A stretch of 61,799 nt of DNA, the filler included, from Dugesia japonica (lineage: Eukaryota): the NCBI GenBank assembly GCA_001938525.1. It is 5 parts of 5 records of this genome, joined end to end, with 100 filler letters (N's around TTAATTAATTAA, not from the genome) between each part and the next. Parts side by side here need not be neighbours in the genome. Positions count along the whole stretch, not along the records: positions 10,749 to 27,540 come from MQRL01615268.1; 4 more parts are not named here. One strand, written 5' to 3'. The position numbers and the translations under genes were made by a program. Positions 1 to 61,799 of the stretch are shown here, one piece after another (within the stretch, counting starts at the first letter, position 1; each line of letters starts with the position of its first letter). Below the pieces are notes generated by a model. It did not search any database. It saw only the letters and a list, made by a program, of their open reading frames with translations, and was not told the origin of the DNA.

Positions 1-1397
1 TATTTCCAATAAATTTTTGATTTTAGATTTTTCCTTAATTTAATCTACTAAATAAAATAATTATTGATTTTCTGCATTAAGATCATAAACGTTTTCTAAA
101 TGAAATCTTACGAAGCCGAAAAATTTCAAGTTACTACATTTTTATCGGTTTTAGTATTTTTTAAATATTGTCTAAAGATATTTTTATGATTGTTTTTATG
201 ATATTTTGTCATGTGTGTATGCAATATAATTAATTAGTGCTAAATATAAACCCTAAAAATCCGTTAAATAATTGGAATTGGTAAGGTAGTTATAATATTA
301 AAGTGATAAAATAAGTTTTAGACACCGATATATTCATTGTGTTTTGCGTGTGTTAATCTTATAATTTTAGATTATTTTAATTTATTTTAATTTGGAATTT
401 CATTGAATTTAATTAAAAATCAATTTAAATTAACTAATTTCTATTATTGGATAATTATTTTTTATTGTTTGTGTGTATATTTTTTTGGAGATATATTTTA
501 TTGATTTTATTAATTTGGATCTAAAATGTATGTGCAAACCACATCAGATATTTGACAATATTTTTCTGTACAAAATGTATTTATATTTTGCCTATTTAGA
601 AATAGTTTGTGTGCAAACTTTCTAGCTCCAAGTGTAACACTACAAAGATTTTCGATTTCTCTTAATTTTGACAATAATTTACTATTTAACTTTTTGGACC
701 CTCCATAAATAACAAATTCAAATTATTTAAATTCGTTTTCATCACTAAGGTTCCAAAAATATGTAATATTATTGATATTTGTATGTATTTCGGATTTCAA
801 TTTGCATTGATAAATTTGAAATTTGATCTAAATATCAATGTAAATATGATCGTCACTTGGATTGAAATTGATAATGGAATTTCTACAATTTATTACAATT
901 CATTTTCATATAATTCCTCCTAAAGTATTGAAAAAATACATTTTGATTTATCGTTTTGGATAAAATACAAAATGAATAATTATTTTGAAATACTTATTTG
1001 TACATAATAGATTACACGATAGATTTTATGTGGTATACAATGTATATATTTTAAACTGTTAAAATAAAATGAAACTATCATTCTTGGTAATAAAAAGCAA
1101 ATATTGAGTTGAAAATGATCCTCTAAAAAATAAAAAAAATTCAACTTGGGCAATTAATATTTACCAATTTACTGTCTTGTGTAATATACTGGATATATCA
1201 NNNNNNNNNNNNNNNNNNNNNNNNNNNNNNNNNNNNNNNNNNNNNNNNNNNNNNNNNNNNNTAGAAAAATAATTCTATGCAACCAATATTTCACGGATTT
1301 ACAACAATCTCCTACAAAATACTGGCTGCAAAATGACAATTTAACAGTGCTATATATATTTTTGAAGTTATATAGTATAGTATAATAACTATAATAT

Positions 1398-1477
1398 CAG
1401 TGATGCACAACCTTCGGCCCGTAATTTTTGCATGCATGGCCCGCGACATTGATTTAAACTGATGTTGTGCACCACTG
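1398..1477. mobile_element. Short hAT-like MITE (CAGTG termini), part of a larger dispersed repeat also present inverted near 49850-50000
   Basis: Starts CAGTGATGCACAAC and ends GTTGTGCACCACTG (imperfect TIR). Sequence 1262-1440 resembles the reverse complement of ~49850-50000. No clean TSD. Confidence 0.55.
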
Positions 1478-2076
1478 GAATATATCTACGATATCCATTA
1501 ATATATGTATATCATTTTGAAGTTAGTATTTCCAATGAATGATTGATTTCTTCTAAGAGGTAGTTTATTTGTGAAGTGTTACATTGAATGGAACTTTAAA
1601 GTCTTGCGAATAATGGGATAATAATTTAGCTGCGCATTTACTGTGACTGCTTTTGAAAATATCTAACTTTTGTTATTTCTGATGTGCATTTTTTCTTTTA
1701 ACGATGAATGATATAAACAAATTAATGAAATTTGTCATGGGTTATACTCTTCCTTCATTGATTTTTTTCAAATATTTAAAAATTGATAATGCGTATTTTT
1801 CTGGTGTTTATTAATAAAGGTGATATTAATCTTAATTTGAATAATTCTCTACGTAGTAATATGACATAAAAACAGAAATTTTTATTATGAAACAATTATA
1901 AAAAATGCATGAAGCAATTAATAAGTTATTATATAAAATTGATAGCTTAAATTATGTATAATGGAGGGTCTAAATATTATTGGTGAATTTAGTTTTATAT
2001 AAATTGTTATTCTAAAGAGTTTAAGCAATTCAAAAGTTGATAACTAAGACAAATTGTACAAATTGTAAAATTATGT

Positions 2077-2500
2077 TTAGTAATAGATCGAAGACATTAT
2101 GGATTGTATACTTCTGACAGTTCTTTCAATAATAGATCGATTTTTTTCAGTGGTTTTAAGAAATTCTTNATAAAATTTTTTTCTCGCCATCCTCTGATCA
2201 TCGAGGACTTTGGAAACAATACCTGCTGAAAGGTTTCTTTTTCCTAATTTTTTCTTCACTATCCTGTGCAAACTGCTTTTGCCTATTCCAACTTCGTTGG
2301 CAAGCATTCTAAGATAAACATTTTCAATAATTTCTTCGTTAGTCACCTCATTTAGCCGCCAAGACAGCTTTTTGTCATCGATTGACATTAAGCCTTCTTT
2401 AAACGAAATAAACTATTTATAGGGATTCTTTTCTGATTTTGCATCATTCTTATAAAGTTTGACTAACATTTGATGTGTTTCTTTCGTTGTCTTTCCTAGT
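2077..2500 (-). mobile_element. Degenerate mariner transposase N-terminal (HTH) fragment
   Basis: Translation ...KETHQMLVKLY...FKEG-MSIDDK...LRMLANEVGIGKSSLHRIVKKKLGKR...VSKVL resembles the mariner DNA-binding region. It contains stops and no DD34D domain. Confidence 0.7.
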
Positions 2501-5119
2501 ACACTTTGAAATTTTGAATTTTAATATTATGAATCAACTATTGAAGTTGATTTTGTAAGAATTTCACCGGAAATTTCTAAAAATCAATAATTATGTAAAA
2601 TTTATTATGCCAATTTTCAATTACATCGATATTAAAAATCTAAGTAGGTTAAAGTCTAATATTTGAAAATGAATAGCAAATATATTATTGAGCTACAACC
2701 ATGTAGTTAAATTTTCTCATCGATTTACCCGAATTATTGGTGCCGCAATTAAATTATTTGAGCTGCTGCAAGTCTGCATAAATTAATATCGATATTGTTC
2801 CATTTCAATACACAACGTACATTGAAGTGAATATATATATATATATATATAGTTTTTAATTTTATTTATTCTAATAAATAATTTTTATTTTTATGTTATA
2901 CAAGTTTTGTTTTGTTATTTGTGAGATTGGTCAGTTTTCCATTTTGTTTTCCAAAATATTTTCAAACCATCATCCTAAAGATTGGTTTTTATTNNNNNNN
3001 NNNNNNNNNNNNNNNNNNNNNNNNNNNNNNNNNNNNNNNNNNNNNNNNNNNNNNNNNNAAGATTGACTAAGTCTGTTATTTTGCAGAAAGCTTTAAAAAA
3101 TTTCAATTCTTTATGTCTCCATTAAATTAGCATATTGAAAATATAAAGGTCTTGTTTAAAGATCATACACAACTATTGAATTTAGTTCTAATTCTTCCTA
3201 ATTTTAAGCAAATTTCGAATATTATTTCACGTCTTTCAGAAACTAATATGCTTCTGATTGATTAAAATAAAAAAGTTCGATCATCGCAACATTCATTGAA
3301 CCACGATGATTAAGTCAGAAATTGAATCAAAAATGAGCTGTTTTTGAAAATAATACAGAATGGGATAATTTATCGAGCTTTTCATATGAAATTAAGATGG
3401 AAAAAATATTTTCTTTCGAAATGTACAAATTACTAATATAAATATAGTTTAAGTCTGTTTAGCAAAAATGGAGTAAATTTCATAGCTTCTAGTTTAAAAC
3501 ATCATATAGTACTTATACATGCTAGTAGAAGATTTCANNNNNNNNNNNNNNNNNNNNNNNNNNNNNNNNNNNNNNNNNNNNNNNNNNNNNNNNNNNNNNN
3601 NNNNNNNNNNNNNNNNNNNNNNNNNNNNNNNNNNNNNNNNNNNNNNNNNNNNNNNNNNNNNNNNNNNNATAATAACTATAATTTCAACTTTAAATTAAAC
3701 TTAAATTGTGAATAAGAATGCATATTCTTATTAAAACAATCAAATAAATAAATAAATAGATTCATTTGTAATTTTAAATTACTATAATCTATTCATAAGT
3801 GATTAGTCATCAATAAATTCTAAAATATATTTTAGAAAATTAATCTATAATTGTTAATTATTATTTGAGTTAAATATTAAAAGTAAATGACAATCAATAT
3901 TGAATAACATTAGAAGATTAGAACGCAGAACCTGGGTTTTATATGTAAACTTGATAAGTCAATAAAATACAATGATTCTGAATGTATTCTGTGACTTGCA
4001 CAGTCATTGAATGATTGCTTGGACAATTGCTTTTCGATGTTCATTGAGAGAATTTTTAAGAGAATTATAAAAATAGATTAAGACAATTACATTTTTTGAT
4101 ATTTCATCTGAAATTTTTTATTGTCAATTAATCTGACAATAATTAAATTAAATTATTAAAACCAATATGATAAACGTATATTTTAAATTTTTATATATTA
4201 CTATTGAAAATATAGTTTTAAAATAATTTTATGTCATTCGGTATAATTTTTTGAAATATAATTTAATTAGAAAATTAATTTAAAATTTTGAGCAAGATTT
4301 TTTTTTGTTAAAATTTTTTTCTTAATTTTTCAAAAAATTAGGAATAAAATGAAAATTTTATTTTTAGAGATAAGATCAAATTTTTAAAATTGTAGAAATC
4401 CAGTTTTAAACTTAAAGTTGAAATGTGAATTATTTGTCTTTGTTTAAAAGACAAACCTAAATGGATTTTTAAAATGTTTTACATTCTACGATGGACGTAT
4501 TAGACTATACCCTAACAAAAATAAAAATTAAAGCAAATCTTTGATGTACGCTTTTTAATTTATTGGAACGTTACAAGTCATTATTATTATTTTAAGTTGA
4601 ATTTTAATCTTTTAACTCTTAATAGGAAATATATCTTTTTAAAATTTCTAATGAATACAAGATTCAATTCAATTCATATCCGTCTCTACATATAATCGAA
4701 CTTCTATAAATTACAACTTGATTAAAATTGGCATGCGTATTGGTAATCTCCAATATTTGGAGGAGTTTTGGTACATAGTGATCATTTAAGGTTGGAATAT
4801 TTAGAGAAAATGTTCTTTATATGAAATGANNNNNNNNNNNNNNNNNNNNNNNNNNNNNNNNNNNNNNNNNNNNNNNNNNNNNNNNNNNNNNNNNNNNNNN
4901 NNNNNNNNNNNNNTATTATTATCTATTTATTATTGTAAGTAGTTTATTTAATATAATAAATTTTTAAATCAAATGGATTTTTATTTTAATTTTTATAATT
5001 CCGTTTAACCAAAAATGACAAATGTTATGAAACGGTATTAATTAACTTTGCAAATAAAATCCAAATTTTTTGAAAAGAAATGTGTTCTGGACAAATCTTA
5101 TTAAATTTACAATTTTCAG

Positions 5120-5401
5120 TTTATGATGTTATTCCGGAAAGCTAAAGCTGGTGAATTAGGTCATGACAATCCATTAATGAATTTATACGATAAATATATG
5201 GAATTAGAATCAGTGGCAGTTGAAGAAATCGGAGTAAAAGGTGCCAAATCATTTTTTGAATCTAAAGTGGCCAAAATCGCTAGAGATCAAGAAATGACAA
5301 ATGAAATATTAAGAGAGCAAGAAGAAAAGAAAGTTTTAGAAGAAGAAAAAAAGCGTCGCCGAGAAGAATTCAAAGCCAAGCAGAAATCATTTCAAATTTA
5401 A
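5120..5401 (+). CDS. EFHD2: Terminal exon of EF-hand domain protein D (swiprosin-1/EFHD1/2 family)
   Basis: Acceptor ttttcag at 5113-5119, then FMMLFRKAKAGEL...IGVKGAKSFFESKV...EEKKRRREEFKAKQKSF*, which matches the EFHD C-terminus (LIFRKAAAGEL, GVKGAKSFFEAKV, coiled coil). Upstream exons not identified. Confidence 0.85.
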   Translation, partial: FMMLFRKAKAGELGHDNPLMNLYDKYMELESVAVEEIGVKGAKSFFESKVAKIARDQEMTNEILREQEEKKVLEEEKKRRREEFKAKQKSFQI

Positions 5402-5879
5402 TTTTGTAATTGATTTATCGAGAAATGATTTCCTATAAATTTTAATAATTAATTATTGATTACAAATATTTAAAAATATTGAATTTTTAATAATTTGGTT
5501 TTTGCTATTTTCTCGTTAACTGTTTTAATTGTAAACTTTTTATATCATGAAATCAATGATTTGTGCTCAATTGTGCCAACAGAATATTTACCTTCAATAA
5601 ATGTTTATTAAACTTTTTATAAAAAATTTGGAATTATTTCTGATAATTATTTTTATAATTTTTTTCGATAAATCCATATATACTACGCACGCCAAAAAGT
5701 ATTTTCATATCCTCATGTTGCACTCCGAATTTTAGACCACTTTTGCTTACATACAAATCAACTTTTCTACCCCAACCATTTTTGAGAAATTAATTTTTAA
5801 CCGACGTCACAAGATATTTGTTTGTAATTTCATAAAGAAAATAAATAAAATATTTAATTGAATATTAAAACAAAAGAAA

Positions 5880-6411
5880 AAATAGTTTATCGAAGAGTTG
5901 CTACTAATCTTTAAACCCTTATATACTTTAAAGAAAGCAAAAGATAATTAATCTGGTTTGCACTAACAAACAAAGGGTCTTTTTTTTATCGAATACCAGC
6001 ACACATGCATCACAGAAGATCGAGACAAACATTAATTTCAAAATGGCAGATAGTAGATAGATAGTGGGAGTGAAGAACAGCACACATTCAGTAGAACCCC
6101 CCCCCCGTGTGTAACAATTTATTACATAACTGTTTTTCATTTTTTCTAATGTATTTAGTCGACGATTTGAAATTGCACACCTATTAAGTNNNNNNNNNNN
6201 NNNNNNNNNNNNNNNNNNNNNNNNNNNNNNNNNNNNNNNAAATAGTTTATCGAAGAGTTGCTACTAATCTTTAAACCCTTATATACTTTAAAGAAAGCAA
6301 AAGATAATTAATCATGTTTGCATTAACAAACAGATGGTCTTTTTTTTATCGAATATCAGCACACATGCATCACAGAAGATCGAGACAAACATTAATTTCA
6401 AAATGGCAGAT
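5880..6411. repeat. ~170-bp near-identical direct duplication flanking an N gap
   Basis: 5880-6051 is about equal to 6240-6411 with a few mismatches. Could be an allelic or assembly overlap, or a local tandem repeat. Confidence 0.7.
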
Positions 6412-7072
6412 GTAAACTAAAAATCCTTTATTAGTGGACCTCAGTAGATAGATACATCAGCACTAAATCATCCCTTCCCCACTGACAAAGTGATATAGAA
6501 ATTTGAATGGTCAAAAATTCTTGGTCAAAAATTTGGTTAGAAAGTTCGAATTTTGGTTTAGACTTTTTCAATAAAAAATGGTCGTATGATTTGAAATTTG
6601 GTATCATTAGAGTCGGAAATAAAAGCTGTGTATAGCTGTTACGTTACTTTTATCTAAAAATATTTCGTTCACACTGTAAAGGGGTTGTTAGTACTAAATC
6701 ACTTTGGATTTGGCTTAGAATTTTCTCGGTCAATAATGATTGCACTGCATCAGATTTAGTAATATTCGATTCAGAATAAAAATATGTTTATACATTGTTC
6801 AAAGGACTTATATCGAAAAATACTTCGTTTAGAGAATAATATATAACTATATTATTAATAATAGCTTTAAAATATTTTGATATACATTGTTTAAAAGACT
6901 GCCATCGATAAATGCTACTTTCTTACAGGAAAAAGTTATGCAGCACTGGATTATTGATGCATAGCTAAATTTAAATTATAATAATAAACTTAACATAAAA
7001 TTTTGAAATAATATACTTTACAAAAAATTAAAATCATAGACTATACACCATAAAATTTGTAACTATTTACAT

Positions 7073-7495
7073 CAGTGTTTTTCAACCTTTTTCGTGCCAT
7101 GCCCCACCTTAGCTTTAAAAAATTTAATATGTCTCATTACATAAAATTTTTTAATTTTTCAATAAGTATCTTAAATGATGGACTTCAGGTAAAAATAACA
7201 AGGAAGTTATTAAACAAACATAATATATTCAGGTATTCAAATCGAATTTATCTGAATGTATCTCGGTCAACTTATAATGTCGTTTCATTGCTATTATAAG
7301 AGAAGTCATTCGCTATGAGATACTCAGTAAAAATGGCTGCCAAAAGTTATTTGCACACCATACTGGATGTTTAATAAGCCTGAGAGATGACTTAGAGTCG
7401 CGATTTGCATTCTTTANNNNNNNNNNNNNNNNNNNNNNNNNNNNNNNNNNNNNNNNNNNNNNNNNNNNNNNNATGCCCCACGTTGTGAAACACTG
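7073..7495. mobile_element. hAT-family MITE with 8-bp TSD
   Basis: CAGTGTTT...AAACACTG termini, with ATTTACAT on both sides (7065-7072 and 7496-7503). Confidence 0.8.
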
Positions 7496-7999
7496 ATTTA
7501 CATTGATAAAAATTTAAAACTAAAAACAATAAGATATTACTATTGACAACAATAAATGCACTTACAAATTAAATTTACAAGATTTGTTAAAAACATTTTT
7601 CTGAACATAATTGGGTTGGAATGCATTAGCAGTCTAAAAATAAAATCATTAAATTATTTTAATAATAATAAATCAAATAATTTACTTGAATTGAGCAAAC
7701 ACTGAGTCAAGCTAAACACGTGTATATAAGCTTACTACGATTGCTTACTGTTTCCATTAAATTACTATGTCTATGAGGTTGCTGTTTTCATCAACTCATT
7801 GTTTCCAATAGTTTAGTGCAGAGCTGTCCAAAAGGCTGCCCGTGAATCATTTCTCTTTTTTACATATTATTTCATGAAAAGTTAAATATTACTTGCCATC
7901 AAATAATACACGCTTACGCCATTTGCTTCAAAATGTTTTTCTCTGAGACCCAATAAACGGTTATTTGATCTTTTTGAATCCACTCTTTTTCCATCGGCT

Positions 8000-9070
8000 C
8001 CGTTTCTTTTTTAAATATTTTTTGATTTCTGTTGTTTTCCACAAAATTTTATTTAATATTGCCGTATTGATTTTCCCTTTCTTTGCTTCATCATGTATCA
8101 TCTGACATTGAACAGAGGTTTCACACTTCAACCGACCTTACCACTGAAAACTCCTTTTCTATATTTAATAGCTATATACAGACTGCTTAAATAGTTAAGC
8201 CAAGTTTGAAACTGCAGAGTAATTGGCTTCTTTGTAGTCATCATAAAAGTTATTGCTTTATGACCTTTTCGAAAAATAGACGTTCTTCCATATAAATAAT
8301 GTTTGAAATACACACAAAAAATTGGTACACTGCTAACAATTCTTTCTCGTAATACAATATCCATTTTTGGTGGCTTGTCATTGAATCAAAAACATTTTCT
8401 TACTTTTTACTATCTTTTTACGATAAAACTGTCCTAGAAACTTGAATCTATATCCAGTAAAAATTCTTATCCAAATCTTAAAATCTGAGTTGTCTGCAAC
8501 GCGTCCTTTAACCCATAAAAAATATTGTTCAAATCAATTTTTTTATAAGTCCATCCGCTGCATAANNNNNNNNNNNNNNNNNNNNNNNNNNCATACCCTT
8601 TTATGAATGTTTACAATAATTACAAAATCTAGTTTCACACTTTAACCGAGATTACCATTGAAAACTCTTTTTGGAATTCAAGAAAACTTTAGATTTTTTC
8701 TACACAATTCGGTTGTCTAAAATTCCTAATACCATCTATCTTCATGATATTTGTACATAATCTTTTCTCCCTATTAATAAAACCTAGAAATTTAATCTCT
8801 TTCTGAAGAAACACACATTTCCCGCATTTATTCTCAATTCCACATCCATAATTCTTGACAACGCCCAGTCAATAATTCTATAATGTTCTTCTTTTGAATT
8901 GGAGAAAATTAAGATGTTATCTAAATAAACCAACGCCACAACCAAACTTTCTTTGACTTTCATCATAATCTCTTGAAACGTCAAAGGAGCCGCCACTAAA
9001 AACCGGATTGTCTTTCTTTGATAGAAAAAGCTATTTTCCCCTGACTCTTCATCGAACTTTACCTTATAGT
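8000..9070 (-). mobile_element. Decayed Gypsy/Ty3 pol fragment (RT-RNase H)
   Basis: AAPLTFQEIM...VYLDNILIFSNSKEEH (YxDD-like) and FKHYLYGR...HKAITFMMTTKKPI...WLNYLSSL (RNase H end). Many stops and frameshifts. Similar to the element at 52.8-55.6 kb. Confidence 0.8.
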
Positions 9071-10579
9071 ATGTGTTCCCTTAGTCATTCAAACTTCTTT
9101 CTGTTTCGGGCTCTGCAAATATTGTAGCTGAGAAAACCATTTACTCAAATGGCAGTTATCAAAATGTAACTAGCAATATTATTTGTTGAACCAAAATCAG
9201 AAATTTTTGAAAATGGAATTATGATATTGACAGAGAGATAGAAATAAATTATCGACAATAATGAGCAATAGAATAAAGAATAAGATTAATAATTGCTTTT
9301 TATTTAATAGTAAAAAACCGAAGGAACTTTTCTTACAACGTAATAGTGTGATGACCATTTTTCGTGTTTAAAGTTATCAGTGAACTAATTGTAGTTTAAA
9401 ACATGATCAAAAAATATAACAATTTGTCAACCGTTTCTTAAATGATGACCAATTAACAATTTCATAGAAAGTCTAAATTGAAAATGAAAATAAATATTAG
9501 ACTGAGAAATACAATAAAAAAGAAAGTTATGAAGTTGTATAAATTTACAATGTAAATTTTAGGTCAATAATAAATTATTAAGTTCGTGAATCCTGGAAAA
9601 AACTGACTGATTATACAGAATCCGTACCAAATAGATAAAATTCCAAAAAATGTATTTTAATCATTTAAAGTTCTTATGATAATGTTTCATTTATAGTTAA
9701 TCTCCAAAGGAAATATTAAATGTTGATAATAAAGAGAAGGTTAAAGACTAATTCTTGAAAAATTTCAATAAATTTAATTTTAAATTTATACACTAAACTT
9801 GAATTTCGTTGATGGCACCTATTTTAGGTTTGCAGATGGGTAACACGAACCTAGCGCTGACTGAGTAAATAGCACACATACACAATTATATATAAATATT
9901 ACAAAAAATAGTCTGATTTTAATAATTTCATAAAACCTACAATTTGTCGATCCGGCAAATGTATTTTTTCAACACCAATACTTTCAACAAATAATTGCAG
10001 AAACTGTAACAGAAAAAGATAGAAAAAAATACCTTTCGCCATGGAAAATTTATTATTATTGTATTTTATAGATTCAATTTTGTTTTAATCAATGGGAAGA
10101 TATCAATTATTTTTCACCGCTGAATGAGTTCAGGAATTATGAGATGAACAATTACTGTTGAAAATGAACAAAATTTTGGTTGACAGATTTTAGACCTAAA
10201 TAAAATTCTCTAGACTAGTTAAATATTCTGCGATATTTACAAATTTTTTTTCAAACAATTACCAACTTATTTAACAGTTGTTACAGCTTGTGACAAAAAA
10301 TGTGACGTTTTATTCTTTCTGTATTAATATAATATATAAATTTTGTAATAACGGTTTTCAATGATATTTTCGGATAATTATTGAATTATCAATATTTTCT
10401 GGAAAAATTCTAAAAATTATTTAAAACAGTTTCTTGTCAGTGAAAATCTTTTCTCATTAATAATAAACAAGCTACTTTGTTATCAAAAGCTTTGAAATTA
10501 TATAAAGATAATTACTGGAAAATAAGTTAACCAAAAAATGTAATCAAATATAAATAATAATTAGAAAATCATTTTAAAA

Positions 10580-10599
10580 ATAATAATAATATTAATAAT

Positions 10600-10648
<49 letters not shown>
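10580..10648. repeat. (AAT)n microsatellite
   Basis: Visible trinucleotide run ending in a gap. Confidence 0.9.
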
Positions 10649-10692
10649 NNNNNNNNNNNNNNNNNNNNNNNNNNNNNNNNNNNNNNNNNNNN

Positions 10693-10704
10693 TTAATTAA
10701 TTAA
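10693..10704. other. Artificial TTAATTAATTAA scaffold spacer inside an N gap (also 27585-27596, 40445-40456, 52770-52781)
   Basis: The identical 12-mer, with stops in all six frames, sits centred in N runs at four sites. Confidence 0.85.
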
Positions 10705-10748
10705 NNNNNNNNNNNNNNNNNNNNNNNNNNNNNNNNNNNNNNNNNNNN

Positions 10749-10822
10749 TATTTAAATATCTTCAAAATGATATATAATTATATTGATTCAAATATGTAAA
10801 TATCTTCAAAATGATATATAAT
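10749..10822 (+). repeat. 44-bp minisatellite, left part (Polinton insertion target)
   Basis: Unit TTGATTCAAATAT(T/G)TAAATATCTTCAAAATGATATATAATTATA is truncated exactly at the AG start of the Polinton TIR. Confidence 0.85.
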
Positions 10823-10928
10823 AGTAATAGAGGAATAACGCTTACAAATCATGGGGGGACCCTTAAAATTCAGTATGGTAATTATGCTTATTACGCTTTT
10901 GGCTCAAGGGGGGGGGTTGTGTTATATT
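10823..10928 (+). repeat. Left terminal inverted repeat (~106 bp)
   Basis: Begins AGTAATAGAGG. 10840-10928 is the reverse complement of 26439-26524 except for G-run length (9 vs 6). Confidence 0.92.
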
Positions 10929-10949
10929 TTGACTTTATTTAGCAATAAT

Positions 10950-11104
10950 AAGGCAAAATATAGCACTAAATTATTGCCATAAAAAAATAAGACAAAAATA
11001 TAGCAGTAAATATAGCACTAAAATTGTTACCATAAAAAAAATAAAACAAAAATATAACAGTAAATATAGCAATAAATATAGCATAATATAGCATAATATC
11101 GCAT
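10950..11104 (+). repeat. Subterminal array of ATATAGCA-type repeats
   Basis: About 8 copies of AATAT(A/C)(G/A)CA between the left TIR and the first ORF. Confidence 0.7.
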
Positions 11105-11127
11105 TTTCTAAATTTTTCCTCTATAAA

Positions 11128-11775
11128 ATGAATGAAGGAAATTTATTAATAAATAAATACTTAGACCATAAAAAAAACAACCCCGATTTAAATGAAAAAG
11201 AAATATGCCAAGAAATTAATACAACAGTTACAATGTTACATAAGGCATTAAGAGCTAACTTTTATAAGATTCCAAGAAAAATATATCCTTTATTACATTA
11301 TAGTTATAATGAAGAAGATGATAAATTTGTAAAAGATAAAAATGGAATTTATTTTTTTAATATTAAAATTAAAGAGTTTGAATTATTATCTAAAAGAAAA
11401 AAACCAGATTTAACTGATAAAAGAACAATAGCACATAAAATTAGTAAAGGAAAAATAACAAGAAAAAAAATAATAAACCCAACAAGTGCCGGGGGAACAA
11501 TTAAAATTGATAATCAAAATTCTGAAGATGACTTATTTGATAATCAAAATTCTGAAGATAACTTATTTGATAATCAAAATTCTGAAGATAACTTATTTGA
11601 TAATCCAAATTCTGAAGATGACTTATTTGATAATCAAAATTCTGAAGATAACTTATTCGATAAGCTAAATGATAATAAGCAAAATGTTAAAAAAAACAGT
11701 GAAATGGATGAGATATTTGATAATATCAATATTGATTATAATATGAAATATTTATTAAAACCATATCGAAGATGA
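11128..11775 (+). CDS. Polinton hypothetical protein with a 10-aa tandem repeat
   Basis: 215-aa ORF preceded by TATAAA. Five 30-bp repeats encode DNQNSED(D/N)LF (~11508-11660). Confidence 0.7.
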   Translation: MNEGNLLINKYLDHKKNNPDLNEKEICQEINTTVTMLHKALRANFYKIPRKIYPLLHYSYNEEDDKFVKDKNGIYFFNIKIKEFELLSKRKKPDLTDKRTIAHKISKGKITRKKIINPTSAGGTIKIDNQNSEDDLFDNQNSEDNLFDNQNSEDNLFDNPNSEDDLFDNQNSEDNLFDKLNDNKQNVKKNSEMDEIFDNINIDYNMKYLLKPYRR

Positions 11776-11805
11776 AATAATTGTTCAAAATTTTTTCTTT
11801 ATAAA

Positions 11806-13152
11806 ATGCTAGACTTAGATTATAATATTGAATTTCAACATACAGAAATTAAAAATGATATGCTAAAAATTTCACCCTCATCGGGTTCAATCAATAATTT
11901 AAATGCAAATGGAGATATCGTATTTCAATCTTTACAATCTACAAATCCATTAGACATTTGCAATGCGCTATTATATTTTAGAATTGAATTAACATTTGGA
12001 GATAAAAATATACACAAAGATAAAATAACTCTAGAAAATAATTTCTTTCCAAGTTTATTTAAATTAATGAGATTAACACTCGGATCTACACATATTGAAA
12101 CAATCAACGATCCAGGTGTAATTTCAACAATGTTAAATTTCATATCTACAACTGACACATTTAAAAAAGAACACGGACAATTATCAGGTTGGTTACCAGA
12201 TATTAATAAAGGAGATACACAACTAACAAGTTGGGAAACTAACTTGGGTTATTATAATAGAAAAAAACTTTATAACTCAAATAAATTTGAAGGTTATTTT
12301 CAATTAAGAAATTTATTTGGCTTCTTACAGAATTACAATCGGCTATTATACAATACGATGATAGAATTTACATGTACTCGTCATTTAGAAGATAAATTAA
12401 TATTCTATGGTGAAAAAGATACAACCGCATCATTAAAAATTTTAACTCTCGAACTTCACATTCCAGAAGTTAGATTATTACTAAAAAAAGAATTAATTCT
12501 ACTAGAACGTATAGCAACAAATAAACCAATTAAAGTTTCATTCTTAAATCGCTTATCTGCGAAATCAAATCTTGACACCGGAGGATATTATTCAATTAAA
12601 ATTAGCTCTTTGGCATATCAACCAAGATATATTTTAATTGGTTTTAAAGATCCTGGAAATTCATATCAAAAGAATAATAATTTATTTATACAAAGTACTT
12701 ATATAACAGAAGAAAAAACTGTAATAAAAGATTCAACAAAACCAACAGAAACAACTGTTGAAAAAGTGAAAACATATTCATATTTAAAAGGTATTCAGTT
12801 ACAATTAAACAATACTTATTATCCAATCAATGAATTAAGATTTAACAAAGAAAATAATGAAATGGCATATCCTTATTACCAATATATTAAATGTTGTCGT
12901 GAATTCTTAACAGAACCTCAATTATCATTAATGGATTATACTAATTTATATCCGCTGTTCTGTTTTGATGTCAGTGCACATGATGACAAAATGAATATTA
13001 ATAATGTTGATGTCACACTTCATATAACAAAAGATCCAGATTTCAAAGGAATTCTTTACTGGTGCATTCTCGAAGAAAAGCATGTTGAAATGAAACTTGC
13101 TAGTAATAAAATTGTTTTAATTGAAAATGTTAGAGGAGTTGATATAAAATAA
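11806..13152 (+). CDS. Major capsid protein (double jelly-roll, hexon-like)
   Basis: 448 aa with NFFPSLF, LRNLFGF, PRYILIGF, QLNNTYYP and LYPLFCFDVS motifs typical of Polinton/adintovirus MCPs. Size and context fit. Confidence 0.85.
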   Translation: MLDLDYNIEFQHTEIKNDMLKISPSSGSINNLNANGDIVFQSLQSTNPLDICNALLYFRIELTFGDKNIHKDKITLENNFFPSLFKLMRLTLGSTHIETINDPGVISTMLNFISTTDTFKKEHGQLSGWLPDINKGDTQLTSWETNLGYYNRKKLYNSNKFEGYFQLRNLFGFLQNYNRLLYNTMIEFTCTRHLEDKLIFYGEKDTTASLKILTLELHIPEVRLLLKKELILLERIATNKPIKVSFLNRLSAKSNLDTGGYYSIKISSLAYQPRYILIGFKDPGNSYQKNNNLFIQSTYITEEKTVIKDSTKPTETTVEKVKTYSYLKGIQLQLNNTYYPINELRFNKENNEMAYPYYQYIKCCREFLTEPQLSLMDYTNLYPLFCFDVSAHDDKMNINNVDVTLHITKDPDFKGILYWCILEEKHVEMKLASNKIVLIENVRGVDIK

Positions 13153-13417
13153 ATATAAGAAATATAAACATGTTAAAATGAAATAATAAAATTGTTTTAG
13201 TTGAAATGGAATATAAGAAATGAAACTTGCTAGTAATAAAATTGTTTTAATTGAAAATGTTAGAGGAGTTTATATAAAATAAATATAAGAAATATAAACA
13301 TGTTAAAATGAAATAATAAAATTGTTTTAGTTGAAATGGAATATAAGAAATGAAACTTGCTAGTAATAAAATTGTTTTAATTGAAAATGTTAGAGGAGTT
13401 GATATAAAATAAATATA
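13087..13417 (+). repeat. 130-bp tandem repeat (~2.5 copies) duplicating the MCP 3' end
   Basis: GAAATGAAACTTGCTAG starts at 13087, 13217 and 13347. Confidence 0.9.
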
Positions 13418-13421
13418 TAAA

Positions 13422-14849
13422 ATGTCCAAGTTCCTTTGTGATTATTGTGGTAAAGTATTATTAAAGAAAAATAAATCTCGACATTTAAATTTATGTATTA
13501 ATAAGAATGGAGGAGATCTTAGCATAGCACGAGATGGCGGCGACTTACAAAATTCAAGTTTTATATCTTCACTATTAAAACCTATAACAACAGAGAAATA
13601 TCCAGGTGAACGCCATCTTTTCAAACATAATTACACTGGGCCTGGTACCCGCCTAGATATCCGACTTGAACAAGATCCTGAAAATCCAAATTATATGAAA
13701 CCAAAACCAGGTGAAGAACCAGTTAATCAAGTTGATGCAGCTGCATTAAAACATGACATTGCGTATTCCAGTGAAAATATTGAAGATCGGCATATTGCTG
13801 ATGTACATTTAATACATGATCTTAATAATATTGAAAATCCAACTACAGCAGAAAAAATTCAAAGAGCCCTTGTAAAATTGGCTATGAAAGGTAAAATTAT
13901 GATTGGTCAAAGCGTTGCGAACCATAAAGGACAAGGAGCAAAAAAGAAAGACCCATATAAAAAAACAACAATTATTAAACAAGAATCTGATGATGAAATA
14001 GAACTTGAAAAAAGTGAGGTTTTATCTAAAGAACTTCACCATGAATTCCGAAAAACTAAACATTTTAGAAAAGTAATTGTCCATGAAAAAGATGAAATTT
14101 GGTCAGCCGATCTCGTATTTCAAGGCACAGAACGTAAAAATAAACAAGTAATATTAACAGTAATAGATCTTTATACCCGATTTGCGTTTATTGAATTAAC
14201 CAGTAATAAATCTGGACCTAAAATAACAGAAGCATTTGAAAGAATTCTAGAAAAAAGCTCTAGAACACCAGAGAAACTCTGGGTTGATGAAGGTACTGAA
14301 TTTTACAATCAACATTTTAAATCTTTCTGTAATAAAAATAATATTGAAATGTATTCTATTCAAAATAAAGGAAAAGCAGTTGTAATTGAAAGATTCAATC
14401 GAACATTAAAAAGTAAACTTTTTAAACATTTTACTTCCAGTGGATCTCAAGATATCACACTTAAACTCCTAGAACAAATTGTATTTGATTATAATAATAC
14501 AATACATTCAAGTATCAATATAACACCTCAAGAAGCTTCATTAAATCCAGAAAATATAAACTTAAAACCTGTAACAAAAACAAAAACCTTAAAAACAACC
14601 ACAAGGGCAACAAAACCTAAATTTAAAATTGGCCAACGTGTAAGAATAACCAAACTCTGAAAAACATTTCCTAAAGGTTACACATTTAAATGGTCAAAAA
14701 GAATTTATATAATTAGTGATATCCGTGAACAGTTTAATTATCCAAATAATCAAGGCCAAGAACCATTTACATATCAAATCTCACATCTTAACGGCAACAA
14801 AATACTTGTAAGCTTTTATACAAACGAACTTCAAAAGACATCATTATAA
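13422..14849 (+). CDS. Zn-finger + parvovirus-type PLA2 + rve (DDE) integrase fusion, with an in-frame TGA at 14658-14660
   Basis: CDYC...H...C zinc finger. PLA2 motifs YTGPG (Ca loop), VDAAALKHDIAY and RHIAD. Integrase motifs WSADL, TVIDLYTR, WVDEGTEF and IERFNRTLK. After the TGA the frame stays open for 62 codons (KTFPKGYTFKWS...TYQI...FYTNELQK*), the normal Polinton integrase tail. Confidence 0.92.
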
Positions 14850-14906
14850 AAATTATAAATTTAAAAAGATAGAAATTAAAAAACGTCATTAAAAGTCTTT
14901 ATAAAA

Positions 14907-15059
14907 ATGGATCTAGAACAAGAATTTGAAAATTTAATAATAATATCGCAAATGCGTAATACTGATAATCTAATTTATGATTTACAAGAAATTTCTTATG
15001 AAATGTATGAGAAAGAATTTGTTAATTTATGTGATATAGAAAAGAGCCATGACTTTTGA
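14907..15059 (+). CDS. Small acidic hypothetical protein (50 aa), below the ORF-track cutoff
   Basis: MDLEQEFENLIIISQMRNTDNLIYDLQEISYEMYEKEFVNLCDIEKSHDF*. Preceded by the same TATAAAA-ATG context as neighbouring genes, and overlaps the ATPase start. Confidence 0.5.
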   Translation: MDLEQEFENLIIISQMRNTDNLIYDLQEISYEMYEKEFVNLCDIEKSHDF

Positions 15060-15846
15060 TTCGCAGAAAGCAGTGTATATTTGGAATAATAATATTACAA
15101 AATTTAATAATAAAGTCTTACCAAATAATTTTAGATTATTAATTATAGGATCTNCAGGTTCAGGTAAAAATGTATTACTTATGAAAATGCTCTTGACACC
15201 TGATTTCCTAGACTATGACAATTTAATTATCTATTCTACAACTATTAATCAATTTGAGATTCAATTATTATATCTCGGATTTGAATCTGGATTATCAAAA
15301 GAAGATATTAGTTTAATATTTCAAAAGCAACATATCACACCTAAGAATCTAGATACACCAAATGAAGTTATTAAATATTTCATTGACAAGAAACTAGTTA
15401 CAACAACCACAAGGGCAACAAAAAAAACTCGGACCAAGAACTGGATAGATGTGACATTAAGTAATCGACCTGAAGAAATAATAACATGTGACAAGTTATC
15501 AAGAGACAAGAAAAATCTTATTATTTTCGATGATGTTGTTAACGAGAAAAATCAACAAATACAGAAATCTTATTTCACAAGAGGTCGCCATTCAAATTGT
15601 AATGTTATTTATATCTCCCAAACTTATTATGATCTCGATAAAAATTCAATACGTAATAATTCAAATTGTTACATCTTTTTCAAATTAAATAAAACTGATA
15701 AAAATAATGTTTATCATGAATTATTNNNNNNNNNNNNNNNNNNNNNNNNNNNNNNNNNNNNNNNNNNNAATCTCCATTGGAAAACTAAATATAATTATTT
15801 TTATCTTAACAAAGAAACTGATGAACTTTTAGATGATTTATTCTAG
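15049..15846 (+). CDS. DNA packaging ATPase (A32/FtsK-like)
   Basis: Walker A LLIIGSxGSGKN, Walker B LIIFDD, arginine finger FTRGRH, ISQ sensor and SIRNN. Contains a short N gap. Confidence 0.92.
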   Translation: MTFDSQKAVYIWNNNITKFNNKVLPNNFRLLIIGSXGSGKNVLLMKMLLTPDFLDYDNLIIYSTTINQFEIQLLYLGFESGLSKEDISLIFQKQHITPKNLDTPNEVIKYFIDKKLVTTTTRATKKTRTKNWIDVTLSNRPEEIITCDKLSRDKKNLIIFDDVVNEKNQQIQKSYFTRGRHSNCNVIYISQTYYDLDKNSIRNNSNCYIFFKLNKTDKNNVYHELXXXXXXXXXXXXXXXNLHWKTKYNYFYLNKETDELLDDLF

Positions 15847-16176
15847 TTTATTTCTCATAATTTCTTTTCTCATAATTTCTTCTAATTCTTCGTCTGTGTA
15901 TATAATTTTATAATTACTTCTTTTTTCTCTTTCTTTTTCATATTCAATTGCTTTTTGTCTTAATTTATCTCTTTTAATTTTTTTCGGTCGTTCTGACATT
16001 ATAAATCTATAATAATCGGTTCCTTTTTTAAATGGAATAGTCTTATCTTGTTCCTCACGTGTTTTATTTAACCATTCCCATGCTAAAATTTCATTTCTTT
16101 TTATTATTTCCAATTCACATTCATTATTATGTTTTTTATAATAAGATTCACAATAATCGATATAATCTGTTGTCAT
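15838..16176 (-). CDS. Polinton hypothetical protein (112 aa, highly charged)
   Basis: Clean ATG-initiated ORF, the last gene of the minus-strand block. It converges on and overlaps the ATPase stop. Confidence 0.6.
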   Translation of the reverse strand: MTTDYIDYCESYYKKHNNECELEIIKRNEILAWEWLNKTREEQDKTIPFKKGTDYYRFIMSERPKKIKRDKLRQKAIEYEKEREKRSNYKIIYTDEELEEIMRKEIMRNKLE

Positions 16177-16273
16177 TTTAAGATAAAAATTTTAATCATA
16201 GATATCAAATTCAACAATTTTAAGTGTTGCATATTAAATTCAACATATCAAATTCAACATATTAAATTCCTAA

Positions 16274-16873
16274 TTATATTCCTAGCTTAGCGCGCATTTC
16301 AGAAATAACTTTATTTTGATTTTCAAGTAATAATTTTAAATTATCATCTTTAGATTTTTTATGTCCTGATATTAATTCATGAACATCTGATACCATCTTT
16401 TTAGAAATACTTAATTCATCATCTGTTAAAATTTCATCATCAACTGCTTTCTGTTGAAATAAGAATAGTTTATTTTTAACACATTCAAGTTTAGTTATTA
16501 ATTTTGAATATCTTTCTTTTCGAGATTTAACAAATGAAGTGTTCATTGTTCCAATTACAGGCAGAACTGAAATGGCTCCCGTAATAATCGGGATTCCAAT
16601 TCCAGTCAATGCAATTCCAACTGGAGTTATAAATATTATACCAGCTATTCCAATTCCTGCACTTAAAAGTATCTGTGTATATTTAATTCCAGAATCAATT
16701 CTATTCCATTTCTTTTCTAATTTCTTATAATGTTTAANTTTATCTTTAATATAATACAAATCATTTTCAAAATCTTTAATTCTAGATAATGACAATTTAT
16801 TTTTTAAATCTTGAATAGTATAACTATCATCTCTTAGGCTAGGATAAATATTATTATCTTCTATCATTTTCAT
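16274..16873 (-). CDS. Membrane protein resembling the adintovirus 'gasderminX' type
   Basis: IYPSL N-terminus, helical region, Gly/Ile-rich hydrophobic hairpin (LLSAGIGIAGIIFITPVGIALTGIG) and KAVDDEILTDDE motif, as recalled from Polinton accessory proteins. Confidence 0.6.
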   Translation of the reverse strand: MKMIEDNNIYPSLRDDSYTIQDLKNKLSLSRIKDFENDLYYIKDKXKHYKKLEKKWNRIDSGIKYTQILLSAGIGIAGIIFITPVGIALTGIGIPIITGAISVLPVIGTMNTSFVKSRKERYSKLITKLECVKNKLFLFQQKAVDDEILTDDELSISKKMVSDVHELISGHKKSKDDNLKLLLENQNKVISEMRAKLGI

Positions 16874-17093
16874 TAATTAAAATTTGAAGCCGTCAATAAA
16901 TTACCAAGGATAATCATTTCTAGAATATTCTTTCATTCCATAAAGTAAATTTGGGTGTACTAAATGAAGTGTAATAAATTATTTCTTTTATACTTTTAAG
17001 TGTTGGCTCATCTCCATTATAAGTTTTTATTAAAGTATCAATTCTCTTAACCTGAGATTCATTAAGATATTCTTTCAATATTTCATCTGGAAT

Positions 17094-18878
17094 TTAAAAT
17101 GTAATTAATTTAACATTTAAATTCATTAAAAAAATTTCTTTTGGTAACATTATTTCTATAAAATTTATTTTATTTACATTTAAAATTTCTTTGCTTTCTC
17201 GATAAATATTCATAAGATTATCATTAGGTTTAACAAATAAAAATGTTACTGCAACATGATTAATTTTAATGTAATAACTAAATTTTGGAACTTCACAGAA
17301 ACCATCTATACTTATTCCAACTTTATTATTTAATTTTGTATATAATGAAATAATTAAAGAATCTTTAATATTAAAATAATGATCACTGAATGTTGTATGT
17401 TTTATACAATCTTTTCTTGTAAAATCTAAATCATTTACATATTCATTAATACTATAACTTGGGAGTAAATCATTTTTCTTCATTGGAATAATTGAAAATA
17501 GGAATGGATTAGAATCCAATTTATAGGGTAAATAATTATCAATTAAATGTTTTATTTTTTGAATGTTAAATGTTTCAGATAAAATATTAAATTTATCAAT
17601 AAAATATTTATGAAGATTAGATTTTATCTTATCAAATTCTTTAGTTATATCTTCATATTTTTTACTGTTATCTAACATTTGTCTTATAGCTTTATTATCT
17701 AATTTTTCAAATAATAAATCAATATTGTTAATTTGTTTTTTATTAAATTTTGGTTTTATTTTTTCATACTCTTCTTTTAATTGTTCATTTGTTACCATTT
17801 TTTCTCTCTCAACACTTAAACCATATATCCAAAATCCTTTTGGTAAAATTATTTCAAGTAAATTTATTTCTGTTTCAGTGACATCTTGTCCAAATTCATT
17901 ATAATAATTTTCATCCCCAGTATTTGTATAATCATAAATAATATTATTAATATTAATAGTATAATGAAAGGTTTTATTTTTATAATAACAACCCTTTATA
18001 TAAACATAAATTTTTTCATTTATCTTTGTGGTTAATTTAACAGAAAAATCATTTAAAAGATAAAAATGGTGATTTTCCATTTTACCTTTTATTTTAAAAT
18101 CTAAATTGGTAACATATTCACCCATAACACTAAATTGTAGAAGATCGCTTTTATCATCGCAAATAAGTGAAAATATGTGTTTTTTAGTGTCAAGAAAAAC
18201 ATATGGTAAATAATTATCAATTAAATCTTTTATTTTTTCGAATGAATTAGATTTAAATAAAATGTTAAATTTATTAATAAAACTTTTATGTAGTTTTGGT
18301 TTTATCTTTTCATACTCAATTAATATTGTAAAGTAGTCAAAAGTTTTCTTATCCAAATCATCATCCAATTCTTCAATTTCTTTTTTCAATGTAACATTAA
18401 CGAATTGTCCGGAGGTCAGCGTAGCACCTTCTTTTAATTTAACTAATAAATCACTTTTTTTATATGAAAAAACAGATAATCTTAATCTTTCAATTTCATT
18501 TTTGATATCATTATATTTTGATATTGAACATTTATTTGTTAGATTTTGAATTTTAAGGTTCTAATCCGGATTATTCAAACGTTCAGCTTTATATTGTAAA
18601 TAAAGTTTATTGATTTCAGTTTGATCCAGTTTTAATAATTTAGTGAATATTAATTCATGTTTCTGTAATTTATCTTCAAGAGATTTAATATATTTTAAAT
18701 TAACTGCATCATTTAATTCTATAGGATCATCTATGATTTTTAAGCATGTTATAATATCACCTGTTTCATTTACAAATTTATTTTCAGCATATGACTCTGA
18801 CATTTTAATTTTAGCATTTACAGATTTTAATATTTCTGTTGAATCGTTGGAATCAGCTTTCACACCAAACTTATTCAT
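17094..18878 (-). CDS. Putative fibre/receptor-binding protein. Track ORFs 18561-18878 and 17094-18389 are one frame split by a TAG at 18561-18563
   Basis: The 57 codons between the two ORFs are in frame and open. N-terminal fibre-like motif DPIELNDAVNLKYI. Two copies of a ~170-aa module (KIKxxLHKxFIxKFNIL...KIKxLIDNYLPY...EYVxxLDF...EIxLPK). Confidence 0.65.
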
Positions 18879-18954
18879 CTCTTTTTTAATATTCTATTAT
18901 AAAGATCTAACATTTCACTGTTGAAATTTTAAATAAAGATCTTTCATTTCACTG

Positions 18955-19395
18955 TTAAAATGTTGCACTTGAATCTTTAGTTTTTTCTAATATTCTATTA
19001 TAAAGATCTAACATTTCAGATATAATATCTTCAAATTCAATATGCTGGATCTTATATAAAAAATAAATACATAAGATTCCACATATTTCAGTGTTAAAAT
19101 GTTGCACTTGAATTTTATTGTAAACTTTTACACTTGGGATTTCTTTTAATGGTTTTAAACCAAAAGAATCGAAATATTGATGATTATGGTAAGCAACCCA
19201 ATGTGTTCCATTTTGATTTGAATTTTGATAATTAAAAATATAATTCATTCCAGGAGCAATCCTCCATTTTTCATTTTTCATGTAAATTTCGAGATCCATT
19301 TTTAAAAAGTTGGATATTGAATATAAATCAAAATTTGTGGTCATGTTGATTCCAAATGTTTTTAAAAAATCTAATAAGTTATATGCTTCTGACAT
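18955..19395 (-). CDS. Adenain-like cysteine maturation protease
   Basis: Catalytic motifs GTHWVA (His), YFDSFG (Asp) and Q...CG..C (Gln/Cys). Confidence 0.92.
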   Translation of the reverse strand: MSEAYNLLDFLKTFGINMTTNFDLYSISNFLKMDLEIYMKNEKWRIAPGMNYIFNYQNSNQNGTHWVAYHNHQYFDSFGLKPLKEIPSVKVYNKIQVQHFNTEICGILCIYFLYKIQHIEFEDIISEMLDLYNRILEKTKDSSATF

Positions 19396-19493
19396 TTCTT
19401 ATAAAAATATTATAATCTAAATGTTAACATGTTAAATGTTAAAATCTATAATCGATATTTTCTTGGTTAAAATCTAAATGTTAAAATCCAAAT

Positions 19494-20306
19494 TTATAAT
19501 CGATATTTTCTTAGATGAACTAAAATTGTAATTGTTTCTTGGTTAAAATCTATCGTGTTAAAGTTTTCATCTACGATGTTAAATTTAAAATCATCAATGT
19601 AATCTGTGTTAATTTTAGAATAAATAGGAGGTGATGGTCGTTCAACTATTTTATATCCAAATGGAACTGTATTAATAGGAAATGAATATAAAAGATTAAT
19701 TTGTTTTGTTTTTGTTTCTTCTACCTTCGATGTAACATAGTTACCTTTAACAATGTCACATGTAATATTTAACGCGTTAATATTTGTAATATTAATTTTA
19801 TTTTCTGAATAATAATTTCCAGGTTCATACTTTCCAGGTTTAAATCCTAGGATCTCGTGAAAGAATGAATTAGAATCAAAAGTTATTGTTACTTTAGTTT
19901 TAATGTTACATTTAGATGTTGCAGTGTCAGGTTTAATCTCTAGATATTTTTCTAATCGATTTGACATTTCTCTAACTTCATATGATCCAGGTTCTAGGTA
20001 TTTTTCCCCTTTTATGTCTTCATATTGTGGCTTTATGGTTGTTGGTTTTTGTGGTTGTTGTTGTTGTTGTGGTTGTTGTTGTGATAGCCCTGTGTCTTCC
20101 TTTATGGTTTTGGTTGTTGGTTGTTGGTTTATTAAGATTTTACCTTCAACATGGAATTTATTATTTAAATCGGTAATATTAAAAATTATATTGTAGCATG
20201 AAAAATATAACAATCCAAGTTCGTATTCTGAATCTAATTTTATTGGATAATCCATGTTAACTTTTAAATTATCTTCTGTTCCAACTACTAAGAATTGATG
20301 AGACAT
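19494..20306 (-). CDS. Minor capsid protein (penton, single jelly-roll) with a poly-Q insertion
   Basis: YPIKL..EYELGL, FNIT..NNKF, PGSYE, ILGF, ITCDIV, GYKIVERP and IVDEN...IDF...HLRK motifs of Polinton pentons. Confidence 0.85.
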   Translation of the reverse strand: MSHQFLVVGTEDNLKVNMDYPIKLDSEYELGLLYFSCYNIIFNITDLNNKFHVEGKILINQQPTTKTIKEDTGLSQQQPQQQQQPQKPTTIKPQYEDIKGEKYLEPGSYEVREMSNRLEKYLEIKPDTATSKCNIKTKVTITFDSNSFFHEILGFKPGKYEPGNYYSENKINITNINALNITCDIVKGNYVTSKVEETKTKQINLLYSFPINTVPFGYKIVERPSPPIYSKINTDYIDDFKFNIVDENFNTIDFNQETITILVHLRKYRL

Positions 20307-20329
20307 TTTCTTTAGAAATATTTTACATT

Positions 20330-21637
20330 TTATTTAAAATATTTGGACTTATATTTTTTATAAATAATATCCGACAATAGTCCTTTAGATTTTAATTGTT
20401 TACAGAGAGTCTTGATTTCGGATGAGAGATTATCATGTCCAGATTTTGCAGCTGAAATTAATAATGTTAACTTTTCAAATAATGCTAATGGATTTTGTTT
20501 TCTGTTTTTATGACCACTTCCACTTTTTATCTTTAAATAATTATAATATGAATCATTTTTAGGTGGTTTTACCAAATCTAAATATAATGGAATATATTTT
20601 TTTCTTGTTTCTATAAATGATGAATTTATTTTTTCTTTATTTCCTGAAATTAAATCTATTAAAATATTATTAAATGAATTAGCTTTTATTCCTTCAGAAA
20701 CATAACTAGTGGTGTCCCTTTTATAAAAAAATATTTCTTTATCATTTTTAGGAAATTTTAATGTTAAGAATTTTTTATCATTAACAGTTGTATAATACAT
20801 TTTTGGTGTTGTTAATTCTGTTAATGAATCTGTTAAATTAAAATCATCAATTTTTAAAATTGGATGTACTTTATCTTTTTTAAATATTTCTAATATTTCT
20901 TCTTGTTGTCCTTGTGGTTTTTCTAGCTTTATGGATCTTTCTTCCTCTATTTCATAATCAGATTTATTATATTCTGGTTCAGATTCTGGTTCTGGTTTAG
21001 TTAATATAGCATCGTCTTCTGTTTTCTTTCTTGTTATTCTTTTAGGTGGTTTTCCAGGATCAACTTTTCTAAATTTATTTTTTAATTTAGTAACATAATC
21101 ACAATTAGTTGGTAAAGGAGATATTAATTTTAAATAAGTCTCAATTTCTTCAGGTGATTCTTTACCATCAATATTTCCTAGGATCATTCTAAAAATTCCA
21201 TCTGAGTATGGTATAACTTCGGATTTAAATAAGAAATATTTATTATCGAGTTCGGAGAATAAATGAATTTTATTTTCTTTTAGGGTTATTTCTAGAAAAC
21301 TTTTAATTTTATCAAGTGCTATGACATCTAATTTAGAAAACCTAGGGATAATTGTTTGAGTTAATTTTCCGGTGGCATTTATGTTTTCAATGTAATATTC
21401 GGGTATGAATGGTAAAATTTTTTTATTTAAAAAGAATTTTGTTATATCATTAGTTTCTGGTTTAATTTCTCGTGATGTTTTAAGTTTTTCAATTGCAGAG
21501 ATCATTGGAAGTTGTAGACTTGACAAGTTAGATTGTAAACTGTTAAAATCTTGAACTTTAGAACAAAAAAAGATATTATATTTTTCTTGAGCTTTAATTA
21601 ATGCTTTTAATTCTTTAATTCTTTGTTCGACTTCCAT
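20330..21637 (-). CDS. Conserved Polinton protein of unknown function
   Basis: 435 aa. The C-terminal GSG...NPLALFEKLTLLISAAKSGHDNLSSEI...LKSKGLL matches the recurrent Polinton motif P..L..RL.LL..S..AGN....EI..I...L...G.I. Confidence 0.75.
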   Translation of the reverse strand: MEVEQRIKELKALIKAQEKYNIFFCSKVQDFNSLQSNLSSLQLPMISAIEKLKTSREIKPETNDITKFFLNKKILPFIPEYYIENINATGKLTQTIIPRFSKLDVIALDKIKSFLEITLKENKIHLFSELDNKYFLFKSEVIPYSDGIFRMILGNIDGKESPEEIETYLKLISPLPTNCDYVTKLKNKFRKVDPGKPPKRITRKKTEDDAILTKPEPESEPEYNKSDYEIEEERSIKLEKPQGQQEEILEIFKKDKVHPILKIDDFNLTDSLTELTTPKMYYTTVNDKKFLTLKFPKNDKEIFFYKRDTTSYVSEGIKANSFNNILIDLISGNKEKINSSFIETRKKYIPLYLDLVKPPKNDSYYNYLKIKSGSGHKNRKQNPLALFEKLTLLISAAKSGHDNLSSEIKTLCKQLKSKGLLSDIIYKKYKSKYFK

Positions 21638-21716
21638 TATTTCGCGTAGCTCTTTTATAAAGATTTAATTTGTACGAAGTCGTCCTTTATGGATCTTTCC
21701 AGCTTAGCGCGTTATG

Positions 21717-22373
21717 TTAATAATCATCTGTTTCATAATCATCGGTTACATAATCATCTTCGGTTTCATAATCTTCGGTTTCGGTTTCGTTATCTATTTC
21801 TCCTCCATTATATGTAGGATATGGATTTAAATATAAACCATTTCCTTTCTTAATTATACGAGTTCCAGATTTAAACTTTTTAGTTAAATTTTTAAATTTA
21901 GGATCAATATTTCTTAAATATTTATGTATTGCGGTTCCTTGATATGGATTTAGATATATTCCCTGGCCTTTGTGGTCTTTCTTTTTATGGTTTTTGATTC
22001 CTGATCCTGATGTTCCTGGTCCTTCTGCCTTTATGGATCTTCCTGTGGTTAGTTTTTTAGCTTCAACTTCTTTTTGGATATCAATTAATTCACCTTCTTT
22101 TTGTTTGTTAATTGTTTCTCTCGATTTTGCAACTGTTTTTGCGACACCAGCTGCAATACCGGATGCAACACCTGCTGCAGCACCTGTAGTTGCTAATGCT
22201 GCAATAATTGCTGGTAATGCTGCTAAGAATGCGAAACCACCTTCAGAATGTTTTTTAATAGCCTCATCTTTAACTTTTTCAGAAATATAATAATTTTTAC
22301 CATTAATACGTACAGATTTACATTTTCTAGAATTTATAATTTTAATTAATTCTTCTTCTGTTGCTTCTGACAT
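21717..22373 (-). CDS. Core protein with an adenovirus pX-like amphipathic segment
   Basis: GGFAFLAALPAIIAALATTGAAAGVASGIA resembles the adenovirus pX segment GGILPLLIPLIAAAIGA. Basic body, repeated KGxG(I/L)YLNPY and an acidic repeat tail. Confidence 0.7.
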   Translation of the reverse strand: MSEATEEELIKIINSRKCKSVRINGKNYYISEKVKDEAIKKHSEGGFAFLAALPAIIAALATTGAAAGVASGIAAGVAKTVAKSRETINKQKEGELIDIQKEVEAKKLTTGRSIKAEGPGTSGSGIKNHKKKDHKGQGIYLNPYQGTAIHKYLRNIDPKFKNLTKKFKSGTRIIKKGNGLYLNPYPTYNGGEIDNETETEDYETEDDYVTDDYETDDY

Positions 22374-22522
22374 TTTTTAATATCAATATTTAGTATTTCT
22401 AATTTAATTATTAACAATTTACAATTTAATTTTAATAGTGATACTTTTAATTCAAACATTTTTAATTTTAGAATTTAAAATTATACTTTTATATTAAACT
22501 AGAACATTCTAAATTATTTTTT

Positions 22523-25500
22523 CTAACGAGAGCAAAGAGTGCATTTATTTATTAGATCTAATCTGAAATGCCATTGTTCACACTCACATAGATATTGATT
22601 ACCATGTGGCCATGTTTTAATTCCATCATCATCAATTATTCTTTTATCATCATATGCCATTAATACAATTTTTCTTTGTTCTTGAATTTCAATTTCATGA
22701 TTTTCTGATTTTAATGAGAAATTTGTTCCATAGATTGTTTTCTTTGAATTATTTAATATTGAATCAAAATCTCGCATTAATAATTCATTATTTTTCTTGA
22801 CACCTTTATTTTTATAATCATGTCCTTCTTTATTTTCCTCTTTATTGAAAAATGAATATGCATAAGATTTTGCTTTTACAAAATCACCTTGTAAAATTTC
22901 ACATTTAGGTTTTTCATCTTTCATCTGGAAAAGATCCTCTCCTAATAATTTTTCTAATTTTATTAAATTATCTCTACCTTTTACCTCGACAAAGATACAA
23001 TCCGTGTCGGTATAATGAATTTTATAGTTATCTTCTCCAAGTAATGGTTGCATTTGAATGTAAATAAAATCATACATCACTTGTTTTGCATGTTCGAGAA
23101 TTGTGAAGCCAATATATGGAAATTTATTATATCTTAATTTCCCCTTTTCCATTAGTATTGCAGCAACTGTGGCTTCATTTGAATCATCTAAACAGAAGAT
23201 TTTAGATGATTTAAATGTTGGTTTAGATGCAAGTCTTTGATATGCTTTGTCAGTAGAAACAATTTCTATGTTACATCGATTACGGATATTCTCTAGGGTT
23301 TTCCCATAGAATGCGTTTATCATTAATTTATAAATATAATCTCCGAAGACATCTTTATTTTTTTTAGCTGCTTTTCTTAAAACCACTAAATTTTCAACAT
23401 GATCTTTAAGCCATGTTGAAACCGGCATTTTAATCTTTTTATGAATCTTTACTAGTTTCATGCCAAGTTTTAAATAGAGATCTAATGTTGAACCGAGGAC
23501 AATATAATTCTTTTTATCAAATTGGTTTAATGTAAGTTTAATGTTATCTTTTAATATTTTCTTGTTAAATGATTTTTGATAGTTGCTTAACATGTCTTCT
23601 GTAATATTTATTCTTTCGGGACATAATGGGAAATATTTTGTCTTATCATGGATCTCTCTAGGATATTCAAGATCAACTTCGTAAATGAAATTAATTTTTT
23701 CTGTGGGTGCTTCATATAGTAACTCCCCAGACTCATTCGGTTGACACACGTAAAATTCACCTGTTGGTAACGGTCTTGTCATGCAAGATGCATATAATGA
23801 ATTTTCATCAATATATTTTATAAATGTTTCTTCCATTAGATTATCAATATATTTATCTGGAATAAATTCGTGAGTGTTCATTGTTTTTATTAGATCTTCA
23901 TATTGTGTTTTATTTAATTTTCTAGTTGATTGATTTTTATTATATGAGAATACTTGACGCTCACCTAATGTGCCAGAATACCCACCTCGAATTCCCTCTT
24001 CAATCATTAAGAAAATATCATAGGTTTGGGGTTTGGCATATTTTAAATAAACACCAGCATTTAACATTCCAGTTTCCCATGAATATTCTGGTGCTGAATA
24101 TGAATAACATGGATCTAATTTCAAGAGATTATTTAAACATGAATTTCTAAAGTTTTCTAAGAAGTCTGTTAGAATTAAAATATCAAGTTTCATATAGTGA
24201 AGCATGTAATCCCACATGTTATTAAAATCTAAATAATCTATTAAAAATTCATCATATTTATCGTTGGGTATTTCTTTTTGAGTTAGAGTGTTAAAGAAAT
24301 CTTTTCTAGTTGGTGTTCTCTTTTTCTTTAATAATTCTTCAACTTCAGTGATAGTGTTGCCTTTTACATATTCATATGGAAATGAGATTTTCTTGGGTTT
24401 TAAATTGAAAGATTTTAAGATTGGATAATTACCTGAAGATGTTAACAAATCACCCATAATTTCAACTGGTGTATTTGGTAATAATCTTGCCGAATCTAAG
24501 AATTTAATATTTCGAAATTGAAATGAAATATAATTATCTGATGTGTGAGGAATTATCTTTTTTACTTTTCCTGGAAATCTTGTTAGAAGTTCTCTGAAAA
24601 ATAAATGATTATCATAGCCGGATGCGTTATGAAAATAAAATGGTATGAATAGATTTTTTACAGAAAAGTCGTATAAATTACATTTTTCATGTGAATAACC
24701 ACGGAATTCACCTGTGAAATGATTATGATCTATAACTGGTTTCTTTTCAATGAAAGGTTTGTTACAATAATAACACTTTTGATCTATGAATTCTGGGGGT
24801 TGTCCGGAGAATTCGATTATTAATTTATTTTCTTTTATATCTTTTATTTTTTTACTAATAGAATCTAAAAAATTAAAGAAAGCTATATTAAGATTTTCAC
24901 CTGTTAAACAATAATATTTAGATTCTAGTAATTCTTGATGTTCACTATGAAGATAAATTCCTAGAGACAATGCTTTTTGTTTTTTCTTTGAATTTGTGTA
25001 TGCTTCAAAATCACCTATTAATAAGAAAGGTAATTTATTTTTCTGGTAAAATTTCTTAAATAAATAATAATGTTTGCGTTCAAATACAATGTTATTTGGT
25101 TTGTGGTTAATGCATGCTTCTTGATGTTTCTTTAGGACTTCTTCAGAAGAATAGGAATTCATACATCTTATGCATGGATAACATTTATTTCTTGCTCTTG
25201 TGAAAAATATACCTAGATCCCGACATAAGACATAATGCTCTTTATATATCAAGAGATTACATTTATTTTCTTCTTGCGAAGGTTTTGCTGTGTGATGTGA
25301 AATGTGCAAAGGTTCAAGTTTCTTTTTATCATTTGTGGCGAAAACATTTATTTTAAAATCATTTAATTTCTCGAATTTGGAAATATCAATAATTTTCATT
25401 GGAAATGTGAAATTTGAATATTTTAATTCTTCTAAATATGGAATGTAATTAGAAACACGCGATGCATTTGGTAATGGATGTTTGTGAGCTAGAATTGAAA

Positions 25501-26329
25501 ATAGAAAACATTTATCATCTTTATTTTCTATGTTAATTACTCCTTGTTTTTTAAATGGTAATTTACAATATGTAGCACCACTTTTTCCATCATATTTATT
25601 TAAGAATAATGTATAATCAGCTAGATATAGCATTGTCCAACCCGAACCTTCAAGATTTCTTTCTTCAATGCGTTTATTTAAAAGATTAAATATTTCATTG
25701 ACAATGTTATTAATTTCAGATCGAATTATAATTATTTTATTATCTGAAGGTGTTTTAAAATCTCTTTCGGTATCTTCTTTTAAATATCTAGTTGTTACCG
25801 ACAAACTTACAATTATTTGTTTTTCACATTTTAAATATTTCTTAATAATTAGATTTATATCTCTTTTAAATTTATTAATCATTCTAATTGGATTTTCGTG
25901 ATTTAATACAATATCATAAAACAATTCCGTTTTAGAATCTTTGAAATAAGATATTTCATGTTTTTTAAACATTCTTAGTGCATCTCTAATTTCAGGCTCA
26001 TAATCAATCGCCTCTTCACCTGGAAGTTCATCAAAATTTAATTTATTAACTTTTTGTTTGTGTTGTAAAGAATTAAAATGTTCTCGAGCATTACTTTCAC
26101 TTTTAAATTTTAAATTACAAATTTTACATTTTAATGGAAATTTTTCACGATTTCCACATGTATAATTTAAATGCGAATTTAAATCACTTTCTCTTTTAAA
26201 TCTTTTATTACATTTTTCACATTTAAATGTTAAATCATTATAGCAAGTTCTAGATGCAATATGCCCATTTAAACCTGCTTTATTTTTAAACGTTTTATTA
26301 CAATTGTCGCATTTAAATATTTCCGGCAT
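22523..26329 (-). CDS. polB: Protein-primed family B DNA polymerase with N-terminal zinc fingers
   Basis: Three C2H2/C2HC fingers. GDFEA (ExoI), DHNHFTGEFRG..H..CN (EndoVII-like), FHNASGYD (ExoII), YMKLD (ExoIII), DENSLY (motif A), KLMINAFYGK (B) and YTDTD (C). Intact 1268 aa. Confidence 0.96.
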   Translation of the reverse strand: MPEIFKCDNCNKTFKNKAGLNGHIASRTCYNDLTFKCEKCNKRFKRESDLNSHLNYTCGNREKFPLKCKICNLKFKSESNAREHFNSLQHKQKVNKLNFDELPGEEAIDYEPEIRDALRMFKKHEISYFKDSKTELFYDIVLNHENPIRMINKFKRDINLIIKKYLKCEKQIIVSLSVTTRYLKEDTERDFKTPSDNKIIIIRSEINNIVNEIFNLLNKRIEERNLEGSGWTMLYLADYTLFLNKYDGKSGATYCKLPFKKQGVINIENKDDKCFLFSILAHKHPLPNASRVSNYIPYLEELKYSNFTFPMKIIDISKFEKLNDFKINVFATNDKKKLEPLHISHHTAKPSQEENKCNLLIYKEHYVLCRDLGIFFTRARNKCYPCIRCMNSYSSEEVLKKHQEACINHKPNNIVFERKHYYLFKKFYQKNKLPFLLIGDFEAYTNSKKKQKALSLGIYLHSEHQELLESKYYCLTGENLNIAFFNFLDSISKKIKDIKENKLIIEFSGQPPEFIDQKCYYCNKPFIEKKPVIDHNHFTGEFRGYSHEKCNLYDFSVKNLFIPFYFHNASGYDNHLFFRELLTRFPGKVKKIIPHTSDNYISFQFRNIKFLDSARLLPNTPVEIMGDLLTSSGNYPILKSFNLKPKKISFPYEYVKGNTITEVEELLKKKRTPTRKDFFNTLTQKEIPNDKYDEFLIDYLDFNNMWDYMLHYMKLDILILTDFLENFRNSCLNNLLKLDPCYSYSAPEYSWETGMLNAGVYLKYAKPQTYDIFLMIEEGIRGGYSGTLGERQVFSYNKNQSTRKLNKTQYEDLIKTMNTHEFIPDKYIDNLMEETFIKYIDENSLYASCMTRPLPTGEFYVCQPNESGELLYEAPTEKINFIYEVDLEYPREIHDKTKYFPLCPERINITEDMLSNYQKSFNKKILKDNIKLTLNQFDKKNYIVLGSTLDLYLKLGMKLVKIHKKIKMPVSTWLKDHVENLVVLRKAAKKNKDVFGDYIYKLMINAFYGKTLENIRNRCNIEIVSTDKAYQRLASKPTFKSSKIFCLDDSNEATVAAILMEKGKLRYNKFPYIGFTILEHAKQVMYDFIYIQMQPLLGEDNYKIHYTDTDCIFVEVKGRDNLIKLEKLLGEDLFQMKDEKPKCEILQGDFVKAKSYAYSFFNKEENKEGHDYKNKGVKKNNELLMRDFDSILNNSKKTIYGTNFSLKSENHEIEIQEQRKIVLMAYDDKRIIDDDGIKTWPHGNQYLCECEQWHFRLDLINKCTLCSR

Positions 26330-26438
26330 TTTTATATAGAATTTATTTAATTATACGATGCAAAAAAGAGGATGTTTTTTGTTATTTAAGAGGATATTTT
26401 ATAATAATTAACATTAACATCCTAAAACCGAAAAGCGT

Positions 26439-26524
26439 AATATAACACAACCCCCCTTGAGCCAAAAGCGTAATAAGCATAATTACCATACTGAATTTTA
26501 AGGGTCCCCCCATGATTTGTAAGC
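26439..26524 (-). repeat. Right terminal inverted repeat (visible part; runs into gap)
   Basis: Reverse complement of 10840-10928. Confidence 0.92.
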
Positions 26525-26741
26525 NNNNNNNNNNNNNNNNNNNNNNNNNNNNNNNNNNNNNNNNNNNNNNNNNNNNNNNNNNNNNNNNNNNNNNNNNNNN
26601 NNNNNNNNNNNNNNNNNNNNNNNNNNNNNNNNNNNNNNNNNNNNNNNNNNNNNNNNNNNNNNNNNNNNNNNNNNNNNNNNNNNNNNNNNNNNNNNNNNNN
26701 NNNNNNNNNNNNNNNNNNNNNNNNNNNNNNNNNNNNNNNNN

Positions 26742-27008
26742 TTGATTCAAATATTTAAATATCTTCAAAATGATATATAATTATATTGATTCAAATATGT
26801 AAATATCTTCAAAATTATATATAATTCTATTGATTCAAATATGTAAATATCTTCAAAATGATATATAATTCTATTGATTCAAATATTTAAATATCTTCAA
26901 AATGATAAATAATTTTACTGATTAAAATATTTAAATATCTTCAAAGTGATATATAATTATATTGATTCAAATATTTAAATATCTTCAAAATGATATATAA
27001 TTATATTG
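26742..27008 (+). repeat. 44-bp minisatellite, right part (6 units)
   Basis: Units start at 26742, 26786, 26830, 26874, 26918 and 26962. Same unit and orientation as 10749-10822. Confidence 0.9.
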
Positions 27009-27717
27009 TTGAGATGCTTTGAGGATTGTTGCCAAAGCAAATCAGCAATTGCGTGAGTTTAATAGTCTTTGAATATATCCTTAAACAATCCGAAATTATT
27101 ANNNNNNNNNNNNNNNNNNNNNNNNNNNNNNNTTAATATATTTATTATATATATAGATTATATTGTTATAGATAAGCTATATAGTCAACTATTAAAAAGT
27201 AAATCAATTACTTTTAAATAAATTTTATTTTAACTCAAAAGCGTTTACAATATAATATGCGTTATTATTTTTTATCTCACGAGTGTTGTCTCTGTAAGAC
27301 TTGACTCGATTCGAGATTTAAAAAAATTTTAAGGGGTGGCATTACTAAATTTCAGTGTCGTATTTATACAGAATTTTTTGATGCGTGTGCATCCTTTACA
27401 TAATAATATAATATAATAAAAATTAAAAATATTTACATGCAAAATTTAGAATATTTAAAAAAATTTAAAATAAAATTAAAATATTTACCGTTTCTTTAAT
27501 AAAATTTCATATTCGAACAATAGCAATATAATAAAATTCCNNNNNNNNNNNNNNNNNNNNNNNNNNNNNNNNNNNNNNNNNNNNTTAATTAATTAANNNN
27601 NNNNNNNNNNNNNNNNNNNNNNNNNNNNNNNNNNNNNNNNTTGTATTATTAATCTAATTTCAAGGCTGTTATAAAAATATATAAATGTTTTTAAAATATA
27701 TAAAAATTTTAAATAGA

Positions 27718-27942
27718 ATGACTGAAAAATTGACTTTGAGGGGATCGCTTACTTGGCACGATGGTCCAATTACACAAATTGCTCTTATTTCTACTTCAAG
27801 AGACAAATCTTTAATTATTTGGGAACTTGATCGCGATGAAAATAGCCTTGGTTATGGTAAAAGAGTATTAAAGGAACGCAATGGGTTCGTTAGCGATGTT
27901 GTTATGCCAAGTGATAGACAATTTGCTTTTCTGGTAGCATAA
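27718..27942 (+). pseudogene. RACK1: RACK1 (GNB2L1) 5' fragment
   Basis: MTEKLTLRGSLTWHDGPITQIA-LISTSRDKSLIIWELDRDE...FVSDVVMPSDRQFA matches the RACK1 N-terminus, with an ~8-aa deletion, lost GH motifs and an early stop. Confidence 0.85.
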
Positions 27943-27944
27943 AA

Positions 27945-28325
27945 ATATTCAGCTTCGCATATTGCTCCATAATTATTGGAGAATGAATTTGAATGCAAAA
28001 GCAACGGCCAGAGCCATATGCGACATTGAAGGTAAAGGTATGATGGCCCTGCGAATTTCACATAGATGGTTTTAGCGTTTCAATGAAGGTTATTTGAAGA
28101 CGAGTCACGTTTGGAACAACCAACGGTTTTGAAAGACGGTTACTTGCAAGTCGCCTTGGATGTTGAATTGTCACCGAGTACCCGAGAATTGATCGAATAA
28201 TTTGGTGTTGATCAGAAGACAGTTTCGAATCATTTCAAGTAACTTGCCTTTGTCCACAAAAAGTCATGACAAGATCTATATGAGTTGACAGAAGCGCAAG
28301 TCACTAAACAAGTCAAAATTTGGCA
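27945..28325 (+). mobile_element. Degenerate mariner transposase fragment
   Basis: RILLH...NAKATARAICDIEGK...HRWF*RF...STREL...GVDQKTVSNH...YELTEAQ is the mariner HTH region, with stops. Confidence 0.7.
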
Positions 28326-31300
28326 TAAAGGTCATGGGCAATGATGGCCTTCATTTTGTAGAATAGTTGTTGTTTTTTAATAAATTCTTGAATAAAAAAG
28401 TCGTTATTTTAACACGGCACATGAAAATTTTCTTCAACTTAGTCAAATATAAAAACACATGATTATTATCAATTAAAATTTATATAAATATTAATGAAAA
28501 AAAAGTATTTTCAATAAAAATATTATATTAACAAATGAAATAAATAACAAATTTAAAAATGACAATAAAAATAATTGTTTAATTTGTTTTGAACGGATTT
28601 TGCTGTTGATTAATTTTTAAATTTTTTTATGTTGACTTGATTTTGATTATCATTATGTTATTTTAAATTTTAAAAATGATGTTTAGTTTTATTATTATTA
28701 TTGGAATGAAATCAAGAAAAAGAATTTTATTAATAGTAAAGCATCGCAATGAGATAAATGTAATAAATTAAACCGAATAAATTGTTAATAAAGTCGAGCC
28801 TCTGTATAAAACCTAAAATGAATTTTCCAACTAAAATTTACCTCTCAATAACATCACCCAGTTCCGGTCCCGGTGGGTGACGTTATAGAGAGGTTTGAGA
28901 GTAATTTAAACATGAATAAATCGAAAATGTTTGAAGATAAGCGCTATTGATTCCATTTATTTATATCAAGGGTTTCTGAAATACGGCTCCTGACAAAAAT
29001 GCAGTCTTCAAATGCTTTTTATCCGGCCGACACATTTTTCAAATTTCATTTTCTGACAATACAATATGCATTTAAAAATATATAAGTACAATATGTAAAT
29101 ATTTTCACAAATCGGTTAAAAATAGCATTATTAAAAATAGATAAATATGTTACAAAACAATTGAACATTTATAATTTTTTATCTTTTTTTAATATTAATA
29201 TCATCCTTTAAAAAAATAATACATTAAAAAAAATATGCATCATTTGAAAAGTTACAAAATGTAAATTTAATAGCATAGAGTAAAATTTAAATTTAAGAAG
29301 ATTTAATGTAGCTGAGTAACTTATGTGNGTATTTCATATTCTGACATTTTATAAATACACATAGACCCCACTTTGCGTCGTAGATACGTTTCTAAATTTT
29401 GCGATGCAGACCGAAACAACGCAACGTGAATTAGAATTTTTAAAAAGGTTTTGTAGATAAAATTTTTAAAATCACAAATTTAATGACGCAATTTTGAAAA
29501 TATAGCGGAGTAGAGTTAGAATTAGTATTAATTCGCGTGCGACGCATGTTCGAAAAAACGCCAACCGAATCGACGCAAAGCGAGGCCTAAGTGTATTATA
29601 ATATAATATAAAATAACGGTTTGTAATACTGAAAAGCGGTTTATGAGGTCATTCTTTTTTAGACTTGTTTGCTAGCTATTCTTATTCTTATAGCCGCATT
29701 CCTCAAAAATCTTTAGAAATATATGCCTCCTATAGTTCATATTTCCACTCAATATTAAGTGTATATGTCATGGTTTATTTGAATAAAAAACTTTTTTAAA
29801 AAAATGTTTCATTTATGTTCTAAATATGTTTGGTTATGGCCCGCATGATTTCGTAAAACACTCAGTGCAGCCATCGGATGAAAAAGTTTGGAGACCCATG
29901 TTTATATGATTAGTATCATCTAAATCTTATATTTTAGTTTTAATATTTTTTTAAAAATTGAATATTCAATTTTTTAAGGAAATTCTCAGCAGAATTGTAT
30001 CGGGATTATTCAATTGGTTTTATGATACTGTTTTTACGATTTGTGGTGGATTTGGCCAGGGTATGCATTTTAAATAGATTATTCTATACATAAATGGTTT
30101 TTATACATGCATCAATATTTTAGATTATTTTCTTACGGGCTCTCTTCAAGACAAGTGTTATTATATTAATTTTTCTTTTACTGATTTGCATTTATTTTAT
30201 CTGGGTGTCTGAATTTATTTTTTTTGCTATGCTTTCATTTTATGCAAGAAAATTTATGTTGAATTGAAATCAATTTTTCATTGTTTATTTTATTTTCTAG
30301 AGGTATTTCATGAATAACCAATCAATAATTTCTTTTTTCGAATAATAAGCAATTGTGAGAATAATTTACCAATGAAAGTTTCTATTATTTCAAGCAATAA
30401 ATATTTTGTTTTAATATTTTATTTATCAATTATCAACAATTATTTATCAAAATGGTTTTATGACCTTAAAAAGGTTAAGAACCACTGCATTATGAACCCT
30501 TAGGTACTCATATTGGTATAATTTGTATAACAGCGTCTCTATTCGTATGATTATAGAATTGATAAATTTTTTGGTGACTGTATATTTCCATATCATCCTT
30601 GTTTAGTCTTTCTGAGGTGCTAGATATCAGTTTCCAAGTACTGGATCAAATTTAGAACTCTATTGTAACTAGCAGCCAAATGGACTCTATAATTTGTCTA
30701 ATTCCACTCAAGATTATGTAATAAGACTTTTAGACTATGTAAAAAGAAGTTGTTGCTATTTAACTTGTGATAATTGATCCATAAGTGTTCCATCTGAAAT
30801 GAAATTCTTGAAAAAGAAAATAACTAAGGTACGAATAGGGGAAAAAGTGATAATAGAAACTGAATTCCAACCCAATAAACTCCAACACGTAAACACTGCT
30901 TTTTTGAATTCTTAAAAGTCACACTTCATTATTATTTATTGATTTTTGAAAAATACTGAATATTGTGTAAAATGAACCATGTGAGTAACAAAGGATTAAA
31001 ATTGTATTTTTATTATATATTAAAACAAACAATTATAATTTTAAATTTACTATTGATCATTTTGTGTTCAAGAAACATTTGTTTGAAAATATAAATCACT
31101 TTTTAATGGTATTGTTTGTTGTGCAAACATATGTGATAATTTTTGTTTTAATTTCTGTCAGAAATGGTAGTATTTGCTGGCCTTTTAAAACGTCAGTAGA
31201 ATTAGTTTTTATCAAGAAAATAAAATATATTTAATACTATACTGTATTTCAAAAAAATTCTTCAAAGGGATGATAGGGTGAAATGAGTTAATTAAATGTT

Positions 31301-31502
31301 TTTACAAATTGAATATTTTAGTTAATAATATCTCCGTCATAGTATTTGTTAAATTAGTTTTAATTTTCATTTTGTTTCTTTCCCAAAGCACTCTACTCTC
31401 ACATTTGATCCCTAAGTTTAATATTTTCTTTATTATTTCAGTATTTTTATTAAATCAATATTATATCTCTATGTTTCTTTAAATTTATAGAAATATTTAT
31501 TT

Positions 31503-31504
31503 TA

Positions 31505-31549
<45 letters not shown>

Positions 31550-31605
31550 NNNNNNNNNNNNNNNNNNNNNNNNNNNNNNNNNNNNNNNNNNNNNNNNNNN
31601 NNNNN

Positions 31606-31672
<67 letters not shown>
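31503..31672. repeat. (ATT)n microsatellite spanning a gap
   Basis: Visible trinucleotide run. Confidence 0.9.
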
Positions 31673-31673
<1 letters not shown>

Positions 31674-32984
31674 GAAAGTGTTTGTAAAGATTTAGTCAAA
31701 TATTAATAATAAAATCTATTTCTGAAACAAATTATTAATGGTTCTTTGATTAAACAGCAGTAATTTATTATAATTTTAAAATTTGTATCTCTAAATATTT
31801 ACTTTTATTGTTATTTATAATTATATTTACATCCGCGTTTGTATTTGTATTTTTACTTATTTGTGTTTTTATTTACATTTATATTTCAAATTAAAATTGA
31901 AAAGAACAACTTTAAAATGATCTATTTGGTATATTTTTACTGGAAAGATTTAAGTAACAAATTAATGTGTGTTGTAAAAATCTGAAATAATCAGACCAAA
32001 TTTTTTTGACATTGGAATTCCAGAAAATAAATATTATTATTATTTTAAAATTTTGTCTAAACAATTTAAAAATTATTGGATGAGATTGTTGTATGAAGCG
32101 TTAATGATTAGATTTCAGAATCCAATGTACAGACAGCTCTTTCGACTAAATTGATTAAAAATTTTTGGATTTAAGATTTGGAAATTTTTGAATTTTTATA
32201 GGTTTTTGTAAGTTTTTATTTATTTTATAGGTTCGTAATTTTTGAATAAAATAATTTGGCACTTTCATTTTTTATGGATTTTTTTCCAAAAATTTTAATT
32301 AATTTTAAATTTTAAAATATTTGAAAAACGTTTTTTTGATTTTTATTGGTTTTAAAATTGTTAAAATATTTTTAATAATATTATTATAGAAAAATTTTAT
32401 TAGAGAGAAAAATTTTTTAAAAATTAAGAATTATGATTATAGCCATCTGATATTAAGTATAATTGTTTGAATCTTTGTTTAAATAATATAGACTGAATAA
32501 TCTCATGTTTTCATTTTTGTCTGATGATGATTGGTTCTCATTAGTCTCAACAATTATTTTAAATTTTTTATTTTGATAAAATAATGATTTCTTTATATTT
32601 TGAATATTATATGCATTTAAATTTATCATGTAGTTGTAATCATAATTGTTTATTTCGATTTTTAAATTGACATTTATTTTGTGCATCAAAATTTTTATTT
32701 TTTTTGTTTGTTGTTTATTTGTACCAATAATTTTTTATTAATTGTTAGTGGTATTTCGAGGCAATTTGATTTATATTTTATATTAATTAGTAATTTGTAA
32801 TTAGATTTTCTGAAAATTCTTTACTAGATTTTATTAAATCAAATCATATTCTTTAAATTTTTAATTATTTCGATTTAATTATTTAATTTTCTAAAAGAAA
32901 TCGTTTTTTTAAAATATATCTCACAAATTAGCTTACTTATTAGTAGATGTTCAATACAAATAATAAAATTTATTTAGTTTAGAT

Positions 32985-33238
32985 CAGTGGGGGACAAATG
33001 GTTCGTCGGGAATTTGTCGGTTCACAAAGCCAAACCCAATACATCGCATTGATTTTTAATCTTACATAAAGAATAATAAGATTTAATTTTATGCTTTCTT
33101 TCGTTTTTCTAACTTTTTCAAAAAAAATTTTAATCAATTTTGTTAGTACCGCTTTAAATTGTGAAAAAATAAATTGGTGTGTCGCGAAAAAAAATTTACT
33201 TAAGTGTTTCGCGGCTTGAAAAAGTTTACCCACCACTG
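32985..33238. mobile_element. hAT-family MITE with 8-bp TSD
   Basis: CAGTGG...CCACTG termini flanked by GTTTAGAT (32977-32984 and 33239-33246). Confidence 0.8.
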
Positions 33239-36200
33239 GTTTAGATTTAAATTTAATCAAATTCAAATTTATGTATTTATAAAAATTATTAACTAATAAT
33301 ATATGGTCGAAATATACAGAAATACGATGTGGATCTTTTTATTTATAATTTAAATGTTCGATAATTTTAGTAATAGTATTTTACAAAATTTGTATCCTTT
33401 TCTAATATTTTCTAAAATTGATTCGTTAATTATAAATCTTTTCACTGTTGGAAAAGATAAGATATTCACTTGAATTTTATTTATTATTTTGAGAAAAATA
33501 ATAATTAAATATAATAATAATTTTATGTGGAAATTTATGAGATACAATGATACAAAAAGACAAATACATGTTAGAAGCAGAGAGATTGTTTTTTCTGTTC
33601 CACTATTAATTGTTCTAGTATTTCGGAGTGAAAAGAGCTTTAAAAAATAAAATACATTTATTGAAGAGGAAATATAAAATGGATATGAAGCATTGGGATG
33701 ATATTTTTATCATATAAGTATTGCACTTAATAATAAGAGAAAACAACAGTAGCTTCATACTACAACACAAGAATGCTAAAAATAAGACTCATAATAAGCA
33801 TCACACTTCCAACACTGAATAAGTTCCAGAATAGTACTTTTCATAATTTGCTTGTGCTTCTTATTAAAATCTTCCACATACTGTAATATAATTAGCATTT
33901 TCAAACATTTTTTCTTAGAAATGTCTATTTATGTGACTAAATGTTGTGAGATCCAGACTCGTCAGTGGTAATCCCTGGTTTCTGCATTTTTTTGAACCGG
34001 AAAGGTGTGTACTATTCAATAAATCATCGTAGTGCGTGAAGTATATGCGAATTTTTTTTTCAGAAAAGTTGACAAATCAGGCACCCATTAAGATAATTCT
34101 TGTTTAGATACCAAAAGTGGTGTTTAATCATCCGTAATTATATTTTTCAGAAATTTGTTTTCATGGTTATCGAACATTCCAAGACACCAAAAATCATTTC
34201 ATCCTTTTCTGAGGCATCTTTAAAGTAGATAGATGCACATGGGAACTGTTAAGAGTTTTTTTTTATATAGACGTATAAATATTTTATAAAATTTCAAATA
34301 AGACGATAAAGTTTTTAAAATTTTATTTAAAACAATGGGAAAATAATTATAAAATTGCATAGAAGTCATAAAAATAATTCTCAACTGTTCTCGTATGCAC
34401 GTATCCATCTACTCTTTACGTAACTGGGTGTCAATTTTTATATTTCACACAAGATGTTTCTTACATTTCATTTAGTCACATTTAATATCTCCGACATTTT
34501 TCTTATGGTGATTCATTTTCAAACACTTATTCTCATCCATCTTTAAACCAACTAATTCAGCGGCAAATAGAATACATGAAGAGAAATGAAATGAAAAACT
34601 GATATATTTTGTTTTTATAATGTAAATATTTTGTGTAAAGAATATAAAATTTAAAATTAATTTTCATTAAAAATGTTTATTTTATGATATATATAATTAG
34701 TTATTTGATAATTTTGTAGATATATATGATTTTGTATCAAATTTTAAGAATAAATAATCTTGTCCATAAATGTTTTATCATCCACGGCACACACTTTGAA
34801 AAACACTTAGGTTACATTTTCTGAATACTATCATTTCATATTAGAAATTTTGTATCTCTGTCAATATCTTAATTGTATATTGCTAAGATAGTGAGGGTAT
34901 TTCATAGTAATAATTTAGTCATTAATCATAAATATCTTAGTTCATCTTCATAATATCATTGATATAAATATAGCAAAAAGTATCATAACAATATTGAACT
35001 AGATTTAATTTTTAAATATGTTAGTATTGTCTTAATATAGTCAATATTTTACAATATACATCTACGTTGTTTTATTTAGATAGCCTAGATGAATTTATTG
35101 AGAAAATTAAGAAAGATGTAAGAAAAAATCATAAAATTTTCAACTTCAAAATATTAATTTTTTATTTGCTTTCAGTATTTGTTGAAATGGATACAACAAG
35201 TTGTCGAAAATAATTTGGAAGTTATGCTTACTGTTTTATTACCATATCCAATCGAATACGCTAAAGTTGGATCATGCTGGTGAATTGAACTTCATGTTTG
35301 AAATATACATAAAAATTTTGATAATTTTATTTTTTCTTAATTCAAATTAAAAAAATTTATTAAAAATTTCTTCCAACAATTCATCCAATATCAAAAAGGT
35401 AGTAGCATATTGGAAAAAGATAAGGAAGGTGAGATAAAATCTCTATATTCAGTTCATGTAGCTTTTGTATCATAACAGATATAAAAAATTTTAATATAAA
35501 AAAATCTACCCTTTCAAATTATGTTAAAACTTTTATAAAAACATTAATATTTAAGGAAAAAAGTAATAAGATAATCAGATAAAGAAATTCAGCAATTTCA
35601 TATGTATCGTATATTTCTAGTTTATATTCTTATCAGCTTCAACTATATCACTAAAATAGATTAAATCTAAATAAATATTTTTTAAATTGATATTTAAATC
35701 ACTTAATATATTGTGATTGTTTTATGATTTTTCTTCAATAATTTTTTGTTTCAATGAAGTGTCCATATTTAATAAAAAAACAAGTATTATGAAAAATTCA
35801 TTTTTTAAACAACAAAAAATGCATTGATTCAGCTATAATAATTATCTTTTGTATGACTGCATATATTATTTATTAATAATGTTTAATAGGGACTCATTAT
35901 GTGATCGAACGGCTCAAGTCAAACAAGGATTGCACAAAATATCTAGTTTAATTCCATACGATATAATTACATTTGAGGTTTGTTCATAATTAGTTCATTT
36001 TCATTCTTATATGATTACTCGTTTATATTTAGACCTGGGATTACATAATTCCTTTTTGGCTGGAAACTTTGCGAACTGAAATTCCTGAAAGTGATTATCC
36101 GGAATTAGAAATATTAATGAAGTAAATATTAATTATTTGTTTCTATTTTTAATAAAACAAACATCTAAAAATTGAGATAAGAAATATTAAAAAGAATATT

Positions 36201-36339
36201 TAAAAGAACGCCATTTAATAAAATATTTATTTGCTGTAATTAATTTCGACGGAATAATCTTCATCATCAGGCAATTAATGATTATTTAAAAAACTCATTA
36301 AAAATTTTAAATTTTCAATTATGCAATCTCAATAAATAA

Positions 36340-36683
36340 TCAATAAAACAATTTTAAGAGCGATGTTGAATCTGTCAACTGAATATTAATTTTAGGATTT
36401 AATGCTCTTATAAACAAAGCTTCACACATCGTTCTCTCCCAATAATTATTAAATCCACTGCACAAAATTTTAAAATCAGAAAACTCTATTGAATTTATAC
36501 ATTTTCTTCGATGATCATACACCCATTACATTTAAATAGATAGATCAGATCAAAGCACAAACCTAAAGAGGTTATATATTTATTATTGAACATATTTATA
36601 ACCTTATAAGATTGAGGTATGATTTTTATATTTAAAATATTCTTAAGAGCATTTTCAATTAAAAATTTAATGTTTAATAACAT
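36340..36683 (-). mobile_element. Penelope-like element GIY-YIG endonuclease remnant
   Basis: LIYLFKCNGC then DFKILCSG...CEALFIRALNPKINIQ...LKLF, the typical PLE C-terminus. Internally deleted. Confidence 0.7.
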
Positions 36684-38040
36684 CGTGACGGAGAGGAATC
36701 ATCTGGTTCCATGTGACTTTGTTTCATATTGTGTACCTGTATTTGGTAAAAATGTTAGTATAAAGAAATAAATAATAATTTCAGCCTATAGAAAGCGATT
36801 AAAATAATTATTAATATTAATTATTTCTATTTACCTATATTTATTTAAATCAGTATGTCATCTGAGTTAATAGTAAAATTAAAATATATCTTTATTTAAA
36901 AAATTTTAACCATTGATCTGTAAAATAACTGAATAAACAATTTGATTTAAAATAAAATGTTTTAAAAGCAAAAGATCAAAAATTTTTGTTGCCTTTTTCA
37001 ATATTTCGGCTATGCCTTCTTCAGGAACAATAGTTATATGCATGTGAGTATTTTTGATTCCAATGCTTCTGAATAATGAGTAATAACTAAAAACATAAAA
37101 TATAAAATAACTTAATTAATTAAAAATTTTAGGAGGAAAGTTGAAAGAAAAATGTAATATTAAAAAGACAGCAACAAAAAGACTTAAATTGGAAAAAACG
37201 GCTAAAATTGAAACAAAAATAATTTGTGGGAGGTAAAAATAAACATTGATTTGACGACGTAGCGAAAGATGAAAAAACAGATAATTAAAAACTGTCAAAT
37301 CTGACAAGAACAGAAAAAGTCAAAATTCTGTCGCCAGAGCACAGTCTAAATAAGGAAAGAGATTCATTAAAATTTTGGGAGAAATTATTGAAAAAGAGGC
37401 AGACTGCATGCGATTTAAAAATCTATTGAAATTATTGTCTGATTAAAAGATATTTGAAAGAAGAATTTAATTGGTGTATTTTAAGTAGGATCTATTTTAA
37501 GACATTTTTAAGAACTCGATTAAAAAATTTTAGTAATTAAAAGGTAAGCCTTTTAAAGTTAAAAAAGAAAATAAAAAGTGAAACTACAGAGTAAATTTTG
37601 ATATTAGAATAAAAATGATAAAGGTTAACTTAAGAATTTGGACTTGAGTTGATTTTGATTTCGAATCTAAAGCAGAATCCTATTAATTGAGTTTTCACCC
37701 TTCGCGTGTAAAGGAGAAAAGTGATTATTGTTATCTAATTTGGGTTGATTTATTGGTATTCTATGTATTTATTGAATAAAACTTAATAAATATTGTTGGG
37801 ACTTGGGACTCGAACACGAGAATTTGGATTCAGAGTAATTAATAAATTTGTATTTATTCCTATAAAAACTCAACAAAAATTATAGAATTTTTGTTAATTA
37901 AAATATCAATGTTAATGTGTTTGTGAACTATAGTAGAAGTGGAAAGGTAGATATTTAATTTATTATCGTACTCCTAGATTTATGGTTACCAACAGTTCCG
38001 AGAGCGTTTTTCATAAAATTTATGGGTACCCTTCCTATGC

Positions 38041-38071
<31 letters not shown>

Positions 38072-39070
38072 TTTATTTAGGAAACTCCTCAGATAATGCC
38101 ATTGTATAAAATATTTAAAAATATATAAATAAATATACAATATAGCCTTTTAGGATCACATTTGTTTTTTACATTAATTTATGATCGCAATTCAAAAAAT
38201 TAGTGTTGCAAATATGATATTTTATGAAAAATGTTGTTGTTGTCAATTTTATCAGACCCAGAAAATATGTTGTTCAACCCGGAGCCCGGAGAAATCTTTT
38301 TAATTATGGAGTTTCCGGGTTAAATACCATTCCGCATATTCACTACTGTACTCTTTTTACGTATTGGTAGTAATCGAAGTCATGTGTGAAGTATTCCGTA
38401 AATGAACAAAATAAAATCTAATGGCGGATTGCCTTGCGATAGGAACTGCCACAGAAACAAAAAAAACTGAATAGTTTGCATGCGGAAACTAAGTAGTGAA
38501 AGACAGTAGTATTACTTTGGATATACCAGTTAATCTAACATAATATTTAAAAAATATTAATAAATTTATGCTTATACAATTAATCTTCTAAAATTGTCTC
38601 ATTCTATTAATTAGTAAATTAAAAAATATCAATCAAATTTCATTAAATTAAAACCTTCGATCAAAGTATTGTATTTTTTTTTAGTTGTTAGTATTTAGCA
38701 TTTTTTACTTTCGTCTTCTTAAGTATTTACTTTTTAAAGTTAAATTCTGAAAATGACAAAATTCGAAATACTAAATAAAAAAATGTATAAAAATAATATT
38801 TTAATCGAAGTTTCCAATCAATCTCAAATATGATCAATGGTTAAATCCAACAATTATTCTCGGAATAATTGTAATTATAAAATTTTCAATTAAATTGTTT
38901 ATTTTTTTTTTAATATTGCATATTCACAAAAATTTACTGAAAATAGCAAATTTTAGATGTTTAACTGTATTAGTTTCTTGACTATTTAATATTTAAATGC
39001 AATTAGAAAATGTGACGAATAATTCAATTCTGACAACAACATTTTATTCATTAATGTTAAATTCTAAATT

Positions 39071-39922
39071 CTATTTGTAACCAGATTCAAAGCTTATCAA
39101 ATTTCTATTTTTGACGCTAGATTTCAAATAAAAAATAACAAATACAATTAAATTTAAGCACACTAAACAAATGAAAATCCAAGTAAATGTGACTAGAACT
39201 GTGTAGGTATTACTAACAAGATTATATGATAAATTCTTACATCCAACGTAATATGTTAATTGTATTTCATCTATTAAGCAAAACGCCAATACTGCTGGTG
39301 TTTTGTTTTTTTGAAATTTTTCCAGTGCAATTGGATTGATTAAATCTTTATATGAAAGAAACCCACAACATTTCAGAACAATTTGAACTTTATCTAATAT
39401 TCTTGTAATTTCACCAATATCATTTTCTTTATAATATTGCGTTAAATTTTTTATTACTGGAATGTTGATTTTATCGTAATATTTACTGATAGTTTTGTTT
39501 AAAACATCATCAAATAATTGATATTCATGATATCGCAGAAATACTAATCCGAATATGACGCATAAAGCTACAGAAAGTGATAATAATATTATCAATGTGA
39601 TTAATATTGTTTCATATGGTTTTAATATACATTTTATGGCTAATAGAATAATGGAATAATTGAATATAGCGATTAGTAATAATGCTATTCCACAGTTATT
39701 GAAATGATTGGAAAATCCTTCTCCATCTAATAAATAATGTAAAATACTATTGTCTTTTTCAGTTACAACTCCACTTATTGTATCAATATTTGTAAAATCG
39801 ATGTTTGTTAATCGCCATGAAGAAAATTTCAACAAATAACAAGCTCCGATAAATAATAATAAATTTGCAATGGCTAGCAACACCGTTGATGTAACAGCTA
39901 CATTTTTAATGACTACCCGCAT
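39071..39922 (-). CDS. Intronless divergent tetraspanin
   Basis: Four hydrophobic segments. Large loop with LDKVQIVLKCCG..SYKD and a GC before TM4. Confidence 0.85.
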   Translation of the reverse strand: MRVVIKNVAVTSTVLLAIANLLLFIGACYLLKFSSWRLTNIDFTNIDTISGVVTEKDNSILHYLLDGEGFSNHFNNCGIALLLIAIFNYSIILLAIKCILKPYETILITLIILLSLSVALCVIFGLVFLRYHEYQLFDDVLNKTISKYYDKINIPVIKNLTQYYKENDIGEITRILDKVQIVLKCCGFLSYKDLINPIALEKFQKNKTPAVLAFCLIDEIQLTYYVGCKNLSYNLVSNTYTVLVTFTWIFICLVCLNLIVFVIFYLKSSVKNRNLISFESGYK

Positions 39923-40500
39923 ATTACTAAATCTTTAATAAAATAGATTTTTTTTTNNNNNNNNNNNNNNNNNNNNNNNNNNNNNNNNNNNNNNNNNNNN
40001 NNNNNNNNNNNNNNNNNNNNNNNNNNNNNNNNNNNNNNNNNNNNNNNNNNNNNNTTTTTTTTTGAATGAATATAATAATAAAATTAGAAAACCCAGAGTA
40101 TTATTGTAAGAAAGAAAGATAATGGACAAAATATGGAATTTATAAAACAATAGTTATAATTTTGAATGATAATCATAAAAGAATCACATAATTATTCTAT
40201 AACACAATTCGTTACAAATATCAAATTGTACATAAATATATGCCAATTTTTAATCATCAAATCTAAATGAATAGGTTCAAGATTAAACAACTTTTTTTTA
40301 ATAAAAATAAAATCCATTACTATGTACACATTTCTCCCATTAAGTTACAAGTTTATTTATCTCAATAGGATAGAAATCGTGAGCTCTGGATGCAAAGAAA
40401 NNNNNNNNNNNNNNNNNNNNNNNNNNNNNNNNNNNNNNNNNNNNTTAATTAATTAANNNNNNNNNNNNNNNNNNNNNNNNNNNNNNNNNNNNNNNNNNNN

Positions 40501-42480
40501 TAATTCGATATTTTCTTGTTTATATGGTTTATACTCTGTATTTGATGATCTATCATTAGTTAGTTTTTTTAACTTCAGCTCATCATCCATGTTTTATTGT
40601 ATGTACTCCTTGATGCTTTTCTAAATTTTTTATTTTTTCACTGTGGTTTTGCACAATCATGTGTTTTGCAATAAATGGGCAGAAACATGCTCCTAATTTN
40701 NNNNNNNNNNNNNNNNNTGCATGTAATTGTCCTAGAGAAAGTATTTGATGACCCGCTAATTTTAAAAATGTTACGACACACCACCCGAATAAAATACATA
40801 TATTGCCAAACCATTGCATTCCTCCCAAAAATCTATCTACGAAATTGCGCATTGCCCTTTTAAAATGATCTGCATACAATAGTGATTCAAAATTTACATC
40901 GTATCCATTACTCCCTCTTGCTACTTTATCAACCATTATTGATATTATTTTCTCTNNNNNNNNNNNGAAAAGCATATGTTTTCGCGCATTTTCAATATTG
41001 TTAATTGTATAAATACCGCGCTTTTCCATATTATTAATTCTTTCCAATTCTGTTGTTCTACCGAGCTCTATCATTTCCATCATTAGTGGAGTTGGTGCTG
41101 TATTTCTGTCCGACACTGTTATCCATACCTCTTCATTTATTTTGTACATAGGATCAAAAATGTTACTACATTTTTCAATCACTTTTGATTGATAATGTTT
41201 ATCCTTTAAAATCCTTGTTATTGAGAGCAAAAACACTTTTTCCCCTTATAAATTACTGGTAGTTCATTTGTACATTTCTCATGATCTGTAAGCGTAACGG
41301 CTACTGGTTTACATTGAAAACTCACTAAAGTTTCTCCCACTATTCTTCCAAATGTTCCTCTTTCCTCGAATAAGAGTGGTGCTACCAGATCCTGATTCGT
41401 GACTACCATTGCCATTTTTACTCTTAATAATTCTCGCTTAATTTTACAATTTCTCATCATTGTTTTTTGATATATTCTGTGTACTTGTCTTAAAAGTTCA
41501 TGATAGATAAAATCAATTTTATTGTTAAAATATGTAGCTATTTTTACATCCAATTTATCAACTTCTGGTCTGGCATCTTTTATTTCCTTTACTGATAAAT
41601 ACAATCCATTATAATCTGTCACTATTACTTCCACTCCACATTTGATATCTACTTCTTTCTCTATAAGCCTTAATGCTTCTTGTGTTGAATTTGATATATA
41701 TTGCTTTCTCACCAATTACTGTTGCTTTTCTTTTAGCATCTCGTATATTAGGTGGCTTGTCTGTCGGGAATGTTCCACTGACTTTTCACTTAGCTACTGT
41801 CCTTAATTTTGCAAGTGTACATTCAAATGGATGTACTTTATACACCATCATTGATTCTCCAGTATCACAACTTGTGTCTTTAAGGCTACAAAATGGGTGT
41901 GTCATCATTTTTCCTGTGGCAGCATCAAATGTTACCTTTATTTTCTTTAGTTCAACATGATATTGTCTTCGAATTAAAATTTCAGATTTCACTTGTCCCC
42001 ATATTCTATAATTTCNNNNNNNNNNNNNNNNNNNNNNNNNNNNNNNNNNNNNNNNNNNNNNNNNNNNNNTCATTCTCGCCCCAACTCTTGCTTGTAATTC
42101 GTACCCATGTACTTTCAACACTTTTGTTTTAAACGCTTTCTCACAATTACTCGCATCTACTACCATTATGTCTGGAGATCAAGCTGGTATTAGTGGTATA
42201 CTTTTTGTAGTATCACAATATGAAATTTCCTCTTCAAATTTTATACTACATTCGTATGCTTCTGCATGCACAAAATCGGACTCTTGATATAAATGCATGA
42301 TTATTGGATTTGATATTTTTATTTTTGTTGGATGCGCCTCTGGGCAATTTTTTACATTTAATAATGAATACTTTTCCCCCCATTTTGGATTATTACAATC
42401 ATATGCTACCATTGCATTTGCTCCTCTTGCTAATTTTAATAACATTATTATAATTGTTAATATTGTACCCATTAGTGGTC
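40501..42480 (-). pseudogene. Decayed viral fusion glycoprotein of the chuvirus / LTR-retroelement env type
   Basis: Signal peptide followed by AYDC...YSLLNVKNC, YFNNKIDF, GETLVSFQCKPV, CTNELPV, ITRIL, C...PMYKI...W, GIYT and a C-terminal hydrophobic anchor. Spread over four track ORFs joined by in-frame TGAs (42179, 41786) and frameshifts. Confidence 0.8.
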
Positions 42481-42559
42481 GATTTGATTTTTTATTTTCT
42501 TTATTAATAAGTTTCTTTATTTCATCTTCTTGTTCTGTTTGTTGAATTTTTTGTTTACT

Positions 42560-43030
42560 ATTATTTNTTGGATATAACCTTTCCCAACCTCCTTCTTGTG
42601 TGATCCACGCGTTAATTCCTTTATTCAAAAATTGATTAATTATTCGTTCAACAACCACAACGTTTTTATCAGGTTTCTCAACTAGTTGTTCTCTATTTTT
42701 GAGTATTAGATACAAAATAGCCGTGACTACNNNNNNNNNNNNNNNNNNNNNNNNNNNNNNNNNNNNNNNNNNNNNNNNNNTATTTTTGAGTATTAGATAC
42801 AAAATAGCCGTGACTACTTTATTTTTATTTATTCTTTCTTTCATCATTGTTTTTTATCACTTTATAATCATCAATTTCTGGATCTGCTATTATCAATTTG
42901 CTCACTTCTTTTAATATGAGTTTCATGTCTTCGAATATCATTAATGCTCTATTTTGAGTTATTATGCAATCATATAGATCAGCATGCACTAATTTGATTA
43001 GGCTTCTTATAAGTCCTTGATCTGATCCTG
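42560..43030 (-). pseudogene. Bcl-2-like domain upstream of, and in frame with, the glycoprotein
   Basis: BH2-like INAWITQEGGWERL. BH1-position segment VIKTMMKERINKNKVVTAILY (after a homopolymer frameshift near 42850), at the normal spacing once the gap-duplicated segment is removed. Confidence 0.6.
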
Positions 43031-43349
43031 CTGATGCTTGCTCATCGTATCTTTTTGCTATATTATTCAAATGTTCAACTTGCACTCTTTCTGGCATTAT
43101 ATCTTCTAGTTTTGGTCTACCTCTTGATCTTGTATAATCTGATACTTTGTCTTTNAATATTTTCTGTCTTGGCATTTCGCTTCTTACATCATCTGATGTT
43201 GATGGTTTTTCATTTCTTGTGGTTGATGTTGGTGACTGTTGTTGGCTTGATCTTTCCTCCTCAGCTTTATCTGCTTGTGCCATCATACTCAAAATTTCTT
43301 CCATAGATTGTTGTTGATCGTTTGTTAATATTTGCGGCTTATGTTTTAT

Positions 43350-43595
43350 GATTTTTGCTTTTATGATATTAATATTTCCTGGAATAATTCCATATTCCAT
43401 CAATGTTCTATTTTCCTTTCGTTCTGTATCATAGAATGATAGTTTTATCTCATCTTCATTTTTTAACAATTCTGGCCAATCTCTCTTTATTATTTCATAT
43501 AATTTATTCGTTTTCGTACAAGCATGTACTGTTAATTCTAATGCTGTCACTGAGCATTCGTTTTTTCATGCTACCACTTTGATCTTTAATGACTC
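43350..43595 (-). pseudogene. Ubiquitin-like domain in the same decayed ORF
   Basis: LKIKVVA*KNECSVTALELTV...TNKLYEIIKRDW...IKLSFYD...ENRTLMEYGIIPGNINII follows the beta-grasp pattern (cf. ubiquitin DGRTLSDYNI). In-frame TGA at 43566-43568. Confidence 0.55.
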
Positions 43596-45974
43596 TTGCA
43601 AAGTTTTGTTTCNTTTTATATATTCACTATATTTTTGAAATATCTCGTCTATTGTTTCTAACTTTTCTGGTATCTCTATTTTGTTTTGATTTTTTGCTAA
43701 CATGATTACTATTGGTTTAATCTTTTGAAAGTTGATAGGGTATTCACTAATATCTTTCAAATACTGTAACAATCTAAGTTCATTAATTCTTTCTTTTGTT
43801 ATTTTCAATCGAACATTCTCGATCAATATTTCTTGTTTCTTTTCATCAACTGCATCTAAACCCAGTAGAAGCCATGGTAGCCAGAATACAGGACTTTCGT
43901 GAGCGGCAAAGTTATCAGAACTGGACGGGGCCTGACCGAATCATCGCCACTTCGTTCCAGTATCAACCTTCAACCCCACCCCCAGGCATTTATTAACAAT
44001 TTGCTATGGGGTGTAAGAGAACTCTCGGGTGTGAAGGATTCAGAGAATACCGCACCCGTGACTGATTCAGCACCCACTCATTAGTGATTCATCTTGTTTT
44101 AGTTGCAATAAAATACATAGTTGTTTCCTGACTTATAACAAAATATTTTTCCTGTAAAATTATTTTTCTAATAAAAAACACAGTAATGATTGATGAATGT
44201 CCACCGGGTAACAATAGGTGTAAGTGGTTGGTGCAATTCACCAAATCTTTATATAGTGTTTTATTAATTTCATTTATTCTAGTGCACTCATCATTGAATC
44301 GCGTTACGGCCCCGACCAAGAAAGTGAGAGCTTTTAGTGATGAAACCGAAATCATTTAGGATTACTATAAGTTGGTCAAGCGACGCTGGGAAGCTGATGT
44401 CGCAGACGCTGATGCCAAGGTTCGGCGTTATTGCCACTTATTGTTTTAGACGTTCAATACTATAACAAATCAAATTTCAAGTCAAGACGAATTCTTTACT
44501 ATTTAAATAAAGTGATGAAAACCAAATTAATCAAAGTGTATATGTTCCAGAAAAANTTTCTTTCTATTCATATAGTAATAATCAATTTTAGTAATAATTA
44601 ATACGATTAATCATATATACTTTTCAATTTTAACTCATCTGAATGATTCAGGTAATTTTAAAAACCTTTTGCATTTTATTAGTCTGTCTATTTTTTAGAT
44701 AATCTTGTTTAATTAAAATAAAACTTTTGGCAACAAGTGTTGAGGTGTTCAAGTTACCTGTTTATGTTAAACGGCTAAACTATTGGTAATTCTTTCAATA
44801 AAATATATAGATGCGTTTTCTCTTGGAAATACTATATAATAATCTCTAATTATTGAAATGGTACAACTTAAGTAGAACTTTGAGAGGAATTTTGTAATTA
44901 TAGTTCATCAATAAATTCTATTAAAATATAATGTTCATTTAGTTATTTATTGTTATGACCTATTTCTAATAAATAAACCAATTAAACATTATACACCAAA
45001 TACATAAAAACTTACAAAATAAATATTATTAAAAAGGCTAAATTTTACATGACTCTGATCTAACAAAAGTGTTTTCTATTCTAAGAGCCTAATTATGGTG
45101 TTATAGGAGAGAAAGTTATATTTCTAGATAGTTTCATTCGTCTTTAAATATTCGGTTCAAATTAAGTTGTCAACATTTGATATTTTTAATATTTTTATTT
45201 TTGAATAATACTTATAATTTAATTGTACAACCCTAAAAATCCATGCTACCTTTATTTTTTATTTTTTTATTTCCTTAAATTAATATGTTTATCCTATTTT
45301 TGTTTCTTAATGAAATTCCGTAATGTTTTTCTTAATTCCTGTAGTGTTTTTATCAGGTGGTGTTATTCATGACTTTAGGGTGTTTTNTTAAGTCTTGGTA
45401 TTTCATTCAGCAACTATTTTCATTTTTAGATTATTTACTGATTTATTTAAGGACTCTTATCAACTTTTAAGTCTTATTTCTTCTCTATTTTCTTTATTTT
45501 TTTTTAAGTATCTACTTTTATGTTTGATTTTTTTTCACTGTTATTGCCACTCGATTCTTGAAATAATTTTTGCATTATTTCATTGAATATAATGTTTAAA
45601 TGAAAAACAGTATAAACTAATTTTATAATAATTTTCAGTTAACAAAAAAAAGTCGATTCCTGACGAAGAAAACGTCGGAAATTAGATTTATTATCAAAAA
45701 CCAAAATAAATTTGATCGAAGCTTTATTTTAGTGAAATCTCAATGAAGATCAATGGTTACGTCAAACAATTATTATCGCAATAATTGTAATTGTAAAACT
45801 AATAACTTTTACCTAATTTATTTTATAAAAATATTTGAAGTTTTACTGATTTAAAAAATTTTTTTAAACTAAAATGAAAAAATAAAAATTAACCAAATAG
45901 TCTAATAACGTATTTCTTTGTTTAAATTAATATTGTTACAGCAACGTATACTGTGCAGAATTAAATTGGAAAAA

Positions 45975-46092
45975 ATGAAATTTAAATATTTTACTCCAAA
46001 TCAAGTTGCGCTGCATAATAATATTGATGATTTATGGGTTTCTTTCTTAGGCGAAGTTTATAATTTGACTTCTTTATGTGACAAATATAAAG
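45975..46092 (+). CDS. CYB5D1: Cytochrome b5 domain-containing protein 1, exon 1
   Basis: [34 protein letters not shown]...YKG matches the CYB5D1 N-terminus. Confidence 0.88.
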
Positions 46093-46136
46093 GCACATAT
46101 AACTATATTATTATTAGTTTAATGATTTTTCTCCAG

Positions 46137-46432
46137 GGGATGTTTTGATTAAACCAATATTAGAAGCTGGTGGAACTGACATATCTCATTGGTTCGATCA
46201 CAAAACAAAAGATATTCGCCATTACATAGATCCAGTAACAAATTGTAAACTTTACTATACTCCATATGGGAGATTTGTTCATGTTCCACCACCATTTCCT
46301 ACGACCGATTGGAACAATGATTATGGCCGAACATGGTGGAAAGATAGTACTTACATTATGGGAAAATTGTCTACAAAAATTCGACAAATTTTATTAGTTA
46401 ATACTCTTACTAAAGAAAGACATGTTCTCGAA
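46137..46432 (+). CDS. CYB5D1: CYB5D1 exon 2
   Basis: Acceptor ctccag, then [20 protein letters not shown]...[11 protein letters not shown]...WWKD...[11 protein letters not shown], then donor GTATGA at 46433. Confidence 0.92.
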
Positions 46433-47269
46433 GTATGAAATTTTTCGTTTATTCTTTTAAAATTATTACAAATTTAAATTAATTAATAATTATAATTTAA
46501 TTGTGATAAAAAATTATCTATTGGTGAAATTTTCCAACGAAATCTAAATTACCATTTTTTATCAATTAAGAAATATAATTATTTTACATTGTCCTTTTTT
46601 TCTCATTTTGTCGTTTGTCTTATTGATCAAACCTTGATTTTTAGCTAGATTTTCAATCAACGAAATATGTGAAAAATGATTTCTTTCAATAAATTTTTTC
46701 AAATTCATATCAATTAAATTTATTTATATTAATTAATTAATTATATTTTAATCTGATATTTTTCAAATTAGATTATGCAAAATTTTCAATAAAATTAAAG
46801 AATATAGATCAAAATATTTTTTTAAAATCCAATAATTATTTTTTTTATAATTGTAATAATAGAATATTCAAATCAATAATTTAATAGTTTTTAATCAATA
46901 ATATTTTCTATAAAATTATTTTCAAGCACTGTATAAATTCTTTGATAATTTCCACGCGAATTGTATAGAATCAGTTAATCAATAATATTTATTAAAATAA
47001 AAAAGAAAATCTATAGTATTTTGATGAGATTAATATGTGAGCTGTTAATTGGCTAATTAATATGCGAGCTGCTAATTGGCTGATTAAAATTAAACTAATG
47101 GCAGTTTTCGGTACTTTTTTAGTTTTCTCCACATTTTTAAAATTTTTGTTTTACCATAATTTTAGTATAACAAAATTATTCAGAGCTCTATATAATTTGT
47201 CGGTTTCTTATTCTTCATGGAAGATTTAAATATATTTACTTTTTTTCTGCATTTTTCCTGCAACAACGA

Positions 47270-47430
47270 GAGAATCACTACAAAATTTTGTAGACCCAAT
47301 CACAGGAGTTAACACGCAGAGTTTAATGTAATTGGAATCTAGCAAAAGCACAAAATAAGAGGCATTATGGAACCAATCGCCAGATGTTAGACATCTACCT
47401 ATGCGAGTTCATGTGTCGAAAACGTCTTGG
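47270..47430 (+). mobile_element. Merlin/ISXO2-like transposase C-terminal remnant in CYB5D1 intron 2
   Basis: NFVDPITGVNTQS...HYGTNRQMLDIYLCEFMCRKR matches the Merlin pattern FVDP.TG.HTQ.IE...YL.EF.WR. Confidence 0.7.
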
Positions 47431-48037
47431 AGATCTCAGTGGTTATGATTGTATTTTGGCCACCAAAGTAGCTTATTACGTTTGGAATTCATTAATTAAT
47501 TTAATAGTGTTTATTAATAAACTTTATTATGTTCAAATTATGGTAAAACAAAAATATGAAAAATGTGCATTGAATCTAAAAATATGCTAATATTAAGGAA
47601 TTTTATATAATGTCGAAACTTTTCCCCTGTTGAATACCAAATTTTCATTATTTTTATGTAATCTCTATAATTTAATTTCAATTTGAAAATTAGCGTTCTT
47701 TAATTGGTTCTTTATTCATTGGCATGCTCTTTTTAATCTTGATTCGAAATTTGTGCACAACTTCGAAATTTTAAATTGTGTAAAAATTTTGACTAATGGA
47801 CAGCATTAATCAAATTAATCAACAAATCGAAAAATATATAAAGAATAGAGGTGGGTGTTTCCATATTAACAATTCTATTATTTTCAGAGTGCAGAAATTA
47901 CCAGCTTTGTTTGTTGACATAAACTTGAAAATAATCGAATTTTCTTAAGAAAATTCCATTGATATTGAGATTTTGAATACCAATCATATAATTCATCCTC
48001 ATTTTCTTATTAGATTGTTGGTTTCAATCGTTTAAAG

Positions 48038-48561
48038 CAGTGGTTCTTAACCGGTGCACCGCGGAAATATGGTAAAAAACTAAAAATTCTCAGAAGATGT
48101 GAAAACCTAAAAATGCTTCACGAAATTATGATTGCCGACGAATCGATTTTATCTAATCGATTATATATGTTGTCTTGCGTTGAATGGGGTTCACTCCCCC
48201 TCCATANNNNNNNNNNNNNNNNNNNNNNNNNNNNNNNNNNNNNNNNNNNNNNNNNNNNNNNNNNNNNGTCAATTCATTATGACATTTGCATCATGACACC
48301 ATGAAAAACCAAGACACGCATTGAATAGTACTGGACTAAACCATTACAAATAATCAAGATACAGAACCTTAGATGAAGAAGCATGCATACTAGATTAAGA
48401 TTCGAATCCATCACAATCCAGGTCGAGGTTAAATACTTGATCCTAATAAAGTTTATGTTCGCATATTTTTCTTTGTTTTTTACCCGTTTGATTTTAGTGC
48501 ACCACTATTTTTTCCTATGATAAAAAGTGCACCATAACTTCGAAAAGGTTAAGAACCATTG
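48038..48561. mobile_element. hAT-family MITE with 8-bp TSD in CYB5D1 intron 2
   Basis: CAGTGGTTCTTAACC...GGTTAAGAACCATTG TIRs flanked by GTTTAAAG (48030-48037 and 48562-48569). Confidence 0.85.
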
Positions 48562-50541
48562 GTTTAAAGGAACAAATAAAGGTCCAACTTTCTAATTCGA
48601 TGTCTTGTTCATAGTTTGTATGCGTTCTCCTTATCTTTCTCATTTTTCTGGGTTTTATTATATATTTTTAGTACTTTTTTGGTATTCTTGATATTAGATA
48701 TTGATTCTTTTATTTTATTTCTTCAATATTATTCCAAAAAATTTCCGTAGCCTTGAACTTTTTATGTTATTTTCATCGCTGTTTCGTAAATTGTGTGGTA
48801 ATTTCGAAATATTTTCTTGAAATTTTTCACAATTTTTAAAGGTGATTAAAATTCGTCATGACTTATAACCTTGAAAACTCGATTTTCACTTAAATATATC
48901 AAAAGGATCAATCTATTATTTAATCCATGAAACAATCTACACTTTCAATAAAAAATACGATTTATATACAATATTTTATTGAATATATATTCTAAAATTT
49001 AAATATTTTTTTGCATAACTTTTAGAGTTATGTATTTTTGTTGGAAATTATATAATATTTATCTATCTAATACCGTGCTCGTAGACCCATTTCAATCATT
49101 TGAACGAGTTTTATTTGATTATGCAAAACATTAGACGCAGCATACTACTCTGTCAGTTGTAAGTTTTCCATGTTTTATGTTATCCGGAATTATTTCACAT
49201 TGATAATATATTGCACGGTCGATTCTAGACAATTGGTGTGTATNNNNNNNNNNNNNNTTACCTTTCAATATTCAATATTTATGTTTGAAGTAAAGAAGTT
49301 TTATTTTTAGTGAATAGCAAAAATGCTATTATTTTTATGTATAAACTAAGATATGCTGAGTTTTTTTAATTTAAATAATAATCGTTACCTTGAAATAATT
49401 TAAACTTCCAATTGTGGGGGGTTGTACACTGCGAATCAATATATGAAAAAATAATCTGATGAAACACGGAAGAAAATTAAACCAAAATACGAATCAGGAA
49501 AGTAATATATAGATATTAGCATAGACCTTGAAATAAAATATGAAATTGTTAGGAGTGTAATTAACAAGTTTAAGAAACAAGCACAAAACGAATTTTACAA
49601 AAAAAAATTCAATGAAAATTGTTCAATTACTTTAAAATCAATCAAAAGTTTTTTATACGCTCAAAAAAAAATTAGTATTTCGATTTCGACAATCTAAAGG
49701 GCTACAGAGTTTTTTTATTTGACGAAATAGTTAATTTATGTGAGAAACCGTGTAAGATAGCCAGTTAATATTTTCCAGTATATCAATATTTTCTTATAAT
49801 ATTTTTTTTATATTTAACAGACCGTATAACCAGTTTAAATCCATGTCTTGGGCCATACATGCAAAATTTTCGGGTCGAAGGTTGTGCATCTTTGATATTA
49901 TTATATATATAACACTGTTAAATTGTCATTTTACAGCTAGTACTTTGAAGGAGATCGTTGTGAATCCATGAAATATTGGTTGTATTGAATTATATTTCTA
50001 TAATAAAATATATTTTGGATTTTTCACAGACTTGGGTCGCGGGCCGCATGTAACATAGTCGCGGTTCGTATATTGTGCACCCCTGATATATTATATCATT
50101 CTGAAATATTTTAATTAATTTGGAATAAAGCTGTTCTGTAATTACTCCTTTTTATTCATTTTTATTTTGGGTTTTCTTCTTATTTGAAGACAATAAACTT
50201 CATCTTTAACTACCAAAACCATTTAAAAATAAACCTTGATGTTTGATAGTTGTTTATTAACAATATTAAATAATCAGCTTCTTTTAAATATTCCTTGAAA
50301 AATTATTTTTTGCAGAAAATTACCCGGTATAATTATTGTCATCAGTATTTCTTGTATTAAATATTTATTTAGTTTCCCTAAAATTTCTCTCGATATATTA
50401 ATAGCCCCTAAAATAGTTTTGAAAAATTCTTTTGAAAAATAAATTGGTAGAATCACCGAGAAACAATGTGGGGGTGACTTAATGAGTATCAACTATCAAA
50501 CTGAACAATTTACTATTGAAAATTCGTACATACTCATTTAG

Positions 50542-50772
50542 GTGTGTTCAGAAGATACAATTAGTGACATCATGGAGAGATATTTGCATTATAATTCTCA
50601 TTGTGGTTCTTACACTTGGAAACACAACCAAGTTGTTCTAGATATGGATAAAACATTATCAGAAAACAATATTCCTGATGAAGACGAAGAATTTTACCAA
50701 CTGAAAATTAATGATGCCGAATTTTTGACAACTCTTCACTTATATTATAATGATGATCTTACAGAAGCATGA
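50542..50772 (+). CDS. CYB5D1: CYB5D1 exon 3 (terminal)
   Basis: Acceptor tttag at 50537-50541, then VCSEDTI...RYLHYNSHCGSYTWK...LDMDKTLSENNI...LHLYYNDDLTEA*. Confidence 0.92.
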   Translation: MCSEDTISDIMERYLHYNSHCGSYTWKHNQVVLDMDKTLSENNIPDEDEEFYQLKINDAEFLTTLHLYYNDDLTEA

Positions 50773-51991
50773 TTTCACATATTAATTTATTTTGATTATG
50801 TAATACAATACCAAATTGTGTTTTATTTATTTATTATTTATTTAATGCATTATAGATTTTACAATTACAATTATTACGAGAATAACTGTTGGACTTAACC
50901 ATTGATCGTTTTTGATATTTCATTAAATTAAAATCTTTGATCAAAATATTGTTTTGTTTCTTTTTATTTCTTTATTTGGTAGTTATCTAAATTTTCGACT
51001 ACTGTCTTCTTCAGGAATTATTTGAGCCATATTATAATTTGCATTGTTTAAAAATTTATTGAGAATTGCTATTCGATTAAACGGAGGATCGTTTAGTGCA
51101 TTATTGAATACATGGAGTAGCGTGTCTTTAAAAAGGCATAGGGTAAGGAAACTTGCTACGTTAAACAACGTGTTGAATACGAATTTGGTGTCGGTGAAAT
51201 GATAGTTGGCGTCTATGTTAATAAAAAATGTAAACGTAGGTCCAGTGAAATTTTGTATGTTAGATAAACTGCTATGTGGCATCGACTTCATAATTAAGAA
51301 TGAAATATTTCTCAGAAACGAGGTTACCATTATATTTTCAAACATTTAATCACACGGAGTTGTTGAAAATTAGAGTTTGAAAGTCTGTATAGTAAATAAT
51401 ATACCAAGAGAGGAAGAATTAGTAGATACATGCACAGAGAATTATTAGAGCTTACTGATTAAAGACAATTATTTTAAAAACATAGTTTGACTACGATAAA
51501 TAAAAATACAATTATTCAACACAGATATACAAAGTAGGAATTGGAGAAATATGACGAATTCAAGACCGTGTTTTCCTTGTGAATGTGCAACAAGTAAAAG
51601 AAGGTAAAACGAAAGAGTACCGTGTAATTTATTACAGGTTCTTAAATGATCAAATTGTTAGCCTTTCAGGTTGGTTGCTTCCTAGTTCTCAAGATAGATT
51701 CAGAGAATGACTCGTGTGAGGGCTTTATTGCGCTGTTATGAACCTTATAAAGACGTACCTACAAATCAGAGTCAAGAAAGCTTTGTGGACTTGTCAAGTT
51801 TTGCGGTTTGATGACAAGTTGGATGTCATGATTTGATTATAGCAAATTGATGATGAATCAATCAATCTGCTAGTCAACAGATCTTATTTTAAAAATATTT
51901 TAAATACTAATTCCAAGAACTACTTAAGAATTTATTTTAGAGTACGTTTAATACTATTTTCTCATCAAATCGATCATTTATTCTTATTTTG

Positions 51992-52475
51992 CATATTGTT
52001 AGTAATTTATTGTCATTAGCAGGTGAAACGTTTTTCTTACTTTTTGCTCTATTTATTTTAATTCCTTATTTTTTAACACCATTTTTATGAACTATCCTTT
52101 TGCACCAGTATCAAAAACCTTAAAATTATTTGGAATTATATCGTCAAAGAATTAAAAAGAAATTTTTCAAAAAATTAACTAAATTAAATCATGGAAATCA
52201 TTATCGTTNNNNNNNNNNNNNNNNNNNNNNNNNNNNNNNNNNNNNNNNNNNNNNNNNNCATATTGTTAGTAATTTATTGTCATTAGCAGGTGAAACGTTT
52301 TTCTTACTTTTTGCTCTATTTATTTTAATTCCCTATTTTTTAACACCATTTTTATGAACTATTCTTTTGCACCAGTATCAAAAACCTTAAAATTATTTGG
52401 AATTATATCGTCAAAGAATTAAAAAGAAATTTTACAAAAAATTAACTAAATTAAATCATGGAAATCATTATCGTT
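51992..52475. repeat. ~217-bp direct duplication across an N gap
   Basis: 51992-52208 is about equal to 52259-52475 with few mismatches. Probably an allelic or assembly overlap. Confidence 0.7.
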
Positions 52476-52669
52476 GTTATTGTATGAACAATTAGTTCTG
52501 TGCATAATTTCGTTAAGTTTTTATACAAATATTTTATTTAATTCAAATTATTAAAATACTTTTTAAAATACTAAAAAATAGAAAATTTAAAGTTTTAATG
52601 TTGTTTAAATGAATCAAATAAGACAAAAGTACTAAAAGTTTCATTTTTTCAAATGTGATAACATTTAAA

Positions 52670-52725
52670 ATGGAAGATAGAAAAGAACATTTTAGGCACA
52701 TATTGCTTTATTATTTCTGGAATAG
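52670..52725 (+). mobile_element. Start of a mariner transposase, truncated by a gap
   Basis: MEDRKEHFRHILLYYF is a typical mariner N-terminus. Confidence 0.6.
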
Positions 52726-52825
52726 NNNNNNNNNNNNNNNNNNNNNNNNNNNNNNNNNNNNNNNNNNNNTTAATTAATTAANNNNNNNNNNNNNNNNNNN
52801 NNNNNNNNNNNNNNNNNNNNNNNNN

Positions 52826-55543
52826 GTCGTCATCATGAATGTTAGAGCTTTATAATCTGTTCTAAGAGTAAATCTTCTACCGTACAAACAGTGTTTGAAG
52901 TGCATGCAGAAATAATAAACAGCCAATAATTTCTTTCGTGTGATCCAATATCCATTTTCCTGACTCGTCATTGAGTGTGATCTATAGGCAACAACTCTTT
53001 CTCTTCCTTCTTTATCTCTCTGTGACAATACTGCTCCAATCGTTTCAATACTGGCATCCGTATCTAATATAAATTCTTTGTTTATGTCTGGAAAATACAA
53101 TATTGGTGCAGTCATTAGAGATTTTTTCAGACTCTCAAAGGTATCGTTTATTTCATCTGTCCATTCTAATTTCTTGTTGATTGGTCCGCTACACAACTGC
53201 TCTAATATTTTTGATTTTCTTGCGTAGTTTTCTATAAATTTTCTAAAATAATTACAAATTCTCAAGAAACTTCGTAATTTCTTCAGTTAGGTTTGCCAAA
53301 TGTTTTTATTGCTTTTATTTTAGACGGATCAGTTCTGACACCATCCTTGCTAATTAAACTGGTGCCTCTGCGATGCCAAATAGAATTCTATTAAAACATT
53401 ATTGTCCATGCTTTGTTGGAGACGCCGTTATTTCTTGAGATTCTTCTTTGAGCTCTACTTCATAGCATGCATTTTCTAAATCCGTTGAACTGAAATATTT
53501 AGCTCTATCTAACTTTTCCAGCATTTCATCAACATTAGGGATAGGAAAGGTTTGTCTTTTCGTTACTGCATTCAATTGTTTGAAATCGAAACGAATTCGT
53601 CTTTTTTTTCGTCTTTCGTCTTTCTTTTTTTTTCAAACACAAATCAGTGGGGTATTTCATGGAGAGTTGCATTTCTAGATAATATTTTTCTCGAAAAGGT
53701 TTTGGATAGCTTCTTCAATTTTAGATTCTAAGTNNATTGGTTGTCTATACGGTTTTACATTGATTGGTTCACCACTTGTGATTATTTTGTGTCTTATCAG
53801 ATGTGTGCGTCCTACATATCATTTATCTGCCATAAAAGCATCTTCTTTACTTCTAATTATTTTCAATAACCGTTGATTTTCTTTAATCTTCAAAATATTT
53901 AAAGATCTTGTCAATCGCTTTCCTTTTTTAATTAGTCTTCCGAATTTCGGTTCAATATTGCAAATGTAATTTTCGACTTTTCATCCGTTTTGTAATCAAC
54001 CTTTCGCATAAGCTGATTTTCAAAAATCTTCTGCATATCTATTCCTCTTATCACATCTGGTGTCACTCTTTCAGCAACTAAGAAGGTAACCTCTCTACAA
54101 ACGTCATCAATTATCACACCGGTTCTAAATTTTCCAACAATTTTAAGTGTACTATTATTTGCACAACGCAATCTTTCATCACTCATTACTAAATGTATTT
54201 CTCGTAATTTATTAAATCAAATCAAACTCATTACGTTTATTCGAGTCCCTGTATCTAATAGACATTCAACTTTATTTCCTTGAATTGATACCGGAACACT
54301 TGGTCTGCCTTGCTCTTTATGGTACGCATTATTTGTTTTCTTTTCTTCTTTAACTGTTCCAACTCATTCTACTTTTTTATCATCTGCAAAGTTTTCCCAC
54401 TTTTAGAACCTGTATACTTTTTCTGTACTTTTTTCTATATCATTCCACTTTTTGACCCCTTGAGGATAATTACTCACTTCATTTAATCATAAATTGCTCC
54501 AACCAACTCTTCTACTAGTGGAGCCTTGCCTTTTGGGTACTACCTTTCGGAATCACTTTCATATACTTCCTCATACCCATCGCTTATACTGACATCTTCA
54601 TGTTCAATCGAATGTACTCGAATTTATCGGTTTCTTGATCTATCTGCAGTCATAAATTTCTCACTTGGTCTTTTAATTTTTAAATTTGTGTAGCACTCTT
54701 CTGTTCTATGTCCACCATTACCACATCGTTTACACCTCACTTCTTGACATAACCTTCTAATATGACCAACCTTTCCACAACTAAAACATTTTGATGGTTT
54801 TTTATTTGGACAATCTCGACTTATATGTCCTGTTTTATGATAAGTCCAACACTCTACCACTTTCTTTGTCGGAGAATCTGCTTTATTATTACCGATCCTT
54901 TGACATGACCAACATTCGATATGTTGTTTTTCCTTTCTTTGCTTCACATTTCTATTCACAGTATGATTTACTGGTTTCTGATAATTTCGATTTGTAACTC
55001 TCGCGTAACTTTTAACTGCATCAACTCAATATCTATTTTTCTCTATTCGATCTACTAACGTCATTGTTTCTTCAATTTCTTCTAAATTCTCTCGTTTCCG
55101 GAAAGTCACTTCTTCTTCAACTGTTTTGTTATCTGAACAATATACTAGCATCTTTGCTACCTTTTTGTCTTTTGTAAAATCTTTTTTTGTAAATAATCTT
55201 TCCACTAAATCTTTTACATTTTTAAAATAAACTTGAATCTCTTAATTTCCACGCCTGTAGTTAATAAAATTTTGAAAGTTTTTGATATCATCTTTCTATT
55301 TCTCAAATGCCATACGTAAACGATCCTGAAATCCTTCAACTTTTTTTAACGTCTTTGCATATTCTTCCAACAAATCTTCATCTAACATACAAGAGAGTAA
55401 TCTCTCCTGTTGTTTCACATGGGTGATGTTTTTAGCTTCAAAATAAAATTCACATTGCTTGATGAATTTCTCAATATCCTCTCTGCAGAACACATTCAGC
55501 AATAACCTCTCTGTAATAGAATCTGTATTTACCGCTGCCCCCA
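52826..55543 (-). mobile_element. Decayed Gypsy/Ty3 LTR retrotransposon internal region (gag-PR-RT-RNase H)
   Basis: gag with four CCHC knuckles (54624-54959), protease CLLDTG (~54250-54270), RT with SP*NTP and FGIAEAP but the YxDD segment deleted, and RNase H FILDTDAS...GAVLSQ...RTDYKAL. Integrase is lost in the gap. Confidence 0.9.
55531..55543 (-). promoter_or_regulatory. Putative primer binding site
   Basis: The minus strand reads ...TAACA|TGGGGGCAGCGGT: an LTR-like CA end followed by a TGG-initiated tRNA-complementary tract just upstream of gag. Confidence 0.6.
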
Positions 55544-56015
55544 TGTTAGATATAACTACAATTGGTAATTTATTTTGCAAATCATTACTAATATTTTGAG
55601 ACATCATTTAATTTACTACTACAAACAACGTTTCATAATATAAATAAAATCGAAATACAAGCATTTCAATATTAGTATTTATATAACTCAATTTCTATTG
55701 GGTGAAATTATTAATTAATAATTATTTCCTCATAATTTTTATTATTATTATTATTAGATATTTTGGGGAGAAATAACAATTTATTTATGCTGACTCCAAA
55801 TTTTACTTAATTTTAAATGCGTGAAGGTTTATAGATAATTTTAATATGATAATAATAATAAATTTAGATAACACAATTTATATTTAAAGATTTATTAATC
55901 AAATAATATTTGTACAATAAAAAAATTACAAATAATAATATGTTTAGTGATTTTTAGGATTTAGCGTAAACCGCTCTATATTGATTTTAGCTGAAAGATG
56001 AAAACCGGTATTACA
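55544..56015 (-). repeat. Possible 5' LTR of the Gypsy element
   Basis: The minus strand runs TGTAATACCGG ... TAACA. No second LTR is present to confirm it, so the outer boundary is a guess. Confidence 0.3.
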
Positions 56016-57788
56016 ATACAGTCCTGATATGTAATGAATGGTGGGCCTAGGTTTCCTAACCACACGTAAATAATGCAAGATGTGTAATTTAGGCGGCTGA
56101 TTTTACTACAGATAATATATAATATATCAGTGTTTAAACCACTGTAATATTATCTAAAAATAAATGATTATAATTAAGAAACGAATAATAATCTAATTAG
56201 ATTTATATTTGTTCTAAAAAAATCAAAATTTTACCTTAAACTGCTAATTATTAGCTTTCAAATTTTTACATCTGCTTATTAGCTTAACAACTATTTTATC
56301 TTAAAAATTTATGTCTGAAATCTAATGATTTNNNNNNNNNNNNNNNNNNNNNNNNNNNNNNNNNNNNNNNNNNNNNNNNNAGGGAAAATTCAAGCAAAAA
56401 TATTCATTTTTACAAAATATAGTAATTATTTATTACTCGATTGAGAAATACGAGTGAGAAAAAATATTGATTAATTTTAAGTTATTTTAAGTTACTAAAT
56501 TTAGTAATTATAAAAAATTCTTTTTATTAAAACTGAATGGCATTGAAACAAAATATTAAATTGAAGAATTTAAACAATGACCTTTATAAAAAATTAAATT
56601 GATGATTTTAAATTTTTAAATGAATTAATAAACTAAATAAAATCCATGTTAGCTTAGCTTACAACCCTAACATTATTATTATTATTATTATTACCATAAT
56701 ATTAATAATTATCGCAATAATATTGATTTCGATAAAAAGATTGAAACTGTGTTGAATAATTCGAACCTGAGAAACCCTTTGTCAAACTGTGTTGCGCTAT
56801 TTGTTTTATCAAGTCTTTATTCTGAAGGTTTTAAAAGGTTTTCGAACTCAATTCTAAAAGCTACTAAGGATCTTCCTTTATTGAAAATTGTTTCTACATC
56901 TCATAAGATTGTTAATAGCTTTGTTAATAAATCCAAAACACCAATTGGTTTGTGTTNNNNNNNNNNNNNNNNNNNNNNNNNNNNNNNNNNNNNNNNNACA
57001 TACATTGGAGACTGCCCATCATCTCTGTACAAGTATTCAAGAGCATAATCGTTTTGATAGTATTAGTAATATTGCTGAGCTTAAAAAGATTTTACGGTAT
57101 AGAACTCAGTTCTGGCTTTTTTTAATTTACCAATTTGATGAAGATGTATAATAAAAGTCGATTGATCACATTTGAACTCAAATGTTAATTTACTACTGCA
57201 AAGTTGCAAGTATAAATCAGCCACTTATACCAGAGCATCATTATCCCGACTCTAAAAGTCTACTAGCTCGCGAGATATCTTTTAGATAAAATTTACCTAT
57301 TCTAAATTAGTCAATCCATTTAAAGAATTTTTGTACACTTATCACATTACTATAAAGTGAAATATTATTGGTAGCACTTAATGTTTATAATATTTTTCAT
57401 TACATGACAGTCTAAATCAAAAAACTTCAAAAATTTAAAATCAATTTTAGTACGAAATGAATTCTCATTAATGAATTAAATAAATTGTAAATGCAATCGA
57501 TTCCTTTATTGAAAATTGTTTCTACATCTCACAAGATTGTTAATAGCTTTGTTAATAAATCCCAAACACCGAGTAGTTTGTGTTCTAACCTTGTTTATCA
57601 ATTTAAATGTAACAGAGTGTTAATTTTAATTAATATACTATATTTAAAAATGTGAATATTTATGCCTCACTTTAATATAATATGAAAATTATAAAATATT
57701 ATTATTAAATTGCTAATTTTAATCGTATCATAGAGAAAATCGGAAATATCAATGATAATAAATATAATAAATAATCTTAAAAACTTAC

Positions 57789-57983
57789 TCTGAATAAAGA
57801 AGGAGCGTGATCAATCATAAATTTTAAACAATGATGTGTTGCTTTTTGATCTTCTAAATCTCTGGGATCTGGACCATGTATACTTTTTCTCATGCGAATT
57901 GGACTGACAGATGATGAATTTATAATATGTGGAGAATGAAATAATGACGGTGACAAGCAAACGGCTAAATTGTATGATGTCAT
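57789..57983 (-). CDS. Internal exon of a DLC1/STARD13-type RhoGAP
   Basis: tttag acceptor and GTAAGT donor, phase 0/0. MTSYNLAVCLSPSLFH...PDPRDLEDQKA...LKFMI...LF matches the end of the DLC1/STARD13 RhoGAP domain. Confidence 0.85.
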
Positions 57984-59500
57984 CTAAANNNNNNNNNNNN
58001 NNNNNNNNNNNNNNNNNNNNNNNNNNNNNNNNNNNNNTATTTTGTTAATATAACTTTCAAAGATATCTTGGCAAAATCTTTTTTAAAGAGGAATATTTTT
58101 AAAAATTTGAAATATATTTGAGACATATGGTTTGCATTTAAGAAAAGAAATCAAATGATTCAATTAATTAAAAATTAATTAATTTTAATTATATTTCTTT
58201 TATTCAAATTTATTAAAATATTTTTTTAATTTTTATCAAATAAATTTTAATGTTTATGATAAAATTATGAACCTTTGTAAATATATTTCTGAAATCAGTA
58301 AGTTAATGAGAATTTGATTATCGCTTCAAAACGATAAAAACATAAATAAATCAAAATTAAATACTTATTTTTTGCATGATATTATTAACGATTATTTTAC
58401 TTAGATTTACACATTATTGATTTTTACAAATCAATCAATAACAAGTAAATTATGAAAAAAACAAAAATGTTGACAAAAAATAAAATANAAAAAACCAGTG
58501 ATAATATGAANNAGAACAAGAGTAATTAAAAGAATTTAAAGTGATCATTTATCAAACTTTAGAAATTCCAAGTAAGAAAATAAAATATTAGTAGGCAATG
58601 ATGATACAGTGGCGATATTTAAAATTATGAGTGTGAAGATTAATTGTAAATAAGAAAATGTTTGATTTTCAATATTCGCGTTAAAATATTTATTTGAAAT
58701 TGATTAATTTTGAAAGGGTTCTATTGTGAAAATTTTAACGTGAAGTTTATTTGATTCAATTTATTTTTTGAAATTTTTAATTTGGTCAAGATAAAATTAA
58801 ATTTCAATTTTGTATTAATTTTGAAATTATTGTAATTTTTATTTTTAATTAATTTTCATAGTTTTGACAGTATTTGAATTGAAATTTTAAAATAATTAAA
58901 TTTTATGTATATTAATTATTTTTTAATTGTATTAAATTTTATTCGTGGGTATTTATTCGTGTATCCATAATTGCTTTAATGGAATTTCAGGAATAGTTAT
59001 TTGCCACGGTGAAGAAGAAAACATTTGCAGTATTTAATAAAAATAAATATTGGTGATGAAAGAAGATTATTCTTTTCCAGAGGTATGTACGCCTCAATTA
59101 GATTTTCACGTATGTAATAGGTTGGCGAATTTCAAATTAGTTTAGGCAAATAAGGAATATCAGAATAAGAAAGTAGTGGTGCACTGGGCTATCCAACTCT
59201 CAGGATTTTTATTTCAGGTAAACTGTCCAAAATTTGATTGTTCGAAAATTAGGTGTGAGCATTTCAAAGCGATTTTATTGGTCAAAATGTTTTAAGGTCA
59301 AGTGGCCTAGAATTTGATCTGTCGAAACATTTTTTCAATCAATTTTTAGTCATTATTTAAATATGNAAGTTGTGCTCGAAGATCTCGAAGTCTTTTTCAA
59401 AAATTTCAAAGATTTAGTTTAAAAATTCCTAACAAATTAAAAACAGACAAAAAAGAAAATCATTGCAAAAATGCAAATAATTTTCTTAGATAACAAATAA

Positions 59501-59636
59501 CATAGCCTTTTTCAAGAACTGTTGTTCAATAAACTCTTATTACGAACTTTGACATAAAGACTGTTTAAAAAAGTTTGCTTTATGTCAAAGTTCGTAATAA
59601 GAATTTACTGAACAAAAGTACCTGAAGAAGACTATG
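59501..59636. repeat. Long inverted repeat / foldback MITE
   Basis: Arms of ~59 bp (core TCTTATTACGAACTTTGACATAAAG / CTTTATGTCAAAGTTCGTAATAAGA) around an ~18-bp loop. Confidence 0.8.
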
Positions 59637-59931
59637 CTAAAATATTAAAAATAAAAGAACAGCAATTTTAATCTTTAAGTAATTTGTTAAAAAAAAATTG
59701 AAATAAATATATACTTGTTGTTTAAAACAACTTTATTTACAATAATTCAATTTAATTTTAGACTAGTAATGTAATATAACCTAATTATGTTTAGAAAAAT
59801 ATAAACTATTAGGAAAAATTATGTGTAATTAATAAGTCATGTAATTTAAATTTGTATGTTTTTATTGTTGTCAATAGATTTATTTTGTAAATTTACATTT
59901 TACATTTATAATCAATAATGATATTTTAATA

Positions 59932-60112
59932 CCGTATTTTCCACCAGATGGTTTATCTATACAAAAAATGTAAAAATCAAGCAAATGTGACTATGCGCGT
60001 TATACACAGGAAAAAATTGTATTTAAAAGTGAAGTGTTTATTTTATCAATTCGATAAAAATTATTAAGATGCGCCTTATCTGTTGGTGTGCGGTCTCTGG
60101 CGGAAAATACGG
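59932..60112. mobile_element. Tc1/mariner-pogo type MITE with TA TSD
   Basis: TA|CCGTATTTTCCACCAGA ... TCTGGCGGAAAATACGG|TA. Confidence 0.75.
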
Positions 60113-60689
60113 TAGTTTTAATTTTTTATCAATTTAATTTTATTATTATTTTTTGATTTTTTCAAATTTTTAGTTTTTCAATGTAAATAGTTTAAAAATT
60201 CTTAACGCTCATTTTCAAAAGTAAATCCAAATTTTTATNNNNNNNNNNNNNNNNNNNNNNNNNNNNNNNNNNNNNNNNNNNNNNNNNNNNNNNNNNNNAT
60301 TTAATGAAAATGAATTAAAATTAACACATGAAATAAAATCATTAGAAGGAGGCGTTTTTATACAGCAAACCCTGTACAAAAAATGTTCAGTTTTTTATTC
60401 TGAGTTTACGTGTATCTCGAGAACCCAATTTTTTTCGACAGAAGTAGTTTAAAATCTAGATAGAGAATTTAATTCCGAATTCAAACATACCAAATTTGAA
60501 CCTTTACGATGGAACCTGACCAAAAATATTTGAACCAAATAATTAAAATTCGACCTTCGAGCCAAAATTCGAAATGGAAATATTTTTCTACTAAAATTTT
60601 CGTCCAATCAAATTTTTAAATCTAAAAACCAAAAAATCAAACCACTTTTCCGTCGGTGGTGTGTGGTCTATTGCGCTACTATCTACTCA

Positions 60690-60930
60690 CTTTTGTCGAA
60701 AAAGCCGTTTTATATTTTGAGTCATCTGTTAATTCTACTTGATGATAAGGATTATCCAAATCTATACTAGTATAATATTTGTCTCCGTATAAAATATCCA
60801 TCATTTCCTCAGTTTTGTAATAGAAAAAATTGGTCTTTTTGTAACTTCATTTAACAATCAATAATCAAAGCAAAGTCGTATTTCATCATTTTCTTGTTTT
60901 CTACGCAAACCAGACGAACATTCCAAAGGA
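60690..60930 (-). mobile_element. Gypsy RT fragment
   Basis: RKQENDEIRLCFDY*LLNEVTKRPIF...SIDLDNPYHQVELTDDSKYKTAFSTK. Confidence 0.75.
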
Positions 60931-61799
60931 AGTCACATTTACTTATAATTCAATTTATTTTCATTTATTCAATATTTGGCTCAATTTTATCTATTAAATG
61001 ATGAGGCTGACGCCCAGGATTAATTGCAATTAATTTTACTATATTTTATTATTTCATGCTTTACAATATTAATTTTTCAAATATTTTATTTATGTTCATT
61101 ATAATGCTTTCATATTTTTTTAAATCATCAATATCATTTTATCTTTAAAATTTTCAATTTCTAATATTTCTGGTTTAAATTTAATAAAATTAACAGATTC
61201 TTCATTGCTTATTTCATTAATGGTGAATTTTATATTATAATTATTCAATAGATACATTCCACAAATAACGGACGGAGAGAATTCTCAAAAACAAATGCTC
61301 TCCGTTTGTTCACTAAGCTTTACATTTAAAAATACTTCCCTAAATTTTTTAAAGAACTGTTATTCGCACATTTTACATTTATATCAAAATCAATTATGGA
61401 AAACTTTCTTATTATTTTCAATAATTCATATTTAATAACACTAATTTTAACTTCAGTGTCAAGTAAACATGATGTAAAATTATTATTAATTTTTAAATTT
61501 ATAGGTCGACTATTTACAGTATTATAGTTTTCATAGATTTAATAAAATTAATAATAGATATTTTATTATGATTGTTATAACTATCATTACCACTATAATA
61601 AATTTTATTTACAAATTTACTTTTATTATCAACAGTTATGTCAAGCATAATATAATCATACAAAAATTATTTTCCAGCAATTTCATATCATACATACATT
61701 TACAAGCATTATCAACCATACCATTATTACTCAAATCAAATCTTATATTTTTAATGAGTCACCCAGACAACTTCTTTTCTTGGAAGGGATTTGGCTTTT

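Follow-up and report, generated by a model that had tools for sequence, protein, structure and literature searches.

Within a 61,799-nucleotide stretch of DNA from Dugesia japonica (assembly GCA_001938525.1; hereafter 'the window'), the scaffold MQRL01615268.1 carries a Maverick/Polinton (adintovirus) element of ~15.7 kb in which a PLA2 domain and a retroviral-type integrase are joined in one reading frame. The likely explanation, in our view, is that an animal Maverick/Polinton virus integrated recently into an array of 44-bp satellite repeats, and that what remains is a defective copy, now decaying. A first-pass annotation had called the element an endogenous polintovirus whose virion module is complete, a description with which we agree: a major capsid protein (MCP), penton, protease, ATPase, integrase and a DNA polymerase B that is primed by a protein (pPolB) were all found. 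It had also called the element near-intact and young, claims that fare differently below.

The element starts with 5'-AG at position 10823, precisely where the satellite breaks off. Its left flank (10749..10822, + strand) is 74 bp of this satellite, and runs straight into the left terminal inverted repeat (TIR; 10823..10928, + strand, 106 bp). At the other end, the right TIR can be seen for 86 bp (26439..26524, - strand). These equal positions 10840-10928 apart from a 3-nt indel in a run of G's, and the two arms differ by no substitution across the 86 visible bases. The right arm's outermost 17 bases lie inside a gap of 217 N (26525..26741), which conceals the tip of the TIR and any target-site duplication; the end of the element at 26541 is an extrapolation for this reason. 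Thus, the earlier extent of 10823..26541 stands at its start and is extrapolated at its end, and the earlier statement that the TIRs are identical bar the G-run holds for the visible bases, the remainder of the right arm being N. Past the gap the satellite resumes (26742..27008, + strand; 6.1 copies of the 44-bp tandem unit, 93% matches). The unit occurs nowhere else in the window. All 74 bp of the left flank align to the right-hand array, scoring 143 in the same orientation and 44 when reversed. The simpler reading of this arrangement is that the array, putatively host DNA, is the integration site, because the right flank would be inverted had the scaffold been misjoined through the inverted repeat. 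Satellite targeting as a trait of the family was considered and rejected; it rests on one site, and our searches found no paper on such targeting.

Four identical 100-base spacers interrupt the window, at 10649, 27541, 40401 and 52726. Each consists of 44 N, TTAATTAATTAA and a further 44 N, and they appear to be artificial joins between scaffolds. Decayed transposons were said earlier to surround the element. The decayed LTR, mariner-like and chuvirus-like pieces lie elsewhere in the window, beyond these spacers, and so are probably not its neighbours. Also elsewhere in the window are pieces of host genes, with best matches to animal RACK1, EFHD1 and CYB5D1, which indicate an animal that has motile cilia. 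Open frames of at least 100 aa cover 89% of the element, versus 0-32% of the window's other pieces.

On each testable defining feature, the element is a Maverick/Polinton (Polintoviricetes). It has a protein-primed PolB, with homologues and catalytic motifs; an rve integrase (PF00665, retroviral fold), its C-terminal part lost to a stop; a double jelly roll (DJR) major capsid, a penton, an A32 ATPase and a cysteine protease; and TIRs, of which 86 visible bp match and the outer right end is in N. Only a 5-8 bp target-site duplication, if any, is hidden, the right junction being inside the 217-N gap. Intact vertebrate Mavericks are 12.7-24.6 kb in size, with TIRs of 46-1447 bp (PMC8097293), and the element is within both ranges. 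As described in the accessible portion of that paper, they have in common with it pPolB, integrase, ATPase, protease, MCP, minor capsid protein (mCP) and two more conserved genes; the element differs in its integrase-borne PLA2 and in its gene order. From 'intact' in that paper's sense it is separated by the integrase stop, the non-canonical Walker A motif and a right junction that lies, with any duplication, in N. With Beta adintoviruses, so far as PMC8502044 defines them, it shares an OTU-type PolB lacking PF03175, a penton, a hexon, an adenain, an FtsK-type ATPase and an integrase. The same source assigns PLA2 to Alpha virion modules, in which a pX-like domain is its fusion partner (PLA2X). 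In the element, PLA2 is fused to the integrase instead, the core-type protein has a gene of its own, and the polymerase resembles the Beta kind.

The pPolB gene (22523..26329, - strand), previously reported as an intact frame of 1268 aa, is open and encodes the Exo I/II and Pol A/B/C motifs. The protein also possesses N-terminal C2H2 fingers, an endonuclease VII insert and candidate vOTU Cys/His residues. Its 366 homologues reach E-values down to 1e-141, with best identities of 37-39%. In motif C, the residue following the catalytic aspartates is unlike that of 120/120 relatives among the matches listed, and this change may possibly be a further lesion. Overall, 36 of 152 conserved columns depart from the relatives, and lineage distance explains these departures as well as decay does; we discarded them as a measure of decay, the set being dominated by one distant clade. 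A tree of 33 rows, drawn from search matches and two loci (30 rows hand-picked from the 120 matches), groups the protein with P0001 and P0002 on a long branch, apart from named insect elements, a long-branch placement that is unsure. The protein has no match to PF03175 at E<=0.1, and therefore falls in the Beta class by the definition of PMC8502044, as given in the available text; P0001, its nearest relative, does have a precomputed PF03175 match. The endonuclease VII domain was rejected as a group marker, since a weak match to it occurs also in insect Mavericks with densovirus-like PolB (PMC5803895).

The capsid, maturation and core genes were likewise reported as intact, and the frames of the MCP, penton and protease prove to be open. 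The MCP (11806..13152, + strand, 448 aa) is of the double jelly roll kind (PF21738, E=1.5e-17). Metagenome relatives match it at 41-57% identity, the nearest of them at 55-57%; scans of viral contigs with the MCP and with an MCP alignment found no relative. The 3' end of the gene is duplicated in tandem (13087..13417, + strand; 130 bp, 2.5 copies, 99% matches). Predicted structure identifies the penton, or minor capsid protein (19494..20306, - strand, 270 aa). The model, built from 5 sequences, has a pLDDT of 68. Compared with 48,161 chains, it finds the mavirus penton first (Z 9.4, rmsd 8.2, 203 residues aligned), followed by chains of PBCV-1, a fowl adenovirus and Sputnik; compared with BFVD, it finds minor capsid proteins at E 1e-10 to 1e-6. 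The penton has no Pfam match and no PDB sequence match, and its structural look-alikes in the Atlas gave no identity. We know of no helper giant virus for the element, unlike mavirus. The adenain-like maturation protease (18955..19395, - strand, 146 aa) matches PF00770 weakly (E=0.044). It is 28-38% identical to relatives in four loci (L003, L009, L013 and L016), and its catalytic His, Asp and Cys were read off the translation.

The core-type protein (21717..22373, - strand, 218 aa), which we take to be adenovirus pX-like, is rich in Gly and Ala, contains six GG/GxG motifs, and is matched in 9 of the 23 metagenome loci. Upstream of the penton lies a conserved gene of 435 aa (20330..21637, - strand), presumably PZ-like, whose C-terminus matches proteins at the same position in L002 and L009. 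These two genes, together with the protease and the ATPase, have syntenic relatives among the 23 loci. The A32/FtsK-like packaging ATPase (15049..15846, + strand; PF04665, E=8.3e-10) can be checked only in part as a frame because one ambiguous base and a gap of 43 N fall inside it. In L002, L009 and L013, the ATPase gene directly follows the core-type gene; in the element it follows the integrase, on the opposite strand. The remaining genes are less familiar. One of 199 aa (16274..16873, - strand), with a hydrophobic central stretch, is conserved in L013 and L026 (tblastn E=4e-7 and 8e-9). Against Pfam, neither it nor the 218-aa protein rose above chance; for the GasderminX and cupiennin-like labels, no profile was available. 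An accessory ORF of 215 aa (11128..11775, + strand), without a family, includes an acidic repeat of 30 bp in 5.5 copies, to which a weak phrog_7809 match is confined. Another of 112 aa (15838..16176, - strand) is an ORF call, likewise without a family; Pfam and PHROGs gave nothing useful for it.

The fusion occupies a single ORF (13422..14660, + strand) that ends at a premature TGA. It comprises a zinc finger-like N-terminus, so labelled by eye from its Cys pattern; a PLA2 domain (PF08398, E=2.3e-8), with both the Ca-loop and the catalytic motifs present; and an rve integrase core (PF00665, E=1.1e-10). The protein model has three folded units and low-confidence linkers at residues 30-41 and 164-187, and structure comparison assigns its integrase part the retroviral integrase fold. 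Among the best 120 of 472 relatives, 92 contain both PF08398 and PF00665, and 70 retain the Ca-loop and catalytic motifs of PLA2. Carriers include metagenome sequences (L001, L002 and P0184-P0303) and one named coral protein (P0259, from Oculina patagonica), with best identities to the element of 41-54%. No description of the fusion was found in the text of the literature searched; the fusion may already be known, for instance from gene maps in figures or in bioRxiv supplements.

Glycine motifs flank the PLA2 domain on both sides. GG occurs within 60 residues upstream of PLA2 in 57 of the 70 relatives with both motifs (control, 0 of 134 integrase-core windows), and GG or GxG occurs 44-56 residues past the catalytic motif in 64 of the 70 (control, 3 of 469), the control windows being folded domain, so that glycine-rich linker motifs would be expected even without cleavage. 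In 40 of the upstream motifs, GG is followed by an identical acidic residue. Downstream, 20 of the 70 display a stricter adenain-type pattern, and 13 display a true GG. The element's own protein has GG and GxG motifs at residues 30, 39 and 170, inside the two low-confidence linkers; at the conserved downstream position it keeps only the invariant first glycine, and a GxG follows 8 residues further on. Among IMG/VR contigs, PLA2 and integrase are fused in L024, adjacent in separate frames in L025 and L026, and far apart in L027, L028, L030-L033, L035 and L038, as is expected of two separable units.

Mavirus provides a parallel. There, cleavage by the protease falls at GG|X and GX|G, and both the integrase and a hydrolase in cleaved form are present in the virions (PMC6048507). 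For the PLA2 domains of Polintons, breach of the endosome has been put forward as a role, by analogy with parvoviruses (PMC4642659, PMC8502044). Taken together, the conserved GG/GxG motifs, the linkers, the separable arrangements, and cleavage and virion content in mavirus lead us to favour, on balance, a precursor: the integrase-PLA2 protein would be packaged in the virion and cut by the viral protease on either side of PLA2. The likeness to mavirus resides in this proposed step (a virion rve integrase, a GG|X and GX|G protease and a cleaved hydrolase). The element is not itself a mavirus: its MCP is of the Polinton type, its pPolB is full-length and has exonuclease motifs, and mavirus encodes its integrase and hydrolase separately (PMC6048507). 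For the fusion, a competing possibility deserves weight, although we would not call it probable: the glycine motifs could be flexible hinges in a protein that works uncut, with PLA2 a tether or an inactive passenger. The downstream motif is indeed variable in form, and some GXG sites in mavirus stay uncut (PMC6048507). Yet the upstream combination of GG with the same acidic residue in 40 motifs is tighter than a hinge requires, the PLA2 motifs are kept in the 70 relatives noted above, and split forms of the two proteins exist, all of which speak against the hinge reading.

Three genes bear lesions, and the earlier reports of each were borne out. The TGA of the integrase ORF, at 14658-14660, is judged premature because, of the 68 relatives that have the marker motif, 63 continue for at least 45 residues, versus 12 here. 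Behind it lies the C-terminal part of the integrase (14661..14849, + strand), recognized by its relatives and its open frame: 62 open codons, 37-45% identical to L002, L004 and L024-L026, in a frame that would be open by chance with P=0.006. The fibre-like gene (16911..18878, - strand) comprises three pieces of 105, 488 and 60 codons in a single frame, divided by a TAG (18561-18563) and a TAA (17094-17096). It includes an internal in-frame duplication (39% identity over 165 aa, E=2.5e-29) and an ATG-less stretch of 145 codons, open by chance with P=3e-7, that we regard as coding on account of the internal repeat and the codon pattern. 'Fibre-like' is a tentative label, taken from the gene's position and a short motif in common with L024 (E=0.021); the 488-aa piece had no relatives among 1.84 billion representatives and no usable match in the Atlas. 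In the ATPase, the Walker A motif is non-canonical, versus canonical in 4/4 relatives compared. No frameshifts were seen in the element outside the N gap. Damage to the integrase and the fibre-like gene, and probably also to the packaging ATPase, leaves the present copy defective and unlikely to be autonomous. 'Near-intact' therefore describes its coding capacity and not its function.

The stops provide a clock. There are 14,058 coding sites, and 3.9-6.3% of single-base changes at them make a stop. Three stops then correspond to 0.34-0.55% substitutions per site, and two stops to 0.22-0.37%. Divergence since the loss of constraint is thus about 0.2-0.6% (widest 95% range, 0.03-1.6%), provided that the stops are genuine and neutral. 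This estimate and the identity of the TIRs support the claim that the element is young, on grounds other than the contrast with decayed transposons offered earlier. Departures from conserved columns in the MCP (5/85) and the integrase (2/66) are within the range of the relatives, and were set aside as a measure of decay.

The scaffold is about 16.8 kb long, barely exceeds the element, and has a gap at one TIR, as often happens when repeats are assembled. This would suit a multi-copy family, currently active, whose copies were collapsed in assembly, the lesions being errors of assembly or confined to a single copy and the remaining copies still producing particles. Vertebrate genomes are reported to hold intact and decayed copies together (PMC8097293), and two ambiguous single bases lie inside the element. 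Such ambiguous bases are equally common outside it, however (11 of 13 sites), and the majority call of an active family should contain neither three stops nor a damaged Walker A; we consider collapse unlikely. Evidence from sequencing runs could be read in its favour as well. Among the 24 runs listed, 11, from 5 studies, contain part of 16739-26524; 9 of these share <0.2 of its words, which counts as no evidence, and two DNA runs from two studies (X1 and X2) share 0.22 each, and of these two one is perhaps the source. No RNA run is among those listed as containing part of this segment.

The same two runs have the same organism code, and so argue against the idea, to us very improbable, that the scaffold is misjoined or derives from a co-sequenced organism, and that no insertion exists in the genome bearing the window's other genes. 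Linker-filled spacers do cut the scaffold off from those host genes, the flank tying the element to other sequence amounts to 74 bp on the left and about 800 bp on the right, and the nearest relatives are metagenome sequences. Against this, base composition equals that of the rest of the window (G+C 25.2% within the element, 25.2% and 25.8% outside), and one satellite is present at both ends in direct orientation. Recent integration into the satellite array, followed by decay, remains the account we prefer.

If so, the present copy would move or be packaged only by means of proteins from another copy. In a functional parent, to judge from the family and the genes found here, pPolB, primed by protein at the TIR ends, would copy the linear genome, the A32 ATPase would load it into a capsid of MCP and penton, and the clan CE protease would mature the particle at GG/GxG sites. 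For this lineage, we suggest that PLA2 freed from the precursor would aid breach of the endosome at entry, and that the freed integrase would travel with the DNA and insert it. As for the earlier suggestion of a lineage that may still be active as a virus in this host, it is doubtful whether sibling copies produce particles there at present. More improbable still is the full conjunction, a widespread lineage with a virion-packaged integrase-PLA2 polyprotein cut at GG/GxG and siblings still producing particles.

Since 134 intact Mavericks are known in vertebrates (PMC8097293) and thousands of Polintons in corals (PMC11131425), one more young, nearly whole Polinton is unsurprising. Virions of animal Maverick-Polintons, by contrast, have not been observed so far, according to the portions available of PMC8097293 and 10.64898/2026.06.19.733378. 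Were both the processing and the producing siblings real, the lineage would provide natural virions of an animal Polinton with a defined mechanism of entry and integration. Because many public RNA runs carry the host's label, one can check without delay whether the virion genes are expressed. The part that merits follow-up is the fusion with its candidate protease sites. It is common in sequence collections, and offers a specific account, open to testing, of the way in which a Polinton may bring both integrase and entry lipase into a new cell.

Five genes of the Maverick/Polinton element carry short tandem or near-tandem duplications at their 3′ ends. In the major capsid protein (MCP) gene, the duplication (13087–13417) consists of 2.5 copies of a 130-bp unit, 99% alike; the others lie at the ends of the protease gene (18882–19116), the penton gene (about 19400–19540), the 199-aa ORF (16188–16269) and the 215-aa ORF (11720–11757). 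At a guess, these arose by slippage at gene ends, or they represent duplicated termination signals. Near-identical direct repeats also occur elsewhere in the window (5880–6411, 51992–52475 and 56873–57584), but these flank N gaps, and are probably assembly overlaps; the 130-bp repeat, unlike them, adjoins no N gap. The window itself is probably five scaffolds strung together. It contains four 100-base spacers, all the same, each built around a core with stops in all six frames (10649–10748, 27541–27640, 40401–40500 and 52726–52825).

Among relatives of the element, the IMG/VR genome L026 (1–15597; 15.6 kb) is apparently complete, with perfect 123-bp TIRs. Its PLA2 and integrase ORFs occupy different frames and overlap by 10 bases. 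A similar change of frame occurs at the same junction in a second IMG/VR contig, L025, and a programmed frameshift is possible. Between the integrase and ATPase genes of the Dugesia element, and overlapping the ATPase start, lies a possible acidic ORF of 50 aa (14907–15059, + strand). Its base pattern is coding-like, and it has no match in the metagenome and IMG/VR loci compared. A short motif with a TACGCTT core is repeated inside the TIRs and just internal to them (10838–10901 and 26434–26524); it may be a site that is bound when replication starts.

The window holds other mobile and viral remnants. A Monjiviricetes (chuvirus-like) fusion glycoprotein gene, broken and in pieces, spans 40586–42853 (− strand; PF24664, E = 3e-23 to 1e-10), with two ORFs upstream (42828–43940). 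LTR retrotransposons are represented by an RT/RNase H and zinc-knuckle remnant (52826–55607, − strand) and a separate RT fragment (8787–9080, − strand). Two transposase remnants appear mariner-like from translations judged by eye: one at 2080–2412 (− strand), without a Pfam match, the other at about 28100–28330. There is also an intronless tetraspanin ORF of 287 codons (39074–39934, − strand; PF00335, E = 1.9e-9). Pieces of host genes comprise a RACK1 pseudogene fragment (27718–27939), a CYB5D1 exon (46118–46435) and an EFHD-like exon (5105–5398).

What the first reader, a model, noticed from the sequence alone, without database searches (positions are those of the whole stretch)
13422..14849. 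Polinton integrase fused behind a zinc finger and a catalytically intact parvovirus-type phospholipase A2
Seen: a single uninterrupted frame carries CxxC...H...C, then PLA2 (YTGPG Ca-loop, HD dyad, downstream Asp), then a DDE integrase. Established: this PLA2 type mediates endosomal escape in parvovirus VP1, and PLA2-like genes are reported in adintoviruses/Polintons, to my recollection mostly as separate or core-protein-linked genes. Inference: fusing a virion membrane-lytic enzyme to the integrase would load the integrase into particles, coupling entry and integration as in a retroviral polyprotein.
Basis: partly seen in the sequence, partly recalled or inferred. Interest (0 to 1): 0.8.

Follow-up and report, generated by a model that had tools for sequence, protein, structure and literature searches.

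The report
Polinton phospholipase–integrase fusion protein
A virus-like mobile element makes its membrane-breaking enzyme and its DNA-inserting enzyme as one protein, a common but apparently undescribed arrangement that probably packs both into the virus particle, where the element's own protease cuts them apart.

Summary
The fusion is real. One frame (13422-14660, 412 aa) holds a C2HC finger, a parvovirus-type PLA2 with all catalytic-motif residues, and a DDE integrase core, inside a repeat-bounded Polinton/Maverick. It is not uninterrupted to 14849: an in-frame TGA at 14658-14660 cuts off 62 conserved C-terminal residues, so this copy's integrase is probably defective. The fusion is not peculiar to this copy: 107 of the 120 best relatives have it, including gene models of a coral, a pseudoscorpion and (partly) a limpet; 139 of 142 keep all seven catalytic residues. 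The zinc finger is an optional leader (12 of 156). Added here: the PLA2 is bracketed by GG or GxG motifs, the sites cut by the related mavirus protease (126 of 138 linkers), and six protease-integrase fusions carry the same motif. Best reading: a virion polyprotein matured by the element's adenain-like protease. Against: the motif is inherited from unfused PLA2 genes, a tree-aware test was uninformative, and nothing was assayed. PLA2 genes in Polintons and integrase packaging in mavirus are already published; ten literature searches found no description of the fusion. New variant of a known kind.

The parts
10823..10913 (+). Left terminal inverted repeat of the Polinton; starts at about 10823 where the flanking 44-bp tandem repeat stops
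   Evidence: 74-nt perfect inverted arm 10840-10913 / 26451-26524; junction read
11128..11775 (+). 215-aa ORF with 30-nt tandem repeat, function not assigned
   Evidence: no Pfam hit
11806..13152 (+). Major capsid protein (double jelly roll)
   Evidence: PF21738 E 1.5e-17
13087..13417 (+). 2.5 copies of a 130-bp unit repeating the end of the capsid gene; makes up nearly all of the spacer before the fusion gene
13422..14660 (+). Zinc finger-PLA2-integrase fusion ORF, 412 aa, ending at a premature TGA
13437..13496 (+). C2HC zinc finger leader (aa 6-25), optional in the family
13509..13544 (+). Two GG-D motifs (aa 30-32, 39-41): candidate protease sites ahead of the PLA2
   Evidence: aa 39-41 column conserved; GG/GxG upstream in 67 of 80 relatives with a long enough leader; cleavage inferred
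13542..13910 (+). Parvovirus-type phospholipase A2 domain: YTGPG 13632-13646, HDIAY 13752-13766, Asp 13800-13802
   Evidence: PF08398; profile hits AAV VP1, E 8e-4; best fold match rice secreted PLA2, weak
13905..13937 (+). PLA2/integrase junction: conserved Gly162 (here G-Q-S, neither GG nor GxG) and, 8 residues on, HKGQG: candidate protease site
   Evidence: the same HKGQG occurs in the pX-like ORF; cleavage inferred
14010..14657 (+). rve integrase core; D 14109-14111, D 14286-14288, E 14388-14390
   Evidence: PF00665; Foldseek to retroviral integrases E 2e-11
14661..14849 (+). In-frame integrase C-terminal tail cut off by the TGA; no chromodomain follows
15049..15846 (+). A32-like packaging ATPase (contains Ns)
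   Evidence: PF04665 E 1e-9
15838..18878 (-). Four accessory ORFs (112, 199 with hydrophobic segment, 343, 105 aa), unassigned
   Evidence: the 199-aa ORF has a relative in L026
18955..19395 (-). Adenain-like cysteine protease, 146 aa, with HW, DxFG and Q-x6-C motifs
   Evidence: sequence; weak Peptidase_C5 E 0.044; 7 tblastn matches in fetched Polinton-like loci, best E 4e-17
19494..20306 (-). Probable minor capsid (penton) protein
   Evidence: tblastn E 1e-16 to the corresponding ORF of Polinton L013; the label is my recognition, no library hit
20330..21637 (-). 435-aa probable core protein (label recalled), one GxG near the C-terminus
   Evidence: no library hit
21717..22373 (-). pX-like core protein, 218 aa, six GG/GxG motifs; separate from the PLA2 in this element
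   Evidence: its relative in L026 (E 1e-8) hits Adeno_PX at E 0.002, below cut-off; Atlas lead; motifs
22523..26329 (-). Family B DNA polymerase, 1268 aa, with three N-terminal zinc fingers and an endonuclease-VII-like insert
   Evidence: polymerase motifs visible in the translation; Pfam found only the fingers and Endonuclease_7
26451..26524 (-). Right terminal inverted repeat; the true end lies in the N gap that starts at 26526

Best explanation
The ORF is the integrase gene of a Polinton (Maverick) lineage in which the integrase is made as a virion polyprotein: optional zinc-binding leader, PLA2, integrase. Shown: the domain order, its spread, the conserved catalytic residues, separate folding units, and GG/GxG motifs at both PLA2 boundaries. 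Inferred: the precursor is packed into the capsid by the route that normally takes in the PLA2 core protein; the element's adenain-like protease cuts at the glycine motifs during maturation; the freed PLA2 (about 15 kDa) helps breach the endosomal membrane on entry, and the freed basic integrase (pI about 9.7 for the part encoded before the stop) arrives with the genome and can integrate it without new gene expression. The junction site was probably inherited from PLA2X, where the same motif separates PLA2 from the pX peptide, so the integrase took the place of pX. This particular copy is probably integration-defective because of the premature stop.
For: Fusion in 107 of 120 top hits and in 32 of the best 150 50%-identity representatives, plus one in reverse order. 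139 of 142 full-coverage fusions keep His, Asp, Tyr, Asp of the PLA2 and D, D, E of the integrase. AlphaFold gives pLDDT under 50 at aa 31-41 and 164-188, just where the motifs lie. Gly at the PLA2 helix end in 136 of 138 fusions, as GG or GxG in 122, with GG/GxG somewhere in the linker in 126, against 11 such sites in 34,324 residues of the integrase parts; 13 of 15 scored clusters at 50% identity and 41 of 46 at 60% keep it. Six protease-integrase fusions, at two places on the integrase tree, all carry GG/GxG just before the integrase (6 of 6), which cannot be a PLA2 structural feature. The mavirus protease cuts GG|X and GX|G, and native mavirus virions contain the integrase and a processed predicted hydrolase (PMC6048507 passages). 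In the window the densest cluster of these motifs is in the pX-like core protein, which shares HKGQG with the linker. The element has no other PLA2 or integrase. Canonical PLA2X in L013 and P0348 has the motif between PLA2 and a basic/pX tail. Only 43 of 155 linkers contain a Met.
Against: No activity, cleavage or virion data. The motif is also kept where PLA2 ends the protein and a cut would remove only 1-8 residues (P0153, P0156, P0349, P0352), so it may be structural or merely inherited. The apparent trade-off between GG and GxG (Fisher p 6e-8) did not survive a tree-aware test: only 2 independent pairs on well-supported branches, not significant. The window's own protein lacks GG/GxG at the conserved position and relies on a second motif 8 residues on; 12 of 138 fusions have none in the linker. 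GG also occurs in the leader of 10 of 31 other long integrases, nine of them apparently inside a conserved N-terminal region. The 4-of-85 figure for short stand-alone integrases uses shorter windows and is not a matched control. Most integrases among the best 150 representatives (117) are unfused, and mavirus packs an unfused one, so fusion is not required for loading. The fold match of the PLA2 is weak (Foldseek E 0.18; VIA Z 6.4, rmsd 3.4 over 83 residues, tied with unrelated helical pairs).
Confidence: 0.6

Rival explanations
1. The protein stays in one piece. The PLA2 (with its long amphipathic last helix) carries or tethers the integrase-DNA complex to membranes, for example endosome then nuclear envelope; the glycine motif is only a helix cap inherited from PLA2X.
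For: Motif kept at the very C-terminus of stand-alone PLA2s; 12 of 138 linkers lack it; linkers can be as short as 6 residues; tree-aware test uninformative.
Against: The same motif precedes the integrase in 6 of 6 protease-integrase fusions; a second motif sits upstream of the PLA2 in 67 of 80; more distant PLA2s keep one Gly but not the second (P0366-P0376 shown); linker length ranges 6-253 with no conserved sequence.
Confidence: 0.17
2. The fusion is an economy of gene arrangement: neighbouring genes lost the stop between them several times, and the integrase is produced separately by internal initiation, splicing or host proteolysis; it says nothing about virion loading, and the PLA2 may act in egress rather than entry.
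For: Fused and unfused forms interleave on both trees (at least 4-5 changes forced by well-supported branches); the three closest PLA2s to the window's outside P0002/P0005 are short stand-alone proteins; in one chromodomain-bearing clade near-identical integrases are called both with and without the PLA2; 92 of 155 have a Met in the last PLA2 helix or linker; coral integrase expression clusters apart from capsid genes (PMC11131425 passages).
Against: 112 of 155 linkers have no Met; many short 'stand-alone' hits are visibly broken fusions or may be contig-end fragments; the partners fused to the integrase (PLA2, protease) are both predicted virion proteins.
Confidence: 0.18
3. Chance read-through or assembly artefact in one decaying copy.
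For: The copy has a premature stop, an adjacent 130-bp duplication and N gaps elsewhere.
Against: 157 of 374 held proteins have the same order in one frame, across 16 clusters at 50% identity and in named genomes; no N in the ORF.
Confidence: 0.02

Closest known systems
PLA2X of Alpha adintoviruses / group 2 Polintons (PMC8502044; also PMC3671162, PMC4642659, PMC5803895)
   Same: Same PF08398 PLA2, same proposed entry role, same glycine motif at the end of the PLA2 helix (L013 and P0348).
   Different: In PLA2X the C-terminal partner is a pX-like peptide and the integrase is a separate gene with a chromodomain. Here the partner is the integrase, the pX-like protein is its own gene, and no chromodomain is present (14 of 156 fusions have a chromo-like motif).
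Mavirus virophage (PMC6048507)
   Same: rve integrase and a predicted lipid hydrolase are in the virion; the viral cysteine protease cuts GG|X and GX|G and probably processes the hydrolase.
   Different: MV02 and MV13 are separate genes; MV13 is an alpha/beta hydrolase, not a PLA2. Mavirus data are experimental; here all of this is inferred.
Parvovirus VP1 unique-region PLA2
   Same: Same motif set; profile match to AAV VP1 at E 8e-4.
   Different: There the PLA2 is an extension of the capsid protein, with no integrase.
Retroviral Gag-Pol polyprotein (general knowledge)
   Same: Integrase of the same fold at the C-terminus of a precursor thought to be cut in the particle; some relatives even fuse protease to integrase.
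   Different: DNA virus, cysteine protease encoded separately in this element, no reverse transcriptase, no HHCC domain. An analogy, not membership.

Membership tests
Polinton/Maverick (Polintoviricetes) | rve-family integrase | tested here: met
   PF00665 above cut-off; D230, D289, E323; Foldseek. C-terminal tail cut off by a stop in this copy.
Polinton/Maverick (Polintoviricetes) | Family B (protein-primed) DNA polymerase | tested here: met
   1268-aa ORF with B-family motifs seen in the translation; Pfam did not report a polymerase family; protein priming itself not tested.
Polinton/Maverick (Polintoviricetes) | [quoted passage not shown] | tested here: met
   PF21738 E 1.5e-17; PF04665 E 1e-9
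Polinton/Maverick (Polintoviricetes) | Adenain-like protease and minor capsid protein | tested here: met
   Protease motifs plus weak Peptidase_C5; both ORFs match the corresponding ORFs of Polinton L013; penton label is by recognition.
Polinton/Maverick (Polintoviricetes) | Terminal inverted repeats, 15-20 kb length | tested here: met
   Arms 10840-10913 / 26451-26524; about 15.7 kb
Polinton/Maverick (Polintoviricetes) | Target-site duplication | not testable with these tools
   Right end lies in an N gap
Alpha adintovirus as defined in PMC8502044 | PLA2X gene (PLA2 with C-terminal pX) | tested here: not met
   The only PLA2 is fused to the integrase; pX-like ORF is separate
Alpha adintovirus as defined in PMC8502044 | Integrase with C-terminal chromodomain | tested here: not met
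   No Chromo hit on the frame read to 14846 with X at the stop
Alpha adintovirus as defined in PMC8502044 | OTU domain in PolB; hexon clustering with the Mayetiola reference | not tested
   No capsid or polymerase phylogeny was run; group 1 versus group 2 left open
Parvovirus-type PLA2 (PF08398) | YxGxG calcium loop, HDxxY, downstream Asp | tested here: met
Parvovirus-type PLA2 (PF08398) | Secreted-PLA2-like fold | tested here: inconclusive
   Best match rice PLA2 2wg7 in both searches, but Foldseek E 0.18 and VIA Z 6.4, rmsd 3.4, 83 aligned
Parvovirus-type PLA2 (PF08398) | Calcium-dependent phospholipase activity | not testable with these tools
   needs an assay
Retroviral-type integrase polyprotein | HHCC zinc domain, reverse transcriptase and aspartic protease in the precursor | tested here: not met
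   Finger is CxxC..H..C and lies before the PLA2; Pfam finds only PLA2 and rve
Retroviral-type integrase polyprotein | Cleavage by the viral protease in the particle | not testable with these tools
   Only candidate motifs

The most novel reading that the evidence does not exclude
Several Polinton lineages have independently turned their integrase into the C-terminal part of a virion polyprotein (behind PLA2 or behind the maturation protease), released at GG/GxG sites. This would be a DNA-virus parallel to retroviral Pol processing, and sequence-level evidence that Polintons, for which no virion has been seen, integrate straight from an incoming particle rather than as intracellular transposons.
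Probability: 0.4. Interest if true: 0.7.

Novelty: new variant of a known kind. Interest (0 to 1): 0.45.

Why it matters
Whether Polintons are real viruses with an extracellular stage is an open question: a 2026 preprint still states that no virions have been observed (10.64898/2026.06.19.733378, passages). A conserved fusion of the integrase to an entry enzyme, with predicted cut sites for the capsid maturation protease, makes most sense if the integrase travels in a particle, and it gives a cheap test (two proteins in a tube). The window copy itself is an ordinary, probably defective example; the value lies in the family-wide pattern.

Tried and rejected
Alternative genetic code or programmed read-through for the TGA: not supported; ORF215 of the same element also ends in TGA, and relatives simply have a continuous frame. 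Compensation between GG and GxG as proof of cleavage: significant by Fisher, not after allowing for the tree, so not relied on. Genomic context of fusion-bearing relatives: the scan of genome contigs gave 55 loci, only 2 with a PLA2 (L013 unfused, L040 a short broken fusion), so whether fusion-bearing elements generally lack a second PLA2 is known only for this window. Phage records: no match. PHROGs: only transposase and endonuclease VII hits. Sequence search of solved structures with the whole protein: only weak integrase hits. A control from parvovirus VP1 sequences (no protease) was sought but none was returned. Cluster membership and source names for ten proteins could not be obtained, and DNA for the metagenome-derived relatives was not available, so stop codons of the short stand-alone PLA2s, dN/dS and sister copies in the same genome stayed unchecked. 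No complex prediction was run (enzyme-substrate pair). Monophyly of the fusion was not formally tested; the FastTree integrase tree (261 cores, shorter matches left out) is weakly supported at depth, so the number of origins is open.

Full report
Observation. The frame that starts at ATG 13422 encodes, without stop or N, a CxxC..H..C finger (aa 6-25), a parvovirus-type PLA2 (YTGPG 71-75, HDIAY 111-115, Asp127) and an rve integrase core (D230, D289, E323). Pfam scores both enzymes above cut-off. The tail is homologous to the C-terminus of 194 held relatives, and 117 of 137 fused relatives extend 40 or more residues beyond this point. So the fusion claim stands, 'uninterrupted to 14849' does not, and this copy's integrase lacks most of its conserved C-terminal part.

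Setting. The gene lies in a 15.7-kb element bounded by inverted repeats and inserted in a 44-bp tandem array; the right end is in a gap. It carries a jelly-roll capsid gene, A32 ATPase, a cysteine protease, a probable penton, a pX-like core gene and a family B polymerase (motifs; no Pfam polymerase hit). This is a Polinton/Maverick. It has one PLA2 and one integrase, both in this ORF. The host DNA is AT-rich and holds an intron-split cytochrome-b5-domain gene, a tetraspanin and decayed retroelements, consistent with an animal; I did not identify it.

How common. Of 472 homologues the best 120 were listed; 107 carry both domains by profiles built here. Of the best 150 representatives at 50% identity, found with a profile of 72 fusions, 33 carry both (one in reverse order) and 117 only the integrase; the other thousands of hits were not classified. 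Over all 374 proteins examined, 157 are PLA2-integrase fusions and 139 of the 142 that cover all sites keep seven catalytic residues. Named records include Oculina patagonica, Cordylochernes scorpioides and Lottia gigantea, whose gene models run from the PLA2 into the first integrase residues. The ESM Atlas has two clusters (184 and 111 members) with both families, scores 0.78 and 0.75, leads only. The leader varies: of 156 relatives 99 have a short one or none, 13 a four-cysteine ribbon, 12 a C2H2-type finger, 15 something else, 17 are partial. On an integrase tree the fusions fall on several branches mixed with unfused forms; some unfused calls may be fragments or start-codon choices, and the number of origins was not tested.

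Anatomy. AlphaFold models three separate units with low-confidence stretches at aa 31-41 and 164-188. The core matches retroviral integrases. The PLA2 model (pLDDT 88) has rice secreted PLA2 as best match in two searches, weakly, and its profile hits AAV VP1. The two disordered stretches hold glycine motifs. At the end of the PLA2 helix 136 of 138 scored fusions have Gly, 122 as GG or GxG; 126 have such a motif in the linker; the integrase parts have 11 in 34,324 residues; 67 of 80 have one upstream (2 of 140 and 60 of 140 were unscorable for the two tests). The window's protein has G-Q-S at the conserved place and HKGQG eight residues on, a string it shares with its pX-like protein. The mavirus protease, the nearest characterised relative I found, cuts GG|X and GX|G, and native mavirus particles contain the integrase and a cleaved predicted hydrolase (PMC6048507). 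Six relatives fuse an adenain-like protease to the integrase; all six have the motif before the integrase.

Results against. The motif is also present in canonical PLA2X and where PLA2 ends the protein, so it is inherited and might be structural. The GG-versus-GxG trade-off is not significant once the tree is used. Twelve of 138 linkers lack it. Ten of 31 other long-leader integrases also show a GG nearby. Fusion is not required for packaging (mavirus). Nothing was assayed.

Mechanism. Most likely (0.6): a virion polyprotein in which the integrase has replaced pX behind the PLA2, is packed with it, and is released by the element's protease; the PLA2 aids membrane penetration, as proposed for Polinton lipases in PMC4642659 and PMC8502044, and the integrase arrives with the genome. 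Rivals: an uncut tether (0.17), gene-packing economy with separate expression (0.18), artefact (0.02).

Literature. Ten searches of the open-access library found no passage describing a PLA2-integrase fusion. Seen: PMC8502044 passages, section 3.1 and part of the supplement (slide files unreadable, archive cut before its sequence files); 10.1101/2024.03.25.586562 passages and one section (supplements not seen); passages only of PMC11296320, PMC5803895, PMC3671162, 10.64898/2026.06.19.733378, PMC4642659, PMC7805220, PMC6048507, 10.64898/2026.10.13.758929, PMC11161782, 10.1101/2022.07.12.499685, PMC12220804; PMC11131425 passages and a 4-kb supplement text. Subscription papers, the original Polinton descriptions and Repbase were not seen, and unseen supplements may already annotate the fusion. 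The retroviral Gag-Pol comparison and the labels 'penton' and 'core protein' for unannotated ORFs rest on my own knowledge.

Verdict. A real, widespread and conserved variant of a known element. PLA2 in Polintons is known and the architecture already sits in databases; the processed-polyprotein reading appears unpublished and is easy to test. Interest 0.45.

Noticed in passing
P0108, P0114, P0119, P0177, P0201, P0224: Polinton-type integrases fused behind an adenain-like protease, each with GG/GxG at the junction; at two places on the integrase tree.
   Followed up: partly
P0222; P0346; P0369, P0371, P0372: Other arrangements: integrase-chromodomain-PLA2 (reverse order); PLA2-zinc ribbon-integrase in a pseudoscorpion; PLA2-like domain joined to a C48/C5 protease.
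   Followed up: partly
window 14595 and 15403: An identical 21-base stretch occurs in the integrase gene and in the ATPase gene, read in the same frame (TTTRATK) in both, in low-conservation segments; unexplained.
   Followed up: partly
window 13087-13417, 17031-18374, 18881-18977: Several internal duplications of gene ends or parts in the element (capsid end 2.5 copies; pieces of the 343-aa ORF; end of the protease gene).
   Followed up: partly
window 10749-10822 and 26742-27008: The element sits inside a 44-bp AT-rich tandem array that continues on both sides.
   Followed up: partly
window 22523-26329 (-): The polymerase also begins with zinc fingers, two of them C2HC like the one on the integrase fusion.
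   Followed up: no
window about 40583-43940 (-): Broken, gapped frames with Monjiviricetes (chuvirus-type) fusion glycoprotein hits (E down to 3e-23), preceded by unassigned frames: a decayed viral insertion or envelope-bearing retroelement.
   Followed up: no
window 39071-39922 (-); short similar stretches at 38820, 45723, 50849: Intronless tetraspanin-family ORF (E 2e-9), with a 60-80-base segment repeated three times nearby.
   Followed up: no
window 45978-46438 and 50542-50772 (+): Exons of a host gene with a cytochrome b5-like N-terminus; resembles CYB5D1 (name recalled).
   Followed up: no
window 8128-9080 and 52774-55607 (-): Decayed LTR retrotransposon pieces (RT, RNase H, zinc knuckles).
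   Followed up: no
L001-L055: Many bacterial and archaeal MAG records contain contigs with Polinton-type integrases; L013 is a near-complete Polinton in a Gammaproteobacteria bin, probably mis-binned eukaryotic or viral DNA.
   Followed up: partly
window gaps, e.g. 10694-10705, 27586-27597: A fixed TTAATTAATTAA string sits inside N gaps, an assembly linker rather than biology.
   Followed up: no

Follow-up and report, generated by a model that had tools for sequence, protein, structure and literature searches.

A decayed polyprotein fragment, very probably from a Burro/GYPSM1-type giant Ty3/gypsy element, with putative Bcl-2-like and class III envelope domains in Dugesia japonica

Giant Ty3/gypsy elements of the Burro1-4/GYPSM1 group (Jurka 2007; Grohme 2018; both according to Arkhipova & Yushenova 2019, PMC6431247) are known in planarians. 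As described in that review, a Ubi2/SUMO-like domain, a BCL2 domain and env follow one another in frame within the 4,873-aa ORF1, and the block sits between gag and pol. The intact polyprotein, about 4,900 aa long, begins with Gag and continues, in this order, with accessory domains, the SUMO-like, BCL2 and Env domains, protease, dUTPase, RT, RNase H and integrase. Burro env matches mononegavirus fusion glycoproteins, its top HHpred label being gypsy Env. Copies number in the thousands, D. japonica is reported to harbour decayed pieces carrying stops and frameshifts, and in another planarian accessory domains can be separate ORFs (PMC6431247). A second set of elements, Smed_errantivirus_1-6, has been catalogued by Chary & Hayashi (2026; PMC13524379) as GAG-ENV-POL elements of the HSV/gB type, showing 31-64% mutual identity in 12 of the 15 pairs. 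The six span 14.5-18.0 kb, compared with 14.6 kb for Burro ORF1. The word Burro does not occur in the main text of that eLife paper, nor are Bcl, ubiquitin or apoptosis mentioned there; that these six belong to Burro is our inference from size and order. Chuvirus glycoproteins, in turn, occur as solo endogenous elements and within Pao elements, and the mosquito BEL/Pao elements called Anakin carry one (PMC7642597). Troyka elements (PMC12440569) were judged irrelevant to the locus described here.

The window analysed is a stretch of 61,799 nucleotides of D. japonica DNA (assembly GCA_001938525.1), made of five parts of five records separated by 100-letter spacers; it is AT-rich animal DNA, with host exons at 45909-46438, and look-ups of its tetraspanin and Polinton proteins matched no host. 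The locus of interest lies in the part from MQRL01580106.1 (positions 40,501 to 52,725), where the minus strand is tiled between 40583 and 43940 by six stop-to-stop ORFs, each of at least 80 aa. As originally predicted, these join into a single frame of more than 1000 codons: the repaired route (40583-43860, minus strand) comprises 1,092 codons, and is broken by three in-frame TGA stops (43566-68, 42179-81 and 41786-88) and three frameshifts (~42850, ~41720 and 41230-45), placed by three-frame translation and, in the glycoprotein part, by colinear positions on the Pfam profile PF24664. The copy analysed is missing from the sequencing runs used (best word share 0.34), and individual stops and frameshifts could therefore be assembly errors; this copy itself makes no protein. 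The contig ends at 40501, next to the spacer at 40401-40500, so that the end of the ORF is out of view. At the other side, copies represented by contigs of runs X1 and X4 depart from the window sequence at 43860, which places 43861-43940 outside the element ORF.

The locus very probably derives from the interior of a giant Ty3/gypsy element of Burro/GYPSM1 type (a GAG-ENV-POL errantivirus) of a dugesiid planarian; the copy is dead and truncated at its 5' side. The assignment is based on domain order, fusogen family, high copy level and the close relationship between its glycoprotein and those of Schmidtea elements, Burro having been compared through its published description. Features shared with Burro/GYPSM1 are the order of SUMO/ubiquitin-like, BCL2 and env domains in one frame, though the ubiquitin-like label is weak here, a mononegavirus-like env, a very high copy level, and decay by stops and frameshifts. 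Unlike the described elements, which have long LTRs and exceed 30 kb, the locus is known from an internal piece alone, truncated to 3.3 kb, which shows no gag, MATH, BIR, pol or LTR. Three published BURRO1 primers find no match in the window (5-8 mismatches). The architecture of ubiquitin-like, Bcl-2 and env domains is thus real, but already described; the earlier claim that no such env was on record is overturned by the order published for Burro (PMC6431247).

The rear two-thirds of the repaired frame encode a fusion glycoprotein. Its ectodomain (40820..42412, minus strand) belongs to the Monjiviricetes/HSV-gB-type (class III) family, and includes two of the stops (42179-81 and 41786-88), two of the frameshifts (~41720 and 41230-45) and runs of N. 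Pieces of the glycoprotein match PF24664 with E values of 6e-11, 3.1e-23 and 4.8e-19, at colinear profile positions (4-124, 251-411 and 408-611 of 653) across the broken frames, and BDV_G with E 0.0035; the chuvirus-type assignment of the original prediction holds. A gB-like class III fold is suggested by these profiles, and by published protein models of chuvirus and errantivirus glycoproteins. Whereas the review labels Burro env as gypsy Env (PMC6431247), the Pfam matches and PMC13524379 point to the gB type. By hand count, 81 of 153 residues (~53%) are identical to the Env of Smed_errantivirus_3, in two nearly ungapped blocks covering domains I-II, and seven of eight cysteines of that protein are matched, the eighth falling in a run of 54 N. 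Among 229 class III sequences, the motif THPFC, picked after viewing two Smed rows, is confined to Smed elements 1 and 2, and six further motifs of the window, also picked after the match had been seen, are confined to Smed elements. The locus represents a sister family of Smed_errantivirus_3, not the same element; the published comparison (PMC13524379) concerns Env domains I-II, not leaders.

The ectodomain is followed by a predicted transmembrane anchor (40751..40819, minus strand; hydropathy up to 1.80), which aligns with the anchor of an env relative, L001, 35% identical, in which reading frames with few stops continue past the tail. Here a cytoplasmic tail, and then high-copy sequence, run to the contig end (40501..40750, minus strand; depth 20,939 at 40501-40650 in run X1), beyond which protease and pol would lie. 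Searches for further relatives were poorly productive. Scanning metagenomes for the env locus yielded 1 of 213; the glycoprotein pieces found 0 of 2,661 and 0 of 408 database proteins at E up to 0.001, among candidates of up to 2,000 aa, a range which leaves out full polyproteins; PDB sequence searches returned nothing useful; and scans of viral contigs gave 0 of 7 and 0 of 22.

PF24664 being a Monjiviricetes glycoprotein family, and chuvirus glycoproteins being found in solo endogenous and Pao elements (PMC7642597), the sequence could be taken for an endogenized gene of a chuvirus-like RNA virus, or for an env carried by an Anakin-like BEL/Pao element. With Anakin the locus shares the fusogen family and its capture by an LTR element; Anakin, however, is a BEL/Pao element of mosquitoes, and a ubiquitin-like or Bcl-2 leader is not mentioned in the portion of PMC7642597 considered. 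Leader and env occur together at very high copy level, the closest sequence is an env borne by a planarian Ty3/gypsy element, by eye no L or N gene is recognised among the contig ORFs, and neither viral-contig scan gave a relative. All this makes a viral or Anakin-like origin very unlikely.

Upstream of the ectodomain, an internal signal-like hydrophobic segment (42413..42478, minus strand; 19-residue hydropathy up to 1.78) ends in an A-x-A cleavage site recognised by eye. It is preceded by a putative Bcl-2-like helical domain (42584..43085, minus strand), interrupted by the frameshift at ~42850 and by an assembly gap, and ending in the BH2 motif WITQEGGW (42584-42607). Six-frame translation of the window shows the pattern W[IVL]xxxGGW a single time, and none of 2,000 base shuffles of the element contains it. 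PF00452 is matched with E 0.013-0.08, under the cut-off (14.8-16.4 bits against a gathering score of 31.4), and 26 of 28 weak PDB matches are to the Bcl-2 family. The BH1 signature NWGR is missing from this copy in alignments inspected by eye, and the 54-aa BH2 piece gave no usable Atlas match. The predicted Bcl-2 domain is hence supported by its BH2 motif and PDB matches, but not by the Pfam gathering score or by BH1; the sequence signals are weak but consistent. As in BFL-1/A1 and BCL-xL, BH2 (W-x-x-x-x-GGW) is followed by about 35 polar residues and a hydrophobic segment; in contrast to cellular and viral Bcl-2 proteins, the domain lacks NWGR, is located inside a polyprotein, and has a putative anchor which doubles as Env signal.

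The short-read scaffold is rich in N runs, and no aligned run contig covers the whole stretch, nor is any read shown to bridge the gap at 42731-42780. Chance nesting, or a mis-assembly joining unrelated Bcl-2 and ubiquitin-like sequence to the glycoprotein, might be suspected. Yet translation confirms that WITQEGGW, the hydrophobic segment (from 42478) and the AYDC start of the ectodomain lie in one uninterrupted frame, on the same side of the gap, downstream of it. The gap itself (42694..42817) is made of 50 N flanked on each side by an exact 37-nt duplicate (87 nt, frame kept), as expected of an unmerged overlap. One contig of run X8 covers 42464-42622 with 5 differences, and the domain order was already published (PMC6431247). 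In runs X1 and X4, one contig each connects env sequence at 41387 with leader sequence at 43372. An artefactual junction is scarcely credible: leader and glycoprotein are linked by descent, as the original prediction had it.

Both parts are highly repeated. In run X1, from which 9,357 contigs aligned to the window (not a calibrated copy number), summed depth is 5,654-35,144 in leader bins and 6,740-109,039 in env bins, but 8.9-10.4 in the flank at 44551-45000; an excess over the flank by factors of hundreds to thousands denotes a high-copy repeat. In one RNA run, 96 reads aligned, 87 of them below 90% identity and not one reaching 99%, which suggests that other family members are weakly transcribed.

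The leader opens with a helical segment (43590..43860, minus strand), 5'-truncated in this copy at ~43860, that aligns with a metagenome protein, P0003. The following segment (43344..43589, minus strand; stop at 43566-43568) is a putative ubiquitin/SUMO-like domain. Low-confidence structure models show a strand-strand-helix-strand pattern, PF11976 is the Atlas lead (0.82-0.84) for P0003, a homologue of the leader, and Burro carries a PF11976 annotation at the matching position (PMC6431247). The predicted ubiquitin fold was not recovered, either as a Pfam match or among 50 fold-search rows: the model of the segment has a pLDDT of 53.5, at which a missing match excludes nothing, and its best hits are to split barrels (Z 5.3), while the whole-leader model (pLDDT 35) has no Foldseek match. 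The ubiquitin-like label draws on weak signals, and the fold is unconfirmed in the segment model. A low-complexity linker (43086..43343, minus strand), rich in S, T, Q and E and modelled as helix then coil, leads to the Bcl-2-like domain. The leader had 2 matches in a representative protein set, one of which, P0004, was dropped as an ankyrin protein; the leader locus scan of metagenomes gave 0 of 593, and the one Rfam match (E 0.37) is at chance level.

The original prediction placed these domains in the env ORF of an enveloped retroelement or virus. The retroelement origin stands, as a decayed polyprotein, but a separate env ORF with its own N-terminus does not. Because the Burro block is in frame inside ORF1 (PMC6431247), the leader most likely represents a middle portion of a gag-env-pol polyprotein. 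A free-standing ORF with its own start, belonging to a split-ORF Burro relative or a non-autonomous derivative, would accord with the separate accessory-domain ORFs of another planarian (PMC6431247), with the gene call of P0003, which opens with Met near the matching position of the leader, and with an in-frame ATG seen by eye in run X1 copies beyond 43860, the point at which other sequence takes over in 20 X1 contigs and 12 X4 contigs. However, P0003 lies on a contig of 1,286 bases, and that codon is not ATG in X4, both X1 and X4 being open nine codons upstream, a weak argument. Published elements hold the block inside ORF1 (PMC6431247), and PMC13524379 places the nearest relative among GAG-ENV-POL elements, so a free-standing ORF is improbable. 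No gag, pol, LTR or element end is attached in the contig; a Polinton (11-26 kb) and a gypsy gag-pol (52.8-55.6 kb) were rejected as neighbours, since they lie on different contigs across spacers.

In intact elements coding for such a polyprotein, the internal signal segment would insert the chain into the ER, and cleavage by signal peptidase would set the Env ectodomain free on the lumenal side. What remains of the signal segment would tether the half from Gag to Bcl-2, still cytosolic, to the membrane. The Env anchor would bring the chain back to the cytosol for Pol, and the element protease would trim both halves. The Bcl-2-like domain would probably dampen apoptosis in cells expressing the element. 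A topology like that of tail-anchored Bcl-2 proteins, in the ER rather than in mitochondria, is plausible. That the Env signal segment of intact elements serves a second time, to anchor a functional Bcl-2-like inhibitor in the membrane, is possible, though doubtful. In the literature considered the domain order is in print, but a signal-anchored Bcl-2 topology was not found; Grohme 2018, Jurka 2007 and Lee 2026 may discuss it.

As found, the locus matters little, since it is a further dead piece of a planarian element that has already been described. It adds a sister family at ~53% Env identity. It also connects the env of Burro with class III fusogens of the gB type and with the errantiviruses catalogued as GAG-ENV-POL in 2026 (PMC13524379). 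Were the anchored Bcl-2 true, the making of each Env molecule would also yield one anti-apoptotic domain fixed in the ER membrane, and with it another survival function in addition to the B-IAP activity published for Burro1. This would provide a testable mechanism by which an enveloped retroelement prevents the death of its host cell, and would bear on the role reported for Burro1 in planarian stem-cell survival (as relayed in PMC13465017).

The stretch at 40583-43860 (minus strand) is a real element, and the reading given to it in the original prediction is correct; its architecture has already been described. Six stop-to-stop ORFs of at least 80 aa have been identified on the minus strand between 40583 and 43940, separated by three TGA codons and three frame changes. 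The repaired route across them totals 1,092 codons, in agreement with the proposed intronless frame of more than 1000 codons. A leader (putative ubiquitin-like segment, linker, probable Bcl-2-like domain) is followed by a signal-like segment and the Env glycoprotein. The BH2 motif WITQEGGW (42584-42607), the segment resembling a signal and the beginning of the glycoprotein had been assigned to a single frame, and indeed share one, on the same side of the 50-N gap at 42731-42780. An exact 37-nt duplicate lies on either side of this gap.

Scanned singly, three of four ectodomain pieces match PF24664, Monjiviricetes_fusion (E 6e-11, 3.1e-23 and 4.8e-19); the piece at 41789-42178, scanned alone, does not. 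The matches are colinear and span model positions 4-611 of 653, which supports the chuvirus-type fusion glycoprotein originally called and identifies it, at the sequence level, as a fusogen. BDV_G matches the glycoprotein at E 0.0035, and hydrophobic segments begin near 42478 and near 40819. Chuvirus and errantivirus glycoproteins have been assigned to class III via modelling, according to statements in PMC7642597, bioRxiv 10.64898/2026.08.30.748148 and PMC13524379.

That no env of such architecture had been described is not tenable, as the same order is printed for Burro/GYPSM1, giant planarian Ty3/gypsy elements (PMC6431247). In passages of that source, ORF1 is 4,873 aa long, with Gag first, and includes in order a Ubi2/SUMO-like domain (PF11976), BCL-2, an env region matching arthropod and fish mononegavirus fusion glycoproteins, and protease. 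By hand count, the window Env and Smed_errantivirus_3, a Schmidtea GAG-ENV-POL element (PMC13524379), are identical at 81 of 153 residues (40/80 plus 41/73; 53%) with one gap, and a 19-residue N-masked stretch of the former equals in length the 19 intervening residues of the latter. Six window Env motifs, chosen after this match was seen, are all present in the Schmidtea element, and absent from the non-Schmidtea rows among 229 sequences. Order and size suggest that the Schmidtea elements are Burro families. The stretch at 40583-43860 is very probably a Burro-type fragment, recognised from its leader and env.

Of the upstream domains predicted, the Bcl-2 one stands as likely. The BH2 pattern occurs once in the window and in 0 of 2,000 shuffles; PF00452 matches the domain at E 0.013-0.08 (14-16 bits, below the 31.4-bit cut-off). 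Among 28 weak PDB matches, 26 are BFL-1 or BCL-xL chains (E 0.28-2.6), and the best two are designed armadillo repeats. BH1 NWGR was not found in the domain by eye. For the ubiquitin-like segment, Pfam and PDB profile searches gave no match. A two-sequence model has strand-strand-helix-strand order (pLDDT 53.5), and fold searches with it returned no ubiquitin. The sole leader homologue, the metagenome protein P0003 (E 2.2e-4, 24% over 220 aa), has Atlas leads to PF11976 (0.84) and PF00240 (0.82), both below the 0.9 bar and ranked behind three unnamed clusters; ubiquitin-like identity is a lead.

In a metagenome contig (L001), positions 343-1233 hold an env of this type that has also decayed; it shares 35% identity over 116 aa and has the same anchor. 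Behind its tail come about 570 bases of unannotated frames that look coding, with no useful Pfam match. This contig and P0003 suggest related elements in other hosts.

The element is a decayed repeat. Part of the stretch is contained in 12 of 24 listed runs, none holding half or more; 4 of the 12 were aligned to the window. In run X1, 9,357 contigs, mostly 90-99% identical, were placed on the stretch. Summed depth, which is no copy number, ranges from 5,654 to 35,144 across the leader and from 6,740 to 109,039 across env; at 44551-45000 it is 8.9-10.4. A single-copy gene is therefore excluded, high depth covering both halves. At two of the breaks, the stop at 43566-68 (5,727/5,776 depth, X1) and the frameshift at 42850 (28,063/36,995), most other copies do not agree with the window, as counted on the rows listed, beyond which lie 732 more; these breaks are therefore not family-wide. 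Since other copies depart from the window at 43860, the window copy is truncated there. In one RNA run 96 reads fall on the stretch, none at least 99% identical. Among RNA reads (X14) of related copies over 40501-43950, first mates fall mainly on the minus strand, with few start sites; should the library read opposite to RNA, the transcripts may be antisense.

The window is a concatenation, with N-TTAATTAATTAA-N spacers at 10649, 27541, 40401 and 52726. The element therefore extends to its contig end and does not adjoin the Polinton or the gypsy gag-pol found elsewhere. The rest of its contig holds a lower-copy repeat and a host gene. The repeat (43861-44550), GC-richer (39%) and of lower depth, adjoins the truncation point; 44219-44467 (minus), with TG start, CA end, AATAAA and a depth peak, resembles by eye a short LTR. 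Exons of the host cytochrome b5 domain gene, presumably CYB5D1-like, lie at 45909-50770 (plus strand; PF00173, E 4.6e-5), beginning about 2 kb from the fragment. A near-complete Polinton/Maverick-like element occupies its own contig (10749-27540), with a double-jelly-roll capsid (PF21738, E 1.6e-17), an integrase ORF that includes a phospholipase A2 domain of parvovirus type (PF00665, PF08398), a long ORF with zinc fingers resembling by eye protein-primed PolB, a packaging ATPase judged probable by eye, and a weakly matched C5 protease. Another contig carries at 52826-55607 an ordinary Ty3/gypsy gag in decayed form, with zinc knuckles, together with RNase H and protease-like pieces; no env separates gag from pol there. 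More fragments of RT and RNase H, from a gypsy-like element, lie at 8128-9080. An uninterrupted tetraspanin ORF (39071-39934; PF00335, E 1.9e-9) has no relative among 3,904 candidates.

Burro encodes a single polyprotein, according to a passage of PMC6431247. From general membrane-protein biology, the internal signal segment would insert it at the ER and signal peptidase would release Env; the Gag-to-Bcl-2 half would be cytosolic and stay tethered, and Pol, being beyond the Env anchor, would be cytosolic. BURRO1 is reported to be silenced by piRNA (PMC8532177) and to serve stem-cell survival via a BIR/RING region (second-hand in PMC13465017). The Bcl-2 domain may have an anti-apoptotic role.
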